This document shows positions 1 to 64,000 of a DNA stretch of 64,000 nucleotides, piece after piece (position 1 is the first letter of the stretch; every line of letters begins with the position of its first letter). A program made the position numbers and the translations under genes. This stretch comes from an uncultured Pseudomonadota bacterium (GTDB lineage: Bacteria > UBA10199 > JACPAL01 > GCA-016699445): assembly GCA_964555055.1 (NCBI GenBank), contig CAZKQW010000004.1, forward strand, positions 145,674 to 209,673, read 5' to 3'. Under the pieces are notes generated by a model. The model had not been told where the DNA came from. It worked only from the letters and a program-made list of their open reading frames with translations, and did not search any database.

Positions 1-796
1 AGTGCCGACGGGTCCACGGAGTTTGTCCACGGCTTCCGAAATATTCATGTTAACCGTCGACTCTTCGTTGATTTGGACGATCTGATCTTTCGCGCGCACA
101 CCCGCCTTGAAGGCCGGCGTATCTTCAAGAGGGGAGATGACGGTGAGGACCCCTTGCCGGACTCCAATCACGATTCCGAGTCCGCCGAAATTTCCCTTCG
201 TCCCGATCTTGAATTCGTTATAATACTTCTTCGACATGTAATTCGTATGGGGATCCAGAGTTTCGGTCGCTCCCGTGAGGGCGATCGTCGTGCGGTCCTC
301 CTCGTCGGGCTTCCCTTGGTAGTATTGATTCACGAATCCTAAGATATGCGAAATAGGCATCGCCATGTCGCTGATGCGGAAGCTTAGATCGACGGGAATA
401 CTGAGTTTCTTGTCTCCGAGGCTCAAATCGAAGCTCTTCTGGCTTTCTTTGACGAGAAGAGGGGGAAGCGCTCTCTCCAAATTTTTGGAGGCTTTCCTCA
501 GGATGTCGAGGGGATTCACCATGGACGCATCGACGTAATTCTCCTCCATCAGCTGCATGATCCGACTGATCATCTTCGAATCTTTGGAAGGAGGGATGGA
601 TTGGATGCTGACCGGAATGTCTTTTTTCAGTTTAAGCGAAAAATAAAGTAGGACGGTAAGAACGGGCAAGATGAAGAGCAGCTTTTTCAAAGGATGGTGC
701 GAGCTGATCTGAAAGGAGCGGTGGTTTTTATGGCGGGACATCTTGCCAGCATGTCTGCCGCTCTGAGGTTTATCAAGAGAAAGTTTATTGGAGACC
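1..796 (-). CDS. C-terminal processing (tail-specific) peptidase, S41 family, N-terminal part with PDZ domain; gene continues beyond window start
   Basis: Minus-strand translation from ATG at 796 gives MVSNKLSLDKPQSGRHAGKMSRHKNHRSF..., then a TM segment and the PDZ-like 'GGLGIVIGVRQGVLTVISPLEDTPAFKAGVRAKDQIVQINEEST'. Open to the window edge, so not in the ORF track. Alternative start ATG at about 741. Confidence 0.6.
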
Positions 797-868
797 ATGG
801 CGTGGTCTTTTTGCCGACAACACTTGTTTTTTCGTGAATATTTTAAAATTTATAATTAATATAGCACG

Positions 869-1468
869 ATGTTTTTTCAATCAAAGCTCTCCGTAACCTT
901 CATCGCAGCCTCCTTATTTTTAACGGCTCCCATCGCTTCGCATGCGACTATGGTCGTACCTTTGAACCTTTCGCAAATGACGGAGCAAGCGGATCGGATT
1001 TTTCGAGGACGCTGCCTCGATGTCACGCGCGACCTCGACGAAAACCAAATGCCGGCGACCTACGTTCGGTTCCGGGTGTTGGAAGGGTTAAAAGGCGTGG
1101 AGACGGGGGAGACGGTATTCGTCAAGCAGTATGGGGTTTCTCCGCGTGCCCAACCCTTTCTTCATTTGGCGGAAGGCGAAAAGACGATTGTTCCCATGAA
1201 AAGTCTTTCTTTGGCCCCTAAAGACTACGAAATCGGAAAAGAGTATTTGTTGTTTTATTATCCCGAGAGTGGGTTGGGGTTTACGTCTCCCGTGGGGGCA
1301 GGCCAAGGACTTTTCGATGTGACCGAAGATGGCCAAGGTCGTCGCCGTGCCGTCAATCCATTGAATAACCGGTTTCTGAAAGAGTTGGGGCGTCAGCAGG
1401 GCCGGGAGGATGCGACGGGCTTGAATGAGATAGAGTCGACGATTCAAGCGCTCGTACTTCAAAATTGA
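869..1468 (+). CDS. secreted hypothetical protein (signal peptide), translationally coupled to downstream metalloprotease
   Basis: 199-aa ORF with N-terminal hydrophobic signal (KLSVTFIAASLFLTAPIASHA). AT-rich promoter-like sequence upstream. Stop overlaps the next start (ATGA). Confidence 0.5.
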   Translation: MFFQSKLSVTFIAASLFLTAPIASHATMVVPLNLSQMTEQADRIFRGRCLDVTRDLDENQMPATYVRFRVLEGLKGVETGETVFVKQYGVSPRAQPFLHLAEGEKTIVPMKSLSLAPKDYEIGKEYLLFYYPESGLGFTSPVGAGQGLFDVTEDGQGRRRAVNPLNNRFLKELGRQQGREDATGLNEIESTIQALVLQN

Positions 1469-2814
1469 TGAGGATGAATCTTACACGTATGAAGAAAAGA
1501 TTTTTCGCCTCGAATATCGCCATGATTCTAATGACTTTCACAGTCGCCATGGCGGTTTCCGAACTCAACCCTCTTCAAGCGGCGGGTGCCGTCCTCGTGG
1601 ATACGGGCGGCAACGGTCAACCGGTGCTATGGCGGAACGGTGTCGTCCGTTACAATCTCGAGAGTGGAGCGGCCGCTACTTTAGGGACTTTGAATAATGA
1701 TGAGGCGGTGGCTCTCGTCCGGGAATTGTTCGAAGATTGGCAAACGGCGGCATTGAACGGGATCGGGACGACATCGGTGACCTTCGTCGAAGGCGCCTCC
1801 TTAGGATCCGTCGACACCACGAACGTGAACGAACATTTCACTTATTGCCCTCCGAATAGTCGTTGCCCGAATCAAGAGTCTCCGTTCATTACAGGAAGCG
1901 CCGAGTCCGGGGAAAGTCCCATCCTTTTCGATGCCGATGGTAGCATGACCGATATGTTGGAGGGGGTTGGGGCGAGCCATAGTATCTTGGGTTTTGCGGG
2001 CCCTCGAGTCGTCGAAAACGTCGGTGGGCGTCTTTACATCACAGAAGGCCAAGCGGTTTTAAACGGCAAATTCATCGATGGCGTGAGGAATAGCGGAAAT
2101 CCTGAAACCGATATCGATGCTTACAAAGGCGTTGTCCTTCACGAGCTTGGCCATTTTATAGGTCTGGACCATACGCAGGTCAACCTCGCGTCCGTCATTA
2201 AGTATTTGGACGACGATCCCAGTGAAAAAGAAGGGATTCCCACGATGTTCCCCCTTTACGTGGACGGAAACGAGCAGCTGAGTCTTCACTATGACGACAA
2301 GGTGGCGATTTCGTCCTTGTACCCTTCTTCCGGTTTTTCGAACTCCTTTTGTCGTTTGGAGGGTACGGTTTTTCGTTCCGATGGGACGACGGAGCTCCAA
2401 GGAGTGAACGTCGTCTTGAAAAGCGTGGCCGACCCCATCCTTGAAACTACGAGTTCCGTTTCCGGGTCACTATACGCGGGTGCTTCATCCGGTTGCGAAG
2501 GGGCTTTCGGCGATTACACGCTTTACGGATTGATTCCCGGCCATCAATATTCGCTGAGCATCGAAAAAATCAGCCGTACCTTCATTCGAGGGTCCAGCAT
2601 CGAACCTTGCGACCCACCGCAGACGGGGTTCGAAGAAAGAACCTTGTCAGGGTCTTTTTCCTGCGCAACGGCCGGTCAGGTGATCCATACGGGAACCACG
2701 GACTCTTCCTCGATCGTGACGACGAAGCAAGTGGTTGCGACGAGCGCGACGAGTCCAGGGTGCTCGTTGGCGCCTTTGAAGTCGGGCGAGCCCGCGGTAT
2801 TTCCTCAAAAATAG
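1465..2814 (+). CDS. secreted zinc metalloprotease, metzincin clan (HEXXHXXGXXH + Met-turn), with C-terminal beta-sandwich domain
   Basis: Motif VVLHELGHFIGLDHT followed by IPTMFP (Met-turn-like). Signal peptide MKKRFFASNIAMILMTFTVAMA. The true start may be ATG at 1489. Confidence 0.7.
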   Translation: MMRMNLTRMKKRFFASNIAMILMTFTVAMAVSELNPLQAAGAVLVDTGGNGQPVLWRNGVVRYNLESGAAATLGTLNNDEAVALVRELFEDWQTAALNGIGTTSVTFVEGASLGSVDTTNVNEHFTYCPPNSRCPNQESPFITGSAESGESPILFDADGSMTDMLEGVGASHSILGFAGPRVVENVGGRLYITEGQAVLNGKFIDGVRNSGNPETDIDAYKGVVLHELGHFIGLDHTQVNLASVIKYLDDDPSEKEGIPTMFPLYVDGNEQLSLHYDDKVAISSLYPSSGFSNSFCRLEGTVFRSDGTTELQGVNVVLKSVADPILETTSSVSGSLYAGASSGCEGAFGDYTLYGLIPGHQYSLSIEKISRTFIRGSSIEPCDPPQTGFEERTLSGSFSCATAGQVIHTGTTDSSSIVTTKQVVATSATSPGCSLAPLKSGEPAVFPQK

Positions 2815-2858
2815 TAGTTGCCCCCTGAGCTTTTCTAGGACTTAAGTAGCGCACTTTT

Positions 2859-5303
2859 ATGGGGAGCAAAACCAAACAAAAGACGGTGGCTGAATCCAAG
2901 ACCCGACGCAGAGAGGTCTGGGGGCTCATATTCTTGACGCTGGCGTCGTTCGTCAGCCTTTGCCTGATTTCTTATCAGGCGAGCGATCCTTCTTTTTCCA
3001 CTCTCGCGATCGGACGTCATGTCCAAAATCTCGGCGGTGTCGTGGGGGCTCATATCGCTGACTTTCTTTTGACGACCTTTGGTTTTGGAGGCTATCTCAT
3101 TCCGGTATCTTTTTTCGCCGTCGCCTTCGCTTATTTCGCTAAGATAAAACCCGATCGCGCGTCTCTCGCGAATCCCTGGAGGCGCGTGGTGGCGGGTCTC
3201 GTCTTAATCGCCGTCTCTTCCATCTTCTCTCACCTTTATTTCGGGGACATCACTTGGGGGCCCAAGGGCGACCGTATTTTGGACGCCGGCGGTTTGGTGG
3301 GTTTGTGGTTGGGAAAGTCGGGCGAACGTTGGATCGGTCGTCCCGGCAGTTATTTATTGGTGGCGGTTTCTTTTTTATTGGCGATCGTCTCGACGACCTC
3401 AGTGTCTTTAGCCGCATTCTACCTTAAGCTCCAGGCATTCATCCAATGGATGGCTCTCTATTTCGGACGTAAAGCCGGATCGTTTTTAACGGTCTGGGGA
3501 GCGAGGTCGAGCCAGTGGCTCTCACAAAAGCGTCATTCCATCATCCAGGCGTATCTCCGTTGGCAGGAATCCCGTCGTCGTCCCACCGTTGCGCGCGAAC
3601 CTCAAGTGTCCGCGGCTCGACGGGTCTCCGCTAAGGCGCTTCCCCAAAAAGAGAAGCGGGAAAAGGTAGAAGAATTGGGACGTCCTCTCGAAGAGGCTCG
3701 TCTATTTGCGGACCCCGTGATTGCTAAGACCAGTCCTCCCGAGGTGGATGCAGCGATAAGCCGTCTGGCGGATATCGAAGCCGTCGAGCCTGGAGGCGAA
3801 CCCAAGATCCTTCCGCGCGTGGACTTAAAGGATATCCAAACGGCGCGTTCCGCGAAGGATCAATTGGAGCTTGGGACTTTCTTCGCCGAATATAAGCTGC
3901 CTCAGCTTTCCTTTTTGGATTCCGAATCCCAAGAGACGGTGAAGGTCGATGAAGAAGCGTTAAAGATGAATTCCAAGCTTCTGGAAAAGAAGCTTTTGGA
4001 TTACGGCGTCGAGGGACGCATCACCGAAATACATCCCGGACCCGTCATCACTATGTACGAGTTCGAGCCGGCGCCGGGCGTCAAAGTGAATAAAATCGTG
4101 AATCTCGAGGACGATCTTTCTCTGACGATGGGTGGTAAGAGCGTGCGCATCATCGCACCGCTGCCGGGAAAAGCGGCGGTGGGCATCGAAATCCCGAATA
4201 ACGAACGCGAAACGGTATGGCTTAAGGACGTCATCGGCCATCCGAAGTTCCAAAAAGCCGAGTCGAAGATCACGTTGGCGATAGGGAAGGATACGGAAGG
4301 CATTCCTTACGTAGCCGATCTTGCCAAGATGCCGCACATGCTGGTCGCAGGCGCCACGGGGGCTGGAAAAAGCGTCCAGATCAACTCCATCATCCTCTCC
4401 CTCCTTTATAAAGCGACTCCGGATGAAGTCCGTTTGATCATGGTGGACCCTAAGATGCTTGAGCTTTCCATTTACGAGGGAATCCCCCACTTGCTCTTAC
4501 CCGTGGTCACACAGCCTAAAAAGGCCTCGATGGCCCTGCGTTGGGCCGTAGGTGAGATGGAACGCCGTTACGAACTCCTCACCCAAAAGAGCACGCGTAA
4601 TATCTTAGGTTATAATAAAGTCGTCTCTAAGGAAGAAAAACTGCCTTACATCGTGATCCTCATCGACGAATTGGCCGATCTCATGATGACGGCGGCCAAG
4701 GATGTCGAAGCTTCAGTGACGCGCTTGGCCCAAATGGCGCGCGCCGCCGGCATCCATTTGATTTTGGCGACTCAGAGACCGTCCGTGGACGTCATCACGG
4801 GGTTGATCAAGGCGAACTTCCCCGCCCGTATCTCCTTTAAAGTCTCGTCTAAGCACGATTCGCGCACGATCATCGATGCGGTCGGTGCCGAGCATCTTTT
4901 AGGATCGGGCGATATGTTATTCATGTCCGGTGGCGCTTCCAGCATGCTGCGCGTCCATGGGGCTTTCGTCTCCGAAACGGAAATCACGCGCGTCGTGACC
5001 CATTGGAAGGAACAAGGCGCACCCAAGCTCCTAGATGAATCGGTCCTAAAGGAGCCACCTTCGGAGGAGGAAGCCAAGGAAGGCGGGATCGACGACTTCG
5101 AAGACGAGTTGTACGATCAGGCCATCAAGATCGTCACGGATACGCGGCAGGCCTCCATCTCGATGATCCAACGCCGTCTGCGCATTGGTTATAATAGGGC
5201 CGCCCGAATGATCGAACGCATGGAACAAGAGGGCGTCGTGGGGCCGGCCGACGGCGCGAAGCCTCGCGAGGTCTACGCTCAAGAAGTCGAACGCGATCTA
5301 TGA
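2859..5303 (+). CDS. ftsK: DNA translocase FtsK (N-terminal TM domain, motor domain, gamma domain)
   Basis: Walker A GATGAGKS, 'LIDELADLMM' and 'LATQRPSVDVITG' motor motifs. C-terminal winged-helix gamma 'SISMIQRRLRIGYNRAARMIERMEQEGVV'. Confidence 0.92.
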   Translation: MGSKTKQKTVAESKTRRREVWGLIFLTLASFVSLCLISYQASDPSFSTLAIGRHVQNLGGVVGAHIADFLLTTFGFGGYLIPVSFFAVAFAYFAKIKPDRASLANPWRRVVAGLVLIAVSSIFSHLYFGDITWGPKGDRILDAGGLVGLWLGKSGERWIGRPGSYLLVAVSFLLAIVSTTSVSLAAFYLKLQAFIQWMALYFGRKAGSFLTVWGARSSQWLSQKRHSIIQAYLRWQESRRRPTVAREPQVSAARRVSAKALPQKEKREKVEELGRPLEEARLFADPVIAKTSPPEVDAAISRLADIEAVEPGGEPKILPRVDLKDIQTARSAKDQLELGTFFAEYKLPQLSFLDSESQETVKVDEEALKMNSKLLEKKLLDYGVEGRITEIHPGPVITMYEFEPAPGVKVNKIVNLEDDLSLTMGGKSVRIIAPLPGKAAVGIEIPNNERETVWLKDVIGHPKFQKAESKITLAIGKDTEGIPYVADLAKMPHMLVAGATGAGKSVQINSIILSLLYKATPDEVRLIMVDPKMLELSIYEGIPHLLLPVVTQPKKASMALRWAVGEMERRYELLTQKSTRNILGYNKVVSKEEKLPYIVILIDELADLMMTAAKDVEASVTRLAQMARAAGIHLILATQRPSVDVITGLIKANFPARISFKVSSKHDSRTIIDAVGAEHLLGSGDMLFMSGGASSMLRVHGAFVSETEITRVVTHWKEQGAPKLLDESVLKEPPSEEEAKEGGIDDFEDELYDQAIKIVTDTRQASISMIQRRLRIGYNRAARMIERMEQEGVVGPADGAKPREVYAQEVERDL

Positions 5304-5899
5304 AGTCTTTTTTCTCTTTCTGCCTGCTCCTATTTTCCGCGAACCTCAGCGCCGGCGTTTTAACCCAAAAAGTCCAAGAGACCTACCAGAAGACGTCTTC
5401 CTTTGAAGCTCACTTCATTCAGAAAACCCATATCGAGCTCTTGGATCGCGATGTGGAGGAGATCGGCCAGTTGGTTTTCGCGCGCCCTGGGAAGTTCTCC
5501 ATCCGTTATGATGGGGAGCAACCGCGTCAGTATCTTTGCGACGGACGGATCTTGGCAGTTTACCGCCCACTCGATAAAGAAGTGGAAATCCACGACGATG
5601 TTAACTCGTTAGTATCGCAAGAGGCCCTTGTTTTCTTGGGGGGCTTAGCAACAATGACGAAGGAATTTAAAGTCGCGGAATCCGGCGATCGATTGACCTT
5701 AGTCCCGAAATCACCCAAAGCCGTTATGAAGAAGATGATTTTGAGCATTGATCCCAAAACGTCTTTAGTAATCCGCGCCGAGCTTTTTCCGAAGAGCGGC
5801 AACCGATCCGTCTATGACTTCTCGAAGATACGCACCGACCAAGCCTACCCTGCGACCTTTTTTCAGCCGCCGCATGCCGGAGTGAAAATCAAGAAATGA
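5300..5899 (+). CDS. lolA: outer-membrane lipoprotein carrier protein LolA-like
   Basis: Signal peptide, about 200 aa, conserved ftsK-lolA synteny, 4-nt overlap with ftsK. Confidence 0.6.
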   Translation: MKSFFSFCLLLFSANLSAGVLTQKVQETYQKTSSFEAHFIQKTHIELLDRDVEEIGQLVFARPGKFSIRYDGEQPRQYLCDGRILAVYRPLDKEVEIHDDVNSLVSQEALVFLGGLATMTKEFKVAESGDRLTLVPKSPKAVMKKMILSIDPKTSLVIRAELFPKSGNRSVYDFSKIRTDQAYPATFFQPPHAGVKIKK

Positions 5900-6594
5900 A
5901 GCGTCTCTCGTCGTGGTTCCTTCCGACCTGGATTTTCCCGAAGCGTTGTCTTTGTTGTCGAAAATTCATTAAAGAGGCTTTGGATCTCTGTTCTTTTTGC
6001 CAAGAATCCTGGTCCGCCTTAAAGCCGTCACGCTGCACGCTTTGCCTTTATCCATTCGGGGAAGATTTCCAGAACCATCTCTGCGGCGATTGCCTTGCGG
6101 AGGAAAATGGCTTTGAAAAGGTGATGGCTTTGGGGCTTTATCAGGAGAGTCTTAAGGATTTGATCCTAGGGTTCAAATTTCAAGGCCGGGAAAGGCTGGG
6201 GGATTTTTTCGCCCAACGCTTTTCCGAAGCGTGCCCCGAGGCGGATGTGATCCTGCCGGTCCCTCTCCATCCGAAGAAATTGCGCCAACGCGGTTATAAT
6301 CAATCCGCCGTGATCGCGAAGCGCTTATCCCGTATCCGAAAAATCGCGTGGAGTCCTTCTGTGCTGAAGAAAATTAAGGAAACCCTCCCTCAATCGGAAT
6401 TGAGAGGAACGGCACGGCGGAAAAATCTGCAAGGAGCTTTCATCGTGACGGATCGGGAAAAAATTTCCGGAAAAAGAGTGCTTTTGATCGATGATGTGTA
6501 TACCACCGGCACCACCGTGCGGGAGGCGTCGAAGCAACTCCTGAAACAAGGGGCGAAGTCCGTCACTGTCTTCGTCATTGCGAGAGCGACATGA
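5896..6594 (+). CDS. comF: ComF family protein (double zinc-ribbon + phosphoribosyltransferase domain)
   Basis: N-terminal CxxC...CxxC pairs and the C-terminal PRTase motif 'VLLIDDVYTTGTT'. Confidence 0.75.
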   Translation: MKRLSSWFLPTWIFPKRCLCCRKFIKEALDLCSFCQESWSALKPSRCTLCLYPFGEDFQNHLCGDCLAEENGFEKVMALGLYQESLKDLILGFKFQGRERLGDFFAQRFSEACPEADVILPVPLHPKKLRQRGYNQSAVIAKRLSRIRKIAWSPSVLKKIKETLPQSELRGTARRKNLQGAFIVTDREKISGKRVLLIDDVYTTGTTVREASKQLLKQGAKSVTVFVIARAT

Positions 6595-7388
6595 ATAAAA
6601 AGAAATTACTGAATGCGGCCGTCCAAGCCGCCCGAGAGGCGGGGGCGATCCAGAAAAAGGGGTGGGGCAAGAAACACCGCATCGAGTTCAAAGGCGAGAT
6701 CAACCTCGTCACCGAGGTGGATAAGGCCTGCGAGAAGAAAATCGTCTCGATCCTTTCCAAGGCCTTTCCGGATCATGATTTTCTCACGGAGGAGTCGGGA
6801 GCCCACAATAAAAAATCGGACTATAAATGGATCATCGATCCTTTAGATGGAACGACGAACTACGCGCATGCTTTCCCGTCGTTTTGCGTATCGATCGGTC
6901 TGGAGTATTGTGGCGAAGTCATGGTTGGCGTGGTCTATAACCCGATTCATGATGAGCTCTTCACGGGCATCCGCGGGCAAGGGGCTTGGCTCAACGGCAA
7001 GAAGATTTCCGTGTCTTCCATTCGAGACTTGAAGCGGAGCCTGCTCGGCACTGGTTTCGCTTATAATGTCCAAGTGGCTAAGGATAATAACCTCAATCAT
7101 CTCGGCAACTTCCTGAAACGGGCCCAAGGCATCCGCCGTATGGGCGCCGCCGCCATCGATATCTGTTACGTGGCATGCGGGAGGTTGGAGGGTTTTTGGG
7201 AGATGGAGTTGTGGCCATGGGACATCGCGGCCGGCTGCTTGATCTTGGAGGAAGCGGGCGGGAAGACCTCGATGTTCGACGGAAGCGCTTTGGATCTTTA
7301 TGGTAAACAAATCATCGTCTCCAATGGTAAGATTCATGAAGCGATGGTGCAGGTCGTGCAAAAAGGGATGAAAAGCTTTGGCTGCTAG
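6591..7388 (+). CDS. suhB: inositol monophosphatase family protein
   Basis: 'WIIDPLDGTTNY' and 'WDIAAG' IMPase signatures. Confidence 0.85.
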   Translation: MNKKKLLNAAVQAAREAGAIQKKGWGKKHRIEFKGEINLVTEVDKACEKKIVSILSKAFPDHDFLTEESGAHNKKSDYKWIIDPLDGTTNYAHAFPSFCVSIGLEYCGEVMVGVVYNPIHDELFTGIRGQGAWLNGKKISVSSIRDLKRSLLGTGFAYNVQVAKDNNLNHLGNFLKRAQGIRRMGAAAIDICYVACGRLEGFWEMELWPWDIAAGCLILEEAGGKTSMFDGSALDLYGKQIIVSNGKIHEAMVQVVQKGMKSFGC

Positions 7389-8028
7389 CGTCCAAAAAGA
7401 GATCATCGAGGTTTTGAGAAAAATCCAGGAGAGGGCTTTTCCGGAAGCCGAGGCTCTTTTGAAGAATTTATTGAACCAATCGGAGATAAGCCGGGAAAAA
7501 GAAGCCCAGGCTTTAGCGCTTTCAACTTTTGGTGTGCTGGAAAAAGTCCGGGAAGATTATAAAGCCGCTTGGCGCTACTATGAAAAAGCTGAAAAGCTTC
7601 TTCCGGACGATCCCTCCTTAAAACTCATCATGAGCCAGCTCTTGATCCATGAGTTTTCCCAATACGACGCAGCGATCAAAAAAATGAAGAAAGTGCTCAC
7701 CCTAGCCAAAGGCTCCGCCTCATTCGAACACCAGGCCCATGCGATGATGGCGATCGCTTATTTAAGGAAGGGTGATCGGAAGAAGGCGATCGAAATGCTC
7801 CGGGAGTCGATGCGGGATGATTTTGCGGCAATTTCTTCCGCTCAGAATATCAACCTCGAGGTGATCGAGGCTTTTCTGGCGCGCCATTTCGAAACCGAAT
7901 CCTGCCGTGTTTATCTGGAAAAAGCCTTAACTTTGGCGAAATCCAAAAAAGAGAACTCCGAAATCCGCCTTTTCACGAAGCTTCTCGAGGGTTTGTCTCA
8001 TGCCCACGAAACACACGTATTCCATTAA
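7378..8028 (+). CDS. TPR-like helical repeat hypothetical protein (TTG start)
   Basis: 216-aa ORF. First in-frame start after the suhB stop is TTG at 7378. Helical TPR-like composition. Confidence 0.45.
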   Translation: MAASVQKEIIEVLRKIQERAFPEAEALLKNLLNQSEISREKEAQALALSTFGVLEKVREDYKAAWRYYEKAEKLLPDDPSLKLIMSQLLIHEFSQYDAAIKKMKKVLTLAKGSASFEHQAHAMMAIAYLRKGDRKKAIEMLRESMRDDFAAISSAQNINLEVIEAFLARHFETESCRVYLEKALTLAKSKKENSEIRLFTKLLEGLSHAHETHVFH

Positions 8029-8433
8029 ATTATTCCCAGATGATAGTTCCAAGGTATCAGTTTTTTGCGATACAATCGGTTCCCCCCGGTCTGGACTTAT
8101 CCCTAAATCCATTATCAAATTGAGATGAGTTTCTCATTTCGAGAAAATGAAAGCGTTTAGTGGGATGTAATGCCCAAATAAGAAGCTCGAGACGAGTATT
8201 AAAGAATTTATAAGCCCATGCCGTATACAATTGTATTCACTGTTCTATGCAAATGAGGGATTGTGTTTGATAAAAGTAAGGAAGTCGTCGTAAATGAAAA
8301 ATATGGTATATGAAATGCATTCATATGTGAAAGTCCTGATAAATAGAGAAAAGTGAAGTTTGTGATTGGTCAGTTTTGCCTATGTAGGTGTTCTATGTAG
8401 GTGTTCAATGAAGTTCCCAGGAGCGTAAATTTT
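8029..8433. promoter_or_regulatory. AT-rich 400-bp upstream region with palindromes (ATGAGTTTCTCAT; ATACAATTGTAT; ATATGAAATGCATTCATAT) and a 13-nt tandem direct repeat
   Basis: Markedly lower GC than the flanks. Perfect 12-bp palindrome ATACAATTGTAT near 8225. CTATGTAGGTGTT x2 at 8380-8405. RBS AGGAG at 8419-8423. Confidence 0.3.
8380..8405 (+). repeat. perfect tandem direct repeat, 13 nt x2 (CTATGTAGGTGTT)
   Basis: Read directly in sequence; lies immediately upstream of the RBS of gene 8434. Confidence 0.8.
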
Positions 8434-11400
8434 ATGAAAAAAAATAAATTGTGGTTGATTTCGATAGGAGTAGTTCTCTTAACGGGACTTTCAGTTTTTT
8501 ATCATTTGACTCGAACCTCAACCGTCAGTCGGTTGTCAGAAGGGAATGTAGAGACGCTCCCGTTGGAAGCTCAATTTGTTGTATCTGAAACTTTAGGGAA
8601 AAGTCAGAAGGTGTATCAGGCCAAAAAAAATAACGACCATTATGTTTTCTTAAATCCCTCCCAATCCCTTGAAATGCGTTTTGACGGAAACGGGGCTCTG
8701 GTGAAAACGAAACAGGGGACATGGGGACTCTCTTGGGTCGCTCAACAAAACTCTTTGGGTGGGAGCTCTCTAACTCCTTCTTTTCGAGTAGAACAAAACC
8801 GTGTGACTTATGATCACGGAAGCATTGAAGAGTGGTACGTCAACGGACCCTATGGGATACAACAAGGTTTTACTCTTAAGAAAAAAAGGTCTGAGGATGG
8901 AAATCGAGTCACTCTTCGTTTGAAAGAAGTGGGGAATTTAAAAGGGTATTTAGAAAATGGCACGTTGAAAGTCACTCCTAGTGCGAAGCAGGAAAGTAAT
9001 AAAAGCGAGGTTATTACTTACGGAGGACTTTATGCGTATGATGCCCAAGGCAAAAGCCTTCCCGTTTGGATGGAAAAAGAATCAGATCATCTCCTGATTC
9101 ATGCGGAAACTTTAGGTGCGGATTATCCGATCGTGATCGACCCTTTTATAAGACAAGCGCGGGCTTTGACTTCTTATCAGGGTTTTTTTGCTGGTCATGT
9201 AAATAATATTTTCGGTTGGTCCACGGCTTTGAGTGGAAATCGCATGGTCATTGGTGCGCCTTACCAAAACGTTGGTTCTAATGTAAGGCAGGGTGCTGCG
9301 TATGTTTTTTCGCGTTTAGGTACAAGTTGGGTTCAAGAGGCGGTATTAATTGCCGGTGATGGTGCTGCTGGAGATATATTTGGTGCGGCAGTGGGGATAG
9401 ATGGGGATCGGATCGTTGTGGCAGCGCCTTATAATGATATAGGTAGTCATCCCAATCAGGGAGCTGTCTATTTTTTCAGCTTTTCCTCCGTAAGCGAAGC
9501 TTGGTCACAGGAGCAAAAAATAGTCACTTCGAATGGTATGTCGAATGATAACCTAGGTTATTTTTCCGAGCCCACGAGAACCCTCGTCATTGAAGGGGAC
9601 ACGCTTGTTGTAGGCTCCTTAACGGCGAATGGGGGTCGAGGAGCTGTATATGTTTTTAATTATTCGATCCCCTCTTTGTGGACTCAACAACAAGAACTTA
9701 CGGCGATCGATGGGAATGTAGGTGATTTTTTTGGTAGTGCTATTGCGTTGAGCGGCAATATGATCATTGTTGGGGCTTACGGGGATGATATCGGTAGCGT
9801 AGCAAATCAGGGGGCTGCTTACGTTTTTACCCGCCTTAACCCTACTGCTGAGTGGCAGTTAGTCGAACGACTTACAGCGAATGATGGCTCTAGCGATGAT
9901 AACTTTGGTTTTGCTGTGGCTGCTTCTGGAAATCGCGTTGTTATTGGCGCTCCCAATAAAGCTGTTGGGATGAACTATAGCCAGGGCGCTATCTATGTTT
10001 TTACATTAACAGGTTCGACATGGAGCCAGGTACGCATTGTAGCGGAACGTGGGAGTACTAATGAGCTATTAGGCAGATCTATATCTTTTAATGGGTTGCG
10101 GATATTAGGTGGGGCTCGAGGAATTAGTGATAGATCCTATCGGGATGTAGGGGGTGGTTATCTATTTTCTCTCGTAGGGAGCTCATGGCTACAAGTGCAA
10201 AAGCTGACTATTAATGAGAGCCGTAATACTGCTTGGTATGGGGATAGTGTTGCGCTCGATGGTGATTATCTCTTATTAGCAACTGGTCAGGTGCCTAAGA
10301 TTTATGTATTCCACCGCTCTTCCGACACAACGCCTTCTTGGACTCAGCAACAACAAGTTAAAACTATAGGGGGAGCACAAGGGGATCAATTCGGTTACTC
10401 TGTTTCTGCCACCTCGGATCGTATTGTTGTAGGAGCTCCTTATCAAGACAAAGACGGTAATATGGACCAAGGCGCTGCATTCGTGTTTCTTAAGTCTCCT
10501 ACTACGAATCAGTGGTCTCAGGAACAGGCTCTATTCGCCTTTGACGGTGCCGCGGGAGACCATTTCGGAAGCTCTGTCGCTATGAATGCTAACGGTAATA
10601 AGATCGCCATTGGAGCGCCTGATGTGGATGCTAGACGTGGGCCGGGACAAGGGGCGGCTTATATATTTGTGAGATCCCTCACAAGCCCTCCTTGGAGTGA
10701 GGAGCAAAAGCTTGTCGGTTCTGCAACCGAGGCAGGGGATCATTTTGGTTCTTCCATTTCCATGAATAATGAACCCTCCGTTAATGAGCGTGTTATTGTC
10801 GGCGTTCCTATGGATGATGTGGGGGCAACGGTTGATCAAGGTTCTGTTTATACGTTTTTTTATTCCGCTTTTGACACGCCTTCATGGTCTGAAGAACAAC
10901 AATTGATCGCAGATGACGGCGCGACTCGTTCGCATTTTGGTCACTCTGTCTCTCTTAATGGAGATCGAGTTATTGTCGGTGCTCCCGATCATCGCGTGGG
11001 CACTAATGATGCACAGGGTAAAGCTTACGTATTCTCCTTCTCGTCCACTAGATGGGCCCTTGAGCAAGCATTGACCGCGAATAACGGGCTCTCCAATGAT
11101 CAGTTTGGTTCTGCGGTGTCTATCCACGGAGATGGCTTGGTTGTTGGAGCTCCAGGTCGTGCAAGAGACCCTTCGCATAATTATGAGGGAGCTGCTTATA
11201 TTTTTTCACATTCCCCTTCAGCCCCGTCCCCTTGGAGCCAAGAGATATATTTAACACCTTCAGACAGTGGTGATACTCACGGTTTCGGCAAGTCTGTTTC
11301 CATTCATGGGGATATCGCCCTTGTAGGGGCTCCTACCCATTCAATAGGAAGTACGGTTGCTAGGGAAGGTTCTGCTTACCTATTTTTTATAAATGGTTCT

Positions 11401-11949
11401 AATTGGACAGAAGAACTCCTAACCTCTGTTAGGGCTAATGGTGCAGAGTTTGGATCTTCCGTAGCTATCAGTGGAGGTACAGCCGTTGTAGGGATACCCC
11501 TCGACGATGCAGGGATTGCCTCTTTAACAGATCGTGGTTCTGTGGATGTTTTTTTAGTATCGGCTTCTCCTATCATTACTTCTTCAGGTGGAAGCGGCGG
11601 CTCAGGTGGCACAGGAGGTGCTGAAGTGGGTGGCAGTGGTGGTTCGGAAACGGGAGGGAGTGGTGGCACGGGAGGTGCTGAAGTGGGTGGCAGTGGTGGT
11701 TCGGAAATTGGAGGGAGTGGTGGCACTAGTGAAGGTTCGGGTGGAACTTCAGGTTCTGGCGGAGACACAGGCGTAATTGGTGGTGGTGTGAGCGGGATTT
11801 CAGGAGGAGGCGGATCTAATGCTTCCGGTGGAGTTTCGGGAGCCAGTGGCATTGGTGGTGGTGATGTGAATCCTGGTGCAGGGGATGGCGCCACTGAGAG
11901 TAGCGGGGGATGTTCCTGCCATGTGACACCGGATAGTGAACTGAAATAA
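8434..11949 (+). CDS. giant secreted FG-GAP (integrin-alpha-like beta-propeller) repeat protein with Gly/Ser-rich C-terminal linker and terminal 'SSGGCSCHV' motif
   Basis: ATG at 8434 with AGGAG 8 nt upstream (the ORF track's GTG at 8401 is less likely). Signal/TM MKKNKLWLISIGVVLLTGLSVF. At least 12 repeats of 'FGxSVAxxGxxxxxGAP....QGAAYVF'. Tail GGSGGTGGAEVGGSGGSE x2 ... GGGDVNPGAGDGATESSGGCSCHVTPDSELK. Confidence 0.8.
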   Translation: MKKNKLWLISIGVVLLTGLSVFYHLTRTSTVSRLSEGNVETLPLEAQFVVSETLGKSQKVYQAKKNNDHYVFLNPSQSLEMRFDGNGALVKTKQGTWGLSWVAQQNSLGGSSLTPSFRVEQNRVTYDHGSIEEWYVNGPYGIQQGFTLKKKRSEDGNRVTLRLKEVGNLKGYLENGTLKVTPSAKQESNKSEVITYGGLYAYDAQGKSLPVWMEKESDHLLIHAETLGADYPIVIDPFIRQARALTSYQGFFAGHVNNIFGWSTALSGNRMVIGAPYQNVGSNVRQGAAYVFSRLGTSWVQEAVLIAGDGAAGDIFGAAVGIDGDRIVVAAPYNDIGSHPNQGAVYFFSFSSVSEAWSQEQKIVTSNGMSNDNLGYFSEPTRTLVIEGDTLVVGSLTANGGRGAVYVFNYSIPSLWTQQQELTAIDGNVGDFFGSAIALSGNMIIVGAYGDDIGSVANQGAAYVFTRLNPTAEWQLVERLTANDGSSDDNFGFAVAASGNRVVIGAPNKAVGMNYSQGAIYVFTLTGSTWSQVRIVAERGSTNELLGRSISFNGLRILGGARGISDRSYRDVGGGYLFSLVGSSWLQVQKLTINESRNTAWYGDSVALDGDYLLLATGQVPKIYVFHRSSDTTPSWTQQQQVKTIGGAQGDQFGYSVSATSDRIVVGAPYQDKDGNMDQGAAFVFLKSPTTNQWSQEQALFAFDGAAGDHFGSSVAMNANGNKIAIGAPDVDARRGPGQGAAYIFVRSLTSPPWSEEQKLVGSATEAGDHFGSSISMNNEPSVNERVIVGVPMDDVGATVDQGSVYTFFYSAFDTPSWSEEQQLIADDGATRSHFGHSVSLNGDRVIVGAPDHRVGTNDAQGKAYVFSFSSTRWALEQALTANNGLSNDQFGSAVSIHGDGLVVGAPGRARDPSHNYEGAAYIFSHSPSAPSPWSQEIYLTPSDSGDTHGFGKSVSIHGDIALVGAPTHSIGSTVAREGSAYLFFINGSNWTEELLTSVRANGAEFGSSVAISGGTAVVGIPLDDAGIASLTDRGSVDVFLVSASPIITSSGGSGGSGGTGGAEVGGSGGSETGGSGGTGGAEVGGSGGSEIGGSGGTSEGSGGTSGSGGDTGVIGGGVSGISGGGGSNASGGVSGASGIGGGDVNPGAGDGATESSGGCSCHVTPDSELK
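11605..11718 (+). repeat. 57-nt tandem repeat x2 (plus partial third unit) encoding GGTGGAEVGGSGGSE[T/I]GGS within the gene-1 linker
   Basis: Units start at 11605, 11662 and 11719; near-identical DNA. Confidence 0.8.
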
Positions 11950-11962
11950 AAAAGGTAAAGGT

Positions 11963-14900
11963 ATGAGAAAAAATCCGATTTATTTTTGTATAAAATTCTT
12001 GCTCTTTTTGTTTTTAGTTTGCTTTTTAACTCCAAACTCCAAAAGTTTTGCTGCGAACTTCGTTGTGACCGACCCTACAGATTCTATCCAATGTTCTAAC
12101 CCCATGACGAATTGTTCTCTTCGAGGAGCGATTCGCCTCATCAACGGCGGGACGGATGTGAACAATACCATCACATTAAACGGGCAGACGTTCGTCTTGG
12201 ACCTTTCAGGGACCGCCGCGGACGACAATAACGCGACCGGCGATTTGGACATCGTGGCTCCGGGACGGAGAGTGAGTATCGTCGGGGCGGGATGGGGTTT
12301 GACGCGTCTTTCCGTTTCGCCTACGGCAAGGTTGCGTGATCGAGCATTGCACGTCGTGGGGGGGGAAGTATCCTTGCGGAATTTAAGTATCGTAGGTGGA
12401 TGGACACGAGGAAATGGAGGGGCGATTTACGTCAACGCCGGAGGCACATTAATCCTGAATCAGGTGCAATTGGCGAACAACCACAGTGAAAACGGTTGCG
12501 GCGGCGCCATTTTCAATTCCGGCGTGTTAAACGTCTCGGAAGTCTCCATTGCTTCCAATACCGTGGGAAGAGAAACCGGCAATTTTACCGGCTATACTGG
12601 AGGTTCTTGGTTCGAGAGCGGAGGATTAGGGCCGGATACGCGAGGCTATTTCGAAGACCCTTCCAACGGAGGCGCTATTTGTAATAGCGGTTCGGTGGCG
12701 CGGGCTACGGTCACGAATACCACCATGAATGGAAATACGGCGCTGCGCTACGGAGGCGCGATCTATAACGAGCGTGGCGCCGTGATGGATCTTACGAATG
12801 TCACGATCAGCGGAAACACAGCGGCCGGCAGGTATTGGCGTAACGATGATGGGAATGATTTGAGCATCAGGGTCGGCCAAGGCGGCGGTATTTTCAACTC
12901 CTCGACGCTCAACGTCTTGAACGCCACCATTATCAATAACCAAGCTTCAGTCTCCGGAGGAGGAATACATAACGGCGCGGTAGCACTTCGCTCGAGCGAT
13001 AACCAAGCCGGTACGACGGCCCAAGGGTCCGGCGCCTTTGCCATCAGGAACAGCATTTTACAGCATAATATACTGACGAGGTCAGGAGATCCCGGGGAAA
13101 ATTGCGGCGCCTCTAATAACAGAAACGACGTCATCCTCACAACCTTAGGTAATAATATTTCAGACGACAATACGTGTACTGGCGTTTTTACTTTAGAACG
13201 GAACGATATGAGCAATATCACCGTTCCTCTTTCCGACTTAGATGTTCACCATGGAGGGCCCAATATCCTGTACCTTCACCACTTATTAGGTGGGCGCATG
13301 GTCCCGAACCCGGCTTTTGATACGGTGACATATAACCCTGAGTCTTGCCCACCTACCGACGGTAGAACATTTAGCCGGCCTCTATCCGCCCGTTGCGATG
13401 TTGGGGCTTTCGAGGCTGATCGAGTCATGGGAGCTTCGAATCCGTTTTTATCCGGACGCGAACTGAGCTTTGGCTTGCCCCTCGCCGTGGGAACCACGAG
13501 ACAAAGGACTTTGATCATTAGTTCCATTGCTTCTGGGATTATACAATCCTCTATGGAAAATCTCCTTCGTTCGGTTCAAGTGACGGGCTCTGACGCTTCA
13601 TTGTTTACGGTTAGCTCTACGGATCCGGATTGCATGGGCTCTCAATTGTCCTCTACTACTCCGTGCAGCCTTGTGATTACTTTCGCTCCGAACTCACAGG
13701 GCACTAAGAGGGCGCGTTTGACCGTTGCTTCTAACGCCGTCAACACCGTCGATAATCTTTTTACGATCGATCTCGTGGGTGTGGCGAATGCCGTGACGAC
13801 GCCGACATCTCCTCCCTTGGGTGAAAGCGTTTATTTCAGCGCGGACGAGATGAGCTTCGTTTCGCCCGTCGGCGGTTCGACGTCCCAAACCGTCACCGTG
13901 GAGAATATTTCGCCCGATCCCATTGCTGTTGATTTCGTGGTTTATTCCGGCGCCGGCTTTTCGGTGGTTTCGACCTGTAGCTCGACCGAGCCCTTGAGAG
14001 CGGCGACGCGACAAAGTCAGTTCAATCCTCTGACGAGGGAGACTTATTATTACTACACGGGTGGCGGTACCTGCACCGCGACCATCAGCTTCGCTCCCAG
14101 AGATACAATGCCGGTGAGAGGAAATGCTAGTTTCGATATACGTAGGGGCTCCGAAGGTCCCATCAGGAGGACGATGACGTTAAATGGACAAGGAGTGGAA
14201 TCCAATATCGTTCTTGAAGGTGCTCCAAGCTCCCAGATGCAGTTCGGTAATGTGATGTTGGGAAGGCCTGTAAGCTTGGGGTTGACCATAAGAAACACAG
14301 GACAGAGGGATTTGAGTCTTTCTAGAATTGCTTTGGCTCCAGAATCTGATCCGGCTTTTTCCGTGAACAATCCTTGCGTTCCTTCTTTAGTTCCTAATGG
14401 CTCTTGCCAAGCAACTATCACTTTCAGGCCTAGTGCCCTAAGGGCTTATGAAGCTCGTTTGGCTATCGAGAGTAATGATCCTGATTCACCGACAATGTCG
14501 GTCAACTTGATCGGTCAAGGCGTGGCGGGCGTCATTATGACTCTTCAGGATCATGACGTGACAGGCTCTCCGGGCGGTACCGTCGAGGTAAGATTGACTA
14601 TCGAAAGAAGCGGTTTCGTCGAGGCGATACCCGTCACTTTAGAGGGAGGAAGTCTTTTCACCGCGGATGAATTGATCATCCCCGCGGTCGATACTTTGCC
14701 TACGGCGCCTATCGCTTACAACCGCAGCTTGGTTATCCGTATTCCTTCCAATATCGGAGCAGGAGTCAGCTATGGTTTAGCAGTTGATGCCAGGGTCAGC
14801 GATATGATTTCTGCGCAAAGGGATAACGTCACGGTCCATATTGTGGAAGCGACAGCAGGAGGGTCCGGCGGTAGTGGAGGTTCCAGCGACGGTTCTGGAG

Positions 14901-15220
14901 GAAGCGGCGGCTCGAGTGACGGTTCCGGAGGCTCTCCTTCGGGAAGTGGAGGGGAAACGGCGGGGTCCGGCGGCAGCGAGCCGGGAACGGGTGGAAGCTC
15001 GGAAGGGACCGGGGGAGGCGTTCCGGGAGGTGCGGGGACGGGCGGCGCTGAAGCAGGTAGCGGTGGCGACGTCGGCGGACCCGTCGGCGGTGGCAGCGGC
15101 GTCTCGGGTGCCGGAGGGGCAGGAGGCGCTGGTGGCGGAGACGTCAATCCAGGCGAAGGTCCCGGAGCCGACGGCAGCAGCGGCGGGTGTTCTTGCCGCG
15201 TGATATCAGAAGCGCCTTAA
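11963..15220 (+). CDS. giant secreted protein: CSLREA N-terminal motif + right-handed parallel beta-helix repeats + Ig-like/choice-of-anchor-type domains + Gly/Ser-rich linker + terminal 'SSGGCSCRV' motif
   Basis: Signal peptide, 'TNCSLRGAIRLINGG' (CSLREA-type). Repeated 'GGAIYN..G...NVTIsGN' beta-helix turns. C-terminal GS-rich tail ...GGGDVNPGEGPGADGSSGGCSCRVISEAP. Confidence 0.8.
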   Translation: MRKNPIYFCIKFLLFLFLVCFLTPNSKSFAANFVVTDPTDSIQCSNPMTNCSLRGAIRLINGGTDVNNTITLNGQTFVLDLSGTAADDNNATGDLDIVAPGRRVSIVGAGWGLTRLSVSPTARLRDRALHVVGGEVSLRNLSIVGGWTRGNGGAIYVNAGGTLILNQVQLANNHSENGCGGAIFNSGVLNVSEVSIASNTVGRETGNFTGYTGGSWFESGGLGPDTRGYFEDPSNGGAICNSGSVARATVTNTTMNGNTALRYGGAIYNERGAVMDLTNVTISGNTAAGRYWRNDDGNDLSIRVGQGGGIFNSSTLNVLNATIINNQASVSGGGIHNGAVALRSSDNQAGTTAQGSGAFAIRNSILQHNILTRSGDPGENCGASNNRNDVILTTLGNNISDDNTCTGVFTLERNDMSNITVPLSDLDVHHGGPNILYLHHLLGGRMVPNPAFDTVTYNPESCPPTDGRTFSRPLSARCDVGAFEADRVMGASNPFLSGRELSFGLPLAVGTTRQRTLIISSIASGIIQSSMENLLRSVQVTGSDASLFTVSSTDPDCMGSQLSSTTPCSLVITFAPNSQGTKRARLTVASNAVNTVDNLFTIDLVGVANAVTTPTSPPLGESVYFSADEMSFVSPVGGSTSQTVTVENISPDPIAVDFVVYSGAGFSVVSTCSSTEPLRAATRQSQFNPLTRETYYYYTGGGTCTATISFAPRDTMPVRGNASFDIRRGSEGPIRRTMTLNGQGVESNIVLEGAPSSQMQFGNVMLGRPVSLGLTIRNTGQRDLSLSRIALAPESDPAFSVNNPCVPSLVPNGSCQATITFRPSALRAYEARLAIESNDPDSPTMSVNLIGQGVAGVIMTLQDHDVTGSPGGTVEVRLTIERSGFVEAIPVTLEGGSLFTADELIIPAVDTLPTAPIAYNRSLVIRIPSNIGAGVSYGLAVDARVSDMISAQRDNVTVHIVEATAGGSGGSGGSSDGSGGSGGSSDGSGGSPSGSGGETAGSGGSEPGTGGSSEGTGGGVPGGAGTGGAEAGSGGDVGGPVGGGSGVSGAGGAGGAGGGDVNPGEGPGADGSSGGCSCRVISEAP

Positions 15221-15376
15221 ATGACGTCGAGTGTAAATGAGAAAGGTGCCCGGATCCTTTTCCGGGAGCCTTTTGTATTTTTGGGCTTTAGGGGGAAAAG
15301 TGTTTCGCCGTTAGGGTTCTTATCAGTAGTGTCAACGCTTTTCATTAAAGACGGGTCGATAAACTGGAGAATCCCT

Positions 15377-18310
15377 ATGAAGAACTTCTCATCACGTTTC
15401 TTCGCATTAAGCCTCATGGCCATTTTTCTGTTTTCTTTACGAGCGTTCGCCGATTTGAATCGTTGGAGCGCGATCGGCCCTGGGGGAGGTCAGGTGACCG
15501 CTCTCGTTTCCACCAGCCCTACGGAGTTTTACGCCGGAACGGCGACCGCGGGGGTTTGGAGGGGAACGGTCGATGGCATCGGTGCTGTCTCCTGGCGAAA
15601 CGTAAACGGGACCGGAGAGGATTCCTTAGGGGACATCTTCAATGAGAAAGCGAGAAGGATCCAAGCCTTGAAAGTCAGCGGCGGCGTTATTTTCGTGGGG
15701 ACGGAAACCGATGGTGTCTGGAGGGGGGCCGTCAGGATCGATGGGACGGTCGCCTGGAGTCCTCTCAATGGGACGGGAATGAGTCGATTAGGCGGCGCTC
15801 CGTCGGGTAGCGCTTATAACGTACGCGCCTTGGAAATCTCGGGTTCGACGGTTTACGCCGGAACGAGCAACGGTGTCTGGAAAGGGGTTCTCGCGAGCTC
15901 CGACGGGCAAGTGAACGCGGTTTGGAGTCCTTTCAACGGATCGGGCGTCACAGCCTTGCCCGCGTCTGCTGGCATTAAAGTTCTACTGCTTTCCGGGTCC
16001 GTCCTCTTTGCGGGCTTAAATAATACCCTGCCGGATGGTTTGGGGGGAGGCGTTTGGAGAGGGACGATTTCTGAAACGGACGGTGTTTCAGATATTCAAT
16101 GGAGGGATTTTAACGGAACGTCTGGGGGCGCCTCGTTAGGATTAGATGGTCGTGAACCTTTGGCGCGCTATGTCAACGATTTAGCTCTGTATGAAGTGGA
16201 AGGGCTCGGGGAATTTCTTTTCGTTGCGACTAATGGCGCGGGCGTTTGGACTTCTTACTCTGACCCACCGGCTGCCTGGGGTTTGCTGACCTCCGGGCCG
16301 GCCCGATTGAATAATACGGATCGTGTCGTCGTGCGTTCCATTAAAACCCTTAGAACGGGTCCCACGACGCATTTATACGCGGCGACAGAAGGGGTCGGTA
16401 TTTGGAAATGCAATCTCAGTGCTTTGGGAACCACGCAGATCACACCTTGGTCCGCGGCCAATGGAGGATCCGGTGCGATCTTAGGAGGCAGGAACGGCTC
16501 TTCGGCTTTTTACGGGAACGTTTTGTCGGTCAACGGAGCGGAAGTCGTCGCCGGCACTGGCGCCGGAGTCTGGAAAGGGACGCCGCAGCCTTCCGGGGAT
16601 ATGAACTGGAGCGATTGGAACGGTTCCGCAACATCTCCACTTTTGGCCCATAACGTCACTTCCGTCGCTACGGCCGGCTCCAGGGTTTATGTGGGAACGG
16701 ATTCGGGAGTCTGGAAAGGAACGCGAGACTCCGATGACCATTATACGTGGACCGAATTTAACGGTTCCAGCACGGCCACCACCACGACCGTCTTGGGGGG
16801 ATTCGTCAATACTTTAGGTGTCCCTGTGAGTTTTCTGGGTGGCAGACAGGTGAAGTCGATCGTTTTCGACGGCGACGACTTAGGTTCGGATTTGTATGTG
16901 GCCACACAAAATATGGGTGTTTGGAGGGGACGAATCACGGGCTCCGAGGATTCCGAGAGCGTGTCATGGAGCGATTTCAACGGATCTTCGCCATCCGATT
17001 CCCTAAACGGCGACGATAATCGGTTCAAGCCCATCGTCTCCTCGTTGACGTCTTCGTCCTCCGCGGACGGCCGCGTTCTTTATGCGGGTTTGATAGGCAT
17101 CGATAGCGGCACCGTCTGGAGGAGGAATCTGGCTTCCGGAGGATGGCAAAGCCTTTGGTCGTCAAGGCATGCCGTAAGATCCCTGAACGTGGCGTTGCCC
17201 AATTTGTACGTCGGTCATGACGGTGGGATCAGACGGGTTTTATTAGGAACTGGAGCTACTTTTGATTTCAACGGGGAAAGCTCTACATCCTTGATGGCCG
17301 TCGGAAATCTTAACGCGCTTCACGTGAGAAGTCTTTTGTCGGAAGGTGGAACGCTGTATGCGGCCACGGAAGCCGGGATTTTTAAAGGCACCGTTGCGAC
17401 GGCGGAGGACGGCGTCATGAGCGTTCAGTGGACGAACGGTAATGGACCGGGCCTCTCCGACTATTTGGACGGAACTGTGAGGGCGAAAAGCAGTTCCTTG
17501 GCTTATCTACGTAACCGCTTATACGTGGGGGCTATGGCGGGAGGCGTATGGAAAGGGGATGAGGCCGGAGGGATCCGGTGGAGCGATGCGAATGACGGAT
17601 TGCCTTATGTCAGCGTCAATTATTTAGGGCTTTCCGCGGACCGCGCTTCCATCCTCGCGGGAACAGGCCATTCCTTGTTTCAATTCACGCCAGGCGCCTT
17701 CTGCGGCAACAGTCTCGTGGAATCCGGAGAGACCTGCGACGACGGTAATACTGTTACCACGGACGCGTGCCCCAGATGCCAGCGGGCGCGTTGTGGAGAC
17801 GGGTTTACACGCATGGATATTACGGATCCTACCCATCCCGCCTACGAACAATGCGATTCCGGTACGAACTGCGATAGTCAGTGTCGTTTAATCGTAGGTG
17901 CTGGCGGTATTTCTGGAAGCGGATCCGGCGGAGAGTCGGGAGGCTCTGGAGGGACTTCGGAGGAGGGTACGGGTGGCGCTCCCGATGGCATGGCTACTGG
18001 AGGGGGGGCAGAACCTTCTACAGGCGGAACATCAGGGGACTCGGGTAGCGGTGGGGATGATGCGGGTACGGGGGGAGGCGCTCCCGGAGGTATCGAAACC
18101 GGTGGCGTTCCTGGCGAAGAGTCGGGGATAGGCGGCGCTGAAGAAGGTAGTGCTGGCGACATCGGAGGCCCTGTCGGCGGTGGTAGCGGCGTCTCGGGTG
18201 CCGGAGGGGCAGGAGGCGCTGGTGGCGGAGACGTCAATCCAGGCGAAGGGCCCGGAGCTGACGGCAGCAGCGGCGGTTGCTCCTGTCATGTGACGCCTGA
18301 GATGTATTAG
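15377..18310 (+). CDS. giant secreted repeat protein: about 13 'GT..GVW[RK]G ... W..[FL]NG[ST]' propeller-like repeats + Myxococcus-type cysteine-rich repeat + Gly/Ser-rich linker + terminal 'SSGGCSCHV' motif
   Basis: ATG at 15377 with GGAGAA RBS and signal peptide MKNFSSRFFALSLMAIFLFSLRAFA. The ORF-track start 15221 lacks an RBS or signal. 'CGNSLVESGETCDDGNTVTTDACPRCQRARCGDGF...EQCDSGTNCDSQC' resembles the Myxococcus cysteine-rich repeat. Tail ...GGGDVNPGEGPGADGSSGGCSCHVTPEMY. Confidence 0.8.
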   Translation: MKNFSSRFFALSLMAIFLFSLRAFADLNRWSAIGPGGGQVTALVSTSPTEFYAGTATAGVWRGTVDGIGAVSWRNVNGTGEDSLGDIFNEKARRIQALKVSGGVIFVGTETDGVWRGAVRIDGTVAWSPLNGTGMSRLGGAPSGSAYNVRALEISGSTVYAGTSNGVWKGVLASSDGQVNAVWSPFNGSGVTALPASAGIKVLLLSGSVLFAGLNNTLPDGLGGGVWRGTISETDGVSDIQWRDFNGTSGGASLGLDGREPLARYVNDLALYEVEGLGEFLFVATNGAGVWTSYSDPPAAWGLLTSGPARLNNTDRVVVRSIKTLRTGPTTHLYAATEGVGIWKCNLSALGTTQITPWSAANGGSGAILGGRNGSSAFYGNVLSVNGAEVVAGTGAGVWKGTPQPSGDMNWSDWNGSATSPLLAHNVTSVATAGSRVYVGTDSGVWKGTRDSDDHYTWTEFNGSSTATTTTVLGGFVNTLGVPVSFLGGRQVKSIVFDGDDLGSDLYVATQNMGVWRGRITGSEDSESVSWSDFNGSSPSDSLNGDDNRFKPIVSSLTSSSSADGRVLYAGLIGIDSGTVWRRNLASGGWQSLWSSRHAVRSLNVALPNLYVGHDGGIRRVLLGTGATFDFNGESSTSLMAVGNLNALHVRSLLSEGGTLYAATEAGIFKGTVATAEDGVMSVQWTNGNGPGLSDYLDGTVRAKSSSLAYLRNRLYVGAMAGGVWKGDEAGGIRWSDANDGLPYVSVNYLGLSADRASILAGTGHSLFQFTPGAFCGNSLVESGETCDDGNTVTTDACPRCQRARCGDGFTRMDITDPTHPAYEQCDSGTNCDSQCRLIVGAGGISGSGSGGESGGSGGTSEEGTGGAPDGMATGGGAEPSTGGTSGDSGSGGDDAGTGGGAPGGIETGGVPGEESGIGGAEEGSAGDIGGPVGGGSGVSGAGGAGGAGGGDVNPGEGPGADGSSGGCSCHVTPEMY

Positions 18311-18336
18311 GCTTCATAAAACGGAAAAAGGAAAAA

Positions 18337-18365
18337 GGCGCCCGGGAGACCGGGTGCCTTTTTTG
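18337..18365. terminator. bidirectional Rho-independent terminator (GGCGCCCGG-gaga-CCGGGTGCC + T-run) between convergent genes
   Basis: 9-bp GC stem with one G-U, followed by TTTTTTGCT. The reverse strand also has a T-rich tract. Confidence 0.6.
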
Positions 18366-18387
18366 CTCATGAGATGTCATAAAGGGA

Positions 18388-19107
18388 TTATGGTTTGAAT
18401 GAGCCTTTCAAGGAATAATAACAGCCTCTATTTTTGCCCTTTTTCCGGATCCACGGCACCGAGAGGTCTTTAAGCGCCTGTTGCCGGCTAACGCTAAAAT
18501 GAATCGCTTTCAGGTAATCCCCTTGACGGAAATGTTTTTGATGGGACGCTAAGTCTCTCAGGATATTCAGTCTGACATCGGTATCATAATGATAGATCCT
18601 CCGCGCCGGAGAAGCGTCTTCCTTTAGCGCGGGGCGATCGGCCGCTAAAAAGCCCCATTTTTTGAAAGCCCAAAGTGGCTTCGAAATGACCTCATTCATT
18701 TTCGACCCAGCGACTTTATAAAGGCTTTTATAGAAAAGCTGGGAAGGTAACGGTTGAGCACCCGTTAAGGCGTATTCTAAAAGATCCGATTTTCTTGTTT
18801 CGAGAACGAATTCCGAGATTACCCCCAGGATCGGCAGAGCCTGGCATCGTACCAATTCCTTCTTCCAGACGATGGGGTCCACTTGAGGGTCCGTTTTTGA
18901 AAAATATGCAATGAGGATTGCCAGGAGGCGTGGATCGTAGCGGGATTGTAAAATGGACAAGGTCCAAAAGGACTCCGGAGAGAGTTTTTTGAAAAGAGAC
19001 GCGGGGGTGTTCCTGCCTTCCGCCGGGGCTCCGTGGTGACTAAGCTCGAAATAAAGCCGGGAAGATTCCTTTTCGTTTAAAGGGATATGCTGAAGGATGT
19101 CCGTCAT
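18388..19107 (-). CDS. hypothetical protein, possible HEPN-domain partner (C-terminal R-x4-H 'RDLASH') of upstream nucleotidyltransferase
   Basis: 239-aa ORF overlapping the upstream gene by 4 nt (ATGA), which suggests an operon. 'ILRDLASHQKH' lies near the C-terminus. Confidence 0.45.
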   Translation of the reverse strand: MTDILQHIPLNEKESSRLYFELSHHGAPAEGRNTPASLFKKLSPESFWTLSILQSRYDPRLLAILIAYFSKTDPQVDPIVWKKELVRCQALPILGVISEFVLETRKSDLLEYALTGAQPLPSQLFYKSLYKVAGSKMNEVISKPLWAFKKWGFLAADRPALKEDASPARRIYHYDTDVRLNILRDLASHQKHFRQGDYLKAIHFSVSRQQALKDLSVPWIRKKGKNRGCYYSLKGSFKP

Positions 19108-19634
19108 AAATCCACCCCAAGCTCATCGCAAATATCCGATAAAAAATCCGAGGCGCGTTCGGCGCCTGGGATTTTTTTGGCCTTTAGTTCGTCAATGCGT
19201 CGATCCACCAGTTTTACGTCTGTATGCCGCCGGACAAGGGTTTTTGCGTGAGGAACATCCTTTTCGCGGCCTGCGAAGCATTTCATCAATAAAAGATCTT
19301 CCTTGCCTAAAGCCATGACATGAAGGTGTTCGCCGCGGAAGAGGGGCACGAGGCGTTTTTCGTAGTCGTTAGGAAGGACGAATAGGAACGTGCCATAATA
19401 ATCGTTCAGCCAATCTTGTGGGATGCCTAGCTCTCTTCCAACGGCACGTACCTCTTTCTTAAAATCGGCGAGTTCCATCGAAGACCGATCCGGAACGGCG
19501 TCGACATCTTGGGTCACGATGGGGATCCCGTGGCCCACATTTAAAGCCGCGCCACCGCCGACGATAAGCCTTACGGTCTGGCCTAATTTTTTGTCTAAAA
19601 TCTCGAAGGCTTGGAGCATGTCCTCTTTTTTCAT
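19104..19634 (-). CDS. minimal nucleotidyltransferase (Pol-beta superfamily, MNT-like) protein
   Basis: 'LIVGGGAALNVGHGIPIVTQDVDAV' fits hG[GS]...DhD. Start chosen at ATG 19634 (MKKEDMLQAF) because a consensus promoter lies immediately upstream. The ORF track extends to 19730. Confidence 0.5.
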   Translation of the reverse strand: MKKEDMLQAFEILDKKLGQTVRLIVGGGAALNVGHGIPIVTQDVDAVPDRSSMELADFKKEVRAVGRELGIPQDWLNDYYGTFLFVLPNDYEKRLVPLFRGEHLHVMALGKEDLLLMKCFAGREKDVPHAKTLVRRHTDVKLVDRRIDELKAKKIPGAERASDFLSDICDELGVDL

Positions 19635-19640
19635 AAGATT

Positions 19641-19669
19641 ATTATGACAACTAAAAATAATATTGTCAA
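19641..19669 (-). promoter_or_regulatory. near-consensus sigma70 promoter TTGACA-17-CATAAT on minus strand, -10 only 6 nt from the ATG (leaderless transcript)
   Basis: Reverse complement of 19635-19675 reads ctatttTTGACAatattatttttagttgtCATAATaatcttATG. Confidence 0.45.
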
Positions 19670-19698
19670 AAATAGAATAACCAGAGTAACCATTGAAA

Positions 19699-20580
19699 AT
19701 GGCCCCTCTCATGAAATCTAAAAAGATCAAAATTCATGGATTAAGCCACCAATTCTACTTTTGGGGTTCTCCTAAAAAGCCCAAACTTTTTTTGTTCCAC
19801 GGGTGGCTCGATACGGCGGCGAGCTTCGACTTCCTTTGCCAGTATTTGGAAAAAGACTTTTATTGCATCGCACCGGACATGAGGGGCTACGGGAAAAGCG
19901 AGCATGGGAAAAGCGACCTGGGTTACTTTTTCTATGAATATGTGGCCGATGTGCATGCCGTCTTGAGTTATTTTTCTCCGCAGGAGCCCGCCCGCGTTTT
20001 AGGCCATTCCTTAGGCGGCGCGATCGCGTCCTTTTACGCAGGGTCTTTCCCGGAGCGCGTCAGCCATTTCATCAACGTCGAAGGCTTCGCCGTGCGCGAT
20101 AATCCTCCCGACCGGGCTCCGGAAAAGGCTCGGAAATGGATCGAGGAGTTGGAAGGAAAGCGTTTCCAATCCTTTCCGGACCTGTGCTCTTTCGCCAAAC
20201 GTCTTGTCCAAAACAACCCTCGGCTTCCGAGGGATCGGGCGCTTTTCTTGGCTCGATTTTTGACGAAAAGAGTGGGGCCTAAAAAAAGGTTTACGATGGC
20301 GGCCGATCCCTTGCATAAACTCTCCGACCCTTACGCTTTGCCGAAGGAGTATCATTACAGTTTTTGGGAGAAGATCGGGGCTCGGTGTTTATTGGTCTGT
20401 GCTCAAAAATCGGAGATGAATATTTGGGTGCAAACCCAAGATTTGAAGAAGCAGCTGCGCGAATGGCGGTCGCACTTCCCGAAAGTAAGTCGTTGGGTCA
20501 CGATTTCCGATTGCGGCCATATGGTGCATCATGAAAAACCGGAGGCTTTAGCAAAGGAAGTCTTGGCATTTATCAAATAA
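19699..20580 (+). CDS. alpha/beta-fold hydrolase
   Basis: 'LFHGWLDTAASF' and nucleophile elbow 'GHSLGG'. Start ambiguous (TTG 19693, ATG 19699 or ATG 19711). Confidence 0.75.
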   Translation: MAPLMKSKKIKIHGLSHQFYFWGSPKKPKLFLFHGWLDTAASFDFLCQYLEKDFYCIAPDMRGYGKSEHGKSDLGYFFYEYVADVHAVLSYFSPQEPARVLGHSLGGAIASFYAGSFPERVSHFINVEGFAVRDNPPDRAPEKARKWIEELEGKRFQSFPDLCSFAKRLVQNNPRLPRDRALFLARFLTKRVGPKKRFTMAADPLHKLSDPYALPKEYHYSFWEKIGARCLLVCAQKSEMNIWVQTQDLKKQLREWRSHFPKVSRWVTISDCGHMVHHEKPEALAKEVLAFIK

Positions 20581-20603
20581 GAACTCAAAAGTTGAATGTC
20601 CTC

Positions 20604-21413
20604 ATGAAAAATATTTTAAAGACGATCGTAGAACATAAGAAGTTAGAGCTTGAGGCCGCTAGAAGAAAATCATCGCTTAAGGAAATGCGTATGAAGGCGC
20701 AGGATACCGAACCGGCCCGAGATTTTCTCGCGGCTCTGAGTGTCGGTCAAGAGATGTCGCGACCACCTATACGCATCATCGCTGAAATAAAAAAGGCATC
20801 CCCATCGGCGGGACTGATCCGCTCTGATTTTGATCCGGATCGCCTGGCGCATGAGTATGAAGACGGCGGGGCCGCATGCGTTTCCGTCCTGACGGACGGC
20901 CGATTTTTTCAAGGTCATTTAGACTACATTGGCATCGTGAAAAAAGCCGTCGGATTGCCGATTTTAAGGAAGGACTTCACGATCGACGAATACCAAATCT
21001 TCGAAGCGCGAGCAGCGGGTGCCGACGCTATTTTATTGATCGTCCGTATTTTGGAAGACGCGCAATTAAAGGATTACGCGGACATCGCTCATGAATTAGG
21101 TTTGTCGGTCCTGGTGGAAGCTCATGATGCCAAGGAAAAGGAAAGGGCCTTAAAATCGGGCGCTCGCATTTTGGGGGTGAATAACCGTAATTTAGATACC
21201 TTGAAAATCGATTTGAAAACCTCCATTGAACTTTCCCGTGATTTGCCAAAAGGTTTATGCTTTGTGGCGGAGAGCGGTCTTTCTGCCCCGAATGATGTGG
21301 CAAATCTGTATTCTCACGGGATTTTTCGATTCTTAATTGGAGAAGTTTTTATGAGGCATGAGGATCCGCAGGCTTGCCTCCAATCTTTTCTCGGTTTTTC
21401 TAATGACTTCTAA
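20604..21413 (+). CDS. trpC: indole-3-glycerol phosphate synthase
   Basis: 'IIAEIKKASPSAG', 'ILRKDF', 'IGVNNRNL' IGPS signatures. The ORF track starts at TTG 20592; the first ATG is at 20604. Confidence 0.85.
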   Translation: MKNILKTIVEHKKLELEAARRKSSLKEMRMKAQDTEPARDFLAALSVGQEMSRPPIRIIAEIKKASPSAGLIRSDFDPDRLAHEYEDGGAACVSVLTDGRFFQGHLDYIGIVKKAVGLPILRKDFTIDEYQIFEARAAGADAILLIVRILEDAQLKDYADIAHELGLSVLVEAHDAKEKERALKSGARILGVNNRNLDTLKIDLKTSIELSRDLPKGLCFVAESGLSAPNDVANLYSHGIFRFLIGEVFMRHEDPQACLQSFLGFSNDF

Positions 21414-21537
21414 ATGACGTTTTTTAAGCGATGCCTATAATTTAAGCAGTCTCAGCGCTGTATAGTTTTCTAAGTCATGAACTTCATTAAATCTTATAGA
21501 ATACGGTTTTGGCATGTAGTTTGGAAGAGCGACAGGC

Positions 21538-22692
21538 ATGTCGCCACCAGGAATTCCTATCAGACGCCCCCCCCGTTGCCGGCCCACGATTGCCGCTGAC
21601 ATGAGCCTCGTGGCGAGGCCTGGCACTAGTCAAGAAGAGGTGCCGGCCTACGCAGGTGGAGGCGTTCCTTTAGAAGCCATGAATGGAGGTCAAGTTCCCG
21701 CAAATCTCCAAGTCGCCGTCGATTGTCAGTGGCCTATCGGTAGTGAAGACGGAACGAAGGTCACGTTTCTGGCGAATGGAGGTTACGGAAATCATTGGAT
21801 CCAAGCTATGGCTTTGGTGGACAGGATTGGTTCCGAGAGATTCGGACTCGGTGTCTCGGACTTTGGAGGTGGCATCAGCATCCCTTTGAGCAGGACAACG
21901 ACGTTATCGTTCAATGCTGGTCGCTTTGGTTCTACCATGGGATATGCGACGGTGGCGACGCTTGGGAATTTTATAAGACCCTGGAGCCCTTCGTTTTTAA
22001 TTTCACCTTTTTCAGATACCGGCGGGAGCGCTGTTTTAGAGCACTCATCATTCACCGCTAGGCTAGCCTTATCGGCAGGGCGCGACCGTTTGCCTTGGAG
22101 CGATAATAATTCGTCTCTCTGGTGGAGTGCTTATGTCCGCTGGAAGATATGGAAAGATGCTCTAGTTTTATCTTCTAATTACCAATTCGGGCCTGATCAG
22201 GACAATAACGATCAGGACATGACTCATCTTTTCGACCTCAGCTTATCCGGAAGGCCGACGGACAATATTTTATGGGGAATTTACGGGGTTTACGGTCAAC
22301 AAGCAATGTCGACTCCTAGCGGAGAACAAATGAATCGATGGGGCTCATTTGAGGCTTATTTCGATGTCCGTGTTTCTGGGTTTCCCGTGAATATTTCGGG
22401 TGTTTTCGGCTATATTGAAGATAAGGGGGGTGTGACGACGGCAACCACTCGCCGAACGGCTCATGGGCTCGTTCCCAATACGGATGTTCGAGCTTTATAT
22501 GGGACCGTCGGAGCGACTTTTCACCTTCAGGAAGTCGATGTGTTGCAAAGGGATGGGAAGCAGAAGCCCATGGATCGATGGGCCTTACGGGTCGATGCCG
22601 GTGTCATGCAATGCTTAAGCGGCACTTGCGGACTTTCTCAAACGACTCAATGGACTTTGGGTAGCCAATTAGTTTTCGCATGGACGAACTGA
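21538..22692 (+). CDS. hypothetical protein, possibly outer-membrane beta-barrel-like (alternating-strand pattern, aromatic-rich C-terminus LVFAWTN); start uncertain
   Basis: 384-aa ORF. No clear signal peptide from the annotated start. Gly/Ser/Thr/aromatic-rich amphipathic strands. Confidence 0.35.
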   Translation: MSPPGIPIRRPPRCRPTIAADMSLVARPGTSQEEVPAYAGGGVPLEAMNGGQVPANLQVAVDCQWPIGSEDGTKVTFLANGGYGNHWIQAMALVDRIGSERFGLGVSDFGGGISIPLSRTTTLSFNAGRFGSTMGYATVATLGNFIRPWSPSFLISPFSDTGGSAVLEHSSFTARLALSAGRDRLPWSDNNSSLWWSAYVRWKIWKDALVLSSNYQFGPDQDNNDQDMTHLFDLSLSGRPTDNILWGIYGVYGQQAMSTPSGEQMNRWGSFEAYFDVRVSGFPVNISGVFGYIEDKGGVTTATTRRTAHGLVPNTDVRALYGTVGATFHLQEVDVLQRDGKQKPMDRWALRVDAGVMQCLSGTCGLSQTTQWTLGSQLVFAWTN

Positions 22693-22740
22693 CTCTGAAA
22701 TCCATTGATCGATTTTTGTCTTTTGTCTACAGCCCACCCC

Positions 22741-24000
22741 ATGAAACAAACCCAGCTTCTTCTCCCCACGCTCCGCGAGGCTCCAGCGGACGCGGAAGTC
22801 ATTAGCCATAAGCTCATGCTTCGCGCCGGTATGATCCGGAAGTTAGCCGCGGGTATCTATACATACCTTCCTTTAGGGCTTCGCACGATCCGAAAGGTGG
22901 AGACGATTATCCGCGAGGAGATGAACGCTGCGGGAGCTCAAGAGCTACTACTTCCCATCGTCATGCCTCGTGAACTCTGGGAAGAATCGGGGCGTTGGCC
23001 GGTGTACGGTAAAGAGTTGTTACGCTTTAAAGATAGGCATGAGCGCGATTTTTGCTTTGGTCCGACGCACGAGGAGGCGATCACAGATCTCGTACGCAAT
23101 GAAATACACTCTTACCGCCAAGTGCCGCTGGCCCTTTATCAGATCCAGACGAAGTTTCGCGATGAAGTTCGGCCACGATTTGGTCTAATGAGAGGACGAG
23201 AATTCATTATGAAGGATTGCTACAGCTTCGACCGCGATGAGACGGCGGCTACGGAGACCTATTGGAGAATGTTCTCGGCGTATAAGAAAATCTTTAAGCG
23301 GTGCGGACTCGAGTTTCGGCCCGTAGAGGCGGGGACGGGGGAGATTGGTGGAACATTATCGCATGAGTTTCATGTCCTCGCTGGGTCGGGGGAGAGCGAG
23401 ATTTTTGCTTCTGAAGATCCGGATATCGCTTATACTGACGAAAAAGTGCCAGCCGACAAGATATGCCCGAAGACGAAGCAGCCTCTGAAGAGTTTCCGAG
23501 GCATCGAAGTAGGGCAAGTGTTTTATTTAGGAACGAAATATTCAGAGGCTTTCAAAGCCGTGTATTCCGATGCCGAAGGCGTAAGCCGTCATTTGGTGAT
23601 GGGTTGCTACGGTATCGGCGTGGGCCGCACAGCCGCAGCGGCCATCGAACAAAATCATGATGCGAACGGTATCGTGTGGCCCTTGGGTATCGCACCGTAT
23701 ACGGTCCACGTGATTCCTCTGGGGCTCGACGATGCTAAGGTTCGGGAAGCCGCTTTTAGCGTTTATGAGAAATTGCAAGCGCGAGGCATCGACATATTGA
23801 TCGATGACCGTCCCGAATCACCGGGGGTCAAGTTCAAGGATGCCGATTTAGTCGGAATTCCCCTGCGCGTGACGGTAGGTAAGAAAAGTTTAGAGAAGGG
23901 GGATGTTGAGTTCAAAGAGCGAAAAACAGGCATCGTGACTTCCATCCCACTAGAAAATGCTGTCGATTTTATCCTGGCAAAAAATAAAGAGCACTCATGA
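22741..24000 (+). CDS. proS: prolyl-tRNA synthetase, short form lacking the INS editing domain
   Basis: '[13 protein letters not shown]', class II motifs, 'GCYGIGVGR', C-terminal anticodon-binding domain. About 420 aa. Confidence 0.9.
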
Positions 24001-24710
24001 ATAAACCCGCGAATGCCCTTGATAGAAAGAAAATCATTTTGGCCTTGGATGTTCCTTCTTTTCGCGAGGCGCGTTCATTCGTCAAAAAATTCAAGCGGGA
24101 ATTGGATCTTTTTAAAGTCGGCTCCTATCTCTTTACTTCTTGTGGTCCCGATGTCGTCCGGATGATCCACGACGAAGGAGGGAGAGTTTTTCTCGATTTA
24201 AAATATCATGATATTCCCAATACGGTCGCCACAGCCTGCGAAGCTGCCGCTCGTCTAGGCGTTTTTTTAGTTGATATCCACACTTCAGGAGGAGCGGAGA
24301 TGATGGCTCGAGCCTCGGAAGCAGTGGGTTCTTTCGGTAAAAAGCGGCCTTTGTTAATCGGAGTTACGGTGTTGACTAGTGATCAAAATAAATCATCCGT
24401 CCGTGGCGAAGTCCTAAAACGCACGCGACTGGCGCTGGCGAACCGATTAGATGGTGTCGTATGTTCCCCCCAAGAAACCGCATTTTTACGGTCTCGTATT
24501 AAGAGCGATTTTTTGATCGTTAATCCCGGCATTCGCTTCTCATCTAATGATAAGGAAGCTGCAAAAAGGAAGAAGGGCAAAGACGACCAAAAAAGAGTCT
24601 CGACGCCTGAAATGGCTCTAAAGTCTGGAGCCTCCTATCTTGTGATTGGACGTCCTTTATTAGAAGCTCAAGATTCTAAAGCTTTACTCCGTTCGATCGC
24701 CCCACTCTGA
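23997..24710 (+). CDS. pyrF: orotidine 5'-phosphate decarboxylase
   Basis: 'ILALDV', '[10 protein letters not shown]', 'VDIHTSGG' OMPdecase motifs. Overlaps the proS stop. Confidence 0.85.
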
Positions 24711-24828
24711 GGCGGCTATACCCCAAAGGTCTGTCGTTAAATTTAAATAATAATAATAATATCAAGTATTTATAAGGATTCTCCTTTGGCCGTTTTTTTG
24801 CTTTTATCCCATCCAGGGAGAACGACTT

Positions 24829-25173
24829 ATGGACTTCGAAAATGATTTTAAATCAAAAGACATAGAGCTTAGCGAAGAACTGAATATTCCTATCAAAGCT
24901 CCAAAAGAGGAATCCAGTAAGGCTGATGTGATGAATCTCCAGATGTTGATGGTAAGTAGCTCGATGAATCATGAGTACGCCCGTAAAGAATACGAAACGA
25001 CAAAGTCCTTTTCCAAAAAGCAGGAGCTCATGATTAAAATGACCAGCCTTAAGAATCTGTATTTTACTGCTCGGAAAAAATTGGCGGATTCCAGTCCCGA
25101 AAGATTAACGGTGTTGGAGAATGAGTTGCGCGTGCAAAAGACGCAAGCCCTCTCGGATGTGACCGTCCACTAA
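24829..25173 (+). CDS. hypothetical small coiled-coil protein (low-GC orphan)
   Basis: 114-aa ORF with GC clearly below neighbours. Preceded by an (AAT)5 microsatellite at about 24748-24762. Confidence 0.4.
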   Translation: MDFENDFKSKDIELSEELNIPIKAPKEESSKADVMNLQMLMVSSSMNHEYARKEYETTKSFSKKQELMIKMTSLKNLYFTARKKLADSSPERLTVLENELRVQKTQALSDVTVH

Positions 25174-25212
25174 AATATTGAGAAAAATCCGAAGATAGAA
25201 CAAACGCGCGAG

Positions 25213-25947
25213 ATGTCCGTTCTCGTTTCAGGAAGACACCCGGTTCTTCATCTCCTAAAAGCTGGACGCCGCCGTGTGCAGCGCCTTCATTTTGCTCGAG
25301 GTGCGGAAAAGACCGAAAAAGAAATTCTAGGTTTGGCCGCCCAAAAAAAAGTCCCTCTCCAACCTTTGGACCCTAAGGAGTTGAGTAAAAAGGCGGGGCT
25401 CGGAATGAATCATCAGGGTTTTTTAGCCGAAACGGAAGATTATCCTTACGTAGAGATCCATGATCTCCTCGAAACGACGCGGTTATTGATGTTGGATGAA
25501 GTTCAAGATCCTCAGAATGTAGGAGCATTATGCCGATCCGCTTATCTGTTCGGTTTTGACGGCGTCATCTTGCCAGAGCACCACGCAGCTTCGGTAGGGC
25601 CAGGGGTTTGTCATGCATCGGTCGGGGCCGTAGAGTACTTAAAGATAACACGCGTCACGAACCTTGCCATGACCATCGATTTTCTCAAGGAAAAGCATTT
25701 TTGGATATACGGTGCAGACATGCAGGGATCGCAAGAGCTGTCTAAAGAAGTTTTTCCTGAAAAGTCCGTTCTCATCCTGGGTTCTGAGGATAAGGGATTA
25801 AGACGTTTAACCCGTGAAAAGTGCGACGTTTTATTGAGAGTTCCCTTATTTAAAAAAGCCCAGGAGAATGGGGTGGATTCCTTAAACGCTTCAGTGGCCG
25901 GTGGAATCCTTATGAGGGAAATGTGTCGTTTGAAAATCGAATCGTGA
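25213..25947 (+). CDS. rlmB: 23S rRNA (guanosine-2'-O-)-methyltransferase, SpoU/TrmH family (RlmB-like)
   Basis: 'DEVQDPQNVGALCRSAYLFGFDGVIL', 'LILGSEDKGL', 'LNASVAGGILMRE' SPOUT motifs. Confidence 0.8.
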   Translation: MSVLVSGRHPVLHLLKAGRRRVQRLHFARGAEKTEKEILGLAAQKKVPLQPLDPKELSKKAGLGMNHQGFLAETEDYPYVEIHDLLETTRLLMLDEVQDPQNVGALCRSAYLFGFDGVILPEHHAASVGPGVCHASVGAVEYLKITRVTNLAMTIDFLKEKHFWIYGADMQGSQELSKEVFPEKSVLILGSEDKGLRRLTREKCDVLLRVPLFKKAQENGVDSLNASVAGGILMREMCRLKIES

Positions 25948-25976
25948 GAAAGATAAATGTTTTTCCATAGAATCGA

Positions 25977-26005
25977 TTGACTTTGAAAAGATGGCTCTCT
26001 ATAGC
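25977..26005 (+). promoter_or_regulatory. candidate sigma70 promoter TTGACT-17-TATAGC for the tRNA-tuf operon
   Basis: TTGACT at 25977-25982, 17-nt spacer, TATAGC at 26000-26005, about 45 nt upstream of the first tRNA. Confidence 0.4.
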
Positions 26006-26047
26006 TTCCCGCCTTTGAATTATTGATCTGGATGATGGGTTTATTCA

Positions 26048-26120
26048 GCTGGCGTAGCTCAGTTGGTAGAGCAGCTGATTTGTAATCAGCAGGTCACCAG
26101 TTCAAGTCTGGTCGCCAGCT
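26048..26120 (+). tRNA. thrU: tRNA-Thr (anticodon TGT)
   Basis: GCTGGCGTAGCTCAGTTGGTAGAGC... Anticodon loop TTTGTAA. T-arm GGTTCAAGTCT... Acceptor 3' CGCCAGC. Confidence 0.85.
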
Positions 26121-26269
26121 ATAGTGAGCGAGTATTAAAAAATCAGATCTCCTGACTTTTTTAAACGGAGCGCCCTCATAAGCTGGTTTGGCACTGGCGG
26201 AAGAGATCAGATATGGCTATCAGATGAGGGTATTAGGGGGAGGTTAGAATTTCTCCCTAACTTTCATAA

Positions 26270-26353
<84 letters not shown>

Positions 26354-26372
26354 TATGAGTTGGAGGATTCAC

Positions 26373-26444
26373 GCGGGAGTAGCTCAGTGGTAGAGCTCCT
26401 GCCTTCCAAGCAGGAGGTCGCGGGTTCGAATCCCGTCTCCCGCT
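26373..26444 (+). tRNA. glyT: tRNA-Gly (anticodon TCC)
   Basis: GCGGGAGTAGCTCAGTGGTAGAGC. Anticodon loop CTTCCAA. GGTTCGAATCC. Confidence 0.85.
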
Positions 26445-26455
26445 ACCGATGTGTT

Positions 26456-26528
26456 GCCCACGTAGCTCAGTCGGTAGAGCATTTCCATGGTAAGGAAAAG
26501 GTCACCAGTTCGATTCTGGTCGTGGGCT
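26456..26528 (+). tRNA. thrT: tRNA-Thr (anticodon GGT)
   Basis: GCCCACGTAGCTCAGTCGGTAGAGC. Anticodon loop ATGGTAA. GTTCGATTC. Acceptor 3' CGTGGGC. Confidence 0.85.
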
Positions 26529-26574
26529 AGATTGATTTTTTGAGTTTAATTTTAACCCTTTTTAAGGAGGACAC

Positions 26575-27765
<1,191 letters not shown>

Positions 27766-27784
27766 TTTCCGGTAAGGGTTTCTT

Positions 27785-27934
27785 ATGAGATCAATTATAC
27801 AGTTGGAATGTACTGAGTGTAAGCGTCGTAATTATTCTACAACGAAGAACAAGACGAGGACTCCGAGCAAGCTTGAAATCAAAAAGTATTGCCGCTTTTG
27901 TCGTAAGCACAACGTGCACAAGGAAACGAAGTAA
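27785..27934 (+). CDS. rpmG: 50S ribosomal protein L33
   Basis: [49 protein letters not shown] (49 aa). Below the ORF-track length cutoff. Lies between tuf and tRNA-Trp/secE. Confidence 0.85.
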
Positions 27935-28002
27935 GGGAGGCGTAGCTTCCGCCAGAGGCGGGTCAGGCTTCGGCGGACAGATGCTCTGTGACCGAATCGT
28001 TT

Positions 28003-28075
28003 AGGGGAGTAGCTCAGCTGGTAGAGCACCGGTCTCCAAAACCGGGGGTCGCAGGTTCGATCCCTGTCTCCCCTG
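28003..28075 (+). tRNA. trpT: tRNA-Trp (anticodon CCA)
   Basis: AGGGGAGTAGCTCAGCTGGTAGAGC. Anticodon loop CTCCAAA. GGTTCGATCC. Acceptor 3' CTCCCCT. Confidence 0.85.
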
Positions 28076-28094
28076 TTTTATTAAAGCGAGGCTT

Positions 28095-28469
28095 ATGGAA
28101 ACGCAGAAGTGGGTTAATCTGGCTTTACTGGCAGCGGCAGTTGTCTGTTTTGCTTTTGTTTCAAAGTTTGTGTTTTTGCTTTTTGGCTGGTTGGTTTGGC
28201 CGGTGTATGAAGAATGGGCTGTGCCTCTTCCGTACGCGTTGGCGTTTGGGGTTGCGTTTTTTGTTTTCGTTATGGCTCGTCGGAGTGGTTTGGTGAATGG
28301 TTTTTTGAATGGTGTTGCTGATGAAATGACGCGTGTCTCTTGGCCTCAAAGGAAAGAGACTGTCTCCTCGGCGGGTGTTGTGATTGTGTTGTTGGCGATA
28401 TCAGCGGCTGCTTTGTTAATTATCGATACCCTTTGGCGGGCAGTAGTGAGAGGGTTGTTGTCCTTATAG
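28095..28469 (+). CDS. secE: preprotein translocase subunit SecE
   Basis: 124 aa with three TM segments, conserved position upstream of nusG. Confidence 0.8.
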   Translation: METQKWVNLALLAAAVVCFAFVSKFVFLLFGWLVWPVYEEWAVPLPYALAFGVAFFVFVMARRSGLVNGFLNGVADEMTRVSWPQRKETVSSAGVVIVLLAISAAALLIIDTLWRAVVRGLLSL

Positions 28470-28476
28470 GTAACTT

Positions 28477-29007
28477 ATGAGTCAAGAATGGTACGTCATT
28501 CATACATATTCAGGGTTCGAGCAGAAGGCTAAGAAAGCTCTCGATGATAAAGTGAAGTCTTCGGGGCGCTCAGATTTGGTTTCTGAGGTATTAGTGCCAT
28601 CTGAGAGTGTGGTAGAGATGAAAAAGGGTGTCAAAAAGACTTCGAATCGAAAAATTTTTCCAGGTTACATTTTGGTTAAAATGTCATTGAACGATGAGTC
28701 CTGGCACTTGATTAAGAGTATTCCTAAGATTACAGGTTTTGTGGGTGATGCGAAGAATCCGATTCCGGTTCCTGAAGAAGAGGTCTTGAGGATTACTCAG
28801 CAGATCAGTGAGGGGACTTTAAGACCTAAGCCAAAAGTTTCATTTGAAAAAGGTGAGAGTGTTCGTGTAGTGGACGGCCCCTTTACGAGTTTTAATGGTG
28901 TTGTTGATGAAGTGAAGCCGGAAAAGGGTAAGGTAAAAGTATTGGTTAGTATTTTTGGAAGATCAACGCCTGTCGAGTTGGACTTTATCCAAGTCGAAAA
29001 GAATTAG
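28477..29007 (+). CDS. nusG: transcription termination/antitermination factor NusG
   Basis: '[19 protein letters not shown]', KOW domain '[18 protein letters not shown]'. Confidence 0.92.
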
Positions 29008-29022
29008 TTGTTAAGGAATTTT

Positions 29023-29454
29023 ATGCCACCAGTTAAAAAAATACAGGCTCTTGTCAAGCTTCAAGTGCCCGCCGGGCAGGCGAATCCTGCTCCTCCCATC
29101 GGGCCTGCTTTAGGTCAGCATGGAGTTAATATCATGGAGTTTTGTAAGCAGTTCAATGCTAAAACTCAAAAGATGGAGCAGGGGTTAATTATCCCTGTGT
29201 TGTTGACGGTTTATCAGGATCGTTCGTTCACCTTTATTTTAAAGACGCCGCCTGTGTCTGTTTTGATTAAAAAGGCTATTGGGCTCCAAAAGGGATCTGC
29301 GGTTCCTAATAAGGATAAGGTTGGGAAGATCACGAAAAAGCAGGTTGAGGAAGTGGCGAGGCAGAAGTTGCAGGATCTGAATGTGAACTCGTTAGAAGCG
29401 GCTATGCGTACCGTCGAAGGGACGGCTCGTAGTATGGGTGTTGAGGTCATCTAA
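29023..29454 (+). CDS. rplK: 50S ribosomal protein L11
   Basis: [43 protein letters not shown] at 29023 with AAGGAA RBS. The ORF-track start 29008 is an upstream extension. Confidence 0.9.
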
Positions 29455-29456
29455 AA

Positions 29457-30155
29457 ATGTCAGGAAAAAAATATAAAAACGTGGCCACGAAAGTGGATCG
29501 AATTAAAAAATACCCACTCGATGAGGCTTTGGATATTTTGCCCCAAGTGAAATATTCTAAGTGGGATGAAACAGTTGATGTTGCTGTGCGCTTGGGTGTG
29601 GACCCTAAGCAGGGTGATCAAATGGTTCGGGGGGCGACGGCGCTTCCGCATGGTTTGGGTAAGAAGGTGCGTGTGGTTGTTTTTGCCAAAGGCGAGAAGC
29701 AGAAAGAGGCTCAGGCGGCAGGTGCGGAGGAAGTGGGTGCTGAGGATTTGATTGCTAAGATTGAAGGTGGTTGGATGGATTTTGATAAGACGATCGCGAC
29801 GCCTGATATGATGGGTGTTGTGAGTCGGTTGGGTAAAGTCTTGGGGCCGCGAGGTTTGATGCCGAATCCTAAGTTGGGTACCGTGACCTTTGATGTGGCT
29901 AAGGCTGTGAATGATGTAAAGGCTGGGCAGGTGGAGTATAAGGTAGATAAAGCTGGAAATGTGCATGCTCCGGTAGGGAAGGTTTCCTTTGGGAAAGAAA
30001 AATTAAAACAAAACATTTTGGCCTTGATGGAATCCATTATTCGTGCCAAGCCCGCGACCTCCAAAGGGACGTATCTGAGGAGTGTGACTCTTTCATCTAC
30101 GATGAGTCCAGGGATTAAGTTGGATCCGGTTCACCTCGGTGCGGAAGCGTCATAA
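29457..30155 (+). CDS. rplA: 50S ribosomal protein L1
   Basis: 232 aa, '[27 protein letters not shown]'. Confidence 0.92.
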
Positions 30156-30172
30156 AAATTGAGGTTTTATTT

Positions 30173-30691
30173 ATGAATAAGGAACAGAAATTTGCTGTAT
30201 CATCTGCTTTTTCTGAAAAGCTTAAAGGGGCGAAAGCCGTTATTCTTGCTGAATATCGTGGTCTCAAGGTGTCTCAGTTGACGGAGATTCGACAGGCTTT
30301 TCGTAAAAATGATTGTGAATTAAGGGTTGTTAAAAATCGTTTGGCTAAAAAGGCTATGTTGGGTTCTGAATGGTCTGTTTTAGATGCTCATTTGAAGGGT
30401 CCTTTGGCGATTGCTATTGCTTTAAAGGATCCGGTGGTGCTGGCTAAGACGTTGACTAAATTTGCCGAAGAAAACGAAGCCTTGAAGTTAAAGGCTGGTT
30501 GTTTGAATGGTAAAGTTTTAAGCGCTAAAGAGATTAGTGCGCTGTCGAAGTTGCCTTCTAAGGAGGAGTTGTATGCGAAAATGTTGGGTACTTTGATGGC
30601 GCCGATTCAGGGTGTGGTTCGTGCTTTGAATGGTGTCCCTCAGAAGTTGGCGATTGCCTTAAAAGAAATTTCACAAAAGAAAGCGTCATAA
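30173..30691 (+). CDS. rplJ: 50S ribosomal protein L10
   Basis: 172 aa, L10 position and sequence. Confidence 0.9.
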   Translation: MNKEQKFAVSSAFSEKLKGAKAVILAEYRGLKVSQLTEIRQAFRKNDCELRVVKNRLAKKAMLGSEWSVLDAHLKGPLAIAIALKDPVVLAKTLTKFAEENEALKLKAGCLNGKVLSAKEISALSKLPSKEELYAKMLGTLMAPIQGVVRALNGVPQKLAIALKEISQKKAS

Positions 30692-30715
30692 CGAATAGTT
30701 TAATAAGGAGGATGT

Positions 30716-31093
30716 ATGAGTGTGAGCCGACAGGATATCGTCGAAAGTTTAAAGCAAATGCCGCTTCTTGAAGTGGCTGAATTGGTCAAGGAGCTTGAGC
30801 AGGTATTTGGTGTATCTGCTGCGGCCCCTGTGATGGTGGCGGGTGGTGCTGCGGGCGTTGGTGCGGCTGCCGCTGAAGAGAAGACTGAATTTACGGTGGT
30901 CTTGGCTTCGGCTGGTGATAATAAAATTAATGTCATCAAGGAAGTTCGTACCATTACTGGCCTGGGTCTCAAGGAAGCCAAGGATCTCGTTGAGGGTGCT
31001 CCTAAGACGGTGAAGGAATCTGTGTCTAAGGAAGATGCTCAAAAGATCAAGGAAGCCATTGAGAAGGCTGGCGGTAAGGTTGAGATCAAGTAA
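30716..31093 (+). CDS. rplL: 50S ribosomal protein L7/L12
   Basis: Ala-rich hinge '[25 protein letters not shown]', C-terminal domain '...KAGGKVEIK'. Confidence 0.92.
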
Positions 31094-31112
31094 GGTATTT
31101 GACCGAACAATC

Positions 31113-31179
31113 GGACGCTCCCGGTTTTAAGTAGCAAGGCTACTAAAGGCTGAGGAGCGTCCTGCGTTTATTTATTTTT
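31113..31179 (+). terminator. rplL-rpoB intergenic hairpin (GGACGCTCC ... GGAGCGTCC with inner GTAGC/GCTAC stem) + T-rich tract; probable attenuator
   Basis: 9-bp outer stem at 31113-31121 / 31154-31162, followed by TGCGTTTATTTATTTTT. Analogous to the classical rplL-rpoB attenuator position. Confidence 0.45.
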
Positions 31180-31193
31180 AAGGAGGTCTTCCC

Positions 31194-34100
31194 GTGTCGA
31201 TATCCATCCAGGACCGCATTCACCGGAGAAGTTTTGCTAAAATCGACGAGATCGTCTCGATTCCTAATTTGATTGAAATGCAAAAGAAGTCCTATCGGGA
31301 TTTTCTTCAAGAAGGGGTTTCCCCGGAGAAGCGTGTTAATGCGGGTCTCCAAGGTGTATTTAAAGGTGTTTTTCCTATTCGCGATTTCAATAACACGGCC
31401 TCTTTAGAGTTTGTTAGCTTCCATTTTGATAAGCCGAAATACGATGTTCGCGAGTGTCGTCAAAGGGGGATGACTTATTCGGCTCCTATGAGGGTTGTTA
31501 TTCGTTTGGTTGTTTGGGATGTGGATGCTACGACAGGAGTTCAGGCAATTCGTGATGTGAAAGAGCAGGAGGTTTATTTTGGTGAGATCCCCTTAATGAC
31601 GGATACGGGGACGTTTATTATTAACGGTACTGAGCGTGTTGTTGTTGCTCAGCTACATCGCTCCCCTGGGATTTTTTTTGAACATGACAAGGGAAAGACA
31701 CATGCCTCTGGTAAGTTGCTTTATTCTTCTAGAATTATTCCTTATCGCGGGTCTTGGTTGGATTTCGAGTTTGACCCTAAAGATATCTTGTATGTTCGTA
31801 TCGATCGGCGTCGCAAGTTACCGGCGACTATTTTACTGCGTGCTTTAGGGTACTCGGTCGAGGATATCCTTAATTATTTCTACCAAAGTGAAACTGTTTC
31901 AATAGAGTCCGGTAAGTTGAGTAAGTCGGTTGTTCCTGAGCTCCTCAGATTTCAAAAAACCCTGCGTGATATCCGGCACCCAAAAACGGGTGATGTGCTT
32001 GTGAAGGCTGGTAAGAAATTCACCCGCGTTTCCGTGGATAAGATCGTCGATGCCAAGATAAGAGAGATTCCTATTGAAGCCGAGGATGTCTTGGGGCGTG
32101 TTTCGTCCCATGATGTCATTGATAAAGGGACGGGAGAGGTTGTCTTGGCTTGTGGTGACGTGCTGACAGAAGAAAAGTTGGACGAAATTAAGAAGCGCAA
32201 GATTAAGGAGTTTGAGCTTCTTTTCATCGATAATTTAAATATCGGTGGTTATATCCGCAATACCCTTCTGATTGATAAGGTTGTGTCTCCGGACGAGGCT
32301 GTAATGGAAGTTTATAAGAGGCTTCGCCCTGGCGATCCGCCGACTCAGGAATCCGCCCGTAAATTTTTTGATAATCTCTTTTTCAATCCTGAAAAATATG
32401 ATCTTTCTAAAGTAGGGCGCTTAAAGATTAATCATAAGTTTAATTTTGATGTTAGTAACGATCTCACCGTCCTTCGTAAGGAGGATATTCTCGAGACTGT
32501 TCGTTATCTCTGTAATTTGAAAGATGGTAAAGGGCAGATTGATGATATTGATCATTTGGGAAACCGCCGCGTCCGTTCCGTCGGAGAATTGTTGGAAAAT
32601 CAGTATCGTATTGGTCTGGTGAGGATGGAGCGTGCGGTAAAGGAGAGGATGAGTATTCAAGACGTCGAAACGCTCATGCCCCATGACCTTGTGAATCCTA
32701 AGCCTGTCAGTGCTGTCGTGAAGGAGTTTTTTGGGTCCAGTCAATTGTCTCAATTTATGGATCAAACCAATCCGCTCTCCGAGGTCACTCATAAGAGACG
32801 CCTGTCGGCCCTTGGTCCAGGAGGTTTGACGCGTGAAAGGGCGGGCTTCGAAGTCCGAGACGTACATGCGACTCACTATGGACGTATTTGCCCCATCGAA
32901 ACTCCTGAAGGTCCAAATATCGGTTTGATCGCATCTCTCTCGGCTTTCGCTCGCGTGAATGATTTTGGCTTTATCGAAACTCCTTACCGTAAGGTCTCTG
33001 ATAAGCGTGTGACGGATGAGGTTGTCTATCTTTCGGCTCTCGAAGAGGAAAAGTATGTCATTGCACAGGCAAATGCTCAAACCGATAAAAAGGGCCATTT
33101 TACAACGGATTTGATCTCTTGCCGCAAGGCTGGTGAGTTCATGCTCATGCCGCCGGCTGAGGTCCAAATGATGGATGTGTCTCCGAACCAGCTTGTTAGT
33201 GTTGCAGCTGGATTGATTCCTTTCTTAGAGCATGACGATGCTAACCGCGCTCTCATGGGCTCCAATATGCAACGGCAGGCGGTTCCTCTTATCCGTACCG
33301 ATGCTCCTCTTGTTGGAACAGGTTTGGAAAGTATTGTCGCTAAAGATTCAGGGGTGACGGTTGTAGCAAAGAGGGACGGAGTTGTGCAATCCGTCGATTG
33401 TCTCCGCATCGTCGTGAAGCCTGAAAAGGTGAACCGTCGAGCCGGAGAAAGTGAAATCGACGTCTACGATCTGATCAAGTATCAGCGTTCCAACCAAAGC
33501 ACCTGTTTTAATCAAAAGCCCATCGTGAAGAGGGGTGATCGTGTCAGGGCGGGTGATCTTCTGGCGGACGGGCCAGCAACGATGTTGGGAGATCTGGCTT
33601 TGGGTCAAAACGTCATGGTCGCCTTCATGCCATGGGGTGGCTGTAACTTCGAAGACTCGATCCTTGTTAGCGAGAGGTTGGTAAAGGAAGATATTTTCAC
33701 GAGCATCCACATCGAAGAGTTTGAGTGTGTCGCTCGGGATACGAAGTTAGGAAAAGAAGAAATGACCCGGGATATTCCCAATCTCGGGGATGAAGCTTTG
33801 GCCAATCTCGACGAAAGCGGTATTGTGCGTATTGGTGCCGAAGTGAAGCCCGGTGACATCCTTGTCGGAAAAATCACGCCACAAGGTGAAACCCAATTAT
33901 CACCTGAGGAAAAGCTGTTGAGGGCTATTTTCGGCGAAAAAGCCGGGAACGTAAAGGACACTTCCTTAAGAGTTCCGCCGGGCGTTTTTGGGACTATTAT
34001 TAGTGCCCAAGTTTTTTCGCGTGAAGGTGTCGAGTTGGATGATCGGGCCAAAGAAATACAGGGCCAGGAAGCGGAAAAATTCACTAAAGACCGCGAGGAA

Positions 34101-35309
34101 GAGGCTAAGGCAATCCAAGAGAGTATGAAGAAGCGCTTAAAAGCTCTTCTTGTGGGCAAGACGGCCACCTCTAAAGTTATGGATGAAGAGTCGGGCAAAA
34201 CTCTTTTGCACAAGGGGAAAGCTATTACGGAAAGTATGTTGGATGAGCTTCCTGCTGATAAATGGGCCGAGATCAGCGTTGGTGACGAGGATTTGGAAGA
34301 GCAAATCTCAGAACTCATCGAAGCTCTAGAAGAGCAAGTCGAGCTCGTGCGCATGATGTATGATCAAAAGGTGTCTAAGCTCAGCAAAGGGGATGAGTTG
34401 CCTCCAGGCGTCATTAAGATCGTGAAGACTTATATCGCGATCAAGAGAAAGCTTTCCGTCGGCGACAAAATGGCTGGCCGCCATGGAAATAAGGGGGTTA
34501 TCTCGCGCGTATTGCCGGTGGAAGATATGCCCTATCTTCCCGATGGGACGCCCGTGGACCTCGTTTTGAATCCTTTAGGTGTGCCGTCGCGTATGAATAT
34601 CGGTCAGATCTTAGAGACGCATTTAGGTTGGGCTGCCAAGGGTATGGGGCAGAGGATTGGTCAAATCTTGGAGAAAAACTATAGTAAGGAAAATATCCGC
34701 GCCTATCTCCATAAAATTTTCCATGGAAACAAAAAAGTGGAGGATATGATCGAGGAGATGAGTGAGAAGGATCTCAAGGGATTCGCTGAAAATTTGAAGG
34801 AAGGTGTCTTTGCCGCATCTCCCGTTTTCGACGGCGCTCATGAGTCTGAAATTAAAGAAGCCTTTCAATTGGCGGAACTGCCCACTTCGGGACAAACAGT
34901 TCTCTTCGATGGAAGAACGGGCGATGCCTTCGACCATCATGTCACTGTCGGTATCATGTACATGTTGAAACTGCACCACTTAGTCGATGACAAGGTGCAT
35001 GCCCGTTCCATTGGCCCTTATTCTCTCGTAACGCAGCAACCGCTTGGCGGTAAGGCGCAGTTCGGCGGCCAAAGACTTGGTGAAATGGAAGTATGGGCAA
35101 TGGAAGCCTATGGAGCCGCCTATACGCTGCAGGAATTCCTCACGGTTAAATCCGACGACGTCATTGGTCGTACCCGCATGTACGAAATGATTGTCAAGGG
35201 CGACAAGGGCTTCGAGCCCGGTTTGCCGGAATCCTTCAAGGTGTTGACGAAGGAGCTGCAGTCTTTGGGGCTTAACGTCGAACTTTTAGAGAATACGGAG
35301 AACGTATGA
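31194..35309 (+). CDS. rpoB: DNA-directed RNA polymerase subunit beta (GTG start)
   Basis: 1371 aa, RBS AAGGAGG, conserved rpoB blocks (e.g. '[13 protein letters not shown]', '[12 protein letters not shown]'). Confidence 0.97.
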
Positions 35310-38300
35310 GCGAAATTTTCAATTTCTTCGAAAAGCCGAAAGATCCCATCAGCTACACGGGCGTGAAGATCACGATTGCTTCCTCAGATAAGATTCTGGA
35401 GTGGAGCCATGGGGAAGTAAAAAAGCCGGAGACCATCAATTACCGTACTTTTAAACCGGAGCGTGACGGTCTTTTCTGCGCGAAGATCTTCGGTCCTGTG
35501 AAGGATTACGAGTGTAATTGCGGCAAATATAAGCGCATGAAGCACAGGGGTATCATCTGCGAAAAGTGCGGTGTTGAGGTCATCTCTTCACGCGTGCGTC
35601 GCGAAAGAATGGGACATATCACGTTGGCGTCTCCCGTTGCCCATATATGGTTCTTGAAGAGCTTACCTTCCCGTATCGGAACCATGCTCGATATGACTCT
35701 TAAGGATTTGGAGAAGGTTCTTTACTGCGAAGCGTATGTGGTGACGGATCCCGGTAGCACGGAGTTAGTGGAAGGTGAGATCATTACTGAAGCCCGCTAT
35801 CAAAAGATGAAGGCTGAATATGGTAATAAATTCGTCGCGGGTATCGGCGGCGAGGTCGTAAGGGACATGTTGCGCAAGATCGATTTGGACGAATTAGCTA
35901 AGAAGCTCCGTAAGAGCGTGGTTGCCACGAAATCTGAGGCGACACGTAAAAAAATCTCCCGGCGCCTGAAATTAATCGAATCCTTGATCAAATCCGGGAA
36001 CAAGGCTGACTGGATGATGTTGGATGTGATTCCCGTTTTGCCGCCGGACTTAAGGCCTTTGGTTCCTTTGGATGGTGGTCGTTTCGCGACCTCTGATTTG
36101 AATGATCTCTACCGCCGTGTCATTAACCGTAACAATCGCTTAAAGCGCTTAATGGAGCTTAACGCCCCCGACATTATTATCCGAAACGAAAAAAGGATGC
36201 TTCAAGAGGCTGTCGATGCCCTTTTTGATAACGGTCGGCGTGGCAAGGTTTTTACGGGTCCAAATAAGCGCCCCCTCCGTTCTCTTTCCGACATGCTGAA
36301 AGGAAAGCAGGGACGCTTCCGTCAAAACCTCTTGGGTAAGCGCGTTGACTATTCCGGTCGCTCCGTCATCGTCGTTGGTCCGGAGTTGCGTTTGCATCAG
36401 TGTGGATTGCCGAAGGTAATGGCTCTGGAGCTTTTCAAGCCATTCATTTATCAAAAGCTCGAGGAGAGGGGATATGTCTCCACGATCAAAGGTGCTAAGA
36501 AAATGGTCGAGAAGGAACGCCCCGAAGTTTGGGATGTCCTGGAAGAGGTGATCAAAGAGCATCCGGTGCTTTTGAACCGCGCACCGACCCTTCACCGCTT
36601 AGGCATTCAGGCTTTTGAGCCGGTTTTAATCGAAGGAAAAGCTATTCAGTTGCATCCCCTCGTATGCACCGCCTTTAATGCTGATTTCGACGGTGACCAA
36701 ATGGCGGTTCACGTTCCACTTTCCGTGGAGGCTCAGATTGAAGCTCGGGTTTTGATGATGAGTACTAATAATATTCTTTCACCTGCCAGCGGTAAGCCTA
36801 TCATCGTGCCTTCCCAGGATATGGTTTTAGGAATCTATTACCTAACGCGTGAGATGCCCTTTGCTCGTGGGGAGGGAAAAATCTTTTCGTCTCCGGATGA
36901 AGTCCGGATCGCTTATGATGCCGGAGAACTAGATCTTCACGCACGTATCAAAGTCCGCATCGATGACGTTCGTTATGATACAACGGCAGGACGTGTTTTG
37001 TTGTTTGAGATTGTCCCTGCGGGTATTCCTTTTGAACTCACCAATAAAGTCATGGATAAAAAGTCCATCGCCGACTTGGTCGAGCAATGCTACCGTGTAG
37101 CCGGCAATAAATCGACGGTACTTTTGGCCGACCATCTAAAGGATTTGGGGTTTGCCGCAGCCGCTAAGGCCGGCATCTCAATCAGTATTGATGATATGAA
37201 GATCCCGACGGCCAAAGATAAGCTCTTACAGAGCGCTAATAAGGAAGTGCGGGATATCGAGACTCAATACCAAGATGGTTTAATTACCTCTGGAGAGAAG
37301 TACAATAAGGTCATCGATATTTGGGCTCAGACGACGGAAGAAATCTCCAAAGAGATGATGAAGGAAATCTCTCGTGAGACCATTGAAGGCGAAAACCAGG
37401 AGAAAAAAGAAATCTTAAGCTTCAACCCCGTCTTTATCATGTCAGATTCCGGAGCCCGTGGTTCTGCTCAGCAGATGAGGCAGTTGGCTGGGATGCGCGG
37501 CTTGATGGCCAAGCCTTCTGGCGAAATCATTGAGACGCCAATCACCGCTAATTTCCGCGAGGGGTTGACCGTGTTGCAATACTTTATTTCCACTCACGGA
37601 GCCCGTAAAGGATTGGCCGATACCGCTTTAAAGACGGCGAATTCTGGATACCTAACACGCCGCTTGGTCGACGTCTCTCAGGATATGATTGTTTTAGAGG
37701 AAGATTGTGGTACGTTGGATGGCATCGAAGTTAGCGCCTTGATCGAAGGCGGCGAAATCATCGAACCCATGGGGACCCGCATCTTGGGTCGCGTGGCTCT
37801 CGAAGATATTGTGGACCCTTACACAGGGGAGACAATTGTCGAGGCCGGTCAAGAGATCACGGAAGCTCTCGTGCCTCGGATTGAGAATTCCGGATTAGAA
37901 AAGGTGAAGATACGTTCCGGTTTAACCTGTCAAGCAACTCGCGGCATCTGTATTAAATGCTACGGTCGTGATTTAGCCCGTGGTCAAATGGTCAATATTG
38001 GAGAGGCTGTCGGTGTTATCGCAGCACAATCCATCGGTGAGCCAGGAACACAGCTCACGATGCGGACTTTCCATATCGGTGGAGCCGCTTCTCGTCGTGT
38101 CGAACAGACCTCTTTGGAATCTCGTAGCGAAGGGGTCGTCAAGTTCCACGGATTGAAATCAGTTACGAATAAGGAAAAAACCCTGACCGTCATGAATCGG
38201 AACGGTGAAATCGCCATCATGGATCATGAAGGTCGTGAGCGTGAGAAATACCAAGTCATTTATGGGGCCAAGCTTTTGGTGAAGGATGGTGATACAGTAA

Positions 38301-39427
38301 AGAAGGGTCAGATGCTGGCCGAATGGGATCCTTATACAACGCCCATCCTTACGGAAGTTGCAGGTCATGTGAAGTTCGGCGACATCGTTGAAGGAACGTC
38401 CATGCAGGAGCAAGTCGATGAAGTGACGGGCCTTTCCCGTAAGGTGGTCACCGAGTCCAAGGACCCGGATTTGAGGCCGCGTATTTCCATTAAAGACGCC
38501 GAAGCGAAGGGAGCCACGAAGAAGATCGCGGGTACGGAGCGCGAAGCCCGTTACCTATTGCCGGTCGGCGCCAATATCGTCGTCGCGGAAGGTCAAGAAG
38601 TAGTCGCTGGTGATATCATCGCCAAAATCCCTCGTGAAACGACGAAGACAAAGGATATCACCGGAGGTCTTCCCCGCGTGGCCGAACTTTTTGAGGCTCG
38701 GAAACCTAAAGAAACGGCAATTATCAGTGAGGTCGATGGTTACGTTTCCTTCGGTAAAGACACGAAGGGTAAGAGAAAGGTCTTAATCAAGCCCGAGACG
38801 GGCGATGCCATCGAGTATTTGATTCCCCGCGGCAAGCACATCGGCGTACATGAGGGAGACTTTATCCGTGCTGGTGAGCCTTTAATGGATGGAGCGGCCA
38901 ATCCGCACGATATTCTTAAGGTTTTAGGTGCGAAGGCTTTGGCTAAATATTTAGTAGACGAAATTCAAGAAGTGTACCGTCTCCAAGGTGTTAAGATTAA
39001 CGATAAACACATCGAAGTCATCGTGCGTCAAATGTTGAGAAAGGTGCGAATCAAGGAAGTGGGTGACACGGATTTCTTGGAAGACGACACGGTGGATAAG
39101 GCCGACTTCGAAGAAGAAAATGAACGCATCAAAAAGAAGGGGAGTGCTCCGGCAACTGGAGAATCGATTCTCCTTGGAATCACAAAAGCCTCCCTATCGA
39201 CGGACAGCTTCATTTCCGCTGCATCCTTCCAAGAAACCACGAAGGTGCTCACGGAAGCGTCCGTGTGTGGTAGTGTGGATATCCTTCGTGGACTTAAAGA
39301 AAATGTCATTATGGGGCGCCTGATCCCCGCTGGGACTGGACTCATGAGGTATAAGAGTTTGAAACTTGAAACGGAGAACTTGGATTTGCCTGAGGAAGGA
39401 GACTTTGCCCTGGGAGAAACGGCCTAA
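35306..39427 (+). CDS. rpoC: DNA-directed RNA polymerase subunit beta'
   Basis: 1373 aa, zinc-binding '[20 protein letters not shown]', catalytic 'NADFDGDQM'. Confidence 0.97.
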
Positions 39428-39502
39428 GCGAGTCAAAGATCGATCCAAAAGTCTTTGACAGCGTTAGGAGCGTTTGTTAGCAGGAGCAACTTTTTTAAAA
39501 TT

Positions 39503-39874
39503 ATGCCCACTATTAACCAGCTTGTCCGACATGGACGTGAACAATTAGCGAACCGAACGACAGCCCCTGCCTTGGCGAATTGCCCTCAAAAACGGGGAGT
39601 CTGTGTCCGTGTTTATACTACAACCCCTAAGAAACCAAATTCAGCCTTGCGTAAGGTCGCTCGTGTAAGATTGACCAATGGAATCGAGGTTTCAGCTTAT
39701 ATTCCGGGAGAGGGGCATAACCTCCAAGAGCACTCTGTAGTCTTGGTGAGAGGTGGTCGCGTGAAGGATTTGCCGGGTGTGCGTTATCACATCGTCCGTG
39801 GGACTTTGGATACGACCGGTGTTGAAAAGAGAAAAAAGAGTCGTTCCAAATACGGAACCAAACAACCCAAGTAA
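39503..39874 (+). CDS. rpsL: 30S ribosomal protein S12
   Basis: [14 protein letters not shown]... '[16 protein letters not shown]'. The ORF-track start 39455 is an upstream extension. Confidence 0.92.
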
Positions 39875-39894
39875 GGGGTATTAGGTAGATTTTT

Positions 39895-40365
39895 ATGGCA
39901 AGAAAAGGTCAGACACAAAAGCGCGACATCCTTCCCGATCCGAAGTTCAAGGATAAGCTCGTTTCCAAGCTTATCAATAAGATCATGCTGCAGGGTAAAA
40001 AGCCTGCGGCCGAGAAGATCGTCTACGAAGCCTTCAATCTCGTAAGCGAAAAGACCAAAGATGATCCTTTAAAGGTCTTCAAGGAATCCCTGGAGAACAT
40101 CAAGCCCATGCTGGAGGTTCGTTCCCGTCGCGTGGGCGGTGCGACGTACCAAGTTCCGATGGAAGTGCGTCCCGATCGTAAGGTGTCGTTGGGGCTCCGT
40201 TGGCTCGTTCTTCACGCGCGTGAGCGTGGGGAGAAGTCGATGGAAGAGAAGTTGGCCGGTGAAATCCTCGATGCCTTGCAAAAGCGCGGCGGTTCCATCA
40301 AGAAGCGCGAGGACGTCCATCGCATGGCGGAAGCCAACCGTGCGTTCGCCCATTATCGCTGGTAA
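39895..40365 (+). CDS. rpsG: 30S ribosomal protein S7
   Basis: 156 aa, '[11 protein letters not shown]...'. Confidence 0.92.
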
Positions 40366-40384
40366 CTTAAGGTGTTTTTAAAGA

Positions 40385-40418
40385 GGGGCAGGGTCAAACC
40401 TGCCCCTTATTTATTTTT
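40385..40418 (+). terminator. hairpin GGGGCAGG-gtcaaa-CCTGCCCC + TTATTTATTTTT immediately upstream of fusA ATG; candidate intra-operon attenuator
   Basis: Perfect 8-bp GC-rich stem at 40385-40406 and a 12-nt T-rich run ending at the fusA start codon. Confidence 0.45.
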
Positions 40419-42515
40419 ATGTCCGATGGTTCGTCCCATTCAAGCCCGCTGAGCCGTACCAGGAATATCGGCATCATCGCCCATATCGATGCGGGGAAGA
40501 CGACGACGACGGAACGCATTCTCTTTTACACCGGGACCAACCATAAGATTGGTGAAGTGGACGAAGGGACGGCAACCATGGATTGGATGCCCCAAGAGCA
40601 GGAGCGGGGAATCACGATCACGTCCGCGGCGACGACGTGTTTTTGGGAGGGTCGTCGCATCAATATCATTGATACGCCGGGGCATGTCGATTTCACGATC
40701 GAGGTCGAGCGGTCTCTGCGGGTTTTAGACGGGGCTGTCGGTGTTTTCTGCGGTGTTTCCGGGGTGCAGCCCCAGTCGGAGACGGTGTGGCGTCAAGCGA
40801 ATCGATACAAAGTGCCGCGCATCGCCTTCGTGAATAAAATGGATCGGATCGGCGCCGACTTTTTCGCTGCCGTCCAATCCATGAAGGACAGATTGGGCGC
40901 GAACCCGGTGCCTTTCACGCTGCCGATCGGCTCCGAGGATAATTTTCGGGGCGTCGTCGGATTATTGAGGAAGAAGGCTTTTCTGTTCGATGAAGCCTCG
41001 CAAGGATTGAAGATCCAAGAGATCGATGTGCCCGAAGACATGCTCGAAACCGTCGAGGAGTACCGGGAGAGGCTGATCGAAGAGGTCGCCTCCCACGATG
41101 ACGTCTTGATGGATCGTTACCTCGGCGGGCAGTCCCTTTCGGAGGAGGAAATCCTGGCAGGCGCCCGGAGAGCAACGATCGGTCTGAAGATGACTCCGGT
41201 TTTTTGCGGGTCTTCGTTCAAGAATAAGGGTGTGCAGTTGCTATTGGACGGCGTCGTGGATTTGCTGCCGTCGCCTCTGGATGTCCCTCCGATTCAAGGG
41301 TGGCAGCCGGGCGATAAAGATAAAGTCTTGGAGAGGAAGACGAACGTCGAAGAACCTTTCGCGGCTTTGGCGTTCAAGATTATGAATGATCCCTTCGTCG
41401 GAAGTCTCACGTACTTCCGCGTGTATTCGGGATCGCTCAAGAGCGGGACGTATTTTTACAATTCGACGAAGGGTAAAAGGGAGCGCGTGAGCCGCCTTTT
41501 GCGGATGCACGCGAACCGCCGCGAGGAAATCGAAGAAGTGAGCGCCGGAGACATAGCCGCCGTCGTCGGGTTGAAGCAGACGACGACGGGGGATACGATG
41601 TGCGAAGAGGGAAGGCCCATCGTGCTGGAGTCGATGGAGTTCCCGAATCCCGTGATCTCGGTGGCGATCGAGCCGAAGACGAACGCCGACCAGGATAAAT
41701 TAGCGGCATCGTTAAATCGATTGGCCATGGAGGATCCCTCCTTCAGGATGAAGGTCGATGTAGAAACGGGGCAGACGATCATTTCGGGGATGGGTGAACT
41801 TCACCTCGAGATCATCGTCGATCGGTTGTTGCGAGAGTTCAAAGTAGCCGCCAACGTGGGTAAACCCCAGGTGGCCTACCGAGAAACGTTTTTAGGAACG
41901 GTCGAGGCGGAGCATAAATATATCCGCCAAACCGGAGGTCGGGGCCAGTACGGACACGTCGCGCTGAAAGTGGAACCCCTCGAGCGGGGCAAGGGGAATG
42001 AGATTGTCGATGCGACCGTCGGCGGCGTCATTCCGAAAGAGTTTTTGCCGGCCGTCCGTAAGGGGATCGAAGAGTCCCTCGAAACCGGATTCTTGGTGGG
42101 ATACCCGATCGTCGATGTGAAGGTGACGATCCTGGGTGGTTCGTTCCATGAGGTGGATTCGTCGGAAATCGCCTTTAAAATAGCGGCTTCCTTGGCGATG
42201 CGAGAAGCTTCGGAGAAGGCCGGAATTTTATTGCTCGAACCGATGATGAAGCTTGAAGTTACCGTTCCGGAAGAGTATGTGGGCGCCGCCGTCGGGGACC
42301 TCAACGCACGGCGCGGGCGGATCGTGAAGTCGGGAATCGTCGCCGGCTACCAAGTGGTCGATGCCCATGTTCCCTTGGCGAAGATGTTCGGATACGCGAC
42401 GGATCTCCGTTCTCTGACTCAGGGGCGAGGGACGTTTACGATGGAGTTTGATAGTTACGAGGTGGTGCCGAGGAATATTGCGGACGAAATTATAGCAAAA
42501 ATACAAGGAAGGTAA
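40419..42515 (+). CDS. fusA: elongation factor G
   Basis: '[19 protein letters not shown]', 698 aa. Confidence 0.97.
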
Positions 42516-42520
42516 AACTT

Positions 42521-43711
<1,191 letters not shown>

Positions 43712-43731
43712 AGGAGTTTTAAGGAATTTTT

Positions 43732-44052
43732 ATGGATTACGAAAAAGGTCCCAAAATCAGAATACGCCTCAAAGGCTTCGATTATAGGCTTCTAGACACG
43801 TCGACGGGTGAAATCGTCGAAACCGTCCGCAGGACGGGAGGTCATATCGCGGGTCCCATCCCGTTACCGACCAAGATCGAGCGCTATTGCGTCTTGCGTT
43901 CCCCACACGTGGATAAGAAGTCGCGCGAGCAATTCGAAGTGCGTACGCACAAGAGGATGCTTGATATCCTCGAGCCCACCCAACAAACGATCGATGCGCT
44001 GATGAAGCTCGAGCTTTCCGCCGGCGTGGAAGTCGAAATTAAAATGATGTGA
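43732..44052 (+). CDS. rpsJ: 30S ribosomal protein S10
   Basis: '[15 protein letters not shown]'. Confidence 0.92.
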
Positions 44053-44059
44053 GTCTATT

Positions 44060-44695
44060 ATGGCAGATATTCTCGGTAAAAAAATCGGAATGACGCAGGT
44101 ATTCGACGAAAAGGGTGACGCGGTTTCTGTCACCGTCGTGCAGGCGGGTCCTTGCGTGGTCGTTCAAAGAAAAACCAAGGCGAAAGATGGTTACGACGCC
44201 ATTCAGGTGGGTTTCGACGAGTTGCCGGAATCCAAGGCGAAGAAAAAGAGTAAGCCTCTTTTGAGCCACTATCAAAAGAAGGGCGTGAAGCCGCAGCGTT
44301 TCCTGCAGGAGTTTCGGGTATCTGCCGATGCGGCTTTCGAGGTGGGTCAGCGGTTGACCGTCGAGATTTTCAAGGCGGGTGAGATTGTGAATGTTTCTGG
44401 GGTCTCGAAAGGTAAGGGGTTTGCAGGTGTCATCAAGAGGCATGGTAAGGCGGGCGGTCCGGCGACTCACGGTTCCCGTTTTCACCGCTCCACCGGCTCC
44501 ATCGGGCAAAGGACTTCTCCCGGTGAGGTTTTCAAAAACATGAAATTGCCTGGGCATTTGGGTTCCGAAAAAGTGACCGTGAAAAAGTTGAGGGTTGTTG
44601 AGGTTCGGCCTCAAGACCATTTGATTTTCATTCGGGGTGCCGTGCCGGGAGGTGTGAATAACCTCCTGTCGATCCGTTCCGAAAAAACAGCCTAA
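44060..44695 (+). CDS. rplC: 50S ribosomal protein L3
   Basis: 'GMTQVFDEKGDAVSVTVVQAG'. Confidence 0.92.
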   Translation: MADILGKKIGMTQVFDEKGDAVSVTVVQAGPCVVVQRKTKAKDGYDAIQVGFDELPESKAKKKSKPLLSHYQKKGVKPQRFLQEFRVSADAAFEVGQRLTVEIFKAGEIVNVSGVSKGKGFAGVIKRHGKAGGPATHGSRFHRSTGSIGQRTSPGEVFKNMKLPGHLGSEKVTVKKLRVVEVRPQDHLIFIRGAVPGGVNNLLSIRSEKTA

Positions 44696-44725
44696 CGATT
44701 CTCTATCATATTATAAGGATGATTT

Positions 44726-45340
44726 ATGTCTGAAGTAACTATTTACGATGTGGCCAAGAAAAAGGTGGGTTCCGTCACCTTGTCGGAGAAGTTCGAGAGT
44801 TACGTCAATGCCGGGGCCATCTATCAGGCAGTGTTGGCCCAGCAGACGAATGCGAGGCAGGGGAACGCTAAGGTCAAAAATAGGCATGAAGTGTCCGGAA
44901 GCACCAAGAAGATATATCGTCAAAAGGGAACCGGCGGAGCGCGTCACGGTGACCGTAAGGCTCCTTTGTTCGTGGGTGGCGGGCAAGCCTTCGGGCCTAA
45001 GCCTAAGGACTATGATGTCAGGGTGCCCCAGAAGATTAGAAAAGGGGCTTTGAGGGCCGCTATTGTTGATCGAAACAGGCAGCAGAAGTTTTGGGTTCTG
45101 GACGAGATTAAAATAAAAGAGCCGAAAACAAAAAAAGCACTGGAAATTTTTAAAAACTTTGGCATATCAAACGCCCTCGTCGTTTTGACCGGAAGTAACA
45201 ATCCTGTCGAGAAGTCGATTAGAAACCTTAAGAATTTTAGCGTTTGTCGTGCGGATGAGGTCAGCGTGCGGGATGTTCTGCGGCACGAACATCTCGTTCT
45301 TACGAAGGAATCCTACGAAAAAATTCTGGAAAGAGTATAG
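44726..45340 (+). CDS. rplD: 50S ribosomal protein L4
   Basis: 'QKGTGGARHGDRKAPLFVGGGQAFGPKP'. Confidence 0.92.
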   Translation: MSEVTIYDVAKKKVGSVTLSEKFESYVNAGAIYQAVLAQQTNARQGNAKVKNRHEVSGSTKKIYRQKGTGGARHGDRKAPLFVGGGQAFGPKPKDYDVRVPQKIRKGALRAAIVDRNRQQKFWVLDEIKIKEPKTKKALEIFKNFGISNALVVLTGSNNPVEKSIRNLKNFSVCRADEVSVRDVLRHEHLVLTKESYEKILERV

Positions 45341-45343
45341 GGC

Positions 45344-45640
45344 GTGATCGTGAAACCATTTTACGAAATCATTAAGAAGCCTCTGGTGACCGAGAAATCG
45401 GTCGTCGTCCGTGGGGAAAATAACGTTTATTCCTTTGAAGTCGCTTTGGACGCCTCAAAGCCTGCCATTAAGGACGCCGTTCAAGGCTATTTCAAGGTTC
45501 GGGTGAAGGGCGTGCGTACGCTCGTCGTGCGCGGTAACAAGCGGCGTATCGGTCGGTACTCCGGTCGTCGCGGCAATTGGAAGAAAGCTCTGGTCGAGTT
45601 GGTTGAGGGTCAAAAGATAGACATCTTCGAGGTTAAATAA
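45344..45640 (+). CDS. rplW: 50S ribosomal protein L23 (GTG start)
   Basis: 98 aa, S10-operon position. Confidence 0.88.
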
Positions 45641-45644
45641 TTTT

Positions 45645-46475
45645 ATGGCGGTCAAAACATTCAATCCAACAACGCCCAACCAGCGTTACCGTACGGTGAT
45701 CGATTTTTCCCTTCTTTCGAAGGTGAGGCCTGAAAAGTCCCTTTTGTCGTCGAAGCCTAAGAAGGGTGGGCGTAACAATACGGGCCGCGTGACGATGCGT
45801 TTCATCGGGGGTGGTCATAAAAAGCGCTACCGCTTGATCGATTTCCGGCGTGATAAGGTGGGGGTTCCGGCTCGGGTCGAGACGATCGAGTATGATCCGA
45901 ATAGGACCGCTTTCATCGCGAAGGTTCTTTATAAGGATGGTGAGCGTCGTTATATTTTGGCTCCTCATGGTTTGCGCGTTGGGGATTCCGTCTTAGCGTC
46001 CGAGGACGCGGAAATCCGTCCTGGTAATCATCTGCAGATCAAGAATATTCCCGTTGGTACGGAGATTCATAATATCGAGCTGTCTCCTGGTGTCGGTGGA
46101 AAGGTTGTGCGCAGCGCGGGAGGGATGGCTCAGTTGGTCGCTAAGGAAGGGACCTATGCGCAGATACGCATGCCCTCCGGTGAAGTGAGGTTGATTCATT
46201 TGAACTGCTCCGCGACGATCGGGCAGGTGTCTAACTTGGACCATGAAAATGTGATTTTAGGGAAGGCGGGTCGTAGTCGTTGGTTGGGTCGTTTGCCGCG
46301 TCAGCGTGGTGTGGCGATGAACCCCGTCGATCATCCTCATGGGGGTGGTGAGGGTAAGTCGAAGGGTGGCAATCATCCGACGTCTCCTTGGGGAACGCCG
46401 GCCAAGGGTTATAAGACCCGTAAAAACAAGAGAACTCAGAAGTTTATCGTTAAAGATAGACGTCAAAAACTTTAG
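45645..46475 (+). CDS. rplB: 50S ribosomal protein L2
   Basis: '[13 protein letters not shown]', '[13 protein letters not shown]'. Confidence 0.95.
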
Positions 46476-46484
46476 TAGGAGCTT

Positions 46485-46787
46485 ATGGCACGTTCGATTA
46501 AAAAAGGCCCCTTTATCGATGGGCATGTGATGAAGAAGGTTAACGAAGCGATCGAGACGAAAAGTCGGAAGGTGATCAAGACGTGGTCTCGTCGTTCCAC
46601 GGTGCTTCCCGATTTTGTGGGTCTCACGTTCGCCGTCCATAACGGGAAGAAGTTTATTCCTGTTTTTGTGTCGGAAAACATGGTGGGGCATAAGTTGGGC
46701 GAATTCGCTCCAACGAGAACTTATAAAGGGCATACGGGTATCCGTAAGGAAGATAAATCGGGCTCTGCGATTCCTGCGAAGAAATAA
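46485..46787 (+). CDS. rpsS: 30S ribosomal protein S19
   Basis: '[19 protein letters not shown]'. Confidence 0.92.
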
Positions 46788-46795
46788 GGTTATTT

Positions 46796-47131
46796 ATGGC
46801 ACAGTTTAAGGCTAAAATCAGTTATTTAAGGGTTGCGCCCCGTAAGGTGCGTCTCGTCGTTGACGAGGTTCGGGGGCTGCCCGTCCAAAGGGCGATCGAT
46901 ATTTTGATGTTCGCAAAGAAAGCGTCCTCCATCGATATCTCGAAGTTGTTGAAGTCCGCGGTCGCGAATGCCGATAAAAAGGGTGGAGTGGATGTGGACA
47001 ATCTTTACGTGAAGTCGATCTGTGTGGATCAAGGGCCGATCATTCGGCGTTATTTGGCTAGGGCTCGCGGGTCCGCGTCTCGTATTAATAAGAAAACAAG
47101 TCATATCACTGTTGTTCTAGAGGAGAAGTAA
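46796..47131 (+). CDS. rplV: 50S ribosomal protein L22
   Basis: 111 aa, position and sequence. Confidence 0.92.
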   Translation: MAQFKAKISYLRVAPRKVRLVVDEVRGLPVQRAIDILMFAKKASSIDISKLLKSAVANADKKGGVDVDNLYVKSICVDQGPIIRRYLARARGSASRINKKTSHITVVLEEK

Positions 47132-47134
47132 GTC

Positions 47135-47791
47135 ATGGGTCAGAAGACACATCCGTTAGGTTTTCGATTGGGCATCACCAAGCCGTGGTTGTCCCATTGG
47201 TATAGCCGTAAAGAATATGCGAAGTTCGCTCGTGAAGATGATTTGATCCGTAAGACGGTAAAGGAAAAATTGTTCAATGCGGGAGTTTCCCATGTGACGA
47301 TCGATCGCCGTGGGGCTTCGGCGACCGTCAATATCCATACCGCCCGCCCTGGGTTGGTTATCGGTAAAAAAGGAACGGGTATCGATGGCTTGAAGGCGGA
47401 TTTGGGTAAATTGATTAAACGCGAGATTCACGTCAACATCCATGAAGTGCGTAAGCCTGAGTTGGATGCCCAGTTGGTCGCCGAAAACATCTCTTTGCAG
47501 TTGGAGAGGCGTGTAGCTTTCCGCCGGGCTATGAAAAAGTCGGTGACTTCGACCCTGAAGTTCGGCGCCCAAGGGATTAAGGTTGTCTGCGCGGGGCGTC
47601 TGGCGGGCGCTGAGATCGCTCGTACGGAGTGGTACCGTGAGGGGCGCGTCCCCTTGCAGACTTTAAGAGCGGACATCGATTACGGTCAGGCTGAGGCTTT
47701 AACGACCTACGGCAAGATCGGGGTGAAATGTTGGATTTATAAGGGTGAGATTTATCGGGAGCGTCAGGTTAAAGAAGGGCAGGTTGCTTAA
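47135..47791 (+). CDS. rpsC: 30S ribosomal protein S3
   Basis: '[18 protein letters not shown]', KH domain. Confidence 0.95.
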
Positions 47792-47793
47792 TC

Positions 47794-48213
47794 ATGCTTC
47801 AACCCGCGAGAACAAAATTTAGAAAACTGCAAAAGGGGCGCGTCCGTGGGAACGCCACTAGCGGTATTTCCCTGCATAACGGAGATTTCGGCCTGCAGTC
47901 GACGGAGCGAGGTTTGGTGACATCGCGGCAGATCGAGGCCAGTCGCGTAGCGATGAGTCGCCTGTTGAAAAAGGGGGGGAAGATTTGGATTCGCATCTTC
48001 CCTGACCGTCCTATCACGAAAAAACCCGCCGAAACCCGCATGGGTAAAGGTAAAGGGAATGTCGAGGGTTACGCGGCCGTCATTAAGCCGGGACGCGTGT
48101 TGTTCGAGTTGGAAGGGGTTGAGTGGGTTGACGCCAAAGAGGCGCTCACGTTGGCTGCCCATAAGTTGCCCGTGAAAACCAAGATTATTAACAGAGAGAA
48201 ATTCGTTTTATGA
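47794..48213 (+). CDS. rplP: 50S ribosomal protein L16
   Basis: '[19 protein letters not shown]'. Confidence 0.95.
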
Positions 48214-48422
48214 AATATAAAGATATCGCCGGCAAGAACGCGTCCGATCTAGAGTCTCAAGTCGAGAAGGTGCGGAAAGAACTGTCCCAGCTCACCTTGG
48301 ATCTTCGGATGGGTAAGTCCAATAAAACGGCTAAGGCCCGATCGATGAAGCGTGATATCGCGCGTTTATTGACGGCCCAAAACCAACAGAAGAAGCAGCA
48401 AGAATCGGGAGCGGCTAAGTAA
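48210..48422 (+). CDS. rpmC: 50S ribosomal protein L29
   Basis: 70 aa, overlaps the rplP stop. Confidence 0.9.
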
Positions 48423-48423
48423 T

Positions 48424-48699
48424 ATGCGCGGTCAAAGAAAAATAAAAGTGGGTACGGTCGTCAGCGTCAAGATGGGAAAGACGGCCGTGGTTCAGGTGGA
48501 GCGTTTGGATTTGGATAGCACTTATCATAAGTACATCCGCCGTTTGGACAAGTATAAGGCTCATGACGAAAAGGCGGAATGTAAGGTGGGGGACCGCGTG
48601 GAAATAGCCGAGACGAGTCCCGTTTCTAAAACGAAAAGGTGGAGAGTGGTGAGGTTCATCCAAAAATCCGCTGGTGACACTGTGGAAGTAAAAGCTTAA
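48424..48699 (+). CDS. rpsQ: 30S ribosomal protein S17
   Basis: '[20 protein letters not shown]'. Confidence 0.92.
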
Positions 48700-48712
48700 G
48701 GGAGCGGTTTTT

Positions 48713-49081
48713 ATGATTCAGACGCAAACAGTTTGTGATTCCGCTGACAATTCCGGCGCCAAGAAGTTGATGTGCATCCATGTGCTGGGTGGTACCAAAA
48801 GAAAGTATGCTACGTTGGGCGATATCATCGTGGTGGCTGTCAAAGAGGCGATCCCGCACGCCAAGATCAAAAAGGGCGACGTGAAGAAGGCGGTGATTGT
48901 CCGCGTGCGTAAGGAAGTGCGCCGGACCGACGGGTCCTATATCAAATTCGATGATAACTCCGTCGTCCTGATCGATCAGGCCGGCGAGCCTTTGGGTACC
49001 CGTATTTTCGGGCCTGTGGCGCGCGAGTTGAGGGCGAAGAAGTTTACGAAGATTATCTCATTGGCCCCCGAGGTCTTATAA
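48713..49081 (+). CDS. rplN: 50S ribosomal protein L14
   Basis: '[19 protein letters not shown]'. Confidence 0.95.
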
Positions 49082-49095
49082 AAGAGAGTGTTTTT

Positions 49096-49407
49096 ATGAT
49101 TCGCAAAAACGACGAAGTGATCGTGATTTCAGGAAAAGAGAAGGGGAAGAGGGGTAAGGTTCTTTCCTTCACCAACGAAGGCGAGCGGGTGCGCGTCGAA
49201 AAGTTGAATATGATCAAGCGGCATGTGCGTCCGAATCAAAAAATGCCCCAGGGCGGCATTGTCGATAAGGAAGGCTCGATCCATGTTTCCAATGTCCTGC
49301 TCTACTGCGCCAAATGCAAAAAAGGCGTTCGTCTCGGAGTGAAGGCCGGAAAAGAAGGAAAGAAGCAAAGGGTTTGCAGAAAATGCTCAGGCGTCTTGGA
49401 TAGTTAA
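49096..49407 (+). CDS. rplX: 50S ribosomal protein L24
   Basis: KOW '[17 protein letters not shown]'. Confidence 0.92.
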
Positions 49408-49459
49408 TAGGTTAATTGATAAAGGGAAGTAACAAAGGTAATCAACGAGAAGGTGACTC

Positions 49460-50002
49460 ATGTCGGAAAGTTTTGAGAGTTTTTATAAGAAAAAATGCGT
49501 TCCCGAGCTGATGAAGCAAAAAGGGTACAAGAATATCCTCCAAGTGCCGCGTATCGAAAAGGTGGTGATTTCAAGCTGTCTAAAGGATGCGACGCAGGAC
49601 TCGAAGGTTGTCGAAAGGGCCGTGGAGGAGTTGTCGCAAATCACCGGACAGAAGCCCGTCGTTACCAAGGCCAAGAAGTCGATCGCTAATTTTAAGTTGC
49701 GCCAAGGGATGCCGATCGGTTGCTGCGTGACTTTAAGGCGGAAGAGTATGTACGAGTTCTTGAACCGCTTTTTCAACGTGGTTCTGCCCCGTACCCGCGA
49801 CTTCCGCGGAATCTCCGACCGTAGTTTCGACGGACGCGGAAGTTACACCTTGGGAATTAAGGAACAAATCGTCTTTCCTGAGATTGATTTCGATAAGATA
49901 GATAAAATCCGCGGCATGAATATCACCATCGTGACCACCGCGAAAACAGACGAAGAAGCGAGAGCCCTTTTGAAAGTTATGGGCATGCCGTTCAGAGGAT
50001 AA
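49460..50002 (+). CDS. rplE: 50S ribosomal protein L5
   Basis: 180 aa, spc-operon position. Confidence 0.92.
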
Positions 50003-50009
50003 GAGTTTT

Positions 50010-50195
50010 ATGGCCAAGACATCCCTTCAAGTAAAAGCTGAGAGAAAACCCAAGTTCAAGGTTCGAGGATACAACCGCTGCGGTTATTGCGGGAGGCCTC
50101 GGGCTTTCATTAGACGATTCGGTATGTGCCGTCTTTGTTTCAGGAAAAAAGCCCTCTTCGGGGAATTGCCCGGAGTCGTGAAAGCGAGCTGGTGA
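50010..50195 (+). CDS. rpsN: 30S ribosomal protein S14 type Z (zinc-binding, 61 aa)
   Basis: '[22 protein letters not shown]' with two CxxC pairs. Confidence 0.92.
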
Positions 50196-50198
50196 TTT

Positions 50199-50588
50199 AT
50201 GACAGATCCTATTGCCGATTTATTAGCGAGAATTCGTAACGCCCAAACGGCCAAGCACGCTACGGTCAAGGTGCCCTACTCGAAGATTAAAATGGGGATT
50301 GTTAAGATCCTTCATGAAGAAGGGTTTTTGGGTTCCTTTAAGTTGAGCGAGGGTCCGAGGAAGGAAATCGAAATCTCCATCCGCTACACCGATAAGCAAG
50401 AGCCCATCATCTCGAGTTTGAGGAGAGTGAGTCGCCCCGGTAGGCGCCAATACACCGGATATCAGGATTTGAAACTGGTCAGAAGCGGTTTGGGCGTCGG
50501 CATTTTGTCGACTTCGAAGGGAATCATCACCGATAAACAGGCTCGTCACGAAAAGACCGGTGGCGAGCTTTTATGTACCGTTTGGTAA
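50199..50588 (+). CDS. rpsH: 30S ribosomal protein S8
   Basis: 'MTDPIADLLARIRNAQ'. Confidence 0.95.
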   Translation: MTDPIADLLARIRNAQTAKHATVKVPYSKIKMGIVKILHEEGFLGSFKLSEGPRKEIEISIRYTDKQEPIISSLRRVSRPGRRQYTGYQDLKLVRSGLGVGILSTSKGIITDKQARHEKTGGELLCTVW

Positions 50589-50601
50589 GAGAGTCTTCAC
50601 T

Positions 50602-51153
50602 ATGTCACGCGTCGGTAAACTTCCAATTAAGGTGCCTGAAAAGGTAAAGGTTAACATCCAAAAGGACAAGCTTCTGGCCGAAGGCCCTTTAGGCAAGCAA
50701 GAGGTTTCCCTGGATCCCTTGGTCGAGGTCAGTATGGCCGATGGGACTGTTTTGGTGAAAAGAAAAGAGGAGACGGCTTTGGGTCGTTGTCGTCAAGGCT
50801 TGATCCGCAATCTCGTCCGTAACGCCGTCGAAGGTGTGGGAGTTGGTTTTAAACGGGAACTGGACATTATCGGCGTCGGCTTTCGTGCCGAAGTGAAGGG
50901 TCAAAATCTCGTCATGACCCTCGGTTTCAGCCACTTGGTTGAGTTTCCCATTCCCGCAGGGGTCAAAATCACGGTTGATAAGCAAACGCATCTGACGGTC
51001 GCTGGGGCTTCGAAGCATTTAGTCGGCGAGACTTCCGCCATCATTCGTAAGTTCCGCCAACCCGAACCTTACAAGGGTAAGGGGATCCGTTATAGCGACG
51101 AAGTCATCCGTAAGAAGGTCGGTAAATCCGCGGCCGCTTCGGGAGGTAAATAA
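50602..51153 (+). CDS. rplF: 50S ribosomal protein L6
   Basis: '[15 protein letters not shown]'. The ORF-track start 50560 overlaps rpsH and is rejected. Confidence 0.9.
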
Positions 51154-51155
51154 CC

Positions 51156-51515
51156 ATGTCGCATACGAAAAAACAATCCAGGGAATACAGGAAAGAGCGC
51201 ATCCGGAAGAAAATCAGCGGAGTGTCCGAACGGCCCCGCCTTTCCGTCTTTCGCAGTACGAACCATTTCTACGCCCAGTTGATCGATGACGAACAGGGCC
51301 AGACGATTTTAAGCGCCTCCACGATCGCCAAGGATTTCACCAGCAAGAAGGATGCGGGTAACGTCAAGGGTGCCAAGGAGCTGGGTAAGTTGATCGCGGA
51401 GAAAGCACTCGGGAAGAAAATCAGCCAAGTCGTCTTTGACCGCAGCGGATTCCTCTATCATGGACGCATCAAGGCTTTCGCCGAAGGAGCCCGCGAAGGC
51501 GGATTGAAGTTTTAA
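51156..51515 (+). CDS. rplR: 50S ribosomal protein L18
   Basis: 119 aa. Confidence 0.92.
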
Positions 51516-51530
51516 TTTAAGGAAAAACAC

Positions 51531-52004
51531 ATGCAAGAAAACCAAACACAATTTCCAGAGCGCATTGTCCATGTTTCGAGGGTCGCTAAAGTCGTGAAAG
51601 GCGGTCGGCGTTTTAGCTTTTCCGCCTTGGTCGTCTGCGGTAATTCGGATGGTCAGGTGGGTATCGGACTCGGGAAAGCGAAGGAAGTGCCGGACGCCAT
51701 CCGCAAGGCTTCCGAGCAGGCGAGGAAGAACCTGGTCTATGTTCCCATCAACCAAGGGACGATTCCTCATGAAGTGGTCGGCCATTATGGAGCCGCGGTC
51801 GTCCTGATGAAGCCGGCGAGTGAGGGTACGGGGGTCATTGCCGGAGGCGGCGTGCGCGCCGTGGTCGAGTCCGCGGGTATCCACAATATTTTGACGAAGT
51901 CCTTAGGGACCAGCAATCCCCACAATGTCGTGAAGGCGACGATCAACGCTTTGACCCAGTTGAAGAGCCGAGAAGATTACGAGCGCTTGAGGAAGGTGAA
52001 TTAA
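51531..52004 (+). CDS. rpsE: 30S ribosomal protein S5
   Basis: '[21 protein letters not shown]'. Confidence 0.95.
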
Positions 52005-52005
52005 T

Positions 52006-52461
52006 ATGGATTTAGGTTCATTAGTGGCTCCCAAGGGAGCGAGGAAGAAAAGAAAACGTTTAGGACGCGGCGAAGGGTCGGGTCATGGTGGGACTTCCAC
52101 CAAAGGACACAAAGGGCAAAAGGCCCGCGCCGGCGGTTATCACAAACGAGGCTTCGAGGGGGGGCAAATGCCTCTTTCAAGACGCCTCCCTAAGTTTGGA
52201 TTCACGAATCCCTTCCGTAAGGAATTTTCCGTTATTAATGTGGGCGACCTCGGTTCTATTCCTGGATCCACAGTGGTTGATGAGCAATATCTCAAAAAAA
52301 ATGGTTTCGTGCGGAAGCTTCGTTCCGGAGTGAAGTTATTGGGCAATGGGGAGCTTAAAATTCCTTTGACAATTAAGGTGTCAAAGATTTCCGAAACGGC
52401 AAAGAAGAAGATCGAAGCAGCAGGCGGTAAAGTAGAAGTCTCCACCCCGGCACAAGCTTAA
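52006..52461 (+). CDS. rplO: 50S ribosomal protein L15 (directly follows rpsE; no rpmD/L30 gene)
   Basis: 'KRLGRGEGSGHGGTSTKGHKGQKAR'. Confidence 0.92.
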   Translation: MDLGSLVAPKGARKKRKRLGRGEGSGHGGTSTKGHKGQKARAGGYHKRGFEGGQMPLSRRLPKFGFTNPFRKEFSVINVGDLGSIPGSTVVDEQYLKKNGFVRKLRSGVKLLGNGELKIPLTIKVSKISETAKKKIEAAGGKVEVSTPAQA

Positions 52462-52480
52462 TTGACTGAAAAGACAATCC

Positions 52481-53782
52481 ATGGCCTCTCCCGTCGTCAA
52501 TATCGCGAAGCTCCCCGAATTACGAAAAAGAGTCTTTTTTACACTACTGATGATTGCCATCTACAGGGTTGGGGTTTTTGTTCCAGCTCCTGGAGTTGAT
52601 GTAGACGCCTTGCAAAAGATCGTTACACGTGGAACGGTTTTTGACATCTTTAATTTATTCTCAGGTGGGGCTTTGGAGCGATTTTCTGTATTTGCGTTGG
52701 GTATCATGCCTTATATCAGTGCTTCTATCATTTTACAGCTTTTAACTGTCGTTGTTCCAACTTTAGAGAGGCTTTCTAAAGAAGGGGAAGAGGGGCGTAA
52801 GAAAATTACCCAATATACACGCTATGGGACTGTCGTTCTCTCGCTGATCCAAGGGTTTGGTATTAGTTACGGTCTAGAACAGCAAGGTGTTCTCTTGTCG
52901 GATGTGGGTGGTATTTCTTTTTTTCTGCGGACCATGCTGACCTTAGCTGCAGGCACTGCTTTTATTATGTGGTTAGGGGAGCAAATTACAGAACGAGGTA
53001 TTGGGAATGGCATCTCATTGATCATCTTTTCTGGAATCGTCACTCGCATTCCTCAAGGTCTACGTGACGCTTGGGCTACGAAGGAGCAGTTCTCCGGCTT
53101 GTTCGGTTTTTTGATTCTTTTGGCCTTCATTTTTGGCTTAGTCTCGATCATCATCTTCTTTGAGAGAAGCCATCGGAAAATTCCCATTCAATACGCGAAG
53201 CGCGTCGTTGGTCGAAAAATGTACGGTGGGCAGACGACTCATTTGCCTTTAAAGCTCAATTCAGCTGGCGTCATCCCACCCATTTTTGCCTCCTCGCTTA
53301 TTTTATTCCCGGCAACTGTCGCTCAATTTAGCCATCAACCCAAGCTACAGGAAATCGCCGCTGCCCTCAGTCATGGTTGGCTCCACACGGCTCTTTATAT
53401 CTCATTAATCATTTTCTTTGCATATTTCTATACAGCGGTCAGTTTCAATCCGACAGACGTTGCCGAAAATGTTAGAAAGCATGGTGGCTTTATTCCGGGA
53501 ATTCGACCTGGACAGAACACGGCTGAGTTCATCGATCGGATTGTTTCGAAACTGACTTTAGGTGGAGCCTTATATATTGCGGGTGTTTGTGTCATACCTG
53601 AATTGTTGATCTCCCAATTCGGCATTCCTTCCACATTAGCTTCTACTTTTGGTGGTACTTCAGTTTTAATCGTTGTAGGTGTTGCCATGGATACTTTGGC
53701 TCAAATCGAATCCCATTTAATGGCCCGAAATTATGAGGGCCTCATTTCAGATTCGAGCAGTCGATTCCGTGGGAGGAAGTGA
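52481..53782 (+). CDS. secY: preprotein translocase subunit SecY
   Basis: 433 aa, 10 TM segments. Confidence 0.95.
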   Translation: MASPVVNIAKLPELRKRVFFTLLMIAIYRVGVFVPAPGVDVDALQKIVTRGTVFDIFNLFSGGALERFSVFALGIMPYISASIILQLLTVVVPTLERLSKEGEEGRKKITQYTRYGTVVLSLIQGFGISYGLEQQGVLLSDVGGISFFLRTMLTLAAGTAFIMWLGEQITERGIGNGISLIIFSGIVTRIPQGLRDAWATKEQFSGLFGFLILLAFIFGLVSIIIFFERSHRKIPIQYAKRVVGRKMYGGQTTHLPLKLNSAGVIPPIFASSLILFPATVAQFSHQPKLQEIAAALSHGWLHTALYISLIIFFAYFYTAVSFNPTDVAENVRKHGGFIPGIRPGQNTAEFIDRIVSKLTLGGALYIAGVCVIPELLISQFGIPSTLASTFGGTSVLIVVGVAMDTLAQIESHLMARNYEGLISDSSSRFRGRK

Positions 53783-54420
53783 TGAACCTTATTTTCTTAG
53801 GTCCTCCCGGTGCCGGAAAAGGAACGCAAGCAAAGAGACTGGCGGAGAAATTCGGAATTCCACAGATATCGACAGGGGATCTACTAAGGACAGCCATCCA
53901 ACTCAAAACAGAATTAGGTTTAAAGGCTGAAAGCTTCATGTCGACGGGACAGTTGGTGCCTGATCCTTTAGTGATTTCTATGATTCGTGAAAGGCTAGAA
54001 AAACCAGATTGCGAGAAGGGCTTTATTTTAGATGGTTTCCCTCGAACGATACCTCAAGCAGAATCTTTGGCAAAGTTATTGACGGAAATTAATTCCCAAT
54101 TGGATCGTGTATTAGATTTGGAAGTGGATTCGGAGGAGGTTGTGAAGCGGTTGTCGGGACGTCGACAATGTTCCCAATGCCATGAAAACTTTCATGTTGA
54201 ATTCAAACCTTCAAAAACGACAGTTTGTGATCGCTGCGGAGGGGCGTTGATCCAAAGAGATGACGATAAAGAATCCGTTATTCGTAGACGCTTGGAGGTC
54301 TACCAGAAGCAAACAGAGCCTTTGATCGGCTATTACCAACAAAAAGGTCTTCTGGAAGAGATCAGCGGCCGTGGATCAATTGACGATATTTTCCAGAGTG
54401 TCTTAAAGGCTGTTCGATGA
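53782..54420 (+). CDS. adk: adenylate kinase (with zinc-binding lid CxxC...CxxC)
   Basis: 'IFLGPPGAGKGTQA', lid 'CSQCHENF...CDRCGG'. ATG overlaps the secY stop (TGATG), RBS GGGAGGAAG. Confidence 0.93.
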   Translation: MNLIFLGPPGAGKGTQAKRLAEKFGIPQISTGDLLRTAIQLKTELGLKAESFMSTGQLVPDPLVISMIRERLEKPDCEKGFILDGFPRTIPQAESLAKLLTEINSQLDRVLDLEVDSEEVVKRLSGRRQCSQCHENFHVEFKPSKTTVCDRCGGALIQRDDDKESVIRRRLEVYQKQTEPLIGYYQQKGLLEEISGRGSIDDIFQSVLKAVR

Positions 54421-55166
54421 TCATCTTGAAGTCCCCGGAAGAGATTTCCAAGATACGTAAGGCTGCTAAAGTTGTCGCGGAAGTGATTGAAGGGATTAAG
54501 CCGATGGTAATGCCTGGGGTGACGACGGCTGATCTAGATAAAAAGGCGGCTGAACTCATGAAAGCCAAAGGCGCTAAACCTGCTTTCAAAGGGTATCGCG
54601 GTTTTCCCGCTGTTTTGTGCTTGTCAGTGAATGAAGAAGTGGTACATGGCATCCCTTCATCGAAAAGAGTGCTTCAAGAGGGAGATATCATCGGCGTGGA
54701 TTGTGGAGTGATTATTGATGGTTTTTATGGAGATTCGGCAAGAACGTTGCCTGTCGGTAAGGTGAATGCAGAGTCCGATAAGTTGCTTCAAGTTACGAGA
54801 GAGGCTCTTTATAAAGGGATTGAGCAAATGGAGATAGGGAATCGGCTCCATGATATTTCTTGGGCTGTTCAAAACCATGCGGAATCAAATGGTTTTTCTG
54901 TTGTGCGAAAGTTTGTCGGTCATGGAATTGGGCGTAGTCTGCATGAAGATCCTCAAGTTCCTAATTTTGGCAATCCCCATACCGGAATCCGTTTAACCGC
55001 AGGTATGGTCCTTGCGATCGAGCCTATGGTGAATGTTGGAACGAAAGATGTAAAAATTTTAGAAGATGGCTGGACAGCGGTAACTCTTGATGGTAAGCGG
55101 TCCGCCCATTTTGAGCATACCATTGCGTTAACAGAGGACGGTTACGAGATTTTGAGCGAACTATAA
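54417..55166 (+). CDS. map: methionine aminopeptidase type I
   Basis: '[15 protein letters not shown]', 249 aa. Confidence 0.93.
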
Positions 55167-55167
55167 T

Positions 55168-55386
55168 ATGGCCAAAGAGGACGTTATTGAGGTCGAAGGA
55201 ACCGTCGTTGAACCGCTGCCGAACGCAATGTTTCGAGTGAAGTTAGATAATGGCCATGTAGTGTTGGCGCATATTTCAGGCAAAATGCGTATGCACTACA
55301 TCAAGATTTTGCCGGGAGATAAGGTTAAGGTGGAAGTCTCCGCTTATGACCTCACTCGCGGTCGCATTATTTTTAGGGCGAAATAG
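55168..55386 (+). CDS. infA: translation initiation factor IF-1
   Basis: 72 aa, S1-like OB fold '[23 protein letters not shown]'. Confidence 0.93.
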
Positions 55387-55402
55387 AAAGGTTGTTATTT
55401 TT

Positions 55403-55516
55403 ATGAAGATCAGGTCCTCCGTGAAGCCAATTTGCAATAAGTGTAAGATCATCCGCCGTCGCGGTAACGTTTTGGTGATTTGTGAAAATCCCAAACATAA
55501 ACAGAAGCAGGGGTAA
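55403..55516 (+). CDS. rpmJ: 50S ribosomal protein L36
   Basis: [37 protein letters not shown] (37 aa), zinc-ribbon C..C..C..H. Below the ORF-track cutoff. Confidence 0.88.
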
Positions 55517-55519
55517 GAA

Positions 55520-55906
55520 ATGGCTCGTCTCAGTGGTATTGATTTACCAGGTAAGAAGCGTATCCAGATCGCATTGACCTCCATCTATGGGATTGGTTTG
55601 GCCACAGCGAATCAGATATTAAAGAAAACAAGCATCGATCCGAATTTGAAGGCTGAGGCTTTAAACGACCAGCAGGTTGCGAAGATTCGAGATGAGATCG
55701 AGCGTAACATTAAGGTGGAGGGTGATCTTCGTAAGGAGATTCAATTAAACATCAAGCGCCTTATCGATCTGGGTTCCTATCGGGGGACGCGTCATCGTCA
55801 AAACCTTCCGGTGCGTGGTCAGCGCACGCATACTAATGCCCGTACCCGTAAGGGCCGCGCTCGAATCGCTATTGCCGGCAAGAAGCAGGCAGCAGCTCCT
55901 AAATAA
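55520..55906 (+). CDS. rpsM: 30S ribosomal protein S13
   Basis: '[26 protein letters not shown]'. Confidence 0.95.
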
Positions 55907-55939
55907 CGATCCATCATCATATCATTAGAGGTTATTAAA

Positions 55940-56395
55940 ATGCCAAAAGCAGAAGAAAGTAAAGACGTCGCGACTCAGTCCGCTTCCCAGGTGTCCGAAG
56001 CAGCTGCGGATGCCGATAAGAAAGTTCGTAAGAAGAAGGGTAAGAAAAATATTCCTAACGGGGTGGTTCACGTTCACACGAGCTTTAACAATACTATTAT
56101 TACGATTAGCGACCCGATGGGTAACGTCGTTTCATGGTCGTCTGCGGGGTCAAAGGGTTTTAAGGGTTCGCGGAAAAGCACTCCTTTCGCCGCACAGATT
56201 GCCGCCGAAGAAGCTTCCAGGAAAGCTTTAGATCAGGGTATGAAGTCGGTCGTTGTTTTCATTAAAGGGCCTGGAGCCGGGCGTGAGTCTGCGCTGCGCG
56301 CCATTTCCTCGACAGGTTTAAGAGTTTCATCGATTAAAGACGTGACGCCCATTCCTCATAATGGTTGCCGTCCATCTAAGAAGAGAAGGGTGTAA
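55940..56395 (+). CDS. rpsK: 30S ribosomal protein S11 (with about 22-aa acidic N-terminal extension)
   Basis: Core '[22 protein letters not shown]...[15 protein letters not shown]'. Confidence 0.92.
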
Positions 56396-56397
56396 GT

Positions 56398-57024
56398 ATG
56401 GCTAGATATTTAGATTCCGCATGCCGTTTGTGCCGACGAGAGGGTTTGAAGCTGTTTCTGAAGGGACAGCGTTGTTATACGGAAAAATGTGCTATTGAAA
56501 GAAGGGCGTATGCTCCTGGCCAGCATGGTCAAAACCGGACGAAGCAATCAGGGTATGGTGTTGGTCTCCGGGAAAAGCAAAAGGTCAAGCGCTTGTACGG
56601 CTTGCTGGAAAAGCAGTTCCGTATTAATTTCCAAAAAGCCTCTGGTAAAAAGGGGATTACGGGAGAAGTGGTGCTTCAGCAATTAGAGCAGCGCTTGGAT
56701 AATATGGTTTATCGGATGGGGTTCTGCTCTTCTCGTGCGGAAGCTAGGCAGTTTGTGCTGCATGGTCACTTTTTAGTGAATAATAAAAAAGTTACCATAC
56801 CCTCCTATCAGGTGAAAGCTGGTGACGAAATTGTTGTCCGCGAAAAGAGCCGCCAAAACGCTCGTATTCTTCAGAATTTGGAGGAAGTCGAGCGTCGAGG
56901 TCTTCCGACATGGCTTGAGCTGAACAAGGCTAGTTTCTTGGCTCGCGTTAAGACGTTGCCGGCCCGGGAAGAGTTGACTTTGCCGATGCAGGAGCAGTTG
57001 ATCGTCGAATTTTACTCCAAATAA
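56398..57024 (+). CDS. rpsD: 30S ribosomal protein S4
   Basis: '[31 protein letters not shown]'. Confidence 0.95.
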
Positions 57025-57052
57025 ACTTGTATGTCTTAAAATAGGAGATCTT

Positions 57053-58057
57053 ATGTATCGTAATTGGCGCAATTTAATTAAGCCAAAATATCTTGAATTT
57101 GAGAAAGATAGTGCGACCCATTTATATGGTAAGTTTGTCGCCCGCCCTCTCGAGAGAGGGTTTGGTCAGACTTTAGGTAACGCGCTTAGGCGTATTTTGC
57201 TCTCCTCACTGCAGGGAGCGGCCATCACGAATGTGAAGATCGAAGGTGTCCTTCATGAATTCGGCACCATCGCCGGCGTTGTTGAGGATGTGAGTGATAT
57301 TATCCTGAACCTTAAGCAAGTGCGCTTGAAGCTGCACACAGGGGAGCAGGAGACAATTCGGTTGAATATTAAGGGAGATAAGGAGGTCACTGCGGCTGAT
57401 ATCATCACCGGAGAAAATGTTACAATTTTGAATCCGGAGCAGCACATCGCCACCTTAAATGCCGATGGTCACCTAAATATGGAAATCCAGATTAAGCTGG
57501 ATAAGGGGTATAAGCCGTCTGAAAGAAATAAGACAGAGAAAGACCCGATTGGTATGTTGGCGATCGACTCCATTCATTCCCCTGTAACAAAAGTGAATTA
57601 CACGGTGACCAATGCTCGTGTCGGGCAGATGACTGATTATGATAAGTTAACCCTGGAAGTTTGGACCGACGGTTCTGTGGAGCCATCGGATGCGGTTGCT
57701 TTCGCGGCTAAGATATTGAAGGAACAACTTCAAATCTTCATCAACTTTGAAGAAATTCCCGAGCCGGTCATGGAAGAGATTTCTCTCGATAAGCCTTCCT
57801 TTAACGAAAATCTCAATAGGAAAGTTGAGGAACTGGAGTTGTCCGTTCGTTCCGCGAATTGCTTACAAAACGCTAATATTCGTTATATCGGTGAACTTTG
57901 CATTAAAACGGAAGCCGAAATGTTGAGGACTAAGAACTTTGGCCGCAAGTCTTTGAATGAGATCAAGGAAATCTTGGCGGAAATGGGCTTAGGCCTGGGG
58001 ATGAAGCTAGAAGGTTGGACGATTCCGACCGATGAAAAACCTTTAGAAACAGAATAG
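57053..58057 (+). CDS. rpoA: DNA-directed RNA polymerase subunit alpha
   Basis: 334 aa, N-terminal domain and C-terminal domain '[20 protein letters not shown]'. Confidence 0.95.
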
Positions 58058-58083
58058 CTCCTAAAGAAAGTGGAATGTGATTT

Positions 58084-58713
58084 ATGAGACATCAGATCGA
58101 TCATAGAAAATTAGGGCGTAGCGCGGGGCATCGTAGGGCCCTTTTGCGTAATATGGTGACTTCCTTGATCATGCACGAAAGAGTCGAGACGACTTTGCCT
58201 AAGGCGAAAGAACTTCGTCGTACTGCGGAGAGAATGGTGACTTTGGCTAAAGAAGGGAGTTTGCATGCCCGTCGCCAAGCTGCTGCTTTCGTAATGTCGG
58301 ATGAGTCTTTGCGTAAGCTATTTTCCACTTTGGCGGATCGCTTTAAAGATCGTTCGGGTGGTTACACGAGAATTTTTAGATTTCCACATCGTCGTGGGGA
58401 CTCTGCGGAGATGGCCACAATTGAATACTTAGGCTTTGTGCCTCCTCCTCCTAAGGTAAAAGCCCATGAACACGACCATGATCATGAGGCTGATGAGGAG
58501 TCCAAGAAAAAAGAAAAAGCTGCCAAAAAAGAAGCCAAAGCCGTGAAGAAGGAAGCTAAGGAAAAAAAGGCGAAAGAAAGGCCGGTGAAGGAAAAGGTCG
58601 AAAAGAAAGCCGCCCCTAAATCTGCGAAAAAAGCGGAGTCTGGCGAATCCAAGGCCGAAAAGAAGACCGGCATTAAGGGTATTTTCTCCAGAAAGAAAAA
58701 GACGGAAAAATAG
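58084..58713 (+). CDS. rplQ: 50S ribosomal protein L17 with about 85-aa Lys/Ala/Glu-rich C-terminal extension
   Basis: N-terminal 120 aa is canonical L17. The tail is '[46 protein letters not shown]...'. Confidence 0.9.
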
Positions 58714-58743
58714 TTTTGGTTTTTCGATCAAAACCATTAGAAC

Positions 58744-58778
58744 CCCCGTGTTCCTAACAAGAGCGCGGGGTTTTTTTT
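58744..58778 (+). terminator. Rho-independent terminator after rplQ (CCCCGTG-loop-CGCGGGG + T8)
   Basis: 7-bp stem with one G-U, followed by TTTTTTTT ending at the next gene's ATG. An extra TGGTTTT/AAAACCA hairpin lies at 58716-58738. Confidence 0.55.
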
Positions 58779-59291
58779 ATGAAATTCAAGATTCTTCTCT
58801 TCATCGTGCTCATCGCCATCGTCGCTTACGGTATTGCGATTCATGACCGACACGAGCCGGTCGTCGACGTGGGTAGCACGGCCCCCGCCATTAACTTGCC
58901 TTCAAAACAGGGGTTTGTCTCCTTGGAAAGCTATCGGGGGAAGAAAGTGGTTCTAGTGAATTTTTGGGCCACGTGGTGTCCTTCTTGCCTCCGTGAGATG
59001 CCTTCCTTGGAGGCCTTAAAGAAAAGCTTAGAAAATGCCCCGTTTGAAGTGTTAGCGGTCAGCGTCGACGAGCAAGGATGGCCAGTCATCGACGAGTTCT
59101 TGAAAAGAATGCCCATGACCGTTCCTATTTTGTTGGACGTGCAAGGAATGGTCTCGGCCCAGTATGGGACCTATCAATTGCCGGAATCGTATTTGATCGA
59201 TAGAGAGGGAACGGTTGTCAAAAAATACATAGGGGCCATGAATTGGATGGACCCTGAAATCCTAGGAGGAATCCAAAATGCCATTCAATAA
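58779..59291 (+). CDS. TlpA-like thiol:disulfide oxidoreductase (thioredoxin fold, membrane-anchored)
   Basis: N-terminal TM and 'NFWATWCPSCLREMP' CxxC motif. Confidence 0.8.
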   Translation: MKFKILLFIVLIAIVAYGIAIHDRHEPVVDVGSTAPAINLPSKQGFVSLESYRGKKVVLVNFWATWCPSCLREMPSLEALKKSLENAPFEVLAVSVDEQGWPVIDEFLKRMPMTVPILLDVQGMVSAQYGTYQLPESYLIDREGTVVKKYIGAMNWMDPEILGGIQNAIQ

Positions 59292-60093
59292 GACAAAAGC
59301 CTTGTACCTACTGTTGTTCTGTAGCCTTCTAGTGTCCTGCTCTAAGGATCCCATCACCGGAAAAACGACGTATAATTGGTTTGGTATCGAAAAAGACCCT
59401 CAGTTTGGGGAAGAAGTGTTGACCGGACAGTTGACTGAACTCCGTAAGAAGGGCGCTAAGATCGACGAAGACGCCGATCCAGCGATGACTCGCAGGATCC
59501 GCCAGATCACGCGTAAGATCGCCGCCGTCTCGCATTACCCGAATTTCCCTTATGAAGCGCATTACGCGCAAATGGATATCGTGAACGCCTGGTGCGCTCC
59601 CGGGGGTAAGGTCATGGTCTACAGTGGCTTATTCGATCCCCAAAAAGGTCTGGTGAAGAAATCGAGCGAGGACGAATTGGCGGCCGTTCTTGGTCACGAG
59701 ATCGCCCATGCGACCGCCCGTCACGTTACGAAAGCCATGAGCCGTAATATGACCGTGATGGCGGTGGGGCAGGTTGCGGTATCGGCGATCGGGGCTTCTG
59801 GAGGCGGTGTGGCCCAAAACGCCTTCAATCAAGCGATCGTCCAAGGCATCAACCTTTATATCCCGGCTTATAGCCGCGGGAACGAGGCAGAGGCAGATCG
59901 TATAGGTATTATGTACGCCGCAAAAGCCGGCTATAACCCTCAGGCTGCCGTCGATCTATGGTACCGGGCTTGTCAAAAGAAGGGAAATAGTACGGACCTT
60001 TACGCCTCTCACCCCTCGAGCTGTGACCGCGCCAAGTCTCTAGAGGCTCTGTTGCCGGAAGCCATGGCCGAGTATCAGAAAAACCACCGCTAA
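59278..60093 (+). CDS. M48-family zinc metalloprotease, lipoprotein (BepA/YcaL-like)
   Basis: Lipobox 'LLVSCSKD', 'LGHEIAHATARH' HExxH, downstream 'EAEADRIG'. Confidence 0.78.
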   Translation: MPFNKTKALYLLLFCSLLVSCSKDPITGKTTYNWFGIEKDPQFGEEVLTGQLTELRKKGAKIDEDADPAMTRRIRQITRKIAAVSHYPNFPYEAHYAQMDIVNAWCAPGGKVMVYSGLFDPQKGLVKKSSEDELAAVLGHEIAHATARHVTKAMSRNMTVMAVGQVAVSAIGASGGGVAQNAFNQAIVQGINLYIPAYSRGNEAEADRIGIMYAAKAGYNPQAAVDLWYRACQKKGNSTDLYASHPSSCDRAKSLEALLPEAMAEYQKNHR

Positions 60094-60133
60094 GAGGTAG
60101 TGGTAGCTGCTATTAAAAGTTTGACTCTTTTTT

Positions 60134-60152
60134 GAAAACGATTATCAAAATC
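60134..60152 (+). promoter_or_regulatory. putative Fur box (GAAAACGATTATCAAAATC, 14/19 match to GATAATGATAATCATTATC) overlapping the fur promoter
   Basis: TTGACT at 60121-60126 upstream. The box sits 5 nt from the fur ATG. Confidence 0.35.
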
Positions 60153-60156
60153 GCTT

Positions 60157-60645
60157 ATGACCCGCGAGCTTTCCGCACGATCTGCTTCCTCTGTTCCCGC
60201 TATCAAAGATAAGTGGGATATTTTTGAAAAGTATATCTCTCAAAAAGGCCTGAAGTCGACTCGTCAGCGGGATGTGATCGTCGAAGAATTCTTCCGCGAG
60301 CATGAGCATCTGACTGTAGAAGAGCTGTGGCACCGCGTCCGTAAGGTCGACCAGAAGATCGGCTATGCCACCGTATACCGGACCTTAAAGCTCCTGAGCG
60401 AATCCGGATTGGCTTTGAAGAGGCAGTTCGGCGAAGCCCAGGCCCGATTCGAGCACATCACCGACCATCACCATGATCATCTCATCTGCATGACTTGCCA
60501 TCAAATCATCGAATTTGAGAACGACCAAATCGAGGTTCTTCAAGAACGCGTCTGCCGGAAGCATAAGTTCCAGCTTGTCCACCATAAAATGGAGCTCTAC
60601 GGTTATTGTGAAAAATGTCACAAGAAGGGTGGGAAGAATGGATGA
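60157..60645 (+). CDS. fur: ferric uptake regulator family transcriptional repressor
   Basis: 'GYATVYRTLKLLSESGL', 'HHHDHLICMTCHQIIEF', C-terminal CxxC. Confidence 0.88.
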   Translation: MTRELSARSASSVPAIKDKWDIFEKYISQKGLKSTRQRDVIVEEFFREHEHLTVEELWHRVRKVDQKIGYATVYRTLKLLSESGLALKRQFGEAQARFEHITDHHHDHLICMTCHQIIEFENDQIEVLQERVCRKHKFQLVHHKMELYGYCEKCHKKGGKNG

Positions 60646-62596
60646 TAAGGAAACCTCGGTTCTTTCCGAAAAATCCACGACCGTCGCCTTGGTCGGAAAT
60701 CCCAACGTCGGTAAGAGTGTTATCTTCGGTTTCTTGACGGGTCGTTACGTCACGGTTTCGAATTATCCGGGAACGACTGTCGAAGTCACACGTGGGACCG
60801 CCGAGGTAGAAGGCAAAAAGGTCGCCCTTATCGACACTCCGGGAGTTAATTCTCTGGTTCCCATGTCTGAGGATGAGCAGGTAACCCGTAACATCCTTCT
60901 CAACGAGAAGATCGACGCCATCGTGCAGGTGGCGGATGCCAAGAATCTCCGGCGCGCCCTGTTGATTTCCCTGCAACTCATCGAAATGGGATTGCCCTTC
61001 CTCCTCACCCTCAACATGGAGGACGAGACGGCGAGCTTAGGCATGGAGATTGACAAAGCTACACTGGCAGAAAAGCTTGAAGTGCCTGTGATCGGAGCGA
61101 TCGCCATCCAGAAAAAAGGACTGAAGGAAATCCGCAAAAAAATCTTCGCTTCGCAGGTTTCCTCAAGGCGTATGTCTTATTCTTTTGTCATTGAAGAAGC
61201 AGTTGGGAAGATAGAGACTTTTTTACCGGTATCCGCGATTTCCAAAAGATCTTTGGCTTTGATGATCCTCTCGGGGGATAAAAGCCTCTTCGAATGGCTG
61301 CATGCGAAGCTCGATGACGCGACCATACGCGAGATCGACCGGATCCGCGGGGATCTCGGGGGGAAATTCCACGAGCCCCTTGCCTACGTGATCAATAAGC
61401 AGCGTATGAAGTGGGTGGAGGGGATTTTGAGCGGAGTCGTCGTGAAGGAGGCAGGGAACAGCTCGGGTATTCTCCCTTGGATCGGCCGCATCTCGATGCA
61501 TCCGGTCTGGGGTCTTTTCTTCATGGCCTTCGTCCTGGTGGTCGTTTACTATTTCGTCGGGCATTTTGGGGCTCAAACCGCTGTTGAATGGCTCGAGGAC
61601 GGCGTCTTCAACGCCTACATCAACCCGTGGGCGAAGGGCTTCTTCGCGAAGGTCTTTTATTTTTCGCCGTTTTTACAGGACATCATTGTCGGTCCCTACG
61701 GCGTCCTCACGATGGCTTTGACGTATTCGCTCGCGATCATCTTTCCGATCGTGATCACGTTCTTCATCGCCTTCAGCATCATGGAGGATTCGGGCTACTT
61801 GCCGCGGCTGGCCATCATGTTGAACCGTATCTTTCGGATGATGGGATTGAACGGAAAAGCGGTCGTGCCGATGGTGTTGGGTTTGGGCTGCGACACGATG
61901 GCCACGATGACCGCTCGGATCATGGATACGAAGAAGGAGCGGATCATCCTCACGCTCCTCTTGGCCCTAGGAGTTCCTTGTTCGGCCCAACTGGGTATCG
62001 TCTTGGGCATGCTGGGAGCCTTGCCTCTCTGGGCGACTTTTTTGTGGTTGGGAGTCGTGGGTGGTTCTTTGATCGTGGTCGGTTTTCTCGCTGCTCAGAT
62101 CATGCCGGGACAACGCTCCGATTTCATGATGGAGATTCCTCCCATACGGAAGCCTACGGGCCTCAATATCCTAACAAAAACGCTGGCGCGCTTGGAATGG
62201 TATCTGATTGAAGTCGTCCCTCTTTTCGTCGTGGGAACCCTCGTTCTGTTCTTTTTGGATCGGTTTCAAGTTTTGCCGCTTGTGGAAAAAGTAGCGTCTC
62301 CATTGGTTGTGAACTTCCTCCATCTGCCCTTGGAGGCGACCGAAGCGTTCCTGATCGGTTTTCTGCGGCGCGATTACGGCGCGACGCATTTCTTCGATTT
62401 ATTCCGGGAAGGGAAGCTGGATGCGATTCAAGCCATCGTTTCCCTGATCGTGATGACGCTCTTCGTTCCTTGCTTGGCCAACGCCTTGATGATCCTAAAG
62501 GAAAGGGGACTTAAGACGATGGCGGCCATCGTTGGCTTCATCTATCCTTTCGCTTTCCTCGTGGGCGGCATCATCAATTGGGGACTCCGTCTATGA
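60638..62596 (+). CDS. feoB: ferrous iron transporter FeoB (GTPase + permease)
   Basis: 'VALVGNPNVGKSVIFGFLTG', 'DTPG'. Start ATG 60638 overlaps the fur end by 8 nt. The ORF-track start 60515 is rejected. Confidence 0.92.
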   Translation: MDDKETSVLSEKSTTVALVGNPNVGKSVIFGFLTGRYVTVSNYPGTTVEVTRGTAEVEGKKVALIDTPGVNSLVPMSEDEQVTRNILLNEKIDAIVQVADAKNLRRALLISLQLIEMGLPFLLTLNMEDETASLGMEIDKATLAEKLEVPVIGAIAIQKKGLKEIRKKIFASQVSSRRMSYSFVIEEAVGKIETFLPVSAISKRSLALMILSGDKSLFEWLHAKLDDATIREIDRIRGDLGGKFHEPLAYVINKQRMKWVEGILSGVVVKEAGNSSGILPWIGRISMHPVWGLFFMAFVLVVVYYFVGHFGAQTAVEWLEDGVFNAYINPWAKGFFAKVFYFSPFLQDIIVGPYGVLTMALTYSLAIIFPIVITFFIAFSIMEDSGYLPRLAIMLNRIFRMMGLNGKAVVPMVLGLGCDTMATMTARIMDTKKERIILTLLLALGVPCSAQLGIVLGMLGALPLWATFLWLGVVGGSLIVVGFLAAQIMPGQRSDFMMEIPPIRKPTGLNILTKTLARLEWYLIEVVPLFVVGTLVLFFLDRFQVLPLVEKVASPLVVNFLHLPLEATEAFLIGFLRRDYGATHFFDLFREGKLDAIQAIVSLIVMTLFVPCLANALMILKERGLKTMAAIVGFIYPFAFLVGGIINWGLRL

Positions 62597-62790
62597 TCAC
62601 CTGCCCTTTATGCCAGTTTCCGGTGGATGACCGAGAGGCCTGCCACGGCTGCGGATTGACCACCCATTGCACGATGGTGAAATGCCCCAATTGCCAGTAT
62701 GAGTTCGTCCAACATTCGAGGATTGTAGGTTTTTTGAAGCGCTTAAAAGGGAAATGGTTTAAGAACTTTAAGAAAGGAATCGCCCGGTAA
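62593..62790 (+). CDS. small Cys-rich zinc-ribbon-like protein (7 Cys; CPLC..CHGC..HC..CPNC) with basic amphipathic C-terminus, translationally coupled to feoB
   Basis: ATG at 62593 overlaps the feoB stop by 4 nt. 65 aa: MITCPLCQFPVDDREACHGCGLTTHCTMVKCPNCQYEF... Confidence 0.5.
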   Translation: MITCPLCQFPVDDREACHGCGLTTHCTMVKCPNCQYEFVQHSRIVGFLKRLKGKWFKNFKKGIAR

Positions 62791-62792
62791 AT

Positions 62793-63485
62793 ATGAAGGA
62801 GAATAAGAAGGGAAATTGCGGCCACGGATCCGTTCGTCCCCACGAGATGGACGAGCTTCTCGAGCATATCTGGACGCTCCGGGAAAAAGGAAAGGGAAGC
62901 CGGAAATCCCTCCTGCAGGAAGTGGGCTTCCAGGATCCGGATAAATGGCTGAAGGCTTTGGAGGCCGAAGGCTTGATCCGTATCCAGGATGAGGACATCC
63001 ATTACACGAAGAGCGGGGAAGAGGAAGCCCAAGACATCATCCGCCGCCACCGTCTGACCGAGCGCCTCTTCGCGGACGTCTTCAATACGAGTGAGGAAAC
63101 TTGGGAACGCCAAGCCTGCGAGTTGGAGCATAAAAGCGTGCTTAACGACGAGGCGACGGATGCGGTGTGCGCCTTTTTGGGCCACCCGCCCACGTGCCCG
63201 CACGGGCGCGCGATTCCCCGCGGGACTTGCTGCGATGAGTTCAGCCATGAGCTGAAGCCTTTTGTCACGCCTTTGTCAGAGGCGAAGATTTCCGAGAGCT
63301 ACCGTATCGTCTTCATTACGCCGAAACACCATATGCGCTTGGACCGCTTGGCCGTTTTAGGGGTCTTGCCGGGAAGCACGATCCACATCCACCAAAAGAA
63401 GCCGTCGTACGTCGTCCGGGTAGGCGAGACCGACATCGCCCTCGATCCGGAAATCGTGCGCGACATCTACGTGAAAAAAGCATGA
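62793..63485 (+). CDS. DtxR/MntR-family metal-dependent transcriptional repressor with C-terminal FeoA/SH3-like domain
   Basis: HTH 'SLLQEVGF...KWLKALEAEGLIRI', 'RRHRLTERLF', metal site 'CELEHK...CAFLGHPPTCPHGRAIP'. C-terminal 'RIVFI...LAVLGVLPGSTIHIHQKKPSYVVRVGETDIALDPEIVRDIYV'. Confidence 0.78.
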   Translation: MKENKKGNCGHGSVRPHEMDELLEHIWTLREKGKGSRKSLLQEVGFQDPDKWLKALEAEGLIRIQDEDIHYTKSGEEEAQDIIRRHRLTERLFADVFNTSEETWERQACELEHKSVLNDEATDAVCAFLGHPPTCPHGRAIPRGTCCDEFSHELKPFVTPLSEAKISESYRIVFITPKHHMRLDRLAVLGVLPGSTIHIHQKKPSYVVRVGETDIALDPEIVRDIYVKKA

Positions 63486-63505
63486 GGATGGGATAAAAAG
63501 ACTCT

Positions 63506-64000
63506 ATGAGGAAAATTCACGCCGTATTTCTTTTGTCCCTTTGCCTTTCGCCTCAGCTCTTGAGCGCCCAGACGATTAACGTGAAACCTGCCGAGGCCTT
63601 GAAGGCGATCTTCCGGTCGTCGCGTGAAATCGTCTCCGAAAAGCATACGGTTGCGGAGGTCGATAAGGTATTACTGGAAAAGAAAGTCGGCCAACTCCCG
63701 AAGGACGTCTGGACGTTTTACGTGGCCAAGACGGGGAACCGGGTGGATGGCTACGCCGTCATCGACCACGAGTTGGGGAAGATGGAACCGATCACCTTCC
63801 TCACTGCGTTCCATCCGGATGGTAGCGTGAAGGAAGTCGAGATCTTGGTTTACCGAGAGCCCTACGGAAGCGAAGTGCACGAGGAGAAGTTCGTGGGCCA
63901 ATATAAGGGCAAGAAGAGCGGCGATCTCCTCCGCGTGGGCCAGGATATTCAGAATATGACCGGCGCGACGATCTCGTCACGTTCGGTCACGACTGGCGTG
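63506..64000 (+). CDS. FMN-binding domain protein (N-terminal part; continues past window end)
   Basis: Signal peptide MRKIHAVFLLSLCLSPQLLSA and the 'MTGATISSRSVT' FMN_bind motif. Open frame to the window edge. Confidence 0.55.
   Translation, partial: MRKIHAVFLLSLCLSPQLLSAQTINVKPAEALKAIFRSSREIVSEKHTVAEVDKVLLEKKVGQLPKDVWTFYVAKTGNRVDGYAVIDHELGKMEPITFLTAFHPDGSVKEVEILVYREPYGSEVHEEKFVGQYKGKKSGDLLRVGQDIQNMTGATISSRSVTTGV

Follow-up and report, generated by a model that had tools for sequence, protein, structure and literature searches.

A cysteine-containing C-terminal module without a transmembrane helix on unrelated exported proteins at a variable locus of the uncultured lineage UBA10199

Introduction

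What is the role of a conserved C-terminal tail on large exported proteins if this tail lacks a transmembrane (TM) helix? To our knowledge, every curated C-terminal sorting signal of this class in prokaryotes is tripartite and consists of a motif, a TM helix and a basic cluster. The question is raised by three genes (encoding P1, P2 and P3) that lie in tandem on the plus strand in the uncultured lineage UBA10199 ("bacteriap25"), whose reference genome is placed in Myxococcota; bacteriap25 by SILVA and in p__UBA10199 by GTDB. The window, i.e., the whole stretch of DNA that was analysed, comprises 64,000 nucleotides. A first-pass annotation of its letters and open reading frames had proposed that the three proteins share a dedicated sorting or anchoring tag.

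Tripartite signals with a Cys are exemplified by MYXO-CTERM (TIGR03901.2/TIGR03382), which is described in Myxococcota and Bradymonadales, with 3-73 carriers per proteome, and is processed by the myxosortases MrtX, MrtC and MrtP of the CPBP family. In the published model the Cys is required and predicted to be lipidated, and cleavage occurs distal to the Cys. According to the working model, lipidation takes place on a substrate that the TM helix keeps at the inner membrane, and M. xanthus TraA without its MYXO-CTERM tag is secreted into the medium. Lgt-like lipidation of MYXO-CTERM is so far a hypothesis only.

Results and Discussion

Three exported proteins share one C-terminal end

The coordinates of the genes, their linkers and tails and the surrounding elements are listed in Table 1.

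Table 1. Features of the tandem gene cluster and its flanks (positions in the window).
Feature	Position	Strand	Remarks
TPR protein	7378..8028	+	216 aa; conserved left border of the variable slot
P1	8434..11949	+	1171 aa from ATG; ORF opens at GTG 8401
P1 Gly/Ser-rich linker	11611..11853	+	approximately residues 1060-1140; 46% Gly over 1060-1157
P1 tail	11854..11946	+	GGGDVNPGAGDGATESSGGCSCHV + TPDSELK, then TAA stop 11947-11949
P2	11963..15220	+	1085 aa
P2 Gly/Ser-rich linker	14879..15130	+	approximately residues 973-1056; 48% Gly over 973-1073
P2 3' DNA block	15014..15203	+	87% identical (167/193) to P3 18101-18293
P2 tail	15131..15217	+	GGGDVNPGEGPGADGSSGGCSCRV + ISEAP, then TAA stop 15218-15220
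Terminator-like hairpin and T-run	15249..15276	+	between P2 and P3
P3	15377..18310	+	977 aa from MKNF; mechanical ORF opens at 15221
P3 Gly-rich linker	17945..18220	+	approximately residues 857-948; 43% Gly over 857-965
P3 tail	18221..18307	+	GGGDVNPGEGPGADGSSGGCSCHV + TPEMY, then TAG stop 18308-18310
Intrinsic-terminator-like hairpin and T-run	18337..18364	+	GGCGCCCGG-GAGA-CCGGGTGCC; after P3
Rest of the variable slot up to trpC	18388..20580	.	minus-strand pair and alpha/beta hydrolase
trpC	20592-21413		conserved right flank of the slot

P1 starts with a hydrophobic signal or anchor segment (MKKNKLWLISIGVVLLTGLSVF), which may be an uncleaved anchor, and its passenger consists of 13 FG-GAP_2 repeats, followed by the linker and the tail. 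The gene has a lower GC3 than the five neighbouring genes that were measured (0.37 vs 0.50-0.68), its linker contains a 57-bp tandem repeat (11605-11726, 2.1 copies, 95% matches), and linker and tail are encoded by GGT-rich codons (GC3 0.32). Only 13 nt separate the stop of P1 from the start of P2. P2 is exported with a Sec signal (…SKSFA/ANF) and contains an N-terminal CSLRGA motif and a PMP-type beta-helix repeat (Chlam_PMP), followed by choice-of-anchor Q (450-485) and ASH/Ig-like choice-of-anchor D (737-842) domains. For choice-of-anchor D and Q (NF012200, NF041518) P2 scores above the cut-offs, with 86.4 and 29.0 bits vs 45 and 25. We take these two families to be defined by their pairing with differing C-terminal anchors. 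P3 is likewise exported with a Sec signal (…LRAFA/DLN), and its passenger combines repeats of a W-x-x-x-NG-type beta-propeller with a myxo_disulf_rpt/DUF4215 Cys-rich repeat (776-802). The hairpin between P2 and P3 falls within the 5' part by which the mechanical P3 ORF is extended, an argument for ATG 15377 as the true start. Thus, the domain matches bear out the three unrelated N-terminal architectures (FG-GAP, CSLREA-type/beta-helix, and propeller with Cys-rich repeat) that had been read from the letters.

All three proteins end in a Gly/Ser-rich linker of about 100-110 aa (43-48% Gly) and the sequence GGGDVNPG.G.GA..SSGGCSC[HR]V, after which a few residues follow before the stop (TAA, TAA and TAG in P1, P2 and P3). 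Hydropathy over 11 residues peaks at 0.05-0.6 within the last 30 residues, which corresponds to no TM helix; after the Cys pair there are 0 or 1 Lys/Arg residues, and an Arg cluster is absent. Translations, stops and hydropathy therefore confirm the shared tail without TM helix and basic cluster on three giant tandem proteins. The proteins do end shortly after the motif as the first-pass annotation had stated, with 5-7 rather than 6-8 residues following the Val. Of the motif that it had called invariant, the part SSGGCSC[HR]V holds in all six carriers known by now (see below), within a conserved core G..A..SSGGCSC[HR]V, whereas the GGGDVNPG half is limited to the window genome and is replaced by GGGGPNPG or GDSVPPD in relatives. 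A tail-end peptide of this kind is …ADASSGGCSCHVTPEMY. Six-frame translation of the window contains exactly three copies of the motif, each at an ORF end, which rules out chance.

Several known motifs were considered and rejected. A heme c-type CxxCH site does not fit the CxCH spacing, and P2 has Arg in place of His; the segment resembling a 2A-like 'DVxNPG' motif is not conserved in relatives. Proteins of type I secretion/RTX systems lack an N-terminal signal peptide and carry GGxGxDxUx nonapeptide repeats before an uncleaved C-terminal signal. The proteins of the cluster possess hydrophobic N-terminal (Sec) signals and gave no RTX family match, so that a C-terminal signal of this type was discarded as well.

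Carriers in relatives occupy one chromosomal slot

An exhaustive hmmsearch with an HMM of the tail over 1.84 billion (1.84e9) representative proteins matched the query proteins themselves (P0001/P0002) and three new carriers only, P0004-P0006. In each of these the match lies at the very last residues, and all three are without a TM helix. The first-pass annotation would have been contradicted by a motif private to one lineage; relatives do carry it. As the same TM-less end is found in three other independent assemblies, a local sequencing artefact is excluded. P3 is related to P0004, and its final 14 residues recur without change at the ends of P0005 and P0006, which come from another lineage. 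P2 is homologous to P0006 (35% identity over ~1000 aa, E 5e-145; phmmer, unadjusted BLASTP), a relationship missed by composition-adjusted BLASTP, and P0006 likewise exceeds the NF012200 and NF041518 cut-offs (95.1 and 53.0 bits). All six carriers have N-terminal signal-type hydrophobic segments and 4-9 residues after the second Cys, which thus lies 5-10 residues from the end. In five of the six tails CxC is followed by His, and in P2 by Arg. The AF2 model of P0004 was built from 2 sequences only (mean pLDDT 56) and is informative on the disorder of linker and tail alone; both are unstructured (pLDDT ~26-33).

P0005 and P0006 were both mapped to one syntenic slot with the order TPR, cargo, trpC, one of them in the complete genome CP064976 (p__UBA10199), and the tail core pattern occurs once in CP064976.1. 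In total, four assemblies have 1-3 carriers per genome, and the mapped ones are all in this slot. With one copy of the core pattern in a complete genome and a single slot, the proposed dedicated sorting tag does not act, as judged by this pattern, as a proteome-wide one. A DNA pattern search yielded no real tail match among the 185,578 other GTDB species representatives, nor among the 241 million metagenome records of JGI. The strict pattern (GDVNPG, nine codons, GGCxC) had 0 matches in the genome and metagenome collections; it asked for too much, as relatives do not conserve GDVNPG. A relaxed pattern added 5 genome and 8 metagenome matches, all of which arose by chance out of frame and lay for the most part in DNA of high GC content. 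Word-indexed searches for homologues of the tail profile and of full-length P3 were empty. In a local control the profile gave its own proteins 66-76 bits; the empty searches are therefore attributed to the retrieval of candidates, in which linker words probably dominated, and are biologically meaningless.

The left border of the slot, the TPR protein, is 69% identical to its counterparts in the loci L001 and L002 of relatives. C-terminal peptides are ligands of TPR domains, and this protein was considered as a receptor of the tail since its gene always adjoins the slot; it has no signal peptide and is therefore cytoplasmic, so it is not the receptor. Downstream of P3, the minus-strand pair encodes a 239-aa protein of unknown family and a DUF6036 nucleotidyltransferase, and different small genes occupy the matching stretch in L001. 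Variable small genes, some of them toxin-antitoxin-like, are also present in the slot.

The first-pass annotation had suggested looking for a co-occurring protease, sortase-like or acyltransferase gene. In all three loci (window, L001, L002) the neighbourhood of the cluster was free of sortase-like, CPBP and acyltransferase genes, and no CPBP gene was seen among the scanned window genes or the Pfam-annotated gene calls of L001 and L002. LolA, a PDZ/S41 C-terminal-processing peptidase, an M10-like peptidase and an M48 peptidase are encoded nearby and were rejected as processing partners: housekeeping genes intervene, and therefore nothing ties these proteins to the tail. The M10-like peptidase matches the 'myxosortase-dependent metalloprotease' model over a 20-residue stretch only (E 1.5e-4, 20.9 bits, cut-off 250).

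Comparison with MYXO-CTERM and other C-terminal signals

The tail resembles MYXO-CTERM in several respects. It is located at the extreme C-terminus of Sec-exported adhesin/hydrolase-type proteins after a disordered low-complexity linker, its G-G-C-x-C, with two Cys close together, is similar to the GCGC consensus, choice-of-anchor D and myxo_disulf_rpt domains are found in the cargo, and the host lineage is next to or, per SILVA, within Myxococcota. In addition, the tail looks like what a myxosortase cut distal to the Cys is expected to leave. In contrast to MYXO-CTERM, it has neither a hydrophobic TM helix nor an Arg-rich cluster, it is restricted to 1-3 carriers at one locus rather than 3-73 per proteome, and by GTDB its host belongs to p__UBA10199, outside Myxococcota/Bradymonadales. 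The best tail reaches 11.6 bits (E 0.28) against the MYXO-CTERM model, below the curated cut-off of 20, over model positions 1-12 of 34, and the remaining tails gave no match to the curated MYXO-CTERM models. As a positive control, the canonical MYXO-CTERM tail of P0007 passes both TIGR03901.2 and TIGR03382 (22.3 with cut-off 20, and 18.2 with cut-off 15.85). P0007 is a distant homologue and has this MYXO-CTERM at the equivalent position, alongside a choice-of-anchor domain. The tail may share ancestry with MYXO-CTERM; a sub-threshold match over 12 low-complexity residues does not distinguish homology from convergence.

Other systems differ at defined points. For PEP-CTERM, GlyGly-CTERM, LPXTG, T9SS CTD and other curated sorting domains, no NCBIfam/Pfam match was obtained on the window proteins (E<=1), and curated C-terminal sorting domains gave no match on P0004-P0006 (E<=0.1) or on the isolated tails (E<=10). 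JDVT-CTERM with MrtJ is likewise a dedicated Cys-containing C-terminal signal with one or few targets per genome, but comprises a DP motif, a Leu-rich TM helix and a basic cluster with a co-operonic CPBP protease; the tail is without a TM helix, and no CPBP gene neighbours it in three genomes. Of the tripartite Cys signals JDVT-CTERM (DP motif, adjacent MrtJ gene), Synerg-CTERM (Pro in the TM helix) and CGP-CTERM (CGP motif), none fits: TM helix and basic cluster are missing, the tails gave no NCBIfam match (E<=10), and no CPBP gene is adjacent. The CaaX box, with Cys prenylation and Rce1 (CPBP), is also a short TM-less C-terminal Cys motif, in which the Cys receives its lipid before trimming and is followed by variable residues that can be dispensed with. 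Haft described that CPBP enzymes are able to act on long or short signals. The tail differs from the CaaX box, which has its Cys four residues from the end (position -4) of a cytosolic protein: the second Cys of the tail is followed by 4-9 residues, and Sec export makes the tail extracytoplasmic. A lipoprotein lipobox (Lgt/LspA; [LVI][ASTVI][GAS]C), which ends an N-terminal signal peptide, does not match either, since the motif sits at the other end of the protein and has Ser at position -3 (S-G-G-C).

A candidate attachment module on a disordered stalk

We propose, as about an even call, that the tail is a module which attaches its carriers through the Cys pair without a TM helix, is akin to the MYXO-CTERM signature and stays constant while passenger cassettes are swapped; both the surface location and the Cys chemistry of the carriers are what we infer for them. 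The three proteins would be Sec-exported and adhesin-type, and the module would consist of a disordered stalk of ~100 Gly/Ser-rich residues, SSGGCSC[HR]V and a few variable residues. The protein stops at the point at which a MYXO-CTERM goes on into its helix and Arg cluster; in effect, the gene directly encodes what a canonical substrate retains once it has been cut by a myxosortase. After export, the exposed Cys pair would most likely bind covalently to the cell envelope and so hold the passenger there by its C-terminus, either through a thiol-linked lipid, as proposed for MYXO-CTERM, or through a disulfide to an envelope partner. Stalk and anchor would be kept, and passenger cassettes would be replaced by recombination at one chromosomal hotspot.

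Alternatively, the carriers might be soluble secreted proteins on which CxC(H), instead of anchoring, caps a flexible stalk with a redox-active or metal-binding group; the tail could then coordinate Zn/Cu or cross-link the proteins, either with each other or with a target or matrix outside the cell. We consider this rather unlikely. In its favour, the TM helix is missing, and with it retention at the inner membrane; TraA that is released into the medium upon loss of its tag sets the precedent. In P1 and P0005 the tail pair comprises the sole cysteines (C1160 and C1162 in P1), so that the pair is not structural within the passenger, and this fact, the frequent His after CxC and the lack of an anchoring enzyme encoded nearby also speak for this reading. 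On the other hand, Arg replaces His in P2 and a Cys-Cys-His site is therefore not invariant, nothing points to a cross-linking partner, and the position, the disordered linker and the choice-of-anchor cargo are typical of C-terminal anchors. Since the TM helix of MYXO-CTERM holds the substrate for lipidation and untagged TraA is secreted, the TM-less tail may escape lipidation and, by this analogy, may not be lipidated at all.

A further reading, a TM-independent C-terminal Cys-tag pathway in which the Cys pair is lipidated or otherwise covalently coupled for surface display with neither TM retention nor myxosortase cleavage, seems to us improbable. If it were true, the tail would be a naturally 'pre-cleaved' MYXO-CTERM whose handling in the periplasm parallels that of CaaX boxes, and the Cys-modifying enzyme of MYXO-CTERM would be able to act on a soluble C-terminus.

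Selection on the tail and exchange of passengers

The constancy of the attachment module that we favour could also have arisen at the DNA level, if the 3' module (linker, tail and terminator DNA) were a recombination handle conserved via gene conversion and not for a role of the peptide. Such a handle would account for several observations. The 3' ends of P2 and P3 (GC3 of the module 0.82 and 0.75) are identical at 167 of 193 nt, and this 87% identity means that the identity of their tails stems partly from recent duplication or gene conversion; the similarity of P0005 and P0006 is likewise due in part to recent DNA-level copying. L001 and L002 have flanks that are 96-99% identical, unrelated passengers and last 262 nt that are 94.7% identical; between them the passenger has been replaced cleanly, up to a 3' boundary within the linker. 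L001 also retains a relic of a lost tail end, '*CHVTPEMY*', together with the terminator, and matches the P3 tail end and terminator region with 76.9% identity (window 18257-18363 vs L001 12983-13089). The variable, partly toxin-antitoxin-like small genes of the slot fit the same picture. A handle as the sole explanation is nevertheless decidedly unlikely. P1 has the opposite codon bias in its module (GC3 0.32), and its DNA aligns with that of P2/P3 over ~74-81 nt only, at ~70% identity, not enough for homologous recombination. In the 24-codon motif block, P1 and P2/P3 have 7 identical, 12-13 synonymous and 4-5 replacement codons, and 19-20 of the 24 residues are conserved. Across lineages, SSGGCSC.V is unchanged in 20-codon blocks with 8-10 synonymous changes. 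The excess of synonymous over replacement changes indicates that the tail is under purifying selection on unrelated passengers, in agreement with the first-pass annotation, which had taken its conservation on such passengers as the hallmark of a dedicated sorting or anchoring tag. A role as recombination handle and a role of the peptide could coexist.

The passengers behave differently: P2 and P0006 are 35% identical in this part, compared with 60-87% for housekeeping neighbours, and the L001/L002 comparison shows, at the level of sequence, that passengers are replaced between near-identical strains at a fast-changing locus. In this respect the slot resembles variable surface-protein loci with cassette-type antigenic/adhesin variation. 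One slot harbours unrelated passengers in near-identical strains and keeps the 3' coding sequence and terminator, plus the relic of a lost cassette end. It differs from such loci in that no silent cassette archive, invertase or recombinase was seen, and the variation is deduced from three genomes.

Finally, an ordinary MYXO-CTERM or other tripartite Cys-CTERM that is masked by a frameshift or assembly error, or a decaying pseudo-tag, is effectively refuted; the first-pass annotation had named such a frameshift as a finding that would contradict its own reading. The ftsK, lolA, comF and pyrF gene calls of CP064976.1 are split or truncated relative to the window, which fits indel errors, and the motif matches the start of TIGR03901, but six genes in four independent assemblies (one from short-read SRA data) all stop 4-9 residues past the Cys pair, in all frames the downstream sequence is the start of the next gene or a terminator with no TM and Arg segment, and purifying selection speaks against decay.

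Conclusions

The practical impact of these observations is limited, as the lineage is uncultured, the motif is rare and the chemistry is inferred only. The locus is a clear hotspot of surface-protein replacement with a constant C-terminal module in the barely studied candidate phylum UBA10199. For MYXO-CTERM, both the enzyme that modifies the Cys and the need for the TM helix in that step are unknown in the field. A TM-less, strongly selected tail with the same Cys signature and the same kinds of cargo would be a natural experiment on this need. If the tail is modified, the modifier needs no membrane-embedded substrate; if it is unmodified, the Cys pair has another role, in cross-linking or metal binding.

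The C-terminal tail and its three carriers

P1, P2 and P3, the three tandem giant proteins of the window, each end in a linker of ~100-110 aa (43-48% Gly), followed by the motif GGGDVNPG.G.GA..SSGGCSC[HR]V and 5-7 further residues. When the window is translated in all six frames, the motif occurs at these three ORF ends only. All three ORFs close with real stop codons (TAA in P1 and P2, TAG in P3), and neither a hydrophobic segment nor a basic cluster follows the Cys pair. The common tail lacking a TM helix, described in the first-pass annotation, is thereby confirmed, and the continuation into a TM helix and basic tail that it had named as counter-evidence was not found in P1-P3. The tail is a short linear C-terminal motif capping a disordered stalk; AF2 pLDDT values of ~26-33 for stalk and tail, from a shallow alignment, are weak evidence for disorder. 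Within the P1 linker a 57-bp unit is tandemly repeated (2.1 copies, 95% matches), and the stalk length is therefore likely variable through slippage.

All three proteins start with a signal-type hydrophobic segment, which in P1 may be an uncleaved anchor. According to family models the passenger domains are unrelated, as originally proposed: P1 has 13 FG-GAP_2 repeats; P2 has a CSLRGA motif near its N-terminus, a PMP-type repeat and domains of the choice-of-anchor Q and D families; and P3 has a repeated propeller and, behind it, a Cys-rich repeat of the myxo_disulf_rpt/DUF4215 type. P1, like the further tail carrier P0005, has no cysteines except the tail pair. P2 starts 13 nt after the end of P1, and terminators (hairpin and T-run) lie 3' of P2 and of P3. 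The mechanical ORF of P3 begins at 15221, and this 5' extension crosses the terminator hairpin at 15249-15276.

Coordinates of the tail carriers and other features (window positions unless stated otherwise)
Feature	Position	Strand	Description
P1	8434-11949	+	1171 aa
P2	11963-15220	+	1085 aa
P3	15377-18310	+	977 aa
P1 linker repeat	11605-11726		57-bp tandem repeat
L001 tail relic	13755-13830 (CP064976.1)		separated from P0006 by two small genes (110 aa; DUF2283)
Overlapping gene pair	18388-19730	-	239-aa protein without family match; DUF6036 nucleotidyltransferase
PDZ + S41 peptidase gene	1-~780	-	N-terminal part
tuf, two genes	26575-27765; 42521-43711		EF-Tu
AhpC/TSA and M48 genes	58779-60093		adjacent

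Distribution of the tail

When 1.84 billion representative proteins were searched exhaustively with a profile of the tail (E<=1e-3), five were returned, namely P1, P2 and the further carriers P0004 (519 aa, P3-like, ending …GGGGPNPGVGPGADGSSGGCSCHVVR), P0005 (802 aa, with a different, DUF5122-like propeller, ending …GDSVPPDVGPHADASSGGCSCHVTPEMY) and P0006 (QQR80859.1, 1011 aa, a P2 homologue with 35% identity over ~1000 aa, ending …GDSVPPDIGPHADASSGGCSCHVTPEMY). In these three carriers, found with the kind of HMM that had been suggested as a check, the match lies at the very last residues and no TM helix is present. Their ends define the conserved core as G..A..SSGGCSC[HR]V; of the motif initially called invariant, this part holds in the relatives, whereas the GDVNPG half is private to the window genome. 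The P3 protein itself is absent, with either start codon, from a 15-billion-protein collection that contains P1, P2 and EF-Tu of the same NCBI contig, and from the exhaustive search matches; the source annotation may carry another gene call or a pseudogene mark.

At the DNA level, a strict pattern (GDVNPG + GGCxC) had 0 matches in genome and metagenome collections. The core pattern had one real match among 185,579 GTDB species representatives, the P0006 gene, which is its single copy in the complete genome CP064976.1 (a circular 2.75-Mb MAG; p__UBA10199; o__2-02-FULL-50-16 in GTDB versus Myxococcota; bacteriap25 in SILVA). Five other genome matches were out of frame and due to chance, as were all 8 matches in 241 million JGI metagenome records, where no real match occurred. 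The distribution of the tail is very narrow.

Selection and local copying

The 3' blocks of P2 and P3 are 87% identical across ~190 nt, so the near-identity of their tails is partly recent copying. In the 24-codon motif block, P1 shares 7 identical codons with P2/P3 and differs by 12-13 synonymous versus 4-5 replacement changes, and GC3 of linker and tail is 0.32 in P1, 0.82 in P2 and 0.75 in P3. One peptide has thus been kept through saturated synonymous divergence and, as judged from the codons, the motif is shown to be under strong purifying selection. Whole-gene GC3 is 0.37, 0.55 and 0.59 for P1, P2 and P3, and 0.50-0.68 in five measured neighbour genes, which suggests a different origin or age of the P1 cassette, e.g., transfer from a lower-GC relative.

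Cassette exchange in the TPR-trpC slot

The window cluster and the loci of P0006 (L001) and P0005 (L002, an independent SRA assembly) occupy the same slot, in which the cargo is flanked by trpC and by a conserved gene for a cytoplasmic TPR protein; ftsK-lolA-comF-suhB lie upstream. Between L001 and L002 the flanks are 96-99% identical and the passengers are unrelated; identity returns (94.7%) in the last 262 nt, comprising linker, tail and terminator. About 720 nt downstream of the P0006 stop, L001 has a relic of the extreme 3' end of the tail, '*CHVTPEMY*', with a second terminator copy. It appears to be what remains of a second cargo gene, lost or disrupted, or the product of an insertion that duplicated about 75 nt. 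The window genome is far less closely related, with housekeeping proteins 60-87% identical to those of the relatives; despite this, the last 14 residues of P3 (SSGGCSCHVTPEMY) are the same in them.

A look for a co-occurring protease or acyltransferase had been suggested; among the window genes scanned and the Pfam-annotated gene calls of L001 and L002, no CPBP, sortase-like or acyltransferase gene lies near the slot. The overlapping gene pair inside the window slot, for the 239-aa protein and the DUF6036 nucleotidyltransferase, may be toxin-antitoxin-like; in this place L001 has other small genes (DUF2283, HTH_3). Compared with the window and L002, ftsK, lolA, comF-like and pyrF are split or truncated in L001 (LolA 105 aa; ComF and OMPdecase two pieces each), a pattern typical of indel errors left in MAGs assembled from long reads, and the gene calls of L001 therefore call for caution.

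A large gene for a PDZ + S41 C-terminal-processing peptidase, some 8 kb upstream of the window's cluster, is kept in L001 and L002. As S41/PDZ enzymes recognise C-termini, a partnership of this peptidase with the tail is a tempting conjecture, but housekeeping genes lie between its gene and the cluster and nothing at the locus links the two. Farther downstream, the gene for a thioredoxin-like AhpC/TSA protein and, directly after it, that for an M48 peptidase (HtpX/Ste24-type) make up a redox and protease pair of the envelope. The two tuf genes, of which one belongs to the tRNA-tuf-secE-nusG-rplKAJL-rpoBC region and the other follows fusA, are identical at 1190/1191 nt and are a classic tufA/tufB gene-conversion pair.

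Comparison with MYXO-CTERM and other sorting signals

MYXO-CTERM, the myxobacterial C-terminal sorting tag, has three parts: a signature with Cys (consensus GCGC), then a TM helix, then an Arg cluster. In the working model, a Sec-exported protein is held at the inner membrane by the TM helix, lipidation of the Cys is predicted, a myxosortase cuts distal to it and the T2SS carries the product to the cell surface; the tag depends on its Cys residues, and TraA that lacks the tag ends up in the medium (Haft 2023 preprint; Guo, Haft and Wall, mBio 2025). Our tails align with positions 1-12 of 34 of the MYXO-CTERM model at 11.6 bits (cut-off 20) or do not match. The positive control P0007, which has a choice-of-anchor D domain and is distantly homologous to P2, ends SGCGCSDTGAGSSLLALLAVVFASRLARRRQAQGRA and scores above the cut-off of both curated models. 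The tail therefore sits where cargo of this kind has its canonical anchor; however, it lacks two defining features, the TM helix and the Arg cluster, and is ruled out as a family member. It looks like the end that a mature MYXO-CTERM protein has after cleavage. Other curated C-terminal sorting models matched neither carriers nor tails, and a CaaX box, lipobox, RTX/T1SS signal or CxxCH heme site does not fit the tail. In P0010, another distant P2 homologue (NCBI, 801 aa; …LIAVGMVLNRFRRQRGVLIAVLLIGAILAACGGGSDGG… in its C-terminal part), TM helix and Arg cluster run directly into a signal of lipoprotein type and a further domain. To judge by the sequence, the sorting signal is internal or two ORFs have been fused; MXAN_5598, for which an internal MYXO-CTERM has been described, is similar in this respect.

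Possible function

The proteins that carry the motif have N-terminal signals of the Sec type, and their passengers are interchangeable. We give an even chance to the Cys pair being a covalent attachment point, by lipid or disulfide, that would tether the passenger to the envelope; in this reading the constant module would allow new passenger cassettes to be plugged in at the hotspot. Less probably, the proteins are secreted and their end cross-links by redox chemistry or through a metal. That the tail is a recombination handle without specific peptide function is unlikely, being weakened by the codon divergence of P1. An ordinary MYXO-CTERM, hidden or decayed, is highly improbable. The tail is real and unusual: among C-terminal tags with a Cys signature it has its relatives, of which it is a new variant that lacks the TM helix, and as a sorting system it is putative.

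Follow-up and report, generated by a model that had tools for sequence, protein, structure and literature searches.

A cysteine-containing C-terminal tail shared by three adjacent, otherwise unrelated exported proteins, with signs of recent recombination in its DNA

The window, that is, the whole stretch of 64,000 nucleotides that was analysed, carries three adjacent genes on the same strand (g1, g2 and g3), the products of which are adhesin-like, have unrelated passenger domains and each start with an N-terminal signal peptide (such as MKNFSSRFFALSLMAIFLFSLRAFA/D in the translations).

8434-11949, + strand: g1 (ORF; Pfam), Sec-exported, 1171 aa, with 13 FG-GAP repeats, a Gly/Ser linker and the Cys tail
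11605-11726, + strand: 57-nt tandem duplication in the Gly/Ser linker of g1 (2.1 copies, 95% matches)
11857-11949, + strand: tail of g1, GGDVNPGAGDGATESSGGCSCHVTPDSELK, then stop, the motif part being 11857-11931
11963-15220, + strand: g2, Sec-exported, 1085 aa, with a PMP-type beta-helix, choice-of-anchor Q and D domains, a Gly/Ser linker and the Cys tail
15241-15280, + strand: intrinsic terminator after g2, stem 15249-15266 and a T run (fold z = -3.7)
15377-18310, + strand: g3, Sec-exported, 977 aa, with a propeller-like body of GVW(K/R)G repeats, a Cys-rich repeat (myxo_disulf_rpt/DUF4215), a Gly/Ser linker and the Cys tail
18331-18364, + strand: terminator after g3 (fold z = -4.2), of the same design as the one 3' of P0022, the g2 orthologue of a relative (see below)

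Pfam FG-GAP_2 matches g1 in 13 stretches (E = 9e-153), and the only two Cys among its 1171 residues are both in the CSC of the tail. The start of g2, which is the singleton protein P0020 on the NCBI contig of 210,597 bp, lies 13 nt past the g1 stop. g3 is a BNR-like propeller, the sole distant homologue found for it having BNR/Sortilin-type domains. The passenger families choice-of-anchor D/Q, FG-GAP and myxo_disulf_rpt are typical of C-terminally anchored surface proteins. All three proteins end in the same kind of module: a Gly/Ser-rich linker of 130-140 aa, long and disordered and directly preceding the Cys, then GGDVNPGxGxGAxxSSGGCSC[HR]V, 5-7 residues and the stop. The spacing from GGDVNPG to CSC is identical in all three tails, which end 7-9 residues past the second Cys of CSC; the residues that follow CSC are HVTPEMY, RVISEAP and HVTPDSELK.

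A repeat search of the window placed the tail-encoding DNA of g2 and g3 in a 171-nt direct repeat (15033-15203 and 18123-18293, spacing 3090).

15033-15203, + strand: copy A of the 171-nt shared tail block, in g2 (repeat search, ungapped comparison)
15095-15159, + strand: 65-nt exact core of copy A, a putative recent conversion patch (codon and permutation analysis)
18123-18293, + strand: copy B of the 171-nt shared tail block, in g3 (repeat search, ungapped comparison)
18185-18249, + strand: 65-nt exact core of copy B (ungapped comparison)

Ungapped comparison of the two copies gives 153/171 identical nucleotides (89.5%), in agreement with the preliminary description, which had put the identity at about 90% over about 180 nt. 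The perfect run that it reported was also seen, but its length of 62 nt has to be corrected: the longest exact run begins 3 nt earlier and spans 65 nt (15095-15159 = 18185-18249), with flanks that are identical at 52/62 (84%) and 36/44 (82%) positions. The edges of the block are sharp at 15033 and 15203, and outside it, in the same register, identity is 13-43% in 30-nt windows. As had been stated, both tails encode the same peptide (41 aa in common, GGPVGGGSGVSGAGGAGGAGGGDVNPGEGPGADGSSGGCSC) and the rest of the genes lacks similarity: BLASTP of g2 against g3 aligns the tails (57/67, E = 6e-10), while the next best match has E = 8.9. The term 'paralogues' used there is wrong for g1, g2 and g3, the homology being limited to the tails. 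Between g1 and g3, BLASTP similarity is likewise confined to the tail (19/24).

The tail of g1 shares 65-68% nucleotide identity with those of g2 and g3. Compared to g3, 21/25 residues are identical, and 15 of the 21 codons for these identical residues (71%) are synonymously different, in line with the earlier view that g1 encodes the same motif with diverged codons. The fact that 21/25 residues are kept between tails that are synonymously saturated implies that the peptide is constrained. The orthologue of g2, P0022, lies at the syntenic locus of the metagenome-assembled genome (MAG) CP064976.1, where it is the single tailed gene. Its body shares 38% identity with g2; its 37-aa tail matches g3 at 27/37 residues (73%) and g2 at 22/37, and terminates, as g3 does, in SSGGCSCHVTPEMY. 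The terminators of g3 and P0022 both consist of an A-tract, a stem, a 4-nt loop and a U-tract, and the changes in the stem are paired. For comparison, identity between housekeeping genes of the source genome and of CP064976.1 ranges from 69 to 90%, and their synonymous differences amount to 0.49-0.62 per identical-residue codon. GGCSC is present in the tails of g1, g2, g3 and P0022; GGDVNPG is common to g1, g2 and g3 and absent from P0022. Judged by the tail of P0022, which is far better kept than the body, and by the agreement of g1 with g3 despite saturation, the tail peptide is very probably held by purifying selection, as expected of the functionally constrained tag that had been suggested. 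The notion of an exchangeable cassette also stands, as the tail is carried by three unrelated passenger architectures and the CP064976.1 locus has only the g2 orthologue.

Identity of the 65-nt core goes beyond what peptide constraint alone would give, because the chance of 21 consecutive identical codons, drawn independently from the codon usage of the window, is P = 10^-11.5; the core is identical even at four-fold degenerate sites. In the g2/g3 codon table, the differing codons (12 synonymous and 6 non-synonymous) all fall outside 15095-15157. Among the 52 identical-residue codons, synonymous differences amount to 0/21 in the core vs 12/31 in the flanks, or ~0.39 per identical-residue codon in the latter. 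The clustering of the differences has a permutation P of 0.009 for codons and 0.002 for nucleotides, from two copies only, so that P = 0.009 is of modest significance. Within the genome the tails are closer than between orthologues (32/37 residues for g2/g3, 22/37 for g2/P0022), which is also compatible with a duplication after speciation. That all synonymous differences lie outside the core points to an older module common to both genes, within which a short patch has recently recombined. The recent gene conversion or module shuffling proposed from the sequence at the outset thus gains support both from the codon probability and from the clustered differences. We infer that the 171-nt block of g2 and g3 is very probably identical by descent. 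The tail module would have been copied between g2 and g3, 3,090 bp apart, and a later short-patch gene conversion (of at most 65 nt) would have wiped the synonymous differences from the core. Copying of DNA between g2 and g3 is an ordinary process; it is the tail that is undescribed.

The window also contains two tuf genes, which are identical at 1190/1191 positions and have flanks with ~28% identity. The pair matches the classic tufA/tufB pattern, and homogenisation of dispersed repeats therefore appears to occur in this genome. Gene conversion of tufA/tufB and the concerted evolution of dispersed bacterial repeats are established knowledge.

Conversion between pre-existing tails and a single recent transfer of the tail are not fully separable. 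In the latter case g3 (or g2) would have taken its whole linker-tail end from its neighbour by duplication or fusion, and the perfect 65-nt core would be due to the luck of where later mutations fell, without a separate conversion. The sharp edges of the block suit such a transfer, and so does the presence of only the g2 orthologue at the syntenic CP064976.1 locus, which implies that the gain or the retention of g3 with its tail postdates the split; moreover, the tail and terminator of g3 resemble those of the orthologue more than the g2 ones do, which suggests that an ancestral 3' end was kept while the array was rebuilt around it. We nevertheless consider a single transfer unlikely, as the differences are significantly clustered and the flanks, at 0.39, lie only a little below the between-genome range of 0.49-0.62, whereas not one of the 21 core codons differs. 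A core kept identical by selection at the nucleic-acid level, be it for an RNA structure or for a site of regulation or binding, would suit the perfect identity at four-fold degenerate sites, yet it is hardly credible here: the fold of the core is not significant (z = -1.6, with 14/200 shuffles folding equally well), the tails have no Rfam match, the only Rfam matches being at the g3 terminator, and the tails of g1 and CP064976.1 encode the motif with different codons.

An assembly collapse had been named at the outset as the refuting case. Such an artefact of assembly or polishing, in which the two tails would really be more different, or a single sequence, and read mis-mapping or consensus polishing in the metagenome had made the 65-nt identity, might be suspected in a MAG contig with G-rich, low-complexity, error-prone DNA, the more so in a window with two identical tuf copies, which assemblers often mishandle. 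However, the repeat of 65 nt is shorter than a read, and the flank differences are mostly synonymous and keep the frame, as errors would not. In addition, an independent assembly (SRR12487045) contains Logan contig L001, which matches g3 without a difference over the 200 nt compared and starts at 18220; the first position at which g2 and g3 differ, 18250, comes 30 nt after this contig end. With the Logan k of 31, this end lies k-1 = 30 nt inside the shared core, which is the break expected at a branch point if both the g2 and the g3 branch occur in the reads. The independent contig thus argues against an artefact, albeit as indirect support, and we regard this explanation as very unlikely.

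A tail of a related kind, shorter and without a membrane helix, is found on the M10-like metallopeptidase encoded upstream (gene 1465-2814).

2755-2814, + strand: tail of the M10-like metallopeptidase, PGCSLAPLKSGEPAVFPQK, then stop

Its CP064976.1 orthologue ends in SGGGCSLIQERF, then stop, so that [S/G]GCSL, followed by 6-15 variable residues, closes the secreted protease as well as its orthologue; no frameshift that could hide a membrane helix was found after these tails. The protease tail is possibly a wider member of the g1-g3 tag, a link that rests on a 4-residue motif. The protease was also considered as a 'myxosortase-dependent metalloprotease' and rejected, because the match, with 21-24 bits where the cut-off is 250, is limited to the 20 residues of the zinc-binding HExxH stretch. 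Only four of the 250 stop-to-stop segments of the window carry a G-G-C-S-[C/L]-type motif within the final 30 residues, each of them in a signal-peptide protein.

Outside the window the tail is rare. SSGGCSCHVTP has 1 site, in CP064976.1, among 185,579 species genomes, and GGCSCHVTP[DE] has no match in JGI metagenome contigs. The strict DNA pattern DVNPG...GGCSC gave no match in genomes or metagenomes; it is too specific, because GGDVNPG is missing from the CP064976.1 relative. Protein searches with the tail only gave no matches and full-length g3 gave one weak match, but the same searches also missed g1 and g2, which are present in the collection; since a local tail profile scores 68-75 bits on the window's own proteins, these nulls were not counted as absence. 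Exact look-ups of g1, g2, g3 and the inositol monophosphatase returned no record, which for g1 and g2 reflects the index or the choice of start codon, both being in the collection. A recognised sorting signal is usually found on many proteins of a genome; the present tail looks like a very narrowly distributed, undescribed tag.

To our knowledge, all catalogued prokaryotic C-terminal sorting signals are tripartite, with a signature, a membrane helix and a basic cluster; they include LPXTG, PEP-CTERM, PGF-CTERM, GlyGly-CTERM, MYXO-CTERM and Cys-containing relatives. The tails of g1-g3 depart from this plan. Over the last 45 aa, the Kyte-Doolittle mean of 15 residues peaks at 0.4-0.5, compared with 2.1-2.7 in true tripartite tails; the final 8 aa of g2 and P0022 hold 0-1 basic residues, and the g1 tail has a single one, its terminal Lys. 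No NCBIfam or Pfam model touches the tail, full-length or tail-only, even at E <= 10, and the MYXO-CTERM HMM does not match any of the four tails at E <= 10, whereas the P0035 tail, taken as a control, exceeds the MYXO-CTERM cut-offs with 28.0 and 25.7 bits. Neither an HMM match nor the tripartite architecture of T9SS Por_Secre_tail, PEP-CTERM, LPXTG, GlyGly-CTERM or JDVT-CTERM was found in g1-g3, and a scan of non-ribosomal ORFs in the 64-kb window showed no gene of the CPBP/myxosortase type. Homologues of g2 do carry such ends at the equivalent position: P0035, P0048 and P0131 have GGGCSS, a transmembrane segment (TM) and RRRRR and match the MYXO-CTERM models, others show T9SS-type ends, and P0112, a full-length homologue with 34% identity, has SSSCSLS, TM and RRK. 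A neighbour of P0112 in GCA_964470915.1 has a tripartite tail with AGGCGL; P0112 itself was rejected as a syntenic orthologue of g2, its locus being unrelated.

Three further readings of the tails were discarded: (i) a membrane helix hidden by frameshift or readthrough, as what lies downstream is terminator hairpins or the signal peptide of the next gene; (ii) a heme CXXCH-like or His-requiring metal site, as g2 has Arg at that position; and (iii) a viral 2A-like or dockerin-like sense of GDVNPG, as this motif is not conserved in P0022.

Signals of the MYXO-CTERM type are modelled as being held in the inner membrane by the helix of the precursor; lipidation is believed to take place at the Cys, and the peptide beyond it to be cleaved off. 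This established route of retention, lipidation and cleavage cannot apply to the present tails, which have no helix or basic cluster past the Cys, and since the membrane helix and Arg cluster are absent, processing cannot be exactly that of the myxosortase pathway. We propose, on the strength of sequence comparisons, that the tail may be a lineage-specific C-terminal tag for surface display. The essential element would be a Cys set within G-G-C-S-[C/L] at the tip of a flexible stalk, as a functional counterpart of the GCGC signature of MYXO-CTERM. Taken as a whole, the explanation that joins a block shared by descent, a later conversion patch and a surface-display tag is the best at hand, and we lean towards it by a little.

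The Cys-x-Cys on its Gly-rich stalk could instead be a disulfide or metal site that links g1, g2 and g3 into a covalent surface complex. Three tandem genes with identical spacing from GGDVNPG to CSC, a g1 without any other Cys and the lack of a membrane segment for lipidation by the known route would all suit such a complex. We think it improbable, however, as only one tailed gene occurs at this locus in the relative, the protease tails have one Cys only, and the His after CSC is not invariant (g2 has Arg). Returning to surface display, the tails could, as a tentative and rather doubtful extension, stand for a new class of C-terminal surface-sorting tag, with a MYXO-CTERM-like G-G-C-S-[C/L] signature lacking the helix and Arg cluster, that spreads between unrelated genes as a recombining 3' cassette (linker, tail and terminator). 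If this were true, it would imply a different, possibly periplasmic, machinery of recognition, lipidation or trimming. A sorting tag of this kind would mean that a Cys signature can be read in another way than via a helix, and its four to six proteins in genomes of ~2.7 Mb would make a small, defined system in which to seek the Cys-modifying enzyme. The DNA result offers a clean, small example of tag movement, a 171-nt module with a fresh 65-nt patch in otherwise unrelated genes. For annotation it matters that such tails break short-read assemblies and escape current models.

Among known systems, MYXO-CTERM (NCBIfam TIGR03901.2 / TIGR03382) has one invariant Cys, often with a second, non-adjacent Cys nearby (GCGC), is preceded by a disordered region, is processed by the myxosortase MrtX and is exported by the T2SS (Haft 2023, 10.1101/2023.06.07.544157; PMC11980579). 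The tails of g1-g3 resemble it in standing at the extreme C-terminus of Sec-exported adhesin-like proteins after a disordered low-complexity region, in the Gly-rich surroundings of the invariant Cys, which another Cys follows at a distance of two residues (GGCSC here, often GCGC in MYXO-CTERM), and in their partners (choice-of-anchor D, FG-GAP and the Myxococcus Cys-rich repeat). They differ in having no transmembrane helix or Arg-rich cluster, with only 7-9 polar residues past the second Cys, and in their host, an uncultured 'Deltaproteobacteria bacterium' lineage of ~41-50% GC that is not among recognised Myxococcota or Bradymonadales. Other tripartite signals with Cys (JDVT-CTERM, Synerg-CTERM, CGP-CTERM, P0112 and its neighbour) likewise have an invariant Cys after a Ser/Gly-rich stretch, but then continue into a hydrophobic helix and an RRK/KRK cluster where the g1-g3 tails stop. 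g2 has both domains of the 'choice-of-anchor' proteins (NCBIfam NF012200, NF041518), and among its homologues the C-terminal anchors vary as the name suggests, with T9SS, MYXO-CTERM-like and further tripartite tails; the putative anchor of g2 is absent from curated catalogues.

With respect to the DNA, conversion of the tufA/tufB type is likewise a non-reciprocal homogenisation of same-strand copies on one chromosome with abrupt edges of identity, whereas the substrate in g2 and g3 is only a 171-nt module in otherwise unrelated genes, and the perfect patch of 65 nt is near the lower limit for homologous recombination. Conceptually, the precedent that comes closest to a Cys tag lacking a membrane helix is the eukaryotic/archaeal CAAX system (Rce1 family), which also has a Cys near the C-terminus and a short dispensable peptide; CAAX proteins, however, are cytoplasmic, with the Cys exactly four from the end, whereas proteins of the g1-g3 type are exported and have 7-15 residues past the last Cys.

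The + strand of the window carries three large ORFs arranged head to tail; g2 starts 13 nt past the stop of g1, and the 156-nt spacer between g2 and g3 contains a terminator.

Features of the gene array
8434-11949, +: g1, ORF of 1171 aa with 13 FG-GAP repeats
11963-15220, +: g2, ORF of 1085 aa with a PMP-type beta-helix and choice-of-anchor Q and D domains
15377-18310, +: g3, ORF of 977 aa with a repeated propeller-like body and one Myxococcus-type Cys-rich repeat
15033-15203 and 18123-18293, +: 171-nt direct repeat found by repeat search, 89% identity, spacing 3,090
15095-15159 = 18185-18249, +: 65-nt longest exact run (the core), from base-by-base comparison
about 15241-15280: terminator after g2, of similar stem sequence (GCCCGG...CCGGG)
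18331-18364: terminator after g3, of the same design as that after the g2 orthologue of CP064976.1 (13058-13090 of that locus), with paired stem changes

All three proteins (3/3) have a typical Sec signal peptide at the N-terminus and end in the motif GGDVNPGxGxGAxxSSGGCSC[HR]V, which is preceded by a Gly/Ser-rich low-complexity stretch of 130-140 aa and followed by 5-7 residues and the stop. A search of the window with the tail written as a degenerate DNA pattern gave three sites, those of g1, g2 and g3, against none in 100 shuffles. By BLASTP, g3 resembles g2 (57/67, E = 6e-10) and g1 (19/24) in the tail only, and the domain contents of the three proteins are unrelated to one another. Judged by sequence, g1, g2 and g3 are therefore not the paralogues that a preliminary description took them for, rather three different passengers with one common module; its statements that the rest of g2 and g3 shares no similarity and that the tail is an exchangeable cassette are both in line with this. 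Slippage appears to lengthen the linkers: that of g1 contains a 57-nt tandem duplication (11605-11726, 2.1 copies, 95% matches), and in that of g2 GGSGGSGGSSDGS is repeated at the peptide level.

The homogenisation of the g2 and g3 tails at the DNA level, proposed earlier, is borne out by the 171-nt block, in which 153/171 bases are identical; the perfect identity reported as 62 nt is present, its actual length being 65 nt. The flanks of this core are 84% and 82% identical, whereas outside the block, in the same register, identity is 13-43%. Constraint on the peptide does not account for the core, since the probability of all 21 core codons matching if drawn independently from the window codon usage is 10^-11.5, and the g1 tail shows the result of constraint alone: as already described, it encodes the same motif with diverged codons, 21/25 residues being identical to those of g3 with 15 of these 21 codons synonymously different, and its nucleotide identity is only 65-68%. 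The core RNA fold is not significant (z = -1.6), and an Rfam scan matched only the g3 terminator and nothing in the tails. Among the 52 codons of the block with the same residue 12 differ synonymously, none of them within the 21-codon core, a clustering that has a permutation P of 0.009 for codons and of 0.002 at the nucleotide level. In the core flanks the synonymous differences per identical-residue codon amount to 0.39, which is not far below the 0.49-0.62 found between this genome and its relative CP064976.1. The simplest reading of these sequences is an older module common to g2 and g3 in which a short patch, 65 nt long at most, has recently been replaced by recombination. Recombination between short modules is a known process, and the identity beyond constraint and the clustering of differences outside the core support the recent gene conversion or module shuffling suggested beforehand.

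An assembly artefact was weighed against a real repeat. Ribosomal and other window proteins are recorded on the NCBI contig of 210,597 bp and, again, in Logan assemblies made from SRR12487045 and DRR685533; JGI/IMG data contain the EF-Tu and L1 sequences as well, with EF-Tu located on a contig from JGI metagenome 3300045354. Downstream of g3 the window is matched by a Logan contig of SRR12487045 (L001), whose position 1 corresponds to window position 18220, inside the core and exactly 30 nt before the first g3/g2 difference (18250). A unitig of k = 31, which we take to be the Logan value, must stop where the reads hold both continuations, and the break of L001 at this point provides independent, though indirect, support for the g2/g3 repeat being real. 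Moreover, the two copies differ in frame and mostly at synonymous positions, a pattern that errors would not give. g1 and g2 are recorded on the NCBI contig only and not in the Logan assemblies. Tail-bearing genes are systematically fragmented in k-mer assemblies, which may hide the tail family from metagenome protein catalogues.

The window has an internal parallel. Its two EF-Tu (tuf) genes (26575-27765 and 42521-43711) are identical at 1190/1191 nt, the single difference being in the final base of the stop codon, while their 200-nt flanks are 25-30% identical (about 28%). The classic tuf pattern, usually put down to gene conversion, is of this type, and by analogy the pair parallels the tail homogenisation. 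In other assemblies tuf stands alone on contigs of 1.2-1.5 kb, as expected of a collapsed repeat.

An exhaustive HMMER search with g2 gave three informative proteins: P0020 (g2 itself), P0022, a full-length relative with 39% identity, and P0112 (34%). P0022 (QQR80859.1) is encoded in CP064976.1, a complete 2.75-Mb MAG of a 'Deltaproteobacteria bacterium', at a locus (L006) syntenic with the window in the order S41 peptidase, hypothetical protein, M10-like protease, FtsK, LolA, ComF-like, TPR, g2 orthologue, TrpC, porin, tRNA synthetase, PyrF and SpoU; neither g1 nor g3 was found at this locus. Several conserved genes of L006 (6134-8366 and 19058-19593) are called split or shortened relative to the window (PyrF and ComF-like each in two pieces, LolA 105 vs 199 aa, FtsK 657 vs 814 aa), probably by indel errors of long-read assembly, so single-gene details from CP064976.1 need caution. 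P0022 ends in GGAGGSAGDSVPPDIGPHADASSGGCSCHVTPEMY, the last 14 residues being identical to those of g3. Over the 37-residue tail, P0022 is 73% identical to g3 and 59% to g2, whereas the g2 body is only 38% identical to it; housekeeping proteins of the two genomes are 69-90% identical. In these sequences the tail is thus far better conserved than its carrier, which, together with the residues kept between g1 and g3 despite synonymous change, upholds the earlier claim of functional constraint. Since the terminators after g3 and P0022 share their design with paired stem changes, the 3' end of the array (tail plus terminator) may be ancestral, with g3 inserted upstream in front of it; the last seven codons of g2 and its terminator differ from this g3/P0022 3' end. 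GGDVNPG, common to the three window tails and lacking in P0022, would fit concerted evolution as well as a duplication that postdates the split.

The strict tail form appears confined to this lineage, because SSGGCSCHVTP has one site in 185,579 species-representative genomes, that of P0022, the DVNPG...GGCSC DNA pattern matched nothing in genomes or JGI metagenome contigs, and GGCSCHVTP[DE] nothing in the latter. The window contains 250 stop-to-stop segments of 80 aa or more; a search of their last 30 residues found a [GS]C[GS][CL]-type motif in only four, all signal-peptide proteins: g1, g2, g3 and an M10-like protease.

M10-like proteases with a short Cys tail
1465-2814 (tail 2755-2814): secreted M10-like metalloprotease, ending in TSATSPGCSLAPLKSGEPAVFPQK, tail SPGCSLAPLKSGEPAVFPQK
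L006 2089-3375 (CP064976.1): its orthologue, ending in TTTSGGGCSLIQERF, tail SGGGCSLIQERF

Beyond the Cys the two tails have nothing in common in sequence or length, and neither has a membrane helix in any frame. The motif is short, and we regard the protease as a lead: the C-terminal tag of g1, g2 and g3 may, in a wider sense, extend to it.

From N- to C-terminus g1, g2 and g3 combine a signal peptide, an adhesin-like passenger, a long flexible stalk and, at the end, a conserved Cys motif, which by analogy is how surface proteins with a C-terminal anchor are built. Among the 150 best g2 homologues many end in T9SS-type domains and several in tripartite Cys signals (GGGCSS, a helix and RRRRR); P0035, one with a GGGCSS tail, was scanned and matches MYXO-CTERM models. 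The neighbour of P0112 and P0112 itself, adjoining secreted proteins of GCA_964470915.1 (7571-9715 and 10001-12991 of locus L008), have tripartite tails in which AGGCGL and SSSCSLS, respectively, run into a helix and a basic cluster (KRK/RRK). NCBIfam sorting-domain models did not match these two tails even at E <= 10; the tails may represent a tripartite Cys signal that is missing from the catalogues and is related to the tails of the window.

A specific role of the CSC residues is indicated by g1, whose only two Cys in 1171 residues are both in this motif. A rival, less likely reading is that the tail Cys form intermolecular disulfides or metal bridges among the g1, g2 and g3 proteins. The reading we propose is a putative Cys-dependent surface-tethering tag, which would work like the signature part of MYXO-CTERM. 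As a speculative candidate for the machinery, by position only, we note a PDZ/S41 C-terminal processing peptidase (window 1-867, - strand; L006 1-1384) at the edge of the syntenic block, about 7 kb upstream, conserved in both genomes and oriented divergently to the pair of genes for the hypothetical protein and the M10-like protease; no other enzyme that recognises C-termini was seen nearby.

In MYXO-CTERM one Cys is invariant, another often lies close by without adjoining it (GCGC), and a disordered region precedes them; the Cys is proposed to receive a lipid before the distal helix is cut off by myxosortase and the protein is exported through the T2SS (Haft, 10.1101/2023.06.07.544157; PMC11980579). 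The tails of g1, g2 and g3 match this Cys signature and its context; however, they have neither the helix (hydropathy maximum 0.4-0.5 vs > 2 in true tripartite tails) nor the basic cluster, and no MYXO-CTERM HMM hits them at a cut-off as loose as E <= 10, at which a control tail is hit. For these reasons we place the proposed tag outside the MYXO-CTERM family. The kind of signal is already known; the tail itself, as read from two uncultured genomes, is an undescribed variant of it that has no membrane helix.
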